Source of the DNA: Bugula neritina
Lineage: Eukaryota > Animalia > Bryozoa
Reading direction: 5' to 3'
Assembly (NCBI GenBank): GCA_964035545.1
Contig: OZ037765.1
Coordinates: 62,001 to 126,000 of the forward strand
DNA length: 64,000 nt
Of the stretch, positions 1 through 64,000 are shown in pieces. Position numbers and translations under genes: made by a program. Every line of letters begins with the position of its first letter. The stretch's first letter is position 1. The notes under the pieces were generated by a model. It ran no database searches. It was given only the letters and a program-made list of their open reading frames with translations, and was not told the origin of the DNA.

Positions 1-239
1 GTGATTGACAGCTAGTTGTCAGATTGGGGTGTCTAGTAGTAGCTAGTAGCTTGTAGCTGGTAGCTGGTAGCTTGTAGCTTGTAGCTAGTTTGTACTGTGA
101 GATGTGAGCTGCTGCTACGAGATTGATAGTCCAGCTCTGCAGAATGAGCAAATATAGGTCAGGAATATATGTCAGGACTCAGGAATGGCTGAGAGTTAGT
201 ACTTTAACCTAACCTAGAATTAGAACAGCTGCTATTCAT

Positions 240-3200
240 ATGGAATATTCAGATGTAAGCAAAGTAGAAGAGGGTATAGACGTATCCACAGAAAAAGAAG
301 GGCTGTTCGGAAATGACCTGGTTGTGTGGGTATCAGCACCTTGTCTGACGGGGAGAGCTGCAAGGGGTTTTAGGACACTTCTACATGAGCTTGACGGAAC
401 TCAGAGAAGTGGGAAAAGCTGCACTAAGTCTGACCGTGACCGCCAGCAGTTTGATGAATTTTATTGTAAGTTTAATTTGTCGTGTGACAGAAACTTTTTA
501 TTAGAAAAAGATGCATTCAACGCCTCAGCGCTGCACTATGTTGTGAGCACAGCAAGTGCTGAACTGATAATCAGCTCGGTTTCAGTCGCTGAGCAGACGA
601 ACCTTCTTCTGAAGAAAGATGGTTTGGGCTGGACACCTCTCCACCTGGCTTCTTATGTTGGCAGATTAGAAATGCTCAGCTATTTCTGCAGCTTTGTCCC
701 TGCAGTAAAACAGCTCATTTTCCAAGCAGATGATGATGGAAGGACAGCCCTGCATGTGTCCAAGGACAAGTGGGTAGTAGAGCTACTTCTAGCCGCCGCA
801 GGAGATGCTAGTGAGCAGTTGGTAAAGATTGGAGATAGAGAAGGGCGAACAGTTCTGCACGCTTCTGTGGAGGATTGTCAGGAGGACATTGTAAAGCACT
901 TGTGTGCAGATTTCTCTCCGCAGTTGCTTTGGACAAAGAATGGTAAGGGACAAACAGCTCTGCATTTGGCTGAGTGCAGTGAAATAGCTGAAGTACTTGC
1001 CGAGGCAGCAGAAGATAATCTAATAGAATACGTGAATGTTAAGGATGACTCGGGCTACACAGCACTCATGTATTTCGTTCTCAAGTTTCAGCCCGACGAC
1101 TTGCGATCAATAATTGCTTTCTTTGATGAAAAACTCTACAGTGAAGAACAACTACAAGCCTTGATGGAGCAGCAGAATAATGATGGTCACAATATTTTTC
1201 ACTTGGCAGCCATGTCTTGGCAAATTGAACACATTTTCCCAGTTATCATGGAGTGTATGGATTTTGTGGAAATTGAAAATGTTATAGCTGCTGACGCGAA
1301 GAACAGCACTCCTTTAGACTACCTCATGTTAAGATGTTCCACTGAGCTATTCGCTCAAATTGTCACAGCGCTACCTTTTGTACAACGGAAAACGGTCCTT
1401 ACTCATACAATGTCACCGAGTTGCAGCCAAGTCAGTGCATTGCCTCAGTGGATAGGCAACACAACTCCTCGGTTGTACGGAAATCTAAGTTGGAAGATGG
1501 AATCCCACACCATTCAGTTTAACATTGTAGCTCTAAATGATGACATTTTCAGAATAATAAAATATGGTTTAAACGAGTACTCACTGCTAGACTCTGCGTA
1601 CCGATACACTTGGAGTTTGTTCTCCTCGAGTGCTGCAAAGATGGCAGCCCAATGGTCTGCTGTTAGTCAACTTCAGGTTAGTATGTAATATAATGCAGGT
1701 TAGTATATAATATAATGCAGGTTAGTATATAATATAATGCAGGTTAGTATATAATATAATGCAGGTTAGTATATGATATGCTGCAGGTTAGTATATAATA
1801 TACTGCAGGTTAGTATGTAGGGATTTTGCAAAGTTTAATAGTAATTTGTTTACTTTTTGTTTACAGGAAATGCTTTCAAACGGTAGAAACGCTGTTCGCT
1901 GTAGAGATGAAGGGAAGAGCTGCTTCTCTGCTATATGGCTTTACATTGACTTCTATGAGCTCTACTCTTATCAGGAGAAGGCTAAAGAAGTACAGCAGAA
2001 ATTGATTGACCTTAACAAACCAGAATACCAAGGTCGCCCAAAGGTGACAATAACTTATTTGTGTACTGCTTGGGTATCATACCATAGTACTCTGTATCAT
2101 ACCATATTACACTGTATAATACTATATTACTCTATATCATACTATATTACACTGTATCATACCATATTACTCTATATCATACCATATTACTCTGTATCAT
2201 ACTATATTACACTGTATCATACCATATTACTCTATATCATACCATATTACTCTGTATCATACTATATTACTCTGTATCATACCATATTACTCTGTATCAT
2301 ACTATATTACTCTGTATCATACTATATTACACTGTATAATACCATATTACACTGTATAATACCATATTACTCTGTATCATACCATATTACTCTATATCAT
2401 ACCATATTACACTGTATCATACCATATTACTCTATATCATACCATATTACACTGTATCATACCATATTACTCTATATCATACCATATTACTCTGTATCAT
2501 ACCATATTACACTGTATCATACCATATTACTCTGTATCATACCATATTACTCTATATCATACCATATTACACTGTATTATACCATATTACTGTGTATCAT
2601 ACTATATTACACTGTATCATACTATATTACTCTGTATCATACCATATAACACTGTATCATACCATATTACTCTGTATCATACCATATTACTCTATATTAT
2701 ACTATATTACACTGTATCATACCATATTACTGTGTATCATACCATATTACTCTATATCATACTATATTACTCTGTATCATACCATATTACTCTATATCAT
2801 ACCATATTACACTGTATTATACCATATTACTGTGTATCATACTATATTACACTGTATCATACTATATTACTCTGTATCATACCATATTACACTGTATCAT
2901 ACCATATTACTCTGTATCATACCATATTACTCTATATTATACTATATTACACTGTATTATACCATATTACTCTGTATCGTACTATATTACACTGTATCAT
3001 ACTATATTACACTGTATCATACCATATTACTGTGTATCATACTATATTACACTGTATCATACCATATTACTGTGTATCATACTATATTACACTGTATTAT
3101 ACTATATTACTCTGTATCATATCATATTACACTGTATCATACCATATACTTCGAGTCTAGGTGATTCTAGTACGGACGGTGGATCCCAAAACACATTTAG

Positions 3201-4993
3201 TACCTCCAGGTCCAGATTTTATTACAATCACCACTCTTTATAGAAGTCCAGCTGTTAAGCAGTGAGTATTTCAGGAATGTCATTTTTACCCCATATTGTT
3301 TTATATTACCCCATGTTATTCTATATTACCCCATATTATCATTATATATTACCCCATATCATTATATATTGCATGATATTATTCTATATTACCTCAGAAT
3401 ATTATATATTACCTCATATTATTATATATTACCTCATAATATTATATATTACCTCATAATATTACATATTACCTCATATTATTATATATTACCTCATATT
3501 ATTATATATTACCTCATATTATTATATATTACTACATATTATTCTATATTACCTCATACTATTCTATATTATCACACATCGTATCATATCCGTAGTTTGC
3601 CAACAGACCCGGAGCTTTACCGATTGCCACTAGACTCTCTGGTGCGTTACTTGACATCAGAAAGGTCAGCTGATCATGTGACCCTCAACAGCACCCTCTG
3701 TTCTCAGTTCGTGAGGAGAGGGTTGGGAGGTCTGGCAGAGAGTTGTGTTATCACCGGCGAGAAGAGGGGAAGAGCTCTGGTCATCTGCAACCTGACTGGG
3801 AGAAAGGAGAGTGGAGAGAGAGAACTGGTGAATGCCAAGCTGGTGTTGGGCAGACAGTTGGGGTTGGATGTTGAGGTAAAGCTCAACCAGACGGCAGCTG
3901 GCATCACCACCTCTATACGCGAGTTCTGCAACTCGCAGGACCACAGCAATATCGTCGCGCTGGCCATCATGTCTCACGGAGCAGGTGGCAAAATATTGGG
4001 AGACGACGGAGAGAGCTGCTGTTCTGTGCAGGAAGTATTGAATACTCTTTCTTCCTCACATCTTCAAAGAGTCCCAAAGGTGTGTGACACTGTATCATGT
4101 GACACTGTACCATGTGACACTGTACCATGTGACACTGTACCATGTGACACTGTATCATGTGACACTGTACCATGTGACACTGCAGGTTTTGCTACTCTCC
4201 TTCTGCCGCGGAGGGATCAAGCTGACCAATGCCAACAGAGTGTCGGCAGGCTGGGAAACTTCAGTGCTGCACAAACTGAGCGGAGGTCTACCAAGAGTAG
4301 CCAAGAGTCCACTTTGTGAGGAAATTCGGAGAGAAGAGTGGAGGAGGAATCCTTTTCCTTTTGTAGATGTGCCGGTGGATTGCTACGTCTGCTACTCAAC
4401 CCTCCCTGATAGCATGTGAGCTTACATACCCTCCCTGATAGCATGTGAGCTTACATACCCTCCCCACTCCCTGATAGCATGTGAGCTTACATACCCTCCC
4501 TGATAGCACGTGGGGTTACATACCCTCCCCACTCCCTGATAGCATGTGAGCTTACTAGCAATTTACTCTTTCACTGTAAACTGCATCTTCTTTTTCTTTC
4601 GACACTATTTTATCCGTTTACAGGTCAGAACGCGGCGTTATGTTTGATGCTCTTAAAACATACCTGATACAAGTATACAAATTTAGTAGTCAACGCCCTT
4701 CACCTGGAGTACCTGAGTACCCTTCACCTGGAGTACCTGAGTACCCTTCACCTGGAGTACCTGAGTACCCTTCACCTGAGAGACAAAGCCCTGAGTACCC
4801 TTCACCTGGGGGTATTGCTGGGGCAGGCAGTAGGGGTGGTGGCTCAACTAGAGTAGAGTTGGTGAATATGCTGACAGATCTGGCAGCCATGGTGAGGGAG
4901 ATATCACGGTTTAGACAATATACTAACGTCTGCTTCAAAGTGGATAGAAACTCTCAACCCGTGCTTATAGACATACTTCCAGTTGATGTATAA
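240..4993 (+). CDS. Ankyrin-repeat / caspase (peptidase C14) fusion protein, ~932 aa, 6 exons (240-1676, 1867-2043, 3161-3261, 3596-4079, 4186-4415, 4624-4993)
   Basis: Exon 1 has repeated ankyrin motifs (GWTPLHLAS, GRTALHVS, GRTVLHAS, GQTALHLA, GYTALMY, GHNIFHLAA). Exons 4-6 have caspase motifs RGRALVICN, AIMSHG (catalytic His), PKVLLLSFCRG (catalytic Cys), and small-subunit-like VPVDCYVCYSTLP and ELVNMLTDLAAMV. All five introns are GT-AG and phases join without a stop (2799 nt). Confidence 0.85.
1689..1816 (+). repeat. 22-bp intronic tandem repeat (gcaggttagtatataatataat) x6, copying the 5' splice site
   Basis: Direct reading; the unit contains cag|gttagtat, as in the real donor at 1674-1684. 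Confidence 0.9.
2073..3147. repeat. 20-bp intronic minisatellite (accatattactctgtatcat), ~53 copies
   Basis: Visible 20-bp period filling intron 2 of the ankyrin-caspase gene. Confidence 0.95.
3285..3572. repeat. 20-bp intronic minisatellite (attatatattacctcatatt)
   Basis: Visible period within intron 3. Confidence 0.9.
4081..4183. repeat. 15-bp repeat (tgtgacactgtacca) x7 making up essentially all of intron 4
   Basis: Intron 4080-4185 begins gtgtgtgacactg and ends tgtgacactgcag. Confidence 0.9.
4400..4556 (+). repeat. Tandem copies of exon-5 end plus donor (ccctccctgatagcat|gtgagcttacata)
   Basis: The real junction at 4415/4416 is followed by four more copies, one of them degenerate. Confidence 0.9.
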
Positions 4994-5209
4994 ATATATA
5001 TAATATATAATTATATATAAGAATTTATAATAATAATATAATAATACATATAATATATATAATTTATAATAATAATACATATAATATATAATAATATATA
5101 TATATATAAGAAGACATCTGTTATCAAATCACCAATTTATTAAGTAAACTATACACAACTGTGAAACAACTTTATACCATCAAAGAGAGAGAGCTGCACA
5201 TTGAGTTTA

Positions 5210-6179
5210 TCATCCCGAGAGATACTGATCACGGACATGGTCTATTAGTCCAAACTCTTTAGCTTCGTGGGGTGACATGAACTTGTCTCTTTCCATGCTG
5301 CTCTCAATGTACTCCAGGGGTTTGTCACAATGCACCGTGTATATTCTATTCAACTGAGACTTTAGCTTAGAGATTTCCTCTGCTTGTATCACAATATCTG
5401 TAGCCTGGCCCTGTAGAACAAACATACTGTGTATATCCTCCCTAGGGGACTATACCCTCCCTAGGGGACTATACCCTCCATAGGGGACTACACCCTCCAT
5501 AGGGGACTATACCCTCCATAGGGGACTATACCCTCCATAGGGGACTACACCCTCCATAGGGGACTATATTCTCCATAGGGGACTATACCCTCCCTAGGGG
5601 ACTATATTCTCCCTCGCGAACTATATTCTCCCCCGGGAACTATATTCTCCCTAGAGGACTACACCCTCCCTGAACAACACCTGGAAATTACAGACTCACC
5701 TGGGCTCCACCTGAGGGCTGGTGCACCATAATGCGAGAGTTTGGCAAGGCATTCCTCATACCTTTGCTACCGGCAGCCAGAAGGAGAGACGCAGCGCTGC
5801 AAGCTTGACCAACACACCAGGTGGCAATTGGTGGCCGAACATACTGCATTGTGTCGTATATTGCCAGACCTGCCGTGACCACTCCACCTGGACTATTGAT
5901 GTACATGTGAATAGGGGCCTTGGAGTTCTCTGTCTGCAGCAGCAGTAACTGGGCTATCACTATGCTTGCCATGTGGTCTTCTATCGGCCCCATAACACAA
6001 ATCATTCTGTCTTTGAGAAGTCTGCTGTAGATATCATACATTCTCTCTCCCCGACCAGTCTGCTCCACCACGTATGGTACATAGGTAGGTAGACGGGCTA
6101 CACTGCCAGTGTGCACTGATACATACTGACTAGATTTACCATGAGTAGCGAGTAGCAAATTACCCACTCTCTCTCTCAG
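5210..6179 (-). CDS. CLPP: ATP-dependent Clp protease proteolytic subunit, mitochondrial (exons 6179-5700, 5410-5210; 5' exon not resolved)
   Basis: [43 protein letters not shown] (Ser), MVHQPSGG (His), [25 protein letters not shown]; phase-0 GT-AG intron 5699-5411. Confidence 0.95.
5432..5670. repeat. 20-bp intronic minisatellite (accctccataggggactat-type) in the ClpP intron
   Basis: Visible tandem units. Confidence 0.9.
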
Positions 6180-7426
6180 CTACAACGATGCAGAGTAAAT
6201 ATCATGAAGTAATAATAGGGCGCTACATATAAGTTATAACTAACTTTAATGCTTCACTACAAATCATGTTATATTTTGTGAGTTATCGGTCTGAGTATTA
6301 GCCCTATTCACTATTATGGAATAAGTATAATAGTAACCATCAAGTACCAAAACACTATTTATTATAGGTAAGACTTATTATCTTAGATATAAAGAGAAAG
6401 AAAATTTTACTTTTATTTTAGAGCTTCATTATAAATAATGTATAATTCAAATAACATTATATTCTTAATTTGAGTTTTAGTTTTAATGATCAATTGTTAC
6501 CTTCCGTCTTCCAGTTTTGTTTATATTACAATTTTGTTCAATTTTCTCATAATTTTGTTACGCTTCTATCACCTTTTTAAATGTAATAATTAAGTGCAAA
6601 TTTATATCAGCATCAACATAATTTGATAGCAATAGCGAATTCAATACAAATATAACATGGCGATCATAATGAGGATCACTTGAAGTTGAACTTGATGCCT
6701 GATGGTGATTATTATTATAAATCAAACTGATTCAGCTGTTGAACATATGGCTAATTATACTTATTAAATTGAAATCTTTTTGAAAATATTAAATCCCAAT
6801 TACAATAACAATATGAATATCAATATCAATATGATTATGATTAGGTCCCATTCAAAGTCAAACTGGAACTTAGTCATGACTCGTGAGTCATGTCACAGTC
6901 AATACCACACGATATTTCAATCTATAGACCGTATTGATAATCACAGGGATACTGATAGTGATACTCATAGTCATACTGATAGTGATACTCATAGTCATAA
7001 TGATAGTGATACTCGTAGTCGTACCATAGTTGTGAATGATGCTACTGCTAGTGAGCGACTCATACTCATAGTGTATCACAAATCTTCAAATGCTCAAATT
7101 GCGGGCACTAGATAGACAATAGTTTGTTGCTTAAATCAGTAACTGTAAATAATTGGTTAATTCTAATTTGATTAAAATTCAGCAAATGGTGAAACTGAAT
7201 ATCACTAATGTTCAGTAATAATAATATGAATTTAACAGTTTGAATACCAGCATCCGAGTGCACGAAGGTCGTTTGTGTGTCGATGGTCGCTTAGTCTATT
7301 TTGCTTTTCTAATAACTAACGAGACGGTGACAGAATAAGATAGGTTTATGCGCTACACAGTCCGAATATTGCCCTCACATTGCTGTCATGTGACCTAGTA
7401 ACTTCAGTCATATGACTTTGTGAAAG

Positions 7427-8830
7427 ATGGATAACCAAATAGTAGCGGAATATCTTTTCCAGGATATTAATATTAACGCTGGAGTACCAGTTTTCTTTTT
7501 ATACGATCGAACATCTTCTTTAGAAGAAGGAGACGATCCCAAAAAAGCTTTACTTTACCCATGCATGCAAGAAGATACATCAGAAAACAGGCACAAGGTT
7601 ACTAATCAAGTCAATTTAATCACTTCTCTTATTTTGTTCTCCAACAAGCTGGAATTTGAGCTTGGAAAATCTCTACCGACATGTTATGCTTTAGAGCAAG
7701 TCAAGTTTTATTTACTTAATGTTGGAAAATATACTTTTGCTTTGAGAAGACCTCACAATTATCCTACAATATCTGCCCGGACGGAATTAGATATGATATA
7801 TTTCATATTTATCACTTTTTATGGTGAATTCAGTACATCTGGTGTGCATACGACAAACTGCAGACTTGAAGATAATCCAGACATCTCTAAGGCAGCAAAT
7901 TTCGACAATATACTTAGTTTCTTTTCCAAAATGAAAAGACCACAGCTGGCCGTGTGTACTGGGTCGTGGTGTACGCAGACCGTCTCAGCAGAACTTGATG
8001 AGGCTGAAAGAAGACTGACTATCAACTTGTCTCTCCTTGTGGAGTCGGTTTGTTCTAGTTCGATGATTGTAGGTTTACTTGCCACTTTGAACAGAAAAGT
8101 GATATTCACTAAGCATCTGAAACCTAAGTTTGTTCAAGTGGTGACTCTTTTGTTATCTGGCGATATAACCAGTCTAGGGAAGAGCATAGTATTTGAAAAC
8201 TCATACAATGTAGTGGCCCTGTCTTGCCACCTGACATCTTCTCATGTTTATTCTCATTCGAATGAGCAGACAGAGCCTAGAACATTCCATGCTCTAATCC
8301 ATATACGTGGTGATCTTTCACTAACTCTTCTAGTTAGGTGTATGAAGGATCCATTACTCGGCGACTGGTTTCAGAGTACATGGCGACGCTACTGCACGAG
8401 TTTGAGAAATGAGCTCTTCAGCTTACACCACGATCTGGAGAATACAAAGGAGATAACTCCGGTGTCCCCTAGGGAGCACCTACCCACATCAATTGAGAGT
8501 GTGCGTTTGCACAAACAGAGTAATGTTCTGTACATGAGCTCAGCCCGGGCATTCTCCTCTACAACTTCTGAGGCAAGACTAGACCGAAAGAGACTGGGCT
8601 CCAGTCCCGCACTCGGCCCCTCCCACAACTTTTCCGACTGGTATACAAGGTCAGTGGGCGTGGCTCAGCAAGCCTTCTGTGACATGCCCTCCATCTCCGA
8701 GATACGCCTGGCCTCCTCATCAGAATATCGGCTGCGTGCCACTCAGTCACCAATCAACAACAAATTTATCGGGTCAAGTTGCAATGACCCCCGGGCTTGG
8801 TCAGCCGCAGTACAAGATGGCAGCATTTAA
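7427..8830 (+). CDS. HPS4: Hermansky-Pudlak syndrome 4-like protein (BLOC-3 subunit, longin domains), intronless
   Basis: 467-aa ORF; N-terminal VFFLYDRTSSLEEGDDPKKALLYP resembles the HPS4 first-longin signature FFLYDxxxxxxEGDPxxA as I recall it. The rest is divergent. Confidence 0.65.
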   Translation: MDNQIVAEYLFQDININAGVPVFFLYDRTSSLEEGDDPKKALLYPCMQEDTSENRHKVTNQVNLITSLILFSNKLEFELGKSLPTCYALEQVKFYLLNVGKYTFALRRPHNYPTISARTELDMIYFIFITFYGEFSTSGVHTTNCRLEDNPDISKAANFDNILSFFSKMKRPQLAVCTGSWCTQTVSAELDEAERRLTINLSLLVESVCSSSMIVGLLATLNRKVIFTKHLKPKFVQVVTLLLSGDITSLGKSIVFENSYNVVALSCHLTSSHVYSHSNEQTEPRTFHALIHIRGDLSLTLLVRCMKDPLLGDWFQSTWRRYCTSLRNELFSLHHDLENTKEITPVSPREHLPTSIESVRLHKQSNVLYMSSARAFSSTTSEARLDRKRLGSSPALGPSHNFSDWYTRSVGVAQQAFCDMPSISEIRLASSSEYRLRATQSPINNKFIGSSCNDPRAWSAAVQDGSI

Positions 8831-9358
8831 TACTCATCCATCCACACAAGATAGTCAACTTATTTATATTTGTTATGTTTTCATTATAATCAGCTGTTGT
8901 GTACAATACAATATATTGTGAATTATTTATCAACATATAATATAATGCATATAATATAATGTGTATAATATAATGCATATAATATAATGTGTATAATATA
9001 ATGTGTATAATATAATGCGTATAATATAATGCATATAATATAATGTTTATGATATAATGCATATATTATAATGCATATAATATAATGTTTATGATATAAA
9101 ACAAACTACATAAAACAAGAAAACCACCCCATGACCAACTAGCTAAAACAAAATAGTAAAACTAGTAGACATAAAAGAATAAGAAATAACCAATCAAATG
9201 TTGCTGAGCAAACTTCTAAAATGGAGAGAAGAAATGAACTGAATGGAGGTTTGATTCAGAGTTGAACAGTCAGATTATCCTGATGGAAGAATACAACACA
9301 AAGTGAGATGTGTTGATTATGAGTTGTCTTCACATAGTGATACACCTAGCAGAGAGTT

Positions 9359-9473
9359 CTACACAACGTCATGTAGGTTGAGTGGGCAGGGTCTCGTAAA
9401 CTCATTCATGGATTCATGGAACCACTTATTGCAAACTAAAAGTAAAGTAGTGGATAATTAACTTTATATATAC

Positions 9474-9517
<44 letters not shown>

Positions 9518-9582
9518 GTATATATATATACATATACATATATATACTTATATATATATATATACGTATATATACATATACG

Positions 9583-9619
<37 letters not shown>

Positions 9620-12600
9620 GTATATTACCGAGTATATATCTATTGTACAGGTAATATTATATAGTACATATATTATATTGCACAGGTAACGTATATTACA
9701 AGAAAACGTATTACATACTAATACTCCATCTAGAAACACTCCGTAGTAAAACTGAAGCTAAACAGTGCTTATGGGAGGTGAATGTAACGTACCCCACTTA
9801 TAGCCAACTAAAACTGGGCAAGCTCCGTGTAAAGTTCTCTCATCCAATGAGCCATCTTCTTTCAAATTATACCAAAAAGCAGCTCCACCCTGAAATTAAC
9901 ATATATAACTAACAGAGTATTATATATGACTAACAGAGTAATATATATGATTACCAGAGTAATATATATGACTAACAGAGTAATATATATGACTAACAGA
10001 GTAATATATATGACTAATAGAGTAATATATATGACTAATAGAGTAATATATATGACTAATAGAGTAATATATATGACAAAAAGAGTAATATATATGATTA
10101 TTAGAGTAATATATGTGGCTACCAGAAAAATATATATGACTAATACAGTAATATGTTAAAACAGACCTTTTCTGGCCAAACAGTAGCACCTAGATGGGGA
10201 AATACAGTAGCTCCTCCTTTTTCTACATCTGTCAGCTGGAAGAGAAGTATTCAGGGGTAAAATAATATCATATATTCCATCAAACACACCACAAATTAAT
10301 ACATTATTAATACATAAACAATTTGTAAGTTTCAAATTGTTGAGTTTAGTATAGAATACTCACATAGAGGATAAAAGTAGCAATACGGTTTCTTGCCCCT
10401 TCCTCAAAGACGTCTAGATTATTTTCCTAAATAATATTATATTATATTATATTATACATATGAGTTATATATTATATTATACATACGAGTCATATATTAT
10501 ATTATACATATGTGTTATATATTATATTATACATATGAGTTATATATTATATTATACATATGTGTTATATATTATATTATACCTATGAGTTATATATTAT
10601 ATTATACATATGAGTTATATATTATATTATACATATGAGTTATATATTATATTATACATATGAGTTATATATTATATTATACATATGAGTTATATATTAT
10701 ATTATACATACGAGTCATATATTATATTATACATATGAGTTATATATTATATTATACATATGAGTTATATATTATATTATACATATGAGTTATATATTAT
10801 ATTATACATACGAGTCATATATTATATTATACATATGAGTTATATATTATATTATACATATGTGTTATATATTATATTATACATATGAGTTATATATTAT
10901 ATTATACATATGAGTTATATATTATATTACACATATGAGTCATATATTATATTATACATATGAGTTATATATTATATTATACATATGAGTCATATATTAT
11001 ATTATACCTATGAGTTATATATTATATTATACCTATGAGTTATATATTATATTATACATATGAGTTATATATTATATTACACATATAGTAATGACTTACA
11101 CGTGCAAAATCGCAGTGAGGTTCATAATGACCACCTATCCCATAATTCAACACCTGTAATTCACAAAAGTCTGATTATACAACGAAGGTTTACCTTTACA
11201 GTTGATAGTATAACTCTGTATAGTATATAGTGAGTTAAGTATACATCAAGTACTAACCTGAAGGGACTCTGTATAGTATATAGTGAGTTAAGTATACATC
11301 AAGTACTAACCTGAAGGGACTCTGTATATATATAGTGAGTTAAGTATACATCAAGTACTAACCTGAAGGGACTCTGTATAGTATATAGTGAGTTAAGTAT
11401 ACATCAAGTACTAACCTGAAGGGACTCTGTATAGTATATAGTGAGTTAAGTATACATCAAGTACTAACCTGAAGGGACTCTGTATAGTATATAGTGAGTT
11501 AAGTATACATCAAGTACTAACCTGAAGGGACTCTGTATAGTATATAGTGAGTTAAGTATACATCAAGTACTAACCTGAAGGGACTCTGTATAGTATATAG
11601 TGAGTTAAGTATACATCAAGTACTAACCTGAAGGGACTCTGTATAGTATATAGTGAGTTAAGTATACATCAAGTACTAACCTGAAGGGACTCTGTATAGC
11701 ATAAAGTGAGTTAAGTATACATCAAGTACTAACCTGAAGGGACTCTGTATATATATAGTGAGTTAAGTATACATCAAGTACTAACCTGAAGGGACTCTGT
11801 ATATATATAGTGAGTTAAGTATACATCAAGTACTAACCTGAAGGGACTCTGTATAGTATATAGTGAGTTAAGTATACATCAAGTACTAACCTGAAGGGAC
11901 TCTGTATAGTATATAGTGAGTTAAGTATACATCAAGTATTAACCTGAAGGGACTCTGTATAGTATATAGTGAGTTAAGTATACATCAAGTACTAACCTGA
12001 AGGGACTCTGTATAGTATATAGTGAGTTAAGTACACATCAAGTACTAACCTGAAGGGACTCTGTATAGTATATAGTGAGTTAAGTATACATCAAGTACTA
12101 ACCTGAAGGGACTCTGTATAGTATATAGTGAGTTAAGTATACATCAAGTACTAACCTGAAGGGACTCTGCATAGTTTATAGTGAGTCCCGTTATTCGAGA
12201 AAGTCTTTGGCTGAGAGATGAAATAACTTCATCTTCTCCATCTTCAATCCACGCACTGAATAATAGAAGTTGTCATGAAGCCATCCATTGTATTTTCTTA
12301 TACGTGTAGTATATACACTATACATGTAGCATATACACTATACAGGTAGTATATACACTATACATGTAGTATATACACTATACATGTAGTATATACACTA
12401 TACAGGTAGTATATACACTATACGTGTAGCATATACACTATACGTGTAGCATATACACTATACGTGTAGCATATACACTATACGTGTAGCATATACACTA
12501 TACGTGTAGCATATACACTATACGTGTAGCATATACACTATACGTGTAGCATATACACTATACATGTAGCATATACACTATACATGTAGTATATACACTA

Positions 12601-15600
12601 TACATGTAGTATATACACTATACATGTAGTATATACACTATACATGTAGTATATACACTATACATGTAGTACATCGCACGATTGATGTGACTATTCTAAA
12701 AAGCTCACAGACATGTTTTCATACCTTCAGCACTGAAGAGCTGCTTATGCACACAAATGCTGAGCTGGACATACATACATATACGATCCTCTATACATAT
12801 ACCATCTATACATACACACCGACCTAGTTACACACCGACCTAGTTACACACTGACGTACTTACACACTGACCTAGTTACACACTGACCTAGTTACACACT
12901 GACCTAGTCACACACTGACCTAGTTACACACTGACCTAGTTACACACTGACCTACTTACACACTGACCTACTTACACACTGACCTACTTACACACTGACC
13001 TAGTTACACACTGACCTAGTTACACACCGACCTAGTTACACACTGACGTACTTACACACTGACCTAGTTACACACTGACCTAGTTACACACTGACCTAGT
13101 TACACACTGACCTAGTCACACACTGACCTAGTTACACACTGACCTAGTTACACACTGACCTACTTACACACTGACCTACTTACACACTGACCTACTTACA
13201 CACTGACCTAGTTACACACTGACCTAGTTACACACTGACCTAGTCACACACCAACCTAGTTACACACCGACGTACTTACACACTGACCTAGTTACACACT
13301 GACCTACTTACACACTGACCTAGTTACACACTGACCTAGTTACGCACTGACCTAGTCACACACCAACCTAGTTACACACCGACGTACTTACACACTGACC
13401 TAGTTACACACTGACCTACTTACACACTGACCTAGTCACACACTGACCTACTTACACACTGACGTACTTACACACCAACCTAGTTACACACCGACGTACT
13501 TACACACTGACCTAGTTACACACTGACCTACTTACACACTGACCTAGTCACACACTGACCTACTTACACACTGATGTACTTACACACTGACCTAGTTACA
13601 CACTGACCTAGTTACATACTGACCTAGTTACACACTGACCTAGTTACACACTGACCTAGTCACACACTGACCTAGTCACACACTGACCTAGTTACACACT
13701 GACCTAGTCACACACTGACCTAGTCACACACTGACCTAGTTACACACTACACAATAGCTATACGTTCAGCTCATTCATGAGCTTCATATACATACATTCA
13801 TATACAGAGTGTCTGAATACAGTTAAAAAGCAAAGCGTGTGAGTCTCAGAGATAAAAAGAGAGAGTGAAGTCAATACCATGAATTCCATCATAATATACC
13901 CACATTGGAACGGTCTCTTTAGATCCCAACAGTTCAGTAGGAAATACAGAAGTGACTTCATTCTCTCTTTCAAACCTCCATTGCGTGACAGAGAAGGAAA
14001 ACTAAGTGCTATATTAAACAAAACGAGTTTCTACTAGTTAAAAGTATGCGAGTTAGGATGGCAGTGAAACACACCCCACAGCAGTGCTATGAAATCAAGC
14101 TAACTCATAACTTGATACCTTTTACTAACTCTAGTGTGAGTTTTGATGCCACCAGCTGGAGTGGCAGCATTTGATGCAAACACTCCTGACCTGTTTAACT
14201 GAAACAGTGTATCTGTCTTACACTATACTGTGACATAGTAATGTGACACAGTAATGTGATATAGTAATGTGACATAATAATGTGACATAGTAATGTGATA
14301 TAGTAATGTGATATAGTAATGTGATATAGTAATGTGATATAGTAATGTGATATAGTAATGTGATATAGTAATGTGATATAGTAATGTGACATAGTAATGT
14401 AATATAGTAATGTGATATAGTAATGTGACATAGTAATGTGACATAGTAATGTGATATAGTAATGTGATATAGTAATGTGATATAGTAATGTGACATAGTA
14501 ATGTGATATAGTAATGCGATATAGTAATGTGACATAGTAATGTGATATAGTAATGTGAGATAGTAATGTGATATAGTAATGTGACATAGTAATGTGACAT
14601 AGTAATGTGACACAGTAATGTGATATAGTAATGTGACATAGTAATGTGACATAGTAATGTGACATAGTAATGTGATATAGTAATGTGACATAGTAATGTG
14701 ATATAGTAATGTGATATAGTAATGTGATATAGTAATGTGATATAGTAATGTGATATAGTAATGTGACATAGTAATGTGACATAGTAATGTGACATAGTAA
14801 TGTGATATAGTAATGTGACATAGTAATGTGATATAGTAATGTGATATAGTAATGTGATATAGTAATGTGATATAGTAATGTGATATAGTAATGTGATATA
14901 GTAATGTGATATAGTAATGTGACATAGTAATGTGATATAGTAATGTGATATAGTAATGTGACATAGTAATGTGACATAGTAATGTGACACAGTAATGTGA
15001 TATAGTAATGTGACATAGTAATGTGACATAGTAATGTGACATAGTAATGTGATATAGTAATGTGATATAGTAATGTGATATAGTAATGTGATATAGTAAT
15101 GTGACATAGTAATGTGATATAGTAATGCGATATAGTAATGTGACATAGTAATGTGATATAGTAATGTGAGATAGTAATGTGATATAGTAATGTGACATAG
15201 TAATGTGACATAGTAATGTGACACAGTAATGTGATATAGTAATGTGACATAGTAATGTGACATAGTAATGTGACATAGTAATGTGACATAGTAATGTGAC
15301 ATAGTAATGTGACATAGTAATGTGATATAGTAATGTGACATAGTAATGTGACATAGTAATGTGATATAGTAATGTGATATAGTAATGTGATATAGTAATG
15401 TGATATAGTAATGTGACATAGTAATGTGATATAGTAATGTGATATAGTAATGTGACATAGTAATGTGATATAGTAATGTGATATAGTAATGTGATATAGT
15501 AATGTGACATAGTAATGTGATATAGTAATGTGATATAGTAGTGTGATATAGTAATGTGATATAGTAATGTGATATAGTAATGTGATATAGTAATGTGATA

Positions 15601-18395
15601 TAGTAATGTGATATAGTAATGTGACATAGTAATGTGACATAGTAATGTGATACAGTAATGTGATATAGTAATGTGATATAGTAATGTGACATAGTAATGT
15701 GATATAGTAATGTGACATAGTAATGTGATATAGTAATGTGATATAGTAATGTGATATAGTAATGTGACATAGTAATGTGATATAGTAATGTGATATAGTA
15801 ATGTGATATAGTAGTGTGATATAGTAATGTGAGATAGTAATGTGACATAGTAATGTGACATAGTAATGTGATATAGTAATGTGACATAGTAATGTGACAT
15901 AGTAATGTGATATAGTAATGTGATATAGTAATGTGACATAGTAATGTGATATAGTAATGTGATATAGTAATGTGACATAGTAATGTGATATAGTAATGTG
16001 ATATAATAATGTGACATAGTAATGTGATATAGTAATGTGATATAGTAATGTGACATAGTAATGTGATATAGTAATGTGACATAGTAATGTGATATAGTAA
16101 TGTGATATAGTAATGTGATATAGTAATGTGATATAGTAATGTGACATAGTAATGTGATATAGTAATGTGACATAGTAATGTGACATAGTAATGTGATATA
16201 GTAATGTGATATAGTAATGTGACATAGTAATGTGATACAGTAATGTGTACGCCTACCTTTGGCTTAGCCAGCTCTTTTATACGCTGAATCTCCCGGTCAG
16301 TCACAACTCTATGAAAAAAGACTAGCCTGGGTTCCAGAGCTAGTTCCTCCTCTAAGGACGGGTAGTAACTGTGCAACATGACTCCGTACCGACACCTGAG
16401 TAGACGGGCTCTCTCCTGAAACTAGAGAACTCAACACACTGCAGTGATGTCACCATTTATCACCTAGTCACAGGTGAAGACACGACTAACTGCACACTTA
16501 CTTCTGGAAGTTGCTTCCCCTGACACAGACTCTCGTACACCCTGAAAGGAGTGGAGGCAGAGAAGCCAGCTCTCGTCTGTATGTTGTTGAGTGGGGGAAG
16601 GTGATTAGGTCTGTACACTCGTCCCGCATTGTCCAGCTCGTTGTGGTAAATGGCTAGGTTGGTGGTGCCAGGTTCAGCTCCTGGCTCCATGTCCACCCAG
16701 CGCTGGGCAGTGGCTATAGCCAGCTCAAGGTTACCTTGCTTATAGAGTGAGAAGTTGAGGTACTCCAGGGTGGATGTCACCTTCTCAAACAATACTTCTC
16801 TTGACTCATCAAACTTTCTCAATGCTGCCTCAAACCACCACACAGCGTGGTAAAAGTCGTCCATGAAAAAGGCTGTCTTGGCAATATTGAAGCAGTCTTC
16901 ACCTACAAGAGTCACACGAGAGTCACACAAAAGTCACACAAGAGTGAGTTGACAGGTTTATAAAGTGTGGTAAATGACTACCAGAAAGAGGTGGAGCCTC
17001 CAGTTCCTTGTGCGTGAGACCCAGGTTGCTGTCAGCAAGCTGTTGAGTGGACAAGTTATACGTGTCCTGTATTCTAAGAAGAGCAAGCACTGCCCCATCC
17101 ATGTCATCCTTAGTTGGCAGGGAGGAACGTGTTCTCTCTGATGCATTCTGGTACGCTGAAGAGTAAGTCAACAGTTTAGTAATACTCAGTGAGTCAATAG
17201 TTTAGTAATACTCAGTGAGTCAACAGTTTAGTAATACTCAGTGAGTCAATAGTTTAGTAATACTCAGTGAGTCAACAGTTTAGTAATACTCAGTGATTCA
17301 ACAGTTTAGTAATACTCAGTAAGTCAACAGTTTAGTAATACTCAGTGAGTCAACAGTTTAGTAATACTCAGTAAGTCAACAGTTTAGTAATACTCAGTGA
17401 GTCAACAGTTTAGTAATACTCAGTGAGTCAACAGTTTAGTAATACTCAGCGAGTCAACAGTTTAGTAATACTCAGTGAGTCAGCAGTTTAGTAATACTCA
17501 GTGAGTCAACAGTTTAGTAATACTCAGTGAGTCAACAGTTTAGTAATACTCAGCGAGTCAACAGTTTAGTAATACTCAGTGAGTCAACAGTTTAGTAATA
17601 TTACTTAGCAGCAAGTTTGTTCAGAAATTAGGAAGAATAATAAAAACGCGTGTAAACATGATTGGTTAACTACCTTCAATGTTGGAAGCTGATTGGATGG
17701 TTATAGAATCTTTCACCTGAGACATTAGATTATACATATGACTGGTGACAAGGAATGCATTGACAGGGTTAGACAGGTGTCTCTCTGGATCTCCTTGGGA
17801 GAGCACCTGATGGTGATTTGTCAACTCTTCAACATATCTAAGCAACACAACAATAACTCAACATCAGATAGCAAATTTGTAGAATACGAAGTATGTAAGA
17901 AGTTGACAATCAAATACCTCTACCAACTCATTATATTATTTAACCTTATAGCTTGTCATATTGAGGAAATTGAGATCAACGCTTGTGATATATAACAACA
18001 GAGAGAAGACAATTACTGTTTATGAAATAAATCTTTTGTTGAAAAGCAGAATTTGTTTTAAAGTTGCAACAGGACACAAAAATCAGAAGTTGCACCTAGA
18101 GCAGTATTGTGTGGAGTTGAGGTTGCACTTAGAGCAGTATTGTGTAGAGTTGAGGTTGCACCTAGAGAGATATACAAACACTTCTTACAGCATATTTTAA
18201 CAACCTTTCTAAACTTTGAATTCTATCTCTTTCTGAATCAATATACTCTTGGATATAAGAGGTAAGATCCTGTTCTGCTTGAATGACTTCTTGAAGATGC
18301 ACCATAGAAGTAAATGTGTCGCACAAGATAGACTTCACTAGGAACCCAAAGCAGACGGATATAAAGATCATCTGGTAGAGCCCCATGGAGTACAT
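9359..18395 (-). CDS. P4HA: Collagen prolyl 4-hydroxylase alpha subunit, copy 1; 12 exons (18395-18205, 17837-17674, 17155-16982, 16902-16502, 16415-16257, 14198-14119, 12255-12156, 11153-11100, 10426-10364, 10235-10167, 9889-9793, 9435-9359)
   Basis: Signal peptide then FTSMVHL; NPVNAF; [23 protein letters not shown]; RVSKSAW; [16 protein letters not shown] (HxD); [22 protein letters not shown]; AAFWYNL; [22 protein letters not shown]. All introns are GT-AG and in phase. Confidence 0.95.
9467..9625. repeat. (TA)n microsatellite in the last P4H intron
   Basis: Direct reading; the paralogous tract is at ~22900-23250. Confidence 0.95.
9900..10152. repeat. 21-bp intronic minisatellite (atatatgactaacagagtaat)
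   Basis: Tandem units; paralogous array at ~23662-23957. Confidence 0.9.
10435..11087. repeat. 25-bp intronic minisatellite (tatattatattatacatatgagtta)
   Basis: Tandem units; shorter paralogous array at ~24238-24530. Confidence 0.9.
11214..12186 (-). repeat. 53-bp tandem repeat comprising exon-7 3' end + donor (17 extra copies)
   Basis: Minus-strand unit gttagtacttgatgtatacttaactcactatatactatacagagtcccttcag; the real junction is at 12156/12155. Confidence 0.92.
12300..12671. repeat. 20-bp intronic minisatellite (tacatgtagtatatacacta)
   Basis: Tandem units; not present as an array in the second P4H copy. Confidence 0.9.
12814..13748. repeat. 17-bp intronic minisatellite (acacactgacctagtt-type)
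   Basis: Tandem units; paralogous array at ~25462-25812. Confidence 0.92.
14230..16247. repeat. 13-bp intronic minisatellite (atagtaatgtgat/c), ~155 copies
   Basis: Tandem units; source of the spurious 650-718 aa ORFs. Paralogous array at ~26294-26998. Confidence 0.95.
17165..17600. repeat. 27-bp intronic minisatellite (gagtcaacagtttagtaatactcagt-type)
   Basis: Tandem units abutting the exon-3 acceptor; paralog at ~27916-28272. Confidence 0.9.
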
Positions 18396-18410
18396 TATGT
18401 CTACAATAAG

Positions 18411-18953
18411 CTTACATACTGTAATATATTCATTATACTATCATATATCTCTTACATACTGTAATATATTCATTATACTATCATATATATCTTACATACT
18501 GTAATATATTCATTATACTATCATATATCTCTTACAAACTGTAATATATTCATTATACTATCCTATATCTTACATACTGTAATATATTCATTATACTATC
18601 ATATATCTTACATACTGTAATATATTCATTATACTATCATATATCTTACATACTGTAATATATTCATTATACTAGCATATCTCTTACATACTGTAATATA
18701 TTCATTATATTCTCATATATCTTACATACTGTAATATATTCATTATACTATCCTATATCTTACATACTGTAATATATTCATTATACTATCATATACCTTA
18801 CGTACTGTAATATATTCATTATACTATCATATACCTTACATACTGTAATATATTCATTGTACTATCATATATCTTACATACTGTAATATATTCATTATAC
18901 TATCATATATCTTACATACTGTAATATATTCATTATACTAGCATATCTCTTAC
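18411..18953. repeat. 38-40-bp minisatellite upstream of the P4H start codon
   Basis: cttacatactgtaatatattcattatactatcatatat units; only ~3.5 units remain at 29084-29215 in copy 2. Confidence 0.9.
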
Positions 18954-20505
18954 AGTTGCGTAGCGAAACATACTCAATATATCATCATATCATTAACATA
19001 CTATAAACTAAAATTGTATAATATATTTATTACACTATCATATCTTACTCTCGTTCATACTGTAATATATTCATTGGACTGCCATATCTCTGGCATACTT
19101 ATAGTAATACTCTTCTAGTTTTATACGATTTCGCATTAGACTTAGTTAATACTATTACTATTAGTATTAGTAGCATCAGTAAAACTAAAAATTAAAATGT
19201 ACTAGTTAACACTAACAGTACCTGAAAGTCAGTGTCACAGTGACTGTGAGAGCTACATCCCGATACTCATAGCCCCATTACTTGTGTAATTGCAAATACT
19301 ATTCTAAAGATTAAAAGTAAAGTTATCACATTTCTATGCTTCAGCTTGACTTACACTTACAGTATTACTAAAACCAAGTCTAATGCTTATAGTTATAGTC
19401 ATTGAATTTGATTTTTCCACATATTGATATTCGCCTTGAACATTCACATTGTGATTGTCACTATTACTTTTAGTTCTAGTTGATGCTATAATATTAATTT
19501 CAGTATTGATATCCATATTGGCCTTCGGTCAGTCACATATAGTTATAGTTTAAAAGTTATACCTTATCCTATACTTATGTCATTCAGTTGCACTCATGCT
19601 TTTAGTTCAGAATCAGTTAATGTTATGCTTATACCTACTCTTAGTATTGCACTCATAGTGATACTGATCTGATAGTTATATCATGTCGTTATCGTGACTT
19701 TCATTCTAATTGTTAAACTTGATGTTATACTAATACTTATTAACTTTAAGTTTAACAATAACTGCTAAGCCACAGTAAGACTAAGAGTAAGTGTAACTGC
19801 AAGTGTTAACATAAATATTTTCATTATGATTATTATTTATCATAGGCCCAAAAGTCTACAAGTTAGAGTGAGATTTAATACTAGTTAAAACCCTTACGTT
19901 GTTATTTAAAATATACTTGGCGTTATCAGAGTTTCAAAAAAGTATTTCATTTAAATTTAGTTTGTTACCGTGGCTTGCCAACGTCTGCGTTGGAAACGGA
20001 AACGAAAGAACTGTGTGGGTTATCGAGCGATCAGTCCGGGCGGGAGTCCTCTCGTAGATTGAAAGATCAATTATATTGTAAAAGAAAACAACTCCTCTTT
20101 AATTTTTGCAAACGGCTTCAAGCATTGAGCTATAACCCTTCTGTTTTAGCTGATTAGATCACGCTTATCTTTGTCAGAGATGAACTTTAACCTTTTGATA
20201 TTTGCTAGAATGAAGCACATCCTGTTGCTGAGTAACTATGTAAACAAACATGGTCACCAATGAGTCGGGTGCCTTGATCTTGATCTTCTTGATTGGGTTG
20301 AGTCCCGAAGACCTCTCGGAGATAGTAATTGTGGGACCCTCGAATCTATCTAGGCTTAGAAACCTGCCACTACCCCCCCCCCCCCCCCGGACAGTGCGCA
20401 GCAGGAAACCCTGTAGGAACAGGCTAGAATCCTAGACTATAGCGTTGAAGGTATTAATACGCGTATTCATGGTATGCCTGGATGATTTCATAGATTTTAG
20501 TGTGT

Positions 20506-21068
20506 TGTTGTATTTTTGTGGGTTGAATAGAACTAGTGCCTGAACATACTCTTTGTTAGAGAGAACAAGATGTATTGTAAAGTTGAAGAAATCTTTATTT
20601 AGTTGAATTATATACAAATAGTGAAGGTCCTCTGCCAGTGAGCTCCAGTAGTAGACTGAACTACACTGGAGCTTGCTGGCTTTTATATACAACAAGATAC
20701 AGTGCTTTTTTATTGTTGCCGAGATCGGAGGCCCGAAATACCGAAAATCGGCGTTTCGGCAGTCCGAAACACCGAATTTCAGCATTTCGGGCTTTCGGTA
20801 GCCCGAAATGCCGTTTTTCGGTATTTCGGCATTTCGGAAAACCGAAATGCCGATCTCGGAACCGGAAACAAGTACATGCAAAAATCTACTACACAATTAC
20901 AGCATAAAAATTGATACGCAACATTAGTACAAGAAATATTACATAACTTCAGAATGCGTATTTCAGTAAAATTACATTATGTTGAGCTTTAACAGTAATT
21001 ACCATACTTAGGCATTAGCAAGCTAACTTACTTAACTATAATTACAGAATTAAGAATGATACGCAACA
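20506..21068 (-). mobile_element. Probable solo-LTR-like dispersed repeat (boundaries approximate)
   Basis: Shares gagctYcagtagtagactga...ttttataYacaa and a block of inverted ccga/tcgg repeats with 29207-29620. It has minus-strand TATA-like and AATAAA motifs and possible TGTTG...CAACA ends with gtgt/gtat flanks. Confidence 0.45.
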
Positions 21069-21882
21069 GTATTTATAATATACTGTTGCACGCTGTTATT
21101 TCAAAACTAAAAGAGGGTGAAAATCCATTACAGTGTTATTTACATGGTTGAAAATAAACCCTCATTAGCAGTAACAAGGCACATCAAGAAAACTCTCTTG
21201 ACTGTGACTGACTAAGCTTTCTAGGCTTATCTCAAAGTTGGCAAATGTTCCTGAAACTGATGTCTATAATAATTCCAACTTTAGTTCTCCAGGTAAACTA
21301 GATTGATTAGATATGTAGCAAACGTGACCTAATGGAAGATTAAATTACTTTCTGAATCATATGATAATGAACATAGTTTTCAACCCATTCTAAGCCTTAC
21401 AATGAGTTGGCTTAGTGAAAAGATATATAGATGATTAGTAAATATCTGAAACAGCAGCTAGCTAAATAACATGATTTAAATTGCTATGGAAGGAGCTGCG
21501 CTTTAGCATAGGCCATAGTAATTCAAAGTCTTTACATCTTGTAACTAGCAGCCACAATCTTTACCTTGCAACAAACTTGATTAAATCTATCCAAATGGCC
21601 TGTTCCCACACTTGGCATACAGCTTTACAACATACAGCTTTACAACATACAGCTTTACAACATGCAGTTTTACAACATGCAGCTTTACAACATGCAGTTT
21701 TACAACATACAGCCTCAGTGGAGTTTTGCCTGTACATGTTGTGGTTTCATTCATTTGACGTCTCCTTGCATTGAATGAAAAATCCATTCCATAACTAAAA
21801 GTATGGATATATGTTATAGAGAAGAAAACCTAAATGGTTGGGTAGAAATAATTTGATTCTGTTTTTATGTAGATCCTCAAGT

Positions 21883-22352
21883 GTAACTGCAGTATATATA
21901 GTAACTACAGCATATATATAGTAACTACAACATATATATATTAACTGTAGTATATATAGTAACTACAGCATATATATAGTAACTACAGCATATATATAGT
22001 AACTACAGTATATATATAGTAACTACAGCATATATATAGTAACTACAGCATATATATATAGTAACTACAGTATATATATAGTAACTACAGCATATATATA
22101 GTAACTACAGCATATATATAGTAACTACAGCATATATATAGTAACTACAACATATATAGTAACTACAGTATATATATAGTAACTACAACATATATATAGT
22201 AACTAGAGCATATATATAGTAACTACAGTACATATATATAGTAACTACAGCATATATATAGTAACTACAGTATATATATAGTAACTACAACATATATATA
22301 GTAACTACAGTATATACATATAGTAACTACAGCATATATAGTAACTAAAACA
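21883..22352. repeat. ~20-bp minisatellite (gtaactacagcatatatata)
   Basis: Tandem units just outside the duplication boundary near 22374. Confidence 0.9.
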
Positions 22353-22794
22353 TGTCAAGTCTCGCTCCATATGCAATATATTGTGAATGATTTATTATCA
22401 AGAACACAATTTATGTAATATTATGCATATAGTATAATGTGTATATTATAATGTATTTAATATAATGCATATAATATAATGTGTATAATATAATGCATAT
22501 ATTATAATACATATAATATAATGTTTATGATATAAAACAAACTACATAAAACAAGAAAACCACCCCATGACCAAATAGCTAAAACAAAATAGTAAAACTA
22601 GTAGCCATAAAAGAATAAGAAATAACCAATCAAATGTCGCTGAGCAAACTTCTAAAATGGAGAGAAGAAATGAACTGAATGAAGGTTTGAGTCAGAGTTG
22701 AACAGTCAGTTTATCCTGATGGAAGAATACAACACAAAGTGAGATGTGTTGATTATGAGTTGTCTTCACATAGTGATACACCTAGCAGAGAGTT

Positions 22795-29068
<6,274 letters not shown>

Positions 29069-29206
29069 TATGTCTACAATAAGCTTACATACTGTAATAT
29101 ATTCATTATACTATCATATACCTTACGTACTGTAATATATTCATTATACTATCCTATATCTTACATACTGTAATATATTCATTATACTATCCTATATCTT
29201 ACATAC

Positions 29207-29620
29207 TGTAATATAATAAAATTAAGTGGGGAGCATAACTTGAATATAGCAAGAACAAGAGGTGTTGGTAGTTCCAAGTGTATAAATATTTATTGCATGA
29301 TGGATGCTTTAATAGGTAGTCTGTATCAGGGAGCTTCAGTAGTAGACTGATTCTTAACTGCGAGCTCGCCTGCTTTTATACACAAAAAGTTTCTTTGTTC
29401 TCATTCTGTCCGAAAGTCGAAGCCCGATTGTCGGCTTTTCCGATAATCGGAACTTGGTTCGATTATCGGAGCCTGATAATCGGCAGTGCCGACTTTCGGA
29501 CAGGATGGAATTACACAATCGCGAGTTACATAAATTATAAAAATTAGATACAAGAATAGATAATTCTACTATGATAAAGGTATAAGAATAGATAACTACA
29601 ACATTCGCCTTTCCACCACA
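29207..29620 (-). mobile_element. Probable solo-LTR-like element abutting the gypsy insertion
   Basis: tgtaat...ccaccaca ends (TG...CA); interrupts the 38-bp array; similar to 20560-20870; shares terminal ccaccaca with the gypsy LTR. Confidence 0.45.
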
Positions 29621-29624
29621 ATAT

Positions 29625-29930
29625 TGTTATAGTTTTCAGATTTAGGGTTGATGTGCTATCCAGAGAGTCTATTTATCTATTATAGAACTGCACCAGGCTA
29701 AGTCGAGTGAACGAGTATATTTTATACACAACTATACATTATAAAAACACGATACATTATTTCAAACAAGTTACACATCTAATCTATTTCACACTCTAGC
29801 TTCGACTGAGTTAGCAGCGGGAAACTACAATTGCTGCTAACTATCAACTACGCTAATTGGCTATCCATTGTTCCGGGTCAATTACGCGACCCTACATGTC
29901 GTGCTGCTGGTAGTTCCACGAACCACCACA
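29625..29930 (-). repeat. 3' LTR (306 bp)
   Basis: Direct repeat of 36821-37126; preceded on the minus strand by G-rich PPT-like gtgggggcgg (29931-29940). Confidence 0.95.
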
Positions 29931-30217
29931 CCGCCCCCACCAGCAGAAAGCCATCTTTCTGATATATATATATAAAAAAAACATTCAATAGTAATTGCGT
30001 ACATCAGTGGACAAAATAATACATAATATACAGGAAGAGACACAATAATAGGCAGAGTCATTTAACGATCCGTTGCATACAATTGGCCAGCTGTAGATAG
30101 ACGAGGAATACGAGCTAGCTGTGGTATTAGACAAGGAATAACCTGTCTAGCAGTTAAGCATTTGCACGATCTTGGCTTCTCCCAAGAGGCGGAGTTGGAG
30201 TACTCAGGGTAGTCTAA

Positions 30218-31005
30218 CTAAAGTCCTTGTTGGGCACGCCGGTGCTTGGCTTGGCATGTACGCAGTTTCCGTTTCACACGGCATACGGATCCCTTTAGCT
30301 GGAAGAGTCCTGTGGTAGTGTTAAGTAGATCTGGTGCCAGCTGGGTGAACTCTTCTTGTAATCGTAGGAGGCGTTCTTCTACTGTGGCTAGTCGTACTGG
30401 GTCTGGGGACGGTGTCCGTCTGCGGCGTAAGGGTGGACTGGGGGACCTGGTCCGTCTCTTCGCCGGGGTAGGGGAGATCTCTCCTTCTTCTGGATATGTA
30501 GTTTCCTCGGGGGTGTATGTAATTGGAGGGCGGTCAGACACCAACGGGGATTGTTGGCGGGCATTGTCTAACACACGTTGGAACCCCGAGGATAGAACGG
30601 CTAATAGCATGGCCTTCTTTACCAGAGGTCGTATACATGTGATGAACTCCGGGTACAGCTTAGCGTCGACCACATAGTTTTCTCCAGGGAAACAGCCCGC
30701 CGCTCTGTGTCTGGTGACGGGGTAGGGATACACATCATTGTACCCGCAGGGGCAGAAGGTCAGTAGGAGATGGGCATTGACGTGTAGTTTAAGGGAGCGG
30801 TGAGAGGCGCAATCTTCACCACAGATCTGGCATCTCGTCCGTCCTCTGGACCCCCAGGCTGTTTCTATTTCTTCTTCGGTTTGTGGAGACACCCACCGCC
30901 AACGGCGGCGTAGTGGCTCAGGCCGGTCACCACTAGCATGGTCCTCCGGATACGGAGCGGGAAGTGTTCTATCCCGTACCCTGGTTGTAGCGGGTCGAGT
31001 GTAAT
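30218..31005 (-). CDS. Retrotransposon ORF3: C2H2-type zinc finger, Arg/Ser/Pro-rich tract and coiled coil; probable exon 2 of a spliced mRNA (exon 1 = 36789-36747)
   Basis: CQICGEDCASHRSLKLHVNAH and CPCG...H...C; KRRTRSPSPPLRRRRTPSP; heptad-like LATVEERLLRLQEEFTQL; TACTAAC at 31031-31025 and ttttcag acceptor at 31006. Confidence 0.75.
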
Positions 31006-31318
31006 CTGAAAAAGTTTCAACTGTGTTAGTACAGTACACTGCCGTGTTGTCAGCTTGAACAGCTTGGCAACTCCTAATTCAGTTACCTCGTAGAGATTAA
31101 TGATAGTGAATAGTCAGATAGAACCGTATTGCAATGAGATTATAAAAATCTCTAAGTCAAACTGAGTTCTTACTACGGTATTTCACTAACCTATCTCCAG
31201 CTCGATTGACTCAGTGAGTCAGAGCTGAGCGATGCAATCTAGTTTCGTATTAAGATATAGTTAACTCACCCCACGATCTGTTGTCGTAAGACATACTGAA
31301 TATGTGAAATGGTTTGAA

Positions 31319-34300
31319 CTACTGCTTAGAAACACGTCTACTCCTGACTGCATCAGCGTATGAAAAGATCGAGCAACGTGGTTGGGGTGCGTGATTAAGA
31401 CTTTGTGCACCCGGCGGATGAATTTTATTTCTATTTCCGCCGATGTAAAAGTTGATATTTCCGTGGTGTTGACAACTCCCACATTTGCTCGATTCTTTTC
31501 TCGTACGGCTTTCCCCTAGACTTTCATGCGTGCCGCTTTTAACGCAGTCACATACGAAGTCCTTCAAGTATGCGGGGGGTTGCCTCGTACGCTGTCCCCT
31601 TCCTAGGGGGGGTGACACGCTTGCCGGTTCGTTAGTAGGGGCCTCTAATGGCGTCTCTACTTCACCGTCAGCGGTCACCTCTTCTTGTTCTCCGGATGGA
31701 GCCCCTCCCTCCGTGGGGGTTTGCACTTCCGGAACCGGCTCGGTTTCTGGAAGTGATGGAATTAGACTTGGTGGTGGCGGACACGCTTCTGTTGGTAGAA
31801 GCTGCCGCTCCTCTCTCACCAAGTTTTCTTCCCGCGGTATGACCACTTCGTATTCAGGTCCATGCCGCCGTCGCCCGCGCGTTGTTGTCTGCCTCCTGGG
31901 CTCTAACAACGGGGGGGCTTCTCCCACTCCGCCGGGGCTAGCCCAATACGGTTTCAAGCGAGACTCATTCTGGATAGATACCTGTCCTGAGCGCTCGATC
32001 TTGTACGTATGATTGGGCATAGCCTCGACGACCACGTAGGGGCCTACGAACTTAGGCTTCAGCTTATCAGCCTGTCCGCGGCGCCTACGGTAATTGACCA
32101 TCCACACCTTATCTCCCCTTTGATAGAGAGGGGGTTCATCGGAATCTTCGTGCCGCACCTTCCACTGCTGTTGACGCAGTATATCGTGTGCGGCCTTCAT
32201 CCGTTCCACTAGTTCACTGGCATACTCGTGAACCGAGTTATCTTGCTCTGGAACGTGATAGGTGATATGGTCAGGGACACGAGTCTCTCTCCCGAGCATC
32301 AAGAGGTTTGGGGTCTCACCAGTACTGGTGTGTGGGGTGCTACGATATGCACGCATGACTTGCGGCAACACCGTATCCCATTCCTCTTGACCTCGTCCAA
32401 GGAGGAGACTCCGGAGCGCATCACCTAGCATCCGGTTGTTGCGCTCCACCACCCCGTTACCTTGAGGGTGGTAGGGGGTGGTCCTGCTCTGATTTACTCC
32501 CCAGAGGTGGCAAAGGTCGCTCATCAGTTGAGACTGGAATTGAGCGCCTTGATCAGAGTGTATCTGTTCGGGAAGCCCAAAATAACAGAATACATGTTGG
32601 TCTAGTGCCCTGGCCACTGTTGGGGCTGATGCATCTGGGATAGCCAGAGCATCCGCCCACCTAGTAAAGTGGTCGGTTAGTACTAGGATCCAATTATTGC
32701 CTCTGGGGGTCAGGGGCATGGGTCCGACCAGGTCTACAGCGACTACTTGCCAGGGCCTGCCAGCATATAGCCTCCGCCGTCCTGCTTCACCAGGGGGGCG
32801 GCTATGCTTACTGGCCTGGCAGATCTCACACTGTTTGACTCTGAGCCGGACGTCACGCTCCATCTGCGGCCAATACCACCGGAGTCGTAATTTGGACATC
32901 ACTCGCTTGACCCCTGCGTGGGCCTGCTTGTGAGTATCCCAAATCAACTCACGGCGGATGGCTGTGGGGCAGACTACCCTCTTCCTTTCCGGGTGTCTGC
33001 CGCTGGCAGCTAGAGAGATGGTTAGCAACCCATCCTGCCCGATCCGCAGCGAGTCCCAACGCTGACAGTATAGCCGGAACTCGGCGCATCCCTGTCTTAT
33101 GCGTTCCTCGCTGGGTCGTCGCCCTTCCCGTTTGGCCCGGTATATGTCTGCCACGACTCCAGGCAGTTCTTCTTGGAGCTTCTTCAGCTCTCGAACATTA
33201 CCGGCCAGTACAGGGTTGGCGCGGAGGTTTTGCACATCCTCCGGGGACTCATCAACTCTTTGCCTGAGTTGACCTTGATCCCAGTCAAACGGTGCTCCGT
33301 GATGAGCCAGCGTCTCCAACTCGCATCGTGGGGGACCTCCATCCCTCCTCTCGATGTTGAGACACTGTTTGCAACCTCCGTCAGGTCGGCGACTCAACCC
33401 ATCCGCATTGCTGTGTCTCTTGCCCGGCCGGTGTTCGATCCGGTACGAGAATTCAGCTAGGATTTCGAGCCACCGGGCGACCTGACTAGAGGGCTCTGCT
33501 CTCCTGCACAACCAGATCAGCGAGGCATGATCCGTACGCAGCCGGAACTTCCTGCCATATAGGTATGGTCTGAAGTGCTTCACTGACTTGATTACTGCCA
33601 GCAGCTCCTTGCGGGTAGTGCAGTAATTTCGTTCAGCGGGAGAGAGAGACTTGCTGTAGTAGGCTACTACTACTTCTCGGCCTTCCTGCACTTGTGACAG
33701 CACAGCGCCAACATTCTGGTCACTGGCGTCCGTGTCTAGGATGTACTCCAGAGTGGGGTCTGGGTAGGCCAAGATGGGCGCCGTTAGGAGGCAGCCCTTG
33801 AGGCGGTCGAACGCTTCTTGTTCGACTGGAGTCCACTGCCACGTCACTCCCTTTGCGGTAAGCCGGTTTAACGGCTGGGCTATGCCCGCAAAGTCTGGTA
33901 TGTATTGCCTGTAATACCCTACCAGCCCCAAGAAAGCCCGGAGTCCGGTCAAGTCTTGGAGGGTGACCCAGTCTTCTACTGCCCGTACCTTCTCGGGATC
34001 CGTTGCCACGCCGTTTCGACCGACAACGTGCCCCAGGTACTTGACCTCCGGCTGCAACAGAGCGCACTTGGAAGGTTTGAGCTTAAGACCGGCACCTCGG
34101 AGTCTCTCGAAAACCTCCTGCAGACGACTGACATGTGTCTCGAAGTCTGGAGAGATTACGATGACATCATCGAGGTAGACCAGCAGTGTCTTCCAATGGA
34201 GTCCGCTAAGGACTTGTTCCATCAGCCTCTGGAAGGTGGCTGGGGCGGAGGTTAACCCGAAGGGCAGCACCTTCCACTTCCACAAACCGTCCCGTGTGAT

Positions 34301-35887
34301 AAACGCCGCTTTCTCTTGGGCGTCGGGACTCAGAGGAACCTGCCAATAGCCGCTTAGCAAGTCTAACGTACTGAAGTACTTGCTGCCGGCTAGGGCGTCC
34401 AATGACTCGTCAATACGAGGTAGAGGGTAGGCGTCCTGTATGGTTACGCTATTGAGTTTGCGGTAGTCCACACAGAACCGCCAACTGCCGTCTTTCTTCC
34501 GGACCAGTACGACTGGCGAGCTCCACGCACTATGGGCGGGCTCTATCAGTCCCCGGTCCAGAAGATCCCGTACTTGTCGGCTAACCTCCTTCTCTTTCTC
34601 CGGCCCCAGCCTGCGCGTGGGCTGCCGGACAGGGACTGTCCCTGCAGTCAGCGGTATTTCGTGTCTGACAATTCCAGTCAGTCCCACGTCATGCTCTCCG
34701 CTGCTGAACACATCACCGTAGTCGCGTAGTAACTTGGCCATAGCTTGGCGTTCTCTGTTACTCGCGCAGCCGCCACTGGCTGTTTCGTATAACTCCCGGA
34801 GATGTGTTGGGACTGCCCCTCGTCCCTGAATAGGGTGTCGAGGGGGTGCCTCCGTCGCGTCACCCAGCGACGGGCCTACGTCTCCCTCCTGAACAGAGTG
34901 AAAACGGCCCAGCATCGACCCAGCCGGGAGCTTGATAGGCTCGGTAAAGGGGTTGACGCACTGCACTAAGATCTCCCCTTGCTCAGTCAGCTGATTCAGA
35001 CTGCTGGCAAGTTGGATCTTTTCGTGCGCGCCTTCAACCACCCCGAGTCCAGAGATCTGGCTACTATTCACCCTGCAGTGAATGGTAGCCCGGGAGCGGC
35101 CTGGTATGGTACGGTTGCGTACCACTTGCACACCTCCCACTAAAGGGCAGCCGAACTTGTCGACGCAGGCGAGTTCCCGCCCGGACATCATCATTGCAGA
35201 TCTGCTAAAATCTATGTGACATCCGTGCCGTTTAAGGAACGGCATCCCGAGGATAGCATCCTCCTTGAGCTGACTGACGATGAACGTCTCTTGGATCGTT
35301 TGATCGCGGACTCGTCCCGTCAGCTCAATTATACCATAGAAGGGAAGGCACGACCCGTCAGCTAGGGTGCCGTATTCCCCTTCGTATGCTTCCATCTCGC
35401 CCCTGACCCTGGCACTGAGGGTGTCGAAGAGTTGGCGGCTTAAGAGGTTTGTGGTACAGCCCGAATCAATGAGAAAAGTAACAGCTTTGCCTTCCAGTTT
35501 ACCGGGCAAGAAATAGCTGTTCCCATGGGGCTGCACCTGAACTCTCCCTTCAGGCCTTACTCTCGCAGGGAGTACCTCCCTCGCTTTGGGTCGCGAAGGA
35601 GGTCTCTTGGGGCGGTGATAGGTAGGCCTCGGGGGTGCCGAGGTTAGATTCTCAGCTACCTTTGTGTGCTCCCATCCAGATTCTTGGACTTGTAGCCCTG
35701 TGAATCTGTTGTGAAGGGGCATAGAAAAGGCAGCCGCGGGGCGAAGCCCCTTGCTGGTCCGTCGTGGCTGTTGCCACTGTTGGTTGCCAGTACGCGGTAC
35801 CCGTCTGGGTGACCTGCGTTTCTTCTTCCCTAGAGGTTTCGTCGGCCCGCCGAAGGTGGGAACATCTGCGGGCCGCGGTAGTTTAAC
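31319..35887 (-). CDS. pol: Pol polyprotein (protease, RT, RNase H, integrase), reached by -1 frameshift from gag
   Basis: FLIDSGCT protease; WRFCVDYRKLN, LPFGL and YLDD for RT; TDAS and LRTDH for RNase H; HHCC, VDLVG / SDQGAQF / VERNN and KFVGPY for integrase. Uninterrupted ORF. Confidence 0.97.
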   Translation of the reverse strand, partial: VKLPRPADVPTFGGPTKPLGKKKRRSPRRVPRTGNQQWQQPRRTSKGLRPAAAFSMPLHNRFTGLQVQESGWEHTKVAENLTSAPPRPTYHRPKRPPSRPKAREVLPARVRPEGRVQVQPHGNSYFLPGKLEGKAVTFLIDSGCTTNLLSRQLFDTLSARVRGEMEAYEGEYGTLADGSCLPFYGIIELTGRVRDQTIQETFIVSQLKEDAILGMPFLKRHGCHIDFSRSAMMMSGRELACVDKFGCPLVGGVQVVRNRTIPGRSRATIHCRVNSSQISGLGVVEGAHEKIQLASSLNQLTEQGEILVQCVNPFTEPIKLPAGSMLGRFHSVQEGDVGPSLGDATEAPPRHPIQGRGAVPTHLRELYETASGGCASNRERQAMAKLLRDYGDVFSSGEHDVGLTGIVRHEIPLTAGTVPVRQPTRRLGPEKEKEVSRQVRDLLDRGLIEPAHSAWSSPVVLVRKKDGSWRFCVDYRKLNSVTIQDAYPLPRIDESLDALAGSKYFSTLDLLSGYWQVPLSPDAQEKAAFITRDGLWKWKVLPFGLTSAPATFQRLMEQVLSGLHWKTLLVYLDDVIVISPDFETHVSRLQEVFERLRGAGLKLKPSKCALLQPEVKYLGHVVGRNGVATDPEKVRAVEDWVTLQDLTGLRAFLGLVGYYRQYIPDFAGIAQPLNRLTAKGVTWQWTPVEQEAFDRLKGCLLTAPILAYPDPTLEYILDTDASDQNVGAVLSQVQEGREVVVAYYSKSLSPAERNYCTTRKELLAVIKSVKHFRPYLYGRKFRLRTDHASLIWLCRRAEPSSQVARWLEILAEFSYRIEHRPGKRHSNADGLSRRPDGGCKQCLNIERRDGGPPRCELETLAHHGAPFDWDQGQLRQRVDESPEDVQNLRANPVLAGNVRELKKLQEELPGVVADIYRAKREGRRPSEERIRQGCAEFRLYCQRWDSLRIGQDGLLTISLAASGRHPERKRVVCPTAIRRELIWDTHKQAHAGVKRVMSKLRLRWYWPQMERDVRLRVKQCEICQASKHSRPPGEAGRRRLYAGRPWQVVAVDLVGPMPLTPRGNNWILVLTDHFTRWADALAIPDASAPTVARALDQHVFCYFGLPEQIHSDQGAQFQSQLMSDLCHLWGVNQSRTTPYHPQGNGVVERNNRMLGDALRSLLLGRGQEEWDTVLPQVMRAYRSTPHTSTGETPNLLMLGRETRVPDHITYHVPEQDNSVHEYASELVERMKAAHDILRQQQWKVRHEDSDEPPLYQRGDKVWMVNYRRRRGQADKLKPKFVGPYVVVEAMPNHTYKIERSGQVSIQNESRLKPYWASPGGVGEAPPLLEPRRQTTTRGRRRHGPEYEVVIPREENLVREERQLLPTEACPPPPSLIPSLPETEPVPEVQTPTEGGAPSGEQEEVTADGEVETPLEAPTNEPASVSPPLGRGQRTRQPPAYLKDFVCDCVKSGTHESLGESRTRKESSKCGSCQHHGNINFYIGGNRNKIHPPGAQSLNHAPQPRCSIFSYADAVRSRRVSKQ
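35826..35887 (-). promoter_or_regulatory. Predicted -1 ribosomal frameshift signal: G_UUA_AAC + pseudoknot
   Basis: Heptamer at 35887-35881 in the gag frame, 5-nt spacer, 8-bp stem cggcccgc/gcgggccg, and loop ttccc complementary to downstream gggaa. Confidence 0.7.
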
Positions 35888-36789
35888 CCCTGATTTAGGA
35901 AGGGACAATATCGGCGGAAATGTCCTTGATTTCCGCACTCCCAGCAAAAACTGACTGTTTCTCCCTGTGGCGGCGCCGATGGCCGCATGGGCTCAGGGGC
36001 GGTACTCACTGGGTTTTGTGGTGTCAGTGTTGCTATCAGCTTGGCTAGCATGTCCGTCAGTTGAGTGACTTTTGATGCCGTCGCCAACTGGGACACGGCA
36101 GCCGCGGCGGGGGTTTCCTCCCCTTGTCCCGCGGCCGTGTCTGCGCGGTCTATCTCCACTTGGCGGGAGCTTCCGCGACTTTTATGCATTTGGTTAGCTA
36201 GGAGGTAAGCTTCCCCCTCAGTCAGAGCATCTTCAACGGTGGTGACTCCCCTAGCTAGAAACTGGTGGTGGAGACCCAGGTCGTCGACAGATGCTATGAA
36301 AGCGTCGAGGGTGTACCTCTCGCGGTTGACTGGGGGCAAGTCGCTGTACGCGATCTGTGCCAGCTTCATGACCGCGGCGGCATGCTCCCGCAGCGGGGTG
36401 CGGGGATCACGCCGCAACCTCTGTAATCGGGCCCTGGCATCTGTAGCCGAGAGGCCAAAGCGGGCCCGCAGAGAAGCAAAGATATTATCAATGTCTACGC
36501 CCAGCCCATAGGGCTTGGCTTTGTCCATCAATGCCATTCTAAGCTTCAGCAGGGCCACCCTAGGGGGCCACTGAGCGACGTCCATTACGTCGCTAAACTC
36601 TTGGATAAATTGTTCCACCTCCTCTTCACCCGTGAAGGTGGGCGCCTTTAACCTGTAGCGGTCTTCAGCTAGTTCTCGCGGAACCCTTCGCTCTTCTACT
36701 ACATGGTTAACAGGCATTGTCTCTACAGCATTGTCTCTACGCTCACCTTCGATTGCCGGTGGTTGAGTTCCAGCATTTGCAGTCTCCAT
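35830..36789 (-). CDS. gag: Gag protein with CCHC zinc knuckle
   Basis: 319-aa ORF starting just after the PBS; CWECGNQGHFRRYC. Confidence 0.92.
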   Translation of the reverse strand: METANAGTQPPAIEGERRDNAVETMPVNHVVEERRVPRELAEDRYRLKAPTFTGEEEVEQFIQEFSDVMDVAQWPPRVALLKLRMALMDKAKPYGLGVDIDNIFASLRARFGLSATDARARLQRLRRDPRTPLREHAAAVMKLAQIAYSDLPPVNRERYTLDAFIASVDDLGLHHQFLARGVTTVEDALTEGEAYLLANQMHKSRGSSRQVEIDRADTAAGQGEETPAAAAVSQLATASKVTQLTDMLAKLIATLTPQNPVSTAPEPMRPSAPPQGETVSFCWECGNQGHFRRYCPFLNQGLNYRGPQMFPPSAGRRNL

Positions 36790-36801
36790 CTTGGATGCAC
36801 T

Positions 36802-36819
36802 ATCCCACTGCTGCCACCA
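36802..36819 (-). other. Primer-binding site, tRNA-Leu-like
   Basis: TGGTGGCAGCAGTGGGAT 1 nt inside the 5' LTR; the complement atcccactgctgccacca resembles the 3' end of eukaryotic tRNA-Leu(AAG/TAG)+CCA. Confidence 0.8.
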
Positions 36820-36820
36820 C

Positions 36821-37126
36821 TGTTATAGTTTTCAGATTTAGGGTTGATGTGCTATCCAGAGAGTCTATTTATCTATTATAGAACTGCACCAGGCTAAGTC
36901 GAGTGAACGAGTATATTTTATACACAACTATACATTATAAAAACACGATACATTATTTCAAACAAGTTACACATCTAATCTATTTCACACTCTAGCTTCG
37001 ACTGAGTTAGCAGCGGGAAACTACAATTGCTGCTAACTATCAACTACGCTAATTGGCTATCCATTGTTCCGGGTCAATTACGCGACCCTACATGTCGTGC
37101 TGCTGGTAGTTCCACGAACCACCACA
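36821..37126 (-). repeat. 5' LTR (306 bp)
   Basis: No differences from the 3' LTR found by eye. Confidence 0.95.
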
Positions 37127-38199
37127 ATATTCAATAGTGTTGGTATTACTATCATTAGAGCAAAATACTTGGGTTTAAAACAAGATTGAGATAAAGATAG
37201 GTGCATGCCCGTTAAGGTAATAGTGTGTATTGCTATAACTGTATTATTTTTAGCTTTAGACATTCATATTGATTTTGATATTCCGTTTCATATTCATATT
37301 GATATTTATATTACTACTGAGATCAGATGTTACTGTTAGGCCTACTCCCACTCTCGTTTTTAGCATTAGCCAATAATTTGTAAAAATAATACTTTACTCA
37401 AAATTAAAAGTGCACCAATAGTTATACTTATAATTATACTTATAGTTATTGTAAATGAAATACTCAAAGTCAAATACTCATACTGAAATAGTAAAACTTA
37501 AACATAAAGTTAATGTAAATCGAATTTTAATCATGAGTGTTATTATAAATTATAACATCAATATAATAATTCATATGTATGATATTTTTATTTCATCTAA
37601 ATTAATCATTATTAAAACTAAATGATGGAGTAAGATTTTTGTTCACTACTTCATTCATTGAAATTTAAATTTAGCCGTCAATATGTCCAGTAAAAACTTA
37701 CGCGGTAAGGTCCGGTCGCCTGGAGATATAAAGCCAAGCGTCAGATTCTAGTCAGTTTTAAAACAGCTGGTCTCAAACGTCGGACGCTTCGCAATAACGC
37801 CCGAATAATGTAACACTGAATTCAAACGATTTGAATTTCATCGCACTCCTAATGTACAGAGCGCGATCTATTTGAACTTTAACCCTTTGCGATAACGCCA
37901 CCTAAACAAACACGCGCGCGCGCACAAACACGCATGCATAAACAATCTATCTCGGCGGCGTCCTAACTTTATATAATTATATTATATAATATCGACCTTT
38001 CATTCTTAGTTTTGTGACATTTCATATTGAGTATTTACATACGAAGCTATTTGCAATACAATACGTCTTAAATTTTAACCATTGCATTTTGTCTATATCT
38101 TATCTAATATTATCATTGAAACATAATGAAATGATAAATTTTATATAAGTTACAGGTCTTCATAAAATATGTTTGCATGAAACAAATATATACATGTTT

Positions 38200-38524
38200 A
38201 CTACACTACAGTATACTACAGTACACTGCAGTATACTACAGTATACTACAGTACACCACAGTATACTACAGTATACTACAGTACACTACAGTATACTACA
38301 GTATACTACAGTACACTGCACTATACTACAGTATACTACAGTACACTACACTGCACTATACTACACTACACAACAGTATACTGTAGTATATACTACAGTA
38401 CACTGTTGTGTAGTGTAGTACAGTGCAGTGTAGTATAGTGTAGTGTACTGTAGTGTAGTGTAGTATACTACAGTACACTACACTACAGTATACTACAGTA
38501 CAGTATACTACAGTACACTACAGC
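38200..38524. repeat. 10-bp repeat (actacagtat/c) with an internal inverted block
   Basis: Forward units to ~38400, reverse-complement units ~38405-38465, then forward again. Confidence 0.8.
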
Positions 38525-38929
38525 ACATTTGTCACTTTATGTTATGTAACAATGCAAGTATTTTTAGTGCCTTGTGTATCATGTGAAAGATATTCCAGTG
38601 AATGTGTGTACTTTTTAAGTTTCACTGAATGACTGTAACTGCAGCATGAAATAACTTCAGCATGAAATAACTTCAGCATGAACTAACTTCAGCATGAAAT
38701 AATTTCAGCATGAACTAACTTCAACATGAAATAACTGCCTTGTATTTATTTGATAAAGCTTACAAAGGTAGAGAATAGATTGCTTTGTTTACACAAGTAG
38801 GTGAGGTTAATAAACTTAGAGACAGCCTTTGACTACTAAGTCTATAGCAACAAGCTGCTTTACTCACTAAACACTGCTAGTCATTCTAACTAGCAGTGTT
38901 AACTAGTTAACTCAGTATATACTCTCAAT

Positions 38930-41900
38930 ATGGCCATGTCAAGTCTCTCTCCTGGTATTCTCTTCAGAAACAGTGGCTTCAATCAGAAACACACGCCTAC
39001 AGATGTGGCTGTCACCTCTGTAGAGGTGAAGGACAAATATCGCAGGTACTCACTGCATAAACATTGTACTCTGTGTACTCACTGTATACTATATACTCAC
39101 TATATACTCACTATATACTATATACTCACTATATACTCACTATATACTATATACTCACTATATTATACTTACTATATACTCATTATATACTATATTATAT
39201 ATTATATTATATTACATTATATTATATGTACTGTATACTAACATTTATTCACTTATCAGATCAAGTATCCCGGACAGGAAATGGCCCCCAGAAAGTCCCG
39301 TAGCCAAGGTCTATGACATCAGAAACACTTCCTCTCGACTTATTATTCTAAACAATAAGATGGAGAAGGTATGTTTATCACTCTTATGTAACATTGAACA
39401 AATATTATATAATTACATAATATAATATATAATGTAATATTACATACAATAATATATGGTATAATATTATACAATATAGGATGCAGCATATTATATTATA
39501 TAATATATCATGTAATATATGTTCAATATTATACAATATAATATAATAAATATAATATAATGTAATATTACATAGTATATATATATAATATAATATTGTA
39601 GAGTATATTATATTACACTTGTTCAGTAGTATATATACATCATATACGAGTATGTTTATGTTTTAGAGAAGTCATCTTAGAGTTCAATCTGGTAGATATA
39701 AACCAGCTGCAGATGGGTGAGTGTCCTATCCCACCCACAGTCCACATCTATGAAGTTTTGTAGCACCTAGAACAGTGGTTCCCAACCTTTTTCGTACTAT
39801 TCCCCCCCTTTCATAAATGTTGACTAATAATTTCTCCCCTTTCGAAGAGCAAAGAGATTTTATGACTTACTGAATGAGAATATATATGATCCAATGCAAT
39901 ATAATTTTTTTGTTTTATTATATTTGCATATAATGTAATTATCATAATAGTAATATTATCGTTATTTTTATGTTATAAAACACAGAGTAGTCTAATTATT
40001 AATGCTATGGCTTCATTTAATGCTTTTGTGCCAGCTTGCTTAAGTCTGGCCCATGTTAAGTCACTCTGCAGGTTAAGGCAGTTTTTCTTCTCTTTGAATT
40101 GATGAGAATCCTACCTCACACAGATAGGTGGTGCTAGATAGCACCAAAACTCTGCTTCGTCAGCTATGTTTGGGAAGAGTTTGCTTGTTGAAACCCACAA
40201 TTATTTTAGGTAAAACTGGTACATGTAAAAGTGGCACAGGTAATAATGGCACAAATGGAAAAGTAGGTAAAATGGCACACCGATGTTAAATTTTTCTAAA
40301 CTCAAACCCCAAACCCTCCACCCCAAACCCCCAACCTTTGAACCCCAAACCTCCACCCCCTAACTCAAACCCCCACCCCCAAACTCCAGAACCCCAAATA
40401 CAAACCCAAAATCCTCACCTCAAACCCCTCTTTCAAACTCCAAACCCCCACCCTTCATTGCTGAATTGTGAACCAACTCAACAAAATCCTCCTGTAACTT
40501 CTCTAAAAATGTTTCAACAAAGCATTGCAATGGGTCACATGTCAAGTTAGGGAGGTTGTTCAGAGAAATACAGTTAAAACTTCATTAAAAGTTCAGAGAA
40601 ATGCCTAGAAGTTTTTTTGAAAAATGATCTGGAACAGGAGGTGTCCAGTAAAAATGGTCCAGGTAAAAATAGTCCAGGTAAAAAAGGCACAAATGGAAAA
40701 TTAAGTAAAAATGGCACATTTTCTAAATTAGCATTGTAGATTTGAGTTGGGGGTTTGGCGTTCAGAATGGGGGGTTTGGAGGTTTGGGAAAAATTAAAAC
40801 CAGTGTGCAATTTTTACCTGTGCCATCTTTACCTAAAATCGGAACAGGTTCTTCTCCAATAAAAGTTCATCGAGTGTGGGGAAAAGCACCATATTTTCGA
40901 TAGAAGCCACCACTATAATTGTGTAACTTTAAAAACATTGCTGCTGCTATGACAAGCAATGACATGATGATTGCACTTCTGCATTTTTAGGTTCAGATTA
41001 TTTAGTGTAGCAAATAAATTCACTAGGTATGTAGTATACAGTTCATAGAGATTGACTTGCATGGCTGCTAAAAGTTTGGCTTGTTGGTTTTTGCATATTT
41101 TTGACCTTCATTTGAAATAGAACAGAGAACAGTTAGGGTAGAGTAATTAATAAACACATCCATGTAAAAGTAAACTGAGATTGCAGAATATGGCTTGGTT
41201 AAATAGATGAACTAAAAAGAAGATTTATAGATATGCATATACATGTAACTTGCAAAAGTTCAAAAATAAATTGCGTCAATTTTTCAAAATCCAACTCCCA
41301 CCCCCCCTCTAAAATGTCTAAATTCCTCCCGAGGGGTAATTCCCCCCAGGTTGGGAACCGCTGACCTAGAGCTATGTTGTGGGACAGAGATTTACTCATT
41401 GAACTGGAAAAGAGTTCATTAGATATACTACTTTGTGTGTTTGCAAGTTACAATATATATTATTGAGTTGTCTTTGTTTAACTGCAGCGGGTCTGAGAAG
41501 GTCACCAGAGGTCAAGAATCAGCTCACGATAGGCACTTTAGAGGTGAGCAGAGATAATAGCGTATAGTATATAGTGTATAGCATATAGTGTAGCATATAT
41601 ATAATATGCTACATACTATACACTACATGATACATGCTAGTCACTACATGCTATACACTATGCACTATATGCTACACACTATATGCTATACACTATATAC
41701 TATACGCTATGCACCATATGCTATACAGTATACACTATACACTGCATGCTATACACTATATGCTATACACTATACACTGCATGCTATACACTATACACTG
41801 CATGCTATACACTATACACTGCATGCTATACACTATACACTGCATGCTATACACTATACACTGCATGCTATACACTATATGCTATACATTCTTCTAGTCA

Positions 41901-44900
41901 GCTCAGCCAATCCAACCCGCCATGAAACCTGTGCTGACTCTAGCTCCCCCCGCTTCATTCCACCCCCCAGAGCCACCTTTTCCGACAGCAACCCTCATGG
42001 CAGCAGCCGTCATTCACCGCGACGTCACAACACTGCACAGTCCAACCAGCAATCCGAATGGCATCACTTTAGTAGCCAAGTCAGCAAGGGCTTACGGGCG
42101 TACACCACACCCCCTCATTGCGGCAAATCTAGACCGAGAAAGAGCTCTATTGAACCTCCGCCTTGCTTCAGGTGATTTCTCAGCAAACTTCCTTGTGTTC
42201 AACTGAGAGGATCATGTCACATGACACTGCAACATGTCACATGACACTACAACATGTCACATGATACTGCAACATGTCACAAGACACTGCAACATGTCAC
42301 ATGACACTGCAACATGTCACATGACACTGCAACATGACACTACAACATGTCACATGACACTGCAACATGTCATGTGATATGTTGCATTGTCATGTGACAT
42401 GTTGTAGTGTCATGTGACATGCTGCAATGTCATGTGACATGTTGTAGTGTCATGTGACATGTTGTAGTGGCATTTGACATGTTGTAGTGGCATGTGACAT
42501 GTTGAAGTGTCAAATGACATCACAGTAGGTTGTGTTGGCAGTATACAACATGTGCCCAAGGTTTACTGACAAGCTGACTCACATATAACCTGGTTCTCGT
42601 TCTCATGTACAGGAGGGACAAAAAGTGGCTGCAGCATCCAGATATGACGTACGGACAGATGAAGTATATGAACACAATAGCCCGAACGTATGACATCACA
42701 GATTTGAAAAAACTCAAACAGGCCCAGTATGTGCAGCTGATATACAGAGAGCAGCAGAGAGGTGAGTCCAAGTCTTTAATAGTCTGTTATACTCTTTAAT
42801 AGTATATACTATAACTCTGTTATACTCTTTAATAGTATATACTATAACTCTGTTATACTCTTTAATAGTATACTATAACTCTGTTATACTCTTTAATAGT
42901 ATACTATAACTCTGTTATACTCTTTAATAGTATACTATAACTCTGTTATACTCTTTAATAGTATATACTATAACTCTGTTATACTCTTTAATAGTATATA
43001 CTATAACTCTGTTATACTCTTTAATAATATACTATAACTCTGTTATACTCTTTAATAGTATACTATAACTCTGTTATACTCTTTAATAGTATATACTATA
43101 ACTCTGTTATACTCTTTAATAGTATATACTATAACTCTGTTATACTCTTTAATAGTATATACTATAACTCTGTTATACTCTTTAATAGTATATACTATAA
43201 CTCTGTTATACTCTTTAATAGTATACTATAACTCTGTTATACTCTTTAATAGTATACTATAACTCTGTTATACTCTTTGATAGTATACTATAACTCTGTT
43301 ATACTCTTTGCAGCACTCAGTAAGTATATCTGGTTTATGATTGACCGAAACAAACAGCATGCTGACCCACATTTCACACTTCAGGCTGCCTCATAATTTA
43401 ATCGTTTCTAGCATATTTCTAACATGCTTTCTAGCATATATATAACATGCTTATGTAACATATTTCTAGCATATATATAACATGCTTATATAACATATTT
43501 CTAGCATATATATAACATAACATGCTTATATATAACATATTACTTTTAGCCTATTATTTTTAGCCTCAAAGTTCATATTATTCAGATGGATTGTAGCCCA
43601 ACATATCACTAAATATGCTGCTGTGTAGATTTCTTTACCCCAGAAGAATATAAAAAGTACTTAGCCTACCTGAACAGTGACAGAGTGCGGCAGTTCAACT
43701 CATCCCCCCCTCCCAAACACAGGTCAAAAGGCAGGAAACCTAAATCTGGAAACAGTAGAGACAAGAACAGCCAATCAGAAAACCAGAAAGAGACGTCTGT
43801 AAAGACAAACAGACAGACTGCACCTCGACCTGTAGAGACGAGGAATAAACATGTAAACATATGCGCATAGTATATTATCATATAAACATATAGACATATG
43901 CTTATAGTATATTATCATATAAACATGTAGACATATGCTTATAGTATATTATCATATAAACATATAGACATATGCGCATAGTATATTGTCATATAAACAT
44001 ATAGACATATGCTTATAGTATATTATCATATAAACATATAGACATATGCTTATAGTATATTGTCATATAAACATATAGACATATGCGCATAGTATATTGT
44101 CATATAAACATATAGACATATGCGCATAGTATATTGTCATATAAACATATAGACATATGCTTATAGTATATTATCATATAAACATATAGACATATGCTTA
44201 TAGTATATTATCATATAAACATATAGACATATGCTTATAGTATATTATCATATAAACATATAGACATATGCGCATAGTATATTATCATATAAACATATAG
44301 ACATATGCTTATAGTATATTATCATATAAACATATAGACATATGCGCATAGTATGTTATAATATAAACATATAGACATATGCTTATAGTATATTATCATA
44401 TAAACATATAGACATATGCGCATAGTATGTTATAATATAAACATATAGACATATGCGCATAGTATGTTATAATATAAACATATAGACATATGCGCATAGT
44501 ATGTTATCATATAAACATATAGACATATGCTTATAGTATATTATCATATAAACATATAGACATATGCTTATAGTATATTATCATATAAACATATAGACAT
44601 ATGCGCATAGTATATTGTCATATAAACATATAGACATATGCTTATAGTATATTATCATATAAACATATAGACATATGCTTATAGTATATTATCATATAAA
44701 CATATAGACATATGCGCATAGTATATTGTCATATAAACATATAGACATATGCTTATAGTATATTATCATATAAACATATAAACATATGCTTATAGTATAT
44801 TATCATATAAACATATAAACATATGCTTATAGTATATTATCATATAAACATATAGACATATGCGCATAGTATATTATCATATAAACATATAGACATATGC

Positions 44901-46177
44901 GCATAGTATGTTATAATATAGACATATGCATACAGTATATCACCATATAGACATATGCATATACTACTGTCATATTATATTAGCATAATGCTGTATAATT
45001 TGATGTCAGTAATTCCTAAATATTGCAGATGAATGAAACAGAAGGAGCACAGGCTAGGAGGGAAGCAGAAGGAGCACAGGCTAGGAGGGAAGCAGAAGGA
45101 GACCAGACTAGGAGAGAAGCAGAAGGAGCACAGACTAGGAGAGAAGCAGACGGAGACCAGGAAGGGGACACGACTCAGTACATCATGTACGCTCAGTCAG
45201 AAAATCCTCCCAAAGGCGGACACAGAGCTGGAGAACAGAACGCAGATGAAAACATTTCCACCAGAGCCAGCAGACCAAAAAGTTCCAAGTTGAGAAATAG
45301 AGAAGGCAGTCAACAGAAAGCAGGAAATGGGGGACGGTCACGGAGCCACTCGTCTACTAGTAGCAGTTCTTCTAGTAGCAGTTCATCTGCAAGGTTAGGA
45401 GTTGAGGCTATATACCTAGCTAGTAAATTAGGTTGCTGTTAATAATATAATTATGTCCCTCACAGAGTAGCTCAATCTATTCACTGTTCAAACTGATTCA
45501 TTGCCATGTTAACATGTTTGTTGAACTTTCTGTTATAGTGATGAAGATAAAACTAAGTATTGGAGACAGCCAGCTCCTCCTGTACAAGAGAGAGAACCAG
45601 GTGCGTAACCATAGCAATAGTGCGGCTATAGTTCCACACAGTAGTCATGGTAACTTTGTTGCTAGGCAGCACCTGTTGGCATACTGTGTAGGTTAGCCAA
45701 CAGTAACTGAGCTTAATTTGTTGAAGTTAAATTACTTTTAGATGGAACAGGGTTGATAATGACCACAAACAAAGATTTAGATAAGGATGGCGAGACTTTG
45801 GGCAGGGTTTCTTCAACACAGCAAACAGCAGATGGTGAGGGAGAAATGACATCTGCTGAAACCAGTTCTCCAGTAGAGCTGGAGAAAGAGGGTGAGTTAC
45901 TTACCAGTTACTAGATACTAATACTCAGTTACTAGTATTTAATAACTATTAACTAGGTACAACTAACTAATTACTAGGTACAACTAACTAATTACTAGTA
46001 ACTAATGAAATATTCACCCATTCAGCTCCAGAAGACTCTGCTGAACTGAAAGAAACATATGATATCGAGAGCAGAGATGGTTCCAAGACCAGAGTCTTTG
46101 GGGAGGATGTGCATACTGGAAGGAAATCCTCTAGAGCTGAAGACAACGCAGGTAGTAGAAGAAAGCAACTCCAATAA
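38930..46177 (+). CDS. FAM216-domain-like protein with long low-complexity tail; 11 exons (38930-39045, 39260-39368, 39667-39716, 41488-41543, 41898-42171, 42613-42761, 43629-43852, 45029-45393, 45539-45600, 45742-45891, 46026-46177)
   Basis: GT-AG exons join in frame. Exons 6-7 (WLQHPDMTYGQMKYMNTIARTYDITDLKKLKQAQYVQLIYREQQRDFFTPEE) resemble the FAM216 motif HPDLTxGQxRYxxSIAxIY from memory. Confidence 0.7.
39773..41363 (-). mobile_element. Decayed hAT (Buster/Charlie-like) DNA transposon in intron 3
   Basis: TIRs cagtggttcccaacct / aggttgggaaccgctg; 8-bp TSD acctagaa/acctagag; minus-strand remnant STTYLCEVGFSS (hAT dimerisation domain) at ~40100-40140. Confidence 0.85.
40203..40839. mobile_element. 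Nested foldback/MITE-like element
   Basis: Inverted ends attttaggtaaa / tttacctaaaat with subterminal aggtaaaa..tggcac repeats and mirrored aaacccc/ggggttt tracts. Confidence 0.65.
41600..41888. repeat. 21-bp intronic minisatellite (catgctatacactatacactg)
   Basis: Tandem units running up to the exon-5 acceptor. Confidence 0.88.
42213..42520. repeat. Head-to-head inverted arrays of a 20-bp unit (catgtcacatgacactgcaa)
   Basis: Forward units to ~42370, reverse-complement units after. Confidence 0.88.
42774..43310. repeat. 31-33-bp intronic minisatellite (tctgttatactctttaatagtatatactataac)
   Basis: Tandem units. Confidence 0.92.
43845..44935. repeat. 39-bp intronic minisatellite beginning across the exon-7 donor
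   Basis: The first unit is ataaacat|gtaaacatatgcgcatag; later units are ataaacatatagacatatgc... Confidence 0.9.
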
Positions 46178-46640
46178 TGCCTCATGAATTTTCTGGCGAT
46201 TTCCATTATATAATACCGGGAGATAGGAAAGAGCAGACTCAGTTGTAGAGTAATTAGATATATAGAGGTTGAATTACATGCTTAGTTTACTAGAGTAACA
46301 ATGCAGAGAGGGTCTATGCAACATCTAAGCTTGTAAACAGCTATATATGCTGAAAATTTTTTGGGAGAAAGCAACTTTATATTTTTATATTTATTTTCAT
46401 ACTATATTTTAGAATAAAAAAATACATCATTCATAAAAATGTAAACTTTTTTAAAGCAGAATTACTTGACTTATAAGATGGACACACCTGAACACACCTG
46501 CAAACACCTGAACACGCCTGAACACACCTGCTAACACCTGAACGTGGTGTTAGTAAAGAGTCTGTGTGACATAACTTTGGCATTGAAGCTTTGAATAAAT
46601 TAGATGACTCAGTTATGACTCATCCAGTAGAATCTACGAA

Positions 46641-46897
46641 ATCTACAGTAGAATATATACTTTCTGCAGTAGAATATATACTTTCTACAGTAGAATATAT
46701 ACTTTCTACAGTAAAATATATACTTTCTGCAGTAGAATAATTTATATACTTTCTACAGTAAAATATATACTTTCTACAGTAGAATATATACTTTCTACAG
46801 TAAAATATATACTTTCTACAGTAGAATATATACTTTCTACAGTAAAATATATACTTTCTGCAGTAGAATATATACTTTCTGCAATAGAATATATACA
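46641..46897. repeat. 23-bp intergenic minisatellite (tctacagtagaatatatacttt-type)
   Basis: Tandem units between convergent genes. Confidence 0.88.
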
Positions 46898-47053
46898 TTA
46901 TACACTAGAATAAACACATAGATGTTTATATTTGAGATCAGCTGACAGCCAATAAGGCGAAATGACTCGTTGAATATAATCTGGCCAATCAGAGTGCATA
47001 GACTAGTTAGAACTGCCCAATCAGAAAAGAACTAAAGTCTGAAGTACTGTTTG

Positions 47054-50000
47054 TTAACTTTTCTTGACTTTAGTGTGAGTTTCTCCATTATTGTGAGCGT
47101 TGTTGTTCCTGGGAGAGGTGGAAGTGACACGTTTGTACGCCTCCCACATGCCCCCAAACACCACTGAGCAGGCGAGGTTCTCAAAGGGGACAAACGGGTC
47201 GCCGATGAAGCCCCAGGTGATGCAGAGACGCAGGTAGACACACACAGCCATTGCAGAGGCAAACAGAATGCTGTGGTCTGATTGGATGAGAGAGAATGTC
47301 TCGAGAGAGAAGAGCAGGGAGAGTGCGGCACTCGTCTTGAACACACTGTAAAGAGTTGAGAGAGAGTAGGACTAAGGCTACATGGTGTGTCCCGTATTTT
47401 ATTATGTGTACTATGCACTTAGTCTATTGTTAGCAAGAGTGTTATAATATCCACTTACCTTGAAGGAAAGAGAAACCTACAACAGAAAAATATTTTAGAC
47501 TATATAATATCTCAGACTATATATAATATCTCAAACTATATATAATATCTCAGACTATACAATATCTCAGACTATATATAATATCTCAGACTATATATAA
47601 TATCTCAGACTATATATAATATCTCAGACTATATAATATCTCAGACTATATACAATACCTCAGACTATATAATATCTCAGACTATATAATATCTCAGACT
47701 ATATAATATCTCAGACTATATACAATATCTCAGACTATATATAATATCTCAGACTATATATAATATCTCAGACTATATATAATATCTCAGACTATATATA
47801 ATATCTCAGACTATATAATATCTCAGACTATATATAATACCTCAGACTATATAATATCTCAGACTATATATAATATCTCAGACTATATATAATATCTCAG
47901 ACTATATATAATATCTCAGACTATATATAATATCTCAGACTATATATAATATCTCAGACTATATACAATACCTCAGACTATATAATATCTCAGACTATAT
48001 ATAATATCTCAGACTATATATAATATCTCAGACTATATGATATCTCAGACTATATATAATATCTCAGACTATATATAATATCTCAGACTATATAATATCT
48101 CAGACTATATAATATATCTCAGACTATATATAATATCTCAGACTATATAATATCTCAGACTATATATAATATCTCAGACTATATAATATCTCAGACTATA
48201 TAATATCTCAGACTATATACAATATCTCAGACTATATAATATCTCAGACTATATATAATATCTCAGACTATATAATATCTCAGACTATATATAATATCTC
48301 AGACTATATATAATATCTCAGACTATATATAATATCTCAGACTATATAATATCTCAGACTATATAATATCTCAGACTATATAATATCTCAGACTATATAA
48401 TATCTCAGACTATATATAATATCTCAGACTATATATAATACCTCAGACTATATATAATATCTCAGACTATATAATATCTCAGACTATATACAATATCTCA
48501 GACTATATATAATATCTCAGACTATATACAATATCTCAGACTACATAATATCTCAGACTATATATAATATCTCAGACTATATAATATCTCAGACTATATA
48601 TAATATCTCAGACTATATAATATCTCAGACTATATATAATATCTCAGACTATATAATATCTCAGACTATATATAATATCTCAGACTATATAATATCTCAG
48701 ACTATATAATATCTCAGACTATATATAATATCTCAGACTACATACAATATCTCAGACTATATATAATATCTCAGACTATATAATATCTCAGACTATATAA
48801 TATCTCAGACTATATATAATACCTCAGACTATATATAATATCTCAGACTATATAATATCTCAGACTATATATAATATCTCAGACTATATAATATCTCAGA
48901 CTATATAATATCTCAGACTATATATAATATCTCAGACTATATAATATCTCAGACTATATATAATATCTCAGACTATATATAATATCTCAGACTATATATA
49001 ATATCTCAGACTATATATAATATCTCAGACTATATATAATATCTCAGACTATATATAATATCTCAGACTATATATAATATCTCAGACTATATATAATATC
49101 TCAGACTATATAATATCTCAGACTATATATAATATCTCAGACTATATATAATATCTCAGACTATATAATATCTCAGACTATATATAATATCTCAGACTAT
49201 ATATAATATCTCAGACTATATATAATATCTCAGACTATATATAATATCTCAGACTATATATAATATCTCAGACTACATATAATATCTCAGACTATATAAT
49301 ATCTCAGACTATATATAATATCTCAGACTATATACAATATCTCAGACTATATAATATCTCAGACTATATAATATCTCAGACTATATATAATATCTCAGAC
49401 TATATAATATCTCAGACTATATATAATATCTCAGACTATATAATATCTCAGACTATATATAATATCTCAGACTATATATAATATCTCAGACTATATAATA
49501 TCTCAGACTATATATAATATCTCAGACTATATATAATATCTCAGACTATATAATATCTCAGACTATATATAATATCTCAGACTATATATAATATCTCAGA
49601 CTATATAATATCTCAGACTATATAATATCTCAGACTATATAATATCTCAGACTATATAATATCTCAGACTATATATAATATCTCAGACTATATATAATAC
49701 CTCAGACTATATATAATATCTCAGACTATATATAATATCTCAGACTATATATAATATCTCAGACTATATATAATATCTCAGACTATATATAATATCTCAG
49801 ACTACATATAATATCTCAGACTATATAATATCTCAAACTATATATAATATCTCAGACTATATATAATATCTCAGACTATATACAATATCTCAGACTACCT
49901 ATATAATATCTCAGACTATATAATATCTCAGACTATATAATATCTCAGACTATATAATATCTCAGACTATATATAATATCTCAGACTATATAATATCTCA

Positions 50001-51842
50001 GACTATATAATATCTCAGACTACATATAATATCTCAGACTACTCACACATTCGGGGCCAGGAAGTGATGCGTGTTGGGTTTCACGTATCCAGCAGAGAGC
50101 TGAGCAAAGAACATCAGCACTTCCCCTGCGGCACCTGAATTCATAGTAATATAATATTATGGCAATGTAGTAATATAGTAACATATCGATATAATAATAT
50201 AGTAATATATCGATATAGTAATATAATATTATGGTAATGTAGTAATATAGTAACATATCGATATAGTAATATAGTAATATATCAATATAGTAATATAATA
50301 TTATGGTAATATAGTAATATATCGATATAATAATATAGTAATATAATATTATGGTAATATAGTAATATATCATAATAGTAATATAATATTATGGTAATAT
50401 AGTAATATATCGATATAATAATATAGTAATATATCGATATATAGTAATATAGCAATATAATATAGTCATATAGTAATATAATATTATAGATTGTATATAC
50501 AGAGTATGACTACCTTTGAGAAAGCCGTTAGTGAAGAGAATGAGGGGCTGGTAGGGGTGGAGAGACTGGGCCTCCCTAACTCCGTTGTGTACATTGTATA
50601 GCCTGTGAACCTCCTTCAGAGCCAGGATGATGGAGAGAACAGGTCTAGTGGTAAGGAGAGAGAAGACACCAGGTACGTAGTTGACTATGTACCACAGCAA
50701 GCTAGCCAGGGCTATTTTCTCAGGATTGACTAACAACACTGCCAAAGGTTTCCCAAAGAGGAGACAACTCAATATTCCTCCAGAAAAGCATATCATTATT
50801 GTAGCCAGCCAGGATGCTAGCGGATGCTTCCTTTCGTACGGAAATGGTGCTAAAATATACATCTTATTATCATGTAATTAAAATGATTACCATCATAGCT
50901 ATGTGGCGGGTACAACTATTACTTATAGTTATACCAATACTGACACTGTCAATATGTATACCTAAACTAATATGGTTAAGTAGTGCATTAGTTATCAAAC
51001 TCTCAGTCTCACTTATTAAGTTTTAGGTAAAATTTTAATTATGTTGATTACGTTTATCACCTAATCAATATGAAAATCATTATCATTATGATATTAAAGT
51101 CATATTATATTATTACTGATTGGATTTGATGCTGAAACCGAGTAAGTAACTAGTAACTAGTAAATGTAATAAGCATAACTAATAACTATAAATGAAAAGC
51201 TATTATTTATTAGTATTACTATTACTAATACTATAAGTATAAGTATAACTATTTAGTATTTAGTAATTACTAATTTAGATAGATATTTGCTCCCGAGTCA
51301 GAGTTGCTACATCAGTACATGAACTTCTGTTAAGACTTGGTGTTACTTCAACTTTAAGTTTAAGTCACCCACAGCAAGACTGATGGTAATATACTAATAG
51401 TAATAGTAATAGTAATATTTAAATTATACTATATTAATATTTAACTCACTAAAACTAAAAGTAAATATAATTACTAAATGGTAACGGAAACTGTAAGAGT
51501 TAGAGACTGAATTTGAAACAACTGCGAGATTAACTTTAAGGGTAACAGTAACACTTGCACTAACACCAACAGTAACACTCTAACAGTAACACTAACAGCA
51601 TCAGGCTCAGCATGAGTCTCAGACTGAAACTAAGAGTAACTGTAAGACTAAGAGTAACTCAAATTGTAAGAGGCAAATTGAAATTGAAAGTTAAAATTGA
51701 AATACTGATACTCACAGAGGTTGTGAAGATCCCTTTTGATATTCACTGCCATAAGTGCATAGTGAACAATTTCAAATGCAGGGGACATTTTTAATTTGGT
51801 TGACGCCATACATATTGCATAGAAATCCATTTTCGATACCAT
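47054..51842 (-). CDS. TMEM38: Trimeric intracellular cation channel (TRIC); exons 51842(or 51830)-51716, 50849-50514, 50134-50047, [47476-47459 optional], 47345-47054
   Basis: MSPAFEIVHYALM, RKHPLASWLATIMICFSGGILSCLLFGKP, LKEVHR, GFLKGAAG and DPFVPFEN match TRIC family motifs; phases are consistent. Confidence 0.92.
47496..50042. repeat. 19-21-bp intronic minisatellite (tctcagactata(ta)taata), ~2.5 kb
   Basis: Tandem units starting just after the donor gtgagt. Confidence 0.95.
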
Positions 51843-53572
51843 ATAATTATATTATTTGCAAGAATAATGACAACACTAATAACTACTACAATAATAAATA
51901 TAATGTCATTGAACGGATGGTCAATTGAAATAATTTTTTATACTTTAAACCGTGCTTTTGGTTAAGCGAGTCAATTATTTTTTTCTATGTTTTTCTTTAG
52001 CTATTTTCTATTGGTGCAATGGCCCCACGTAGAATGTCACTCGTAAACCCTCAACAGCCAACACTGTGATGGAGAATTTGCTATCGCTTGTTGGATAAAT
52101 TTCAATTCACTGAGAATCACACGCGTTCCAATTTTTTATCAATAATAATAATAAATGCTACTCCTTGCTTGCGTTGGATAAAGCCATTATGTCAGATAGT
52201 AGTTGCCTTTTGTTTTGCCACGAGGTAACAACTCCTAAACTGCTTGACATGCAACATAATTGTTTTAACCATTAGGGCTTAGGCATTAGTAATAGTAACA
52301 TACTTTCTGTGTCTAGTCTAGACTATAGCATATTATATTAATACGAAACTTGCTCATGAGCTCTTTCATAATTTATACTGGCTTACTTTCATAACATACA
52401 ATTTGGACATGATATATAATATTACTACATAGTATCTAATATAATAACTACATAATATAATATAATACAATTATAATATAACTATATATACTATATAGTA
52501 GGTTATATATAATATATCTATATAGTATACTATATAGATATAATTTAGGAGCAGAAGCGGAGAAACCTAGATAGCCTAAGTTCTTTAAATTTTCTTATAC
52601 ATTTTGGTTTGAGGCACATGCTGAAATTCTTGCGAGAACATAACTTCTTGTGCTACATTTCTAATTTAGAACACAGGCTTTCTCAATTTCTCCATTACTG
52701 CACCTACTTCATTTCCACAAAGTCTCCATGCAGCACCTAAAGTACAACTTATCATAGTCTGCATAATATAGTATATAGTGTATTGAGTCTAGTTTTATTT
52801 AATTTTAATTAAATAAAATATTTATCAGCTGAACCCCCACTCTTACTATTTATAGTACTTTCAGCTGCACTTCAGCCATTTAATATCTAGATTTAGATAG
52901 CTTTTAGCTGTTCATGTCAACATTGTAGAAAAACACAGCAAAACAGAAAACTTTTGTGAAGTCAATTTACTGTATATTATAAAGACTAAAATTGCTGGAT
53001 CTGCATTGCATACAAGGGTAGGAGACAAATACTATCTGCATTTGGTAACGTTTCACCTGAACTTACTACAGCTTCTGTTGAAAGTGGACTCTAAGCTGAC
53101 CACCACACAATTTATTACCAATTATAATCTGCAGTTATTAGGTCTATTGTCCAGGTATGAGTCTTTTAATCTCACTATATTCACACTGAGTGTGTTTGTT
53201 ACTACACTGGCAGTGACAGTAGAGACAGGTTATACAGGAGTGTATAAATATTCAGATATTCTTAGTTTGTATTGTTTAGTTTAGTATATATTTAGTTTGT
53301 AAAAAGTGGGATTGTAGGAATAAGTATAATTTAAAAATTTGGGCAACCATAAAATAATAAATTATATACTACAGTATAGTGATTGACATGTGTATGATAT
53401 GGTATGGTATGACAACCAAGCAGAGCAAACATTTGTTAACAAAAAATAAATATTAGCCTTGAAAATAAAAAAAATTCAGTGTAATTATTTTCAACTAATC
53501 TAGTCCGAAACTGATAGTAAAAATAAGTCCAACATGAAGCTCTGTACAGACTTGAAGCACACATATGTATTT

Positions 53573-56500
53573 CTAATACCTTGGTACAGCTCTCACGTTA
53601 TAGTCTGTGATATCAAACACTATTTTTAGCTTGTAGTTTCTAGGATCAGGGCTAGGAGGGGGGTTGTGTGGGTCAACCTCAAACTTGAAGTTCTGTACGA
53701 GAGTGCATATGCTGAGGAAGAGTCTGTTCTTTGCCAGATTTTCACCTATACATCCACGTTTACCGAGTCCAAACGTCACCAAACTGGAGAGGAAATAAGA
53801 GAGAGTGTCTCATTAGTTCTAGCATACAGCAGTGCTAACTCTCTCACTAGTTCTAGCACATAGCAGTGCTAACTCTCTCACTAGTTCTAGCACATAGCAG
53901 TGCTAACTCTCTCACTAGTTCTAGCATACAGCAGTGCTAACTCTCTCACTAGTTCTAGCATACAGCAGTGCTAACTCTCTCACTAGTTCTAGCACAGAGC
54001 AGTGCTAACTCTCTCACTAGTTCTAGCATACAGCAGTGCTAACTCTCTCACTAGTTCTAGCATACAGCAGTGCTAACTCTCTCACTAGTTCTAGCATACA
54101 GCAGTGCTAACTCTCTCACTAGTTCTAGTATACAGCAGTGCTAACTCTCTCACTAGTTCTAGCATACAGCAGTGCTAACTATCTCACTAGTTCTAGCACA
54201 GAGCAGTGCTAACTCTCTCACTAGTTCTAGCATACAGCAGTGCTAACTCTCTCACTAGTTCTAGCATACAGCAGTGCTAACTCTCTCACTAGTTCTAGCA
54301 TACAGCAGTGCTAACTCTCTCATTAGTTCTAGCATACAGCAGTGCTAACTCTCTCACTAGTTCTAGCATACAGCAGTGCTAACTCTCTCACTAGTTCTAG
54401 CATACAGCAGTGCTAACTCTCTCACTAGTTCTAGCATACAGCAGTGCTAACTCTCTCACTAGTTCTAGTATACAGCAGTGCTAACTCTCTCACTAGTTCT
54501 AGCATACAGCAGTGCTAACTATCTCACTAGTTCTAGCACAGAGCAGTGCTAACTCTCTCACTAGTTCTAGCATACAGCAGTGCTAACTCTCTCACTAGTT
54601 CTAGCATACAGCAGTGCTAACTCTCTCACTAGTTCTAGCACAGAGCAGTGCTAACTCTCTCACTAGTTCTAGCACATAGCAGTGCTAACTCTCTCATTAG
54701 TTCTAGCACACAGCAGTGCTAACTCTCTCACTAGTTCTAGCATACAGCAGTGCTAACTCTCTCACTAGGTCTAGCATACAGCAGTGCTAACTCTCTCACT
54801 AGTTCTAGCATACAGCAGTGCTAACTCTCTCACTAGTTCTAGCATACAGCAGTGCTAACTCTCTCACTAGTTCTAGCACACAGCAGTGCTAACTCCCTCA
54901 CTAGTTCTAGCATACAGCAGTGCTAACTCTCTCACTAGTTCTAGCATACAGCAGTGCTAACTCTCTCGCTAGTTCTAGCACACAACAGTGCTAACTCTAT
55001 CACTAGTTCTAGCACACAACTCACTTCTTCCTGGTGCAGTGCTGTTGAGGCAGAAGCTGCCCGAGAGAGTCGAGGAATCTCTCTGGTTTGTAACTCATGG
55101 AGTCTGGGTAGACGGCCTCGTTGTGGTGTATGGCCCAGGAGTTGGTGTAGACCTGCAGTGTAAGTATGAGTAATATACCTCTAACAATATAATGTAATCA
55201 TACAGCATTATACACCATCTTGTGGCAGTCAATCAACTGAGAACATTAACATTTCCACCGGTTTTTGACTGGAAATATAGAATTTGACGAAATTCATAAA
55301 CCGTAGCCGCTGCAAGTTTGAAGGTCAAACCTACATTTACATTAACAACTGAATACAAATTACTGTTATTAGGAGTCATTCTTACAGACAGGTACGCACC
55401 CAGGTGCCTTTAGGGATAGAATATCCGCACAGCTGTGTGTCGCTGACTGTCTCACGTGGGATTAGTATCGGCAGCGTGCACTGGTATCTCATCAGCTCAA
55501 ACAGACACGCCTCCACATAGGGCATAGAGGGTCTATCAGAGAGATGAGGGTATCTGTCCCTCCCCACCACCTCGTCCACCTGAGTATGCAGTCTCTGCTG
55601 CAGTTTGGGAGAGTTGACTAGGATGAGCAGGAAACCGTAGAGAGTGGTGGCGGTGGTCTCCACGCCCCCCACGAAGTAGTCTATGAGCAGCCCGCAGACG
55701 TCAGCATCCTCTATGCTGCCCTCTCTCACCTGAGAGATGTAAGTGTCTATGACGCCTCTCTCGTGGCCCTCGATGTAGGTGTCCTGCAGTCAGTGGTGTA
55801 GTGTAGGAATAGATAGTCAGTAGTGTAGTGTAGGAAGAGGTTTGAAATTTGCATAATTATGGAATCAGTCAATATTTGGAGTGTGACATAACGTCATAAG
55901 ACACCCACCTTGTATTTCTGGTAGAGTGGCAGAATGTTCCGGTCAAATATTTCTCTAGCTTTGACACAAAGTGTGTAGTTGGGGTTAAAGTGCTTGGTGA
56001 AGGTCCACACATCTATATCCTCCTTCCCGATAGTTGCTAGTTCTACGGCAATGTCATTGAACTCAAGTATCTGGTCCAAAACCTTGTCTTCACTTGCCAC
56101 CTTCTCTCCAAAAATCTACAAGTGTGACAAACACAAACTGAGTTAATAATAGTTGTAGTAGTACTAGTAGTAGTAGTAATCATAGTAGTACTAGTAGTAG
56201 TAGTACTAGTAGTAGTACTTACAATAGAAATAATAACGTTGAGGAGGCACTTTTTGATGAGGACTTTGGGGTTGAAAGGCTGGCCACCCTGAGCTCTCAT
56301 TATTCTCACCAACTCTGAGAGGTTCTCATTTATTATGTTGTCCAGGTGGGCTAAACTCTCCATCTTCAGGGATCTGATGCCCTGTAGCCTCAGCTGCTTC
56401 TGCTTTTCTGAATACGGCTGCAGAAAACATGCATGAGTCACACCATGACATCATCTCTGTCACAGAACACCAGTCATGTATCACACTAGGCACTTCTCTA

Positions 56501-57604
56501 ACACTTACAATAAAGTTAGCATTTCCTGCTTAAAAGTCACACTTGGTAAGACATCCTTTGTGTGGCTGCTCTTACAACATGACAAATAAAAGTAGTAATA
56601 AAAAGTGACTCATTCCTTACACACCTCTCACTCATAACTTTATTTAAAGTTTATTATATTTCAAGAATACCACAGAACTGATGCCCTATCCAAGTGGTGA
56701 AAATGCAATTCACTCTCAGAAACTCCATACGTCTATCAACTGGTTACCTCAACTAATCAAAATTTATTGGCACGTTTTGAGCATTGCATCAATTACTAAT
56801 CGTTTATTAACGAGTTAAGTATTCTTCCAGCTGAGTGTGTGTCATAGTTGTCAATCATTCGAGATGTGGTGGGCGGAGCTATCCTACATGCGGTAAATCT
56901 GATTGACAGGTAAAACACGTGGGATTACCCAACACCCACAGCGTGAAATGAGAAGGAATGAAGAAATTTTATGATAAATATAGAATGAGTAGGCCGAAGT
57001 GACTAATTTCCTACTGAGTAAACACACAAGGTGAATATGTCCTTAACCAGGTAGCTCGTTATTCAGTAGAGTTGCTGTTTCAGTCTCAAGTTAAATCAGA
57101 CACAATCCTAAACATTTTAGACTGTCCTTGGAGAATGTGTGAAGAGCAAGAGCTGTAATAGGGGTCAATCAGGTAGTAGTAGTAAATGTAAACTCGCGCA
57201 GTCACTAAGGCACCAATAGAATGACAAGAGAAACTTGTAGTAAATACATGTAATGTTAGACTTACGCTGAACGCAATGCCACGTATTGCTCTCACAACCT
57301 CAAACCTTAGCATTTTTGGTCGACCAATAAAATCTTTTCCTCTTTTCAGGTAAGCTTCCCGATAGGCTTCGTAAGAGTTGATGACTACAGCTGGCTGACT
57401 GAGGATTTGTATTCTGAATACGTCACCAAACTGCTCGGCAAACTCTGTGAACTGTAAGTGCAGCTCTGAGAAGCGGAACTGAACGTTGCCAAATATGGGC
57501 AGGCGGAACGGTCCCGGAATTACTTGGAGCTTGTCTTTCTGTTGGCAAACTACATAAATGAGAGTCAATACTACAACCGCTAAGATGATGGTGATCAAAT
57601 CCAT
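53573..57604 (-). CDS. Cytochrome P450, probably clan 2 (CYP1/2/17-like); exons 57604-57266, 56417-56223, 56115-55909, 55783-55400, 55152-55025, 53783-53573
   Basis: N-terminal TM + PGPFRLPIFGN, I-helix GGVETT, ELMR (ExxR), KPERF, haem motif FGLGKRGCIG; GT-AG introns in phase. Confidence 0.95.
53806..55017. repeat. 33-bp intronic minisatellite (ctagttctagcatacagcagtgctaactctctca-type)
   Basis: Fills the last CYP intron almost end to end. Confidence 0.95.
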
Positions 57605-58319
57605 AGTGGATGAGTTTCGACCCCAGTTGATTATGTGCAAGTCCAGTTATAGACTATTAGCTGCAGAAGCTCTGCACCTGTTTTTATACAACAGAGAAAG
57701 CAGCCGTACAGCATAGTCCCGCCTACTACAGACTATACAGCCTGCACAGAGTGGAGCTTCTTGTTGCAGAAGAGTAACTCCGCCTACTATCAAATAAACC
57801 TTGTAAGGTCACTCTGACCTTATTATAAACACTATATTTCTGATATACATGAAACTGGTATTAGAAACAGTAACTCTGTCCAGCTACTTCCAGACAGGTT
57901 ACAGCCTAGTAAAGCTGCAACTCAACAAACCTGTTCTAGTCTATGCTGAATGAAAGAGAAATTATCCAACATTTGCCTTCAATGAGCTCATGGATCTCTA
58001 TATATAGTGTGTTACAATACAGTATATCAGGCAGACTAAGGGCTTGCCTAGGAGAATGAAGAGAAAACCTGGTAGCTGTACACACCCTGCTGCCTGCTGC
58101 TGCTTTATACCACAAACTCACTCAAGTTCAACCACAGGGGGCAGGGGCACTCAGTGAATTTAGGGTGTAGTCACTCTTTTACAATCACTGTCACAGCAAC
58201 TGGGCAAAAAATACTAAATTATGAAGTCAAATATTGAGAACAATTAAACTTCATTGAAAATAATGGAGGAATTTATAGCTGGGAGCCATTATTCTGATAA
58301 CAAAGTGTATAAACACTCA

Positions 58320-58419
58320 GTACTGCTAGCTGTTAGCCACGCCCATCCAGTTGTACTGCTAGCTGTTAGCCACGCCCATCCAGTTGTACTGCTAGCTGTT
58401 AGCCACGCCCATCCAGTTG
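58320..58419. repeat. 33-bp repeat x3 (gtactgctagctgttagccacgcccatccagtt)
   Basis: Direct reading; contains the GC-box-like ccacgccc, ~0.7 kb upstream of the CYP start. Confidence 0.85.
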
Positions 58420-58793
58420 TGAGCAGCTTTAGTATTACAATGGAGATGAGAGGGAAATAATGATGACAATTACTACTGCAATGAATGATCTCTTATTCCC
58501 ATAAACAAGCCCATTCAGCGAGCTAGAGCAACTATAGTATAACTATTATAGGCACAATCATGTCCATAATATTCTAGTAAATTAATGCAGCTTACAGGAA
58601 AAACATTATAGTATTCCAAAATGATACCCCTGTCTGTATATTTCCCTCCTAAATTACCTAATTACACAGAAACTAGCTTCTCTCTTGCAGCTTTAGAATT
58701 TCATGGGAGGGCATCCAGAACCCATCACAAAGTGGACACCAGATGGAACTGAAACTATGTGATTATTTAGTAAAATACGGCTAATCAGACAGC

Positions 58794-61700
58794 AGTATTA
58801 CTGTACATATAGTATAGTATTACTGTATATATAGTATAGTATTACTGTATATATAGTATAGTATTACTGTACATATAGTATAGTATTACTGTATATATAG
58901 TATAGTATTACTGTGTATATAGTATAGTATTACTGTGTATATAGTATAGTATTACTGTATATATAGTATAGTATTACTGTATATATAGTATAGTATTACT
59001 GTGTATATAGTATAGTATTACTGTGTATATAGTATAGTATTACTGTGTATATAGTATAGTATTACTGTATATATAGTATAGTATTACTGTGTATATAGTA
59101 TAGTATTACTGTGTATATAGTATAGTATTACTGTGTATATAGTATAGTATTACTGTATATATAGTATAGTATTACTGTGTATATAGTACAGTATTACTGT
59201 ACATATAGTATAGTATTACTGTACATATAGTATAGTATTACTGTGTATATAGTATAGTATTACTGTACATATAGTATAGTATTACTGTGTATATAGTATA
59301 GTATTACTGTATATATAGTATAGCATTACTGTGTATATAGTATAGTATTACTGTATATATAGTATAGTATTACTGTGTATATAGTACAGTATTACTGTAC
59401 ATATAGTATAGTATTACTGTATATATAGTATAGTATTACTGTATATATAGTATAGTATTACTGTGTGTATAGTATAGTATTACTGTGTATATAGTATAGT
59501 ATTACTGTATATATAGTATAGTATTACTGTGTATATAGTATAGTATTACTGTATATATAGTATAGTATTACTGTGTATATAGTATAGTATTACTGTATAT
59601 ATAGTATAGTATTACTGTACATATAGTATAGTATTACTGTGTATATAGTATAGTATTACTGTACATATAGTATAGTATTACTGTGTATATAGTATAGTAT
59701 TACTGTATATATAGTATAGTATTACTGTATATATAGTATAGTATTACTGTGTGTATAGTATAGTATTACTGTGTATATAGTATAGTATTACTGTATATAT
59801 AGTATAGTATTACTGTATATATAGTATAGTATTACTGTACATATAGTATAGTATTACTGTATATATAGTATAGTATTACTGTATATATAGTATAGTATTA
59901 CTGTGTATATAGTATAGTATTACTGTATATATAGTATAGTATTACTGTACATATAGTATAGTATTACTGTGTATATAGTATAGTATTACTGTATATATAG
60001 TATAGTATTACTGTGTATATAGTATAGTATTACTGTATATATAGTATAGTATTACTGTGTATATAGTATAGTATTACTGTATATATAGTATAGTATTACT
60101 GTACATATAGTATAGTATTACTGTGTATATAGTATAGTATTACTGTATATATAGTATAGTATTACTGTACATATAGTATAGTATTACTGTGTATATAGTA
60201 TAGTATTACTGTGTATATAGTATAGTATTACTGTATATATAGTATAGTATTACTGTGTATATAGTATAGTATTACTGTATATATAGTATAGTATTACTGT
60301 GTATATAGTATAGTATTACTGTGTATATAGTATAGTATTACTGTGTATATAGTATAGTATTACTGTGTATATAGTATAGTATTACTGTATATATAGTATA
60401 GTATTACTGTATATATAGTATAGTATTACTGTATATATAGTATAGTATTACTGTATATATAGTATAGTATTACTGTATATATAGTATAGTATTACTGTAT
60501 ATATAGTATAGTACTACAGTATATATCTCTATAGTATTACTGTACATATAGTATAGTATTACTGTATATATAGTATAGTATTACTGTATATATAGTATAG
60601 TATTACTGTATATATAGTATAGTATTACTGTATATATAGTATAGTATTACTGTATATATAGTATAGTATTACTGTGTATATAGTATAGTATTACTGTGTA
60701 TATAGTATAGTATTACTGTGTATATAGTATAGTATTACTGTATATATAGTATAGTATTACTGTATATATAGTATAGTATTACTGTATATATAGTATAGTA
60801 TTACTGTATATATAGTATAGTATTACTGTATATATAGTATAGTATTACTGTATATATAGTATAGTACTACAGTATATATCTCTATAGTATTACTGTACAT
60901 ATAGTATAGTATTACTGTATATATAGTATAGTATTACTGTATATATAGTATAGTATTACTGTATATATAGTATAGTATTACTGTGTATATAGTATAGTAT
61001 TACTGTATATATAGTATAGTATTACTGTGTATATAGTATAGTATTACTGTATATATAGTATAGTATTACTGTGTATATAGTATAGTATTACTGTATATAT
61101 AGTATAGTATTACTGTGTATATAGTATAGTATTACTGTGTATATAGTATAGTATTACTGTATATATAGTATAGTATTACTGTATATATAGTATAGTATTA
61201 CTGTATATATAGTATAGTATTACTGTATATATAGTATAGTATTACTGTATATATAGTATAGTATTACTGTATATATAGTATAGTACTACAGTATATATCT
61301 CTATAGTATTACTGTACATATAGTATAGTATTACTGTATATATAGTATAGTATTACTGTATATATAGTATAGTATTACTGTATATATAGTATAGTATTAC
61401 TGTATATATAGTATAGTATTACTGTGTATATAGTATAGTATTACTGTGTATATAGTATAGTATTACTGTATATATAGTATAGTATTACTGTGTATATAGT
61501 ATAGTATTACTGTATATATAGTATAGTATTACTGTGTATATAGTATAGTATTACTGTATATATAGTATAGTATTACTGTACATATAGTATAGTATTACTG
61601 TGTATATAGTATAGTATTACTGTATATATAGTATAGTATTACTGTACATATAGTATAGTATTACTGTGTATATAGTATAGTATTACTGTACATATAGTAT

Positions 61701-64000
61701 AGTATTACTGTACATATAGTATAGTATTACTGTGTATATAGTATAGTATTACTGTGTATATAGTATAGTATTACTGTATATATAGTATAGTATTACTGTA
61801 TATATAGTATAGTATTACTGTGTATATAGTATAGTATTACTGTGTATATAGTATAGTATTACTGTATATATAGTATAGTATTACTGTGTATATAGTATAG
61901 TATTACTGTATATATAGTATAGTATTACTGTGTATATAGTATAGTATTACTGTACATATAGTATAGTATTACTGTACATATAGTATAGTATTACTGTATA
62001 TATAGTATAGTATTACTGTGTGTATAGTATAGTATTACTGTGTATATAGTATAGTATTACTGTATATATAGTATAGTATTACTGTGTGTATAGTATAGTA
62101 TTACTGTGTATATAGTATAGTATTACTGTATATATAGTATAGTATTACTGTGTATATAGTATAGTATTACTGTGTATATAGTATAGTATTACTGTGTATA
62201 TAGTATAGTATTACTGTATATATAGTATAGTATTACTGTATATATAGTATAGTATTACTGTATATATAGTATAGTATTACTGTATATATAGTATAGTATT
62301 ACTGTATATATAGTATAGTATTACTGTATATATAGTATAGTATTACTGTGTATATAGTATAGTATTACTGTATATATAGTATAGTATTACTGTATATATA
62401 GTATAGTATTACTGTATATATAGTATAGTATTACTGTACATATAGTATAGTATTACTGTGTATATAGTATAGTATTACTGTATATATAGTATAGTATTAC
62501 TGTACATATAGTATAGTATTACTGTGTATATAGTATAGTACATAGTATAGTATATAGTATAGTATTACTGTACATATAGTATAGTATTACTGTGTATATA
62601 GTATAGTATTACTGTATATATAGTATAGTATTACTGTACATATAGTATAGTATTACTGTGTATATAGTATAGTATTACTGTATATATAGTATAGTATTAC
62701 TGTATATATAGTATAGTATTACTGTACCTATAGTATAGTATTACTGTATATATAGTATAGTATTACTGTATATAGTATAGTATTACTGTATATATAGTAT
62801 AGTATTACTGTGTATATAGTATAGTATTACTGTGTATATAGTATAGTATTACTGTACATATAGTATAGTATTACTGTGTATATAGTATAGTATTACTGTA
62901 TATATAGTATAGTATTACTGTGTATATAGTATAGTATTACTGTGTATATAGTATAGTATTACTGTATATATAGTATAGTATTACTGTATATATAGTATAG
63001 TATTACTGTACATATAGTATAGTATTACTGTATATATAGTATAGTATTACTGTATATATAGTATAGTATTACTGTATATATAGTATAGTATTACTGTATA
63101 TATAGTATAGTATTACTGTATATATAGTATAGTATTACTGTATATATAGTATAGTATTACTGTATATATAGTATAGTATTACTGTGTATATAGTATAGTA
63201 TTACTGTGTATATAGTATAGTATTACTGTATATATAGTATAGTATTACTGTGTATATAGTATAGTATTACTGTATATATAGTATAGTATTACTGTATATA
63301 TAGTATAGTATTACTGTATATATAGTATAGTATTACTGTATATATAGTATAGTATTACTGTATATATAGTATAGTATTACTGTATATATAGTATAGTATT
63401 ACTGTGTATATAGTATAGTATTACTGTGTATATAGTATAGTATTACTGTACATATAGTATAGTATTACTGTATATATAGTATAGTATTACTGTATATATA
63501 GTATAGTATTACTGTATATATAGTATAGTATTACTGTATATATAGTATAGTATTACTGTATATATAGTATAGTATTACTGTATATATAGTATAGTATTAC
63601 TGTATATATAGTATAGTATTACTGTATATATAGTATAGTATTACTGTATATATAGTATAGTATTACTGTGTATATAGTATAGTATTACTGTATATATAGT
63701 ATAGTATTACTGTGTATATAGTATAGTATTACTGTATATATAGTATAGTATTACTGTGTATATAGTATAGTATTACTGTGTATATAGTATAGTATTACTG
63801 TATATATAGTATAGTATTACTGTATATATAGTATAGTATTACTGTATATATAGTACAGTATTACTGTATATATAGTATAGTATTACTGTGTGTATAGTAT
63901 AGTATTACTGTGTATATAGTATAGTATTACTGTATATATAGTATAGTATTACTGTGTATATAGTATAGTATTACTGTGTATATAGTATAGTATTACTGTA
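58794..64000. repeat. 22-bp satellite (tagtatagtattactgtRYata), >5.2 kb, runs off the window
   Basis: Period 22 (ctg at 58801, 58823, 58845...); variants tat/tgt/cat. Confidence 0.97.

Follow-up and report, generated by a model that had tools for sequence, protein, structure and literature searches.

A bryozoan Ty3/gypsy element with a predicted gag-spliced zinc-finger gene in the env position, encoding a putative regulator of the element

In errantiviruses (gypsy, ZAM), env is expressed from a spliced 5'-leader message, and in complex retroviruses the small regulators Tat/Tax/Tas and Rev/Rex are made from spliced messages and act on the virus's own promoter or RNA. For most ORFs in the env position of LTR retrotransposons no function is known. 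In bdelloid LTR elements, non-env ORF3s code for a GDSL esterase and a DEDDy exonuclease (PMC5408684), and some of the additional ORFs of plant elements are nuclear (PMC7264820); the words 'zinc' and 'finger' are absent from the rotifer paper, as is 'zinc' from the plant review. The MDG1 group has a nuclear sORF1 and a transmembrane fusogen, sORF2, and its transcripts are reported to be unspliced (10.1101/2025.03.14.642691). In Cer1, a Ty3/gypsy element of C. elegans organised as a single ORF, gag-frame exons are spliced to a non-env ORF in the env position; the product, CERV (517 aa, five exons, with H, M and G-protein-like domains and a putative C4 finger), is nuclear and is needed for export of the genomic RNA, not for transcription (PMC10309623). 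The original prediction did not recognise the arrangement below as a described one; that it is undescribed we reject, since the published account of Cer1 CERV already has a gag splice to an env-position nuclear regulator.

Here we analyse an element found in a 64,000-nucleotide stretch of Bugula neritina DNA (the window), in which an ORF, ORF3, lies after pol and before the 3' LTR. Our preferred reading, to which we give a probability of about 0.38, is that a gag-spliced, soluble protein of 276 residues, with a finger pair and a coiled coil, controls LTR transcription from the nucleus. That the ORF3 protein in some way regulates the element's own expression is likely; both functions are putative.

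The element is complete, with LTRs, an ATAT duplication, gag, pol in the -1 frame and ORF3 (Table 1). Its termini are those of Ty3/gypsy elements (TG...CA LTRs, target duplication, primer-binding site and polypurine tract), as is the order of gag followed by PR-RT-RH-IN in Pfam searches, and it is intact and recently inserted. The match of gag to zf-CCHC is weak (E 0.14, Pfam); 128 gag relatives were found.

Table 1. Features of the element, in window coordinates
Feature	Position	Strand	Remark
ATAT target-site duplication	37130-37127 and 29624-29621
5' LTR	36821..37126	-	306 bp, TG...CA; 100% identical to 3' LTR
Inverted repeat in U3, perfect 10 bp, 14-nt spacer	37005..37038	.	also in 3' LTR
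TATA-like TATAAA	36922		in 5' LTR
Primer-binding site	36802..36819	-	starts TGG; read from sequence; presumably tRNA-Leu type
gag	35830..36789	-	319 aa, one CCHC knuckle; ATG at 36789
Predicted exon 1, coding part	36747..36789	-	43 nt, gag codons 1-14 plus one base; first ATG past TATA box
Splice donor AAG/GTGAGC	36741..36749	-	cut 36747/36746; phase 1
Predicted intron	36746-31006	-	5741 nt
Candidate -1 frameshift site G-UUA-AAC	35881..35887	-	stem behind it; pol in -1 frame; we take it to be of the -1 frameshift heptamer type
pol frame, stop to stop	31319..35992	-	1557 aa; protease, RT, RNase H, integrase, SH3-like tail
Branch point TACTAAC	31025..31031	-
Splice acceptor TTTTTCAG	31006..31013	-	AG at 31007-31006
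ORF3 exon, to stop	30218..31005	-	262 codons including junction codon
Globular double-finger domain	30521..30940	-	W-x-S helix, two fingers, helical cap
C2H2 finger (finger 1)	30832-30770	-
C2HC finger (finger 2)	30754-30692	-
Basic RS/P tract	30404..30460	-	particular to this sub-lineage
C-terminal heptad helix	30230..30397	-	basic patch at end; most conserved segment among close relatives
Polypurine tract	29931..29941	-	read from sequence
3' LTR	29625..29930	-	306 bp, matches 5' LTR exactly

The donor, branch point, acceptor and phase of the proposed splice were recomputed and proved correct. The donor ranks first among the element's 431 GT sites under an approximate weight matrix. ORF3 is entered in phase 1, matching the donor, and by arithmetic the joined product has 276 codons, in agreement with the in-frame protein of the original prediction. 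The sole Met of the ORF3 frame lies at 30610, downstream of both fingers, and the earlier statement that there is no usable upstream ATG holds. First-order Markov resampling produced the succession of branch point, pyrimidines and AG, a pattern defined post hoc once the site had been seen, in 0.2% of 5000 trials on the 369-nt spacer and in 1.55% of 2000 trials on the entire internal region; the element matches it a second time at 31637, within pol. When pyrimidines are simply counted, a crude measure, the acceptor falls outside the element's top 12; its tract is short. The GC content is 0.38 in the spacer and climbs to 0.56 in the ORF3 exon.

A relative carries the join at the level of protein. 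P0023 (261 aa, JGI) begins with 14 residues identical to the N-terminal ones of a gag relative, P0127, and continues with Asp and then ORF3; its ORF3 part is 53% identical to that of the window, and the join falls at the predicted junction residue. P0023 comes from a 5320-nt contig of RNA or DNA, shorter than the predicted intron of this element. Moreover, E-G-E is found in 38 of 47 gag N-termini, its columns being conserved at 0.91, 0.89 and 1.0 as against 0.32-0.66 for the adjacent columns, and it is also present in gags with shorter leaders; judged from these alignments, E-G-E is the protein imprint of the donor AG/GTGAG. On the acceptor side, 20 of 21 relatives have Ser or Leu just before the junction Asp, and two diverged copies keep the branch point one base nearer the AG, with the frame upstream of the AG shifted by one base. 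Run X1 (21 contigs) neither shows nor excludes the splice, because no RNA contig lies over the acceptor: depth over 30805-31065 is that of one contig ending at 30857, and over 31066-31326 it is zero. In run X2, of unrecorded kind, the junction is absent both from the joints listed (15 of 47) and from the loose ends listed at the acceptor (6 of 8). We strongly infer that ORF3 is likely expressed via a splice from gag exon 1, because the joined form of a sister element sits in a protein database. The predicted joining of gag exon 1 to ORF3 is thus supported by P0023 and by the imprints of donor and acceptor, and a CERV-type join of a gag-frame exon to an env-position non-env ORF is indicated by P0023 and the matching phase rather than by RNA junction reads.

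Conceivably, a functional ORF3 is made mainly in some other way, from an internal promoter or from one of the other donors between pol and the acceptor, such as 31269 and 31086, the gag join being minor or accidental. Many distant relatives have long N-terminal leaders of their own with a Met, and the gag-ORF3 join was seen in only one of the 198 family proteins scanned (P0023). This copy, however, has no ATG ahead of the fingers, no donor of the element outscores that of gag, the imprint is conserved and P0023 joins at the exact residue, which makes such a route improbable.

The protein is accounted for by a 140-aa C2H2/C2HC domain, a linker and one helix. In Pfam no family exceeds its cut-off in ORF3; the C2H2 finger alone falls below it (E 0.13), and it is reached by one of 63 distant relatives, yet the ligands are conserved. 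The finger ligands C,C,H,H,C,C,H are kept in 57-59 of 58-59 rows and the last Cys in 45 of 55. Finger 1 has the C-x2-C...H-x3-H beta-beta-alpha pattern, with profile matches to C2H2 structures (E 2.6e-7), and carries K or R at two positions of its helix in 81% of rows. What had been called a second Cys/His cluster is present and can now be described as a second zinc finger, C-x-C...H...C; in this clade prolines stand where its helix begins. In place of a TGEKP-type linker and a second C2H2 finger, both absent, the domain has a five-residue hydrophobic linker and this finger. The RS/P tract, also noted earlier, is real in this copy but is not a feature of the family: basic triplets occur in the linker of 4 of 43 proteins. 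With these counts and one RS/SR dipeptide in the linker of the window's protein, an SR/RS-domain protein is ruled out. The heptad helix is amphipathic, with a majority conservation of 0.88. A homodimer prediction, run without an alignment, scored 0.02 and carries no weight either way. No transmembrane segment was found in the protein (best 19-residue hydropathy 1.47; 3 of 43 relatives reach 1.6), nor a signal peptide, a TM anchor, an F- or gB-type ectodomain or, in Pfam, an env family, and env is ruled out.

The domain is modelled with confidence (pLDDT 93.4, pTM 0.86) as a pair of fingers, C2H2 and C2HC, with helices wrapped around it, and the whole protein at pLDDT 63. At E 0.001 or better, no fold match was found for the whole protein in PDB or BFVD, or with Foldseek for the domain in PDB. 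The best structural match of the domain, Z 3.5 among 48,161 chains, is weak, and the lack of a full PDB match does not establish a new fold. Over residues 34-83 the domain can be superposed on finger pairs bound to DNA (for ZBTB7A, 2.4 A across 50 residues at Z 3.0), although such superpositions, at 2.4-3.0 A over about 50 residues and Z at most 3.5, are weak; the matches in the ESM Atlas are solely unnamed or generic C2H2 clusters. Finger pairs may bind RNA or protein as well. The C2H2 finger, heptad helix and non-env character put forward in the original prediction, and a soluble protein, are borne out by ligand conservation, a hydropathy of at most 1.47 and the predicted fold.

The ORF3 protein family appears undescribed. 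Relatives numbered 72 by close match and 114 by profile, bryozoan gene models among them; viral and prokaryote scans gave none, and a metagenome scan gave a single locus, an unrelated zinc-finger exon (L001). A check of linkage to gypsy gag and pol and of conservation, as suggested at the outset, came out in favour of both. Four of the 12 ORF3 matches on contigs of at least 5.9 kb share their exact contig size with a gag match (about 0.05 expected), and in P0315 a gypsy RNase H-integrase, 50% identical to this pol, shares one frame with a distant ORF3 domain. When long fused forms were sought with the wide alignment, not one turned up in 7977 candidates (1044-2980 aa); that search is insensitive, because P0315 exists. 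Across lineages 45-60% identical ORF3 is retained, with ligands and helix conserved. Linkers and leaders diverge fast.

The double-finger domain also occurs in uncharacterised gene models of Watersipora subatra (XP_067940964.1, XP_067944745.1) and Bugula neritina (KAF6040922.1, KAF6040923.1, KAF6037488.1), with one or two copies of the domain and, in several, a C-terminal helix. This would fit a host zinc-finger exon that was captured and is carried along without function, as would the near copies, in which 3 of 4 listed ORF3 variants are non-synonymous as against 7 of 25 in core pol, in a tiny, pre-filtered sample. However, the named host-genome relatives are only about 24-30% identical to ORF3, the domain adjoins pol in a far lineage, and the ORF is kept with its ligands and helix; a functionless passenger is highly improbable, and recent capture of a host exon is rejected. 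A tree of the domain, made by a quick method from 88 of 134 domain rows with most close relatives omitted, and weak at its base, leaves the direction of host/element transfer unsettled.

On the reading as a regulator of LTR transcription, the first 43 coding bases of gag would be joined to ORF3 in the env position, and the spliced RNA, without gag-pol, would code for the ORF3 protein alone. The basic C-terminal patch may serve nuclear import and the heptad helix self-association. The finger pair, predicted to be arranged like DNA-bound tandem fingers and with a basic first recognition helix, might then bind U3 and give positive feedback on LTR transcription. A candidate binding site, or RNA hairpin, is the U3 inverted repeat, some 85-115 nt upstream of the TATA box, which 1 of 500 dinucleotide shuffles equalled. 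Regions upstream of the domain are net acidic in 26 of 30 distant relatives. The weak structural matches, the prolines of finger 2, the lack of a clear acidic activation segment in this copy and an acidic-hydrophobic motif in only 6 of 30 distant relatives count against the transcriptional reading, as does the sole characterised gypsy precedent, CERV, which acts on RNA export and is dispensable for transcription. A fuller version, in which an animal gypsy lineage has its own sequence-specific factor, gag-spliced and binding the LTR inverted repeat in a Tas/Tax-like manner, with a domain exchanged with bryozoan host genes, is doubtful.

Alternatively, the spliced protein could bind unspliced element RNA in the nucleus, licensing its export or blocking splicing, and gag-pol RNA would appear only once the protein has accumulated. 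This is the gene logic of Cer1 CERV: genomic RNA disappears from the cytoplasm when cerv carries a stop. The donor and branch point are near consensus, suggesting default splicing; the end of the intron (315 nt) has a better predicted folding than its shuffles (z -2.6, 1 of 100); the basic C-terminal patch is conserved in 32 of 43 proteins; and P0315 has the ORF in frame with pol, as Cer1 does. On the other hand, the ORF3 protein has nothing resembling the domains described for CERV (H, M, G-protein-like, C4 finger, about 517 aa), its predicted fold is a classical finger pair, the RS tract is unconserved, NES-like patterns (regex) are unspecific and fall inside the folded domain, and Rfam has no match anywhere in the element. 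Folding of the 3' UTR is ordinary (z -0.54), and sliding-window z-scores (119 windows, 20 shuffles each) are too noisy to locate a response element. An RNA switch of this kind is possible, if somewhat unlikely. The fingers might also target element DNA or RNA, the coiled coil serving to sequester or recruit some component of host silencing; or the protein might guide integration. A nucleic-acid-binding module with so conserved an amphipathic helix, the in-frame fusion of the domain behind the integrase in P0315 and the fast divergence of linkers and leaders would suit such an anti-silencing or chromatin factor, but searches of Pfam, PDB and BFVD gave no likeness to known silencing suppressors, and we consider it unlikely.

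Among known systems, errantivirus env resembles ORF3 in position (PMC13524379) and, by prediction, in expression from a spliced 5'-leader message, whereas ORF3 is without signal peptide, TM anchor and glycoprotein ectodomain. The bdelloid and plant ORFs are likewise extra conserved env-position ORFs thought to be auxiliary, but belong to other protein families in the accounts given (PMC5408684, PMC7264820). The MDG1-group sORFs are accessory ORFs of env-less gypsy elements too, and differ in their unspliced transcripts and transmembrane sORF2 (10.1101/2025.03.14.642691). To Tat/Tax/Tas and Rev/Rex no sequence or fold match was found, and the likeness is one of analogy only. CERV and the predicted ORF3 protein share a non-env ORF placed after pol and before the 3' LTR, the splicing of gag-frame 5' exons onto it, a Gag-shared N-terminus, solubility, a Cys-rich finger, a leucine zipper and a basic signal (PMC10309623). 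In contrast to CERV, ORF3 is a separate ORF whose 276-aa product has one intron, 14 gag residues, a C2H2 + C2HC pair and a C-terminal heptad helix; its description sets it apart from CERV, and its architecture argues that it arose independently. Among spliced gypsy regulators, our literature searches found a demonstrated role for CERV alone. The ORF3 family would be a second case, unrelated to it in structure. Its fold is predicted with confidence, its metal ligands are defined, a joined form occurs naturally, one copy was recently active and a candidate for the target site is at hand, and repeated evolution of Tat-like or Rev-like genes by gypsy elements becomes a testable question. The domain's presence in bryozoan gene models raises the matter of exchange between element and host. 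If the transcription-factor reading is true, these would be 'complex' retrotransposons, with a regulatory gene of an origin independent from that of Cer1 CERV.

On its minus strand, the window carries a complete Ty3/gypsy LTR retrotransposon, equipped with primer-binding site and polypurine tract and flanked on both sides by ATAT. The pol frame is -1 relative to gag and lies behind a G-UUA-AAC heptamer and a stem. We take this heptamer to be of the class found at -1 frameshift sites; most gag relatives that extend to the candidate site end in a G/E-L-N motif. The identity of the two LTRs, together with the open frames, suggests a recent insertion. Diverged copies of the element are numerous in the second of two runs examined (X2; 6135 contigs). 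The element lies a short way past the second copy of a duplicated segment, which is either a recent duplication or an assembly artefact.

Features of the element and of its surroundings
Feature	Position	Strand	Remarks
LTRs	37126-36821 and 29930-29625	-	306 bp each, 100% identical
gag		-	319 aa
pol		-	open frame of 1557 codons; protease, RT, RNase H, integrase, gypsy order
Candidate -1 frameshift signal	35887-35840	-	G-UUA-AAC heptamer and stem
Predicted exon 1 donor	36747/36746	-	top score among 431 GT sites
ORF3 exon (predicted)	31005-30218	-	between pol and 3' LTR
Second acceptor match	31637-31603	-	TACTAAC, pyrimidines and AG, in pol 3' end
Donor ranked second	31269	-	GGG/GTGAGT, just past pol stop
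Duplicated segment	16249-18548 and 27000-29215		97.6-98.8% identity, identical exon translations; resembling prolyl 4-hydroxylase alpha
Satellite and minisatellites	58630-64000, 14200-16250, 26260-27010		long 22-bp satellite (>220 units), intronic minisatellites; spurious long ORFs
Host exons	213-1688		resembling an ankyrin-repeat protein (translation)
Host exons	3201-4319		resembling a caspase-like domain (translation)
Host exons	5688-6179		resembling ClpP (translation)
Host exons	50389-50877		resembling a TRIC-type channel (translation)
Host exons	55382-57646		resembling a cytochrome P450 (translation)

All coordinates originally predicted for a splice from gag into ORF3, the gene in the env position, were borne out. 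The gag ATG is the first past the TATA box; exon 1 and the ORF3 exon meet in matching phase (phase 1), for a total of 276 codons. The ORF3 frame has a single Met, downstream of both zinc fingers, so no ATG within the frame could start the conserved domain. The pyrimidine tract before the acceptor is short, and the branch-plus-acceptor pattern, which was picked after the fact, was rare, arising in 0.2% of 5000 spacer resamplings. The second acceptor match and the second-ranked donor could define an optional middle exon.

In the RNA run X1, no contig spans the ORF3 acceptor; in X2, junction 36747^31005 was not found among the joints shown (15 of 47) or the loose ends shown (6 of 8). A database relative of ORF3, P0023 (53% identical over 233 columns), opens with the same 14 residues as P0127, a gag relative (70% identical to the gag of the window element), after which come Asp and then ORF3. 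This protein, the only one of 198 scanned to display the join (score 73 vs 33 for the runner-up), is, by its sequence, what this join would be expected to yield in a sister lineage. Its source is a JGI contig of 5320 nt, shorter than the 5741-nt predicted intron, and other JGI matches begin at V or non-ATG sites, like the output of prokaryotic gene callers; we infer from both that the contig already contains the join, being either RNA or a reverse-transcribed copy.

The splice sites also appear imprinted in relatives. The gag N-terminus is retained in 47 of the 120 gag matches listed, and 38 of these, including gags with shorter leaders, carry at the donor position E-G-E, the residues encoded by AG/GTGAG, in an otherwise variable leader. 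The junction is covered by 21 of 72 ORF3 matches; 20 of these have Ser or Leu just before it, as a YAG acceptor dictates, and P0023 has Glu. Two diverged X2 copies keep the branch motif one base nearer the AG, so that acceptor spacing, but not the upstream frame, is maintained. We conclude that ORF3 is very likely spliced from gag exon 1; its production by another route seems improbable.

The 72 relatives were retrieved by phmmer from 1409 candidates (45-98% identical; none with a Pfam match or name). When the window protein was aligned with 42 of them, the longer ones being picked, the eight metal ligands were 88-100% conserved and the C-terminal helix was the most conserved segment. The RS/P tract, to which the original prediction gave weight, proved to be a sub-lineage insertion, with basic triplets in 4 of the 43 proteins. 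Searching 1.84 billion representatives with a profile yielded 114 matches at E 0.001 or better. The more remote members (about 17-39% identical) have in common a W-x-S/T helix, then a C2H2 finger joined by a short linker to a C-x-C...H...C finger, and a V-D motif. Next there usually come a basic Pro/Ser-rich linker, net positive in 23 of 30, and the C-terminal helix; the region upstream of the domain is net acidic in 26 of 30. Cluster records were consulted for 20 of the distant proteins; five clusters had entries that name an organism, in each case the bryozoan Watersipora subatra or Bugula neritina, which makes a bryozoan host likely for the window. A locus-scan match in a metagenome (L001, 94-231) was rejected as an unrelated host C2H2 exon.

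Linkage of ORF3 to gypsy was found. Four of 12 ORF3 matches on contigs of at least 5.9 kb share the exact contig size with a gag match (about 0.05 expected); a fifth pair, involving a short contig, could be accidental. In P0315 (1460 aa; ENA, 7219-nt contig), RNase H and integrase share 50% identity with the pol of the element, and the ORF3 domain follows them in frame at 1072-1184. Both P0315 and P0215 have the domain in frame with the pol tail, so gene arrangement varies within the family. The ORF3 feature is real and well conserved. The double-finger domain occurs twice in P0211/P0303, P0258 and P0304, two of them bryozoan gene models; these are possibly domesticated or donor host genes, and a domain tree did not settle the direction of exchange with host genes.

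The whole-protein model was weak (pLDDT 63), whereas a 140-residue core modelled with 59 sequences reached pLDDT 93.4 and pTM 0.86. Foldseek found no match to the core at E 0.001 or better, and the best Z among 48,161 chains was 3.5; the helical wrapping around the fingers had no match in either comparison. Superposition of the finger pair (34-83) on tandem fingers bound to DNA gave 2.4-3.0 A across about 50 residues, so that the modelled fingers are of known type. The first recognition helix has K/R at two positions in 81% of rows, and 13 of 16 a/d positions of the last helix are hydrophobic. The product is predicted to combine a finger pair with a coiled coil; as originally stated, it has no TM segment.

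The functional clues are the tandem-finger fold with its basic helix, the acidic leaders of distant members and the heptad helix. Together with a perfect 10-bp inverted repeat in U3, matched in 1 of 500 shuffles, they lead us to favour, tentatively (probability about 0.38), a spliced protein that would act in the nucleus, binding DNA to regulate the LTR. A Rev-like role in RNA export or as a splicing switch is a somewhat less probable reading; it has a direct precedent in CERV, a protein of C. elegans Cer1, strong splice signals need something to offset them, and the end of the intron shows modest structure (z -2.6). An anti-silencing or integration role is unlikely. That ORF3 is functionless cargo is very improbable, even though 3 of the 4 ORF3 variants listed for near copies change a residue (vs 7 of 25 in core pol; a tiny, pre-filtered sample), which sides with it.

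Non-env ORF3s are reported, in the text available, from rotifers (PMC5408684) and plants (PMC7264820), as are unspliced sORFs of MDG1 (10.1101/2025.03.14.642691) and bryozoan errantiviruses with a gB-type env (PMC13524379). The main text of the last lacks the words "zinc finger" and "splice", and the accessible part of PMC6338049 held nothing relevant. We found no description of this zinc-finger ORF3 family in the full-text literature searched, which covered few subscription papers and neither Repbase nor Dfam; the double-finger family is apparently undescribed. The arrangement itself, which the original prediction did not recognise as known, counts as described, because the available account of CERV (PMC10309623) presents an env-position, non-env ORF spliced to gag-frame exons. 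CERV is nuclear, has a Cys finger and is required for export of genomic RNA (PMC10309623). The layout of P0315 resembles that of single-ORF Cer1. By its description (PMC10309623), CERV differs from the ORF3 product in size and domains; the feature is a CERV-type arrangement with an apparently undescribed double-finger family.
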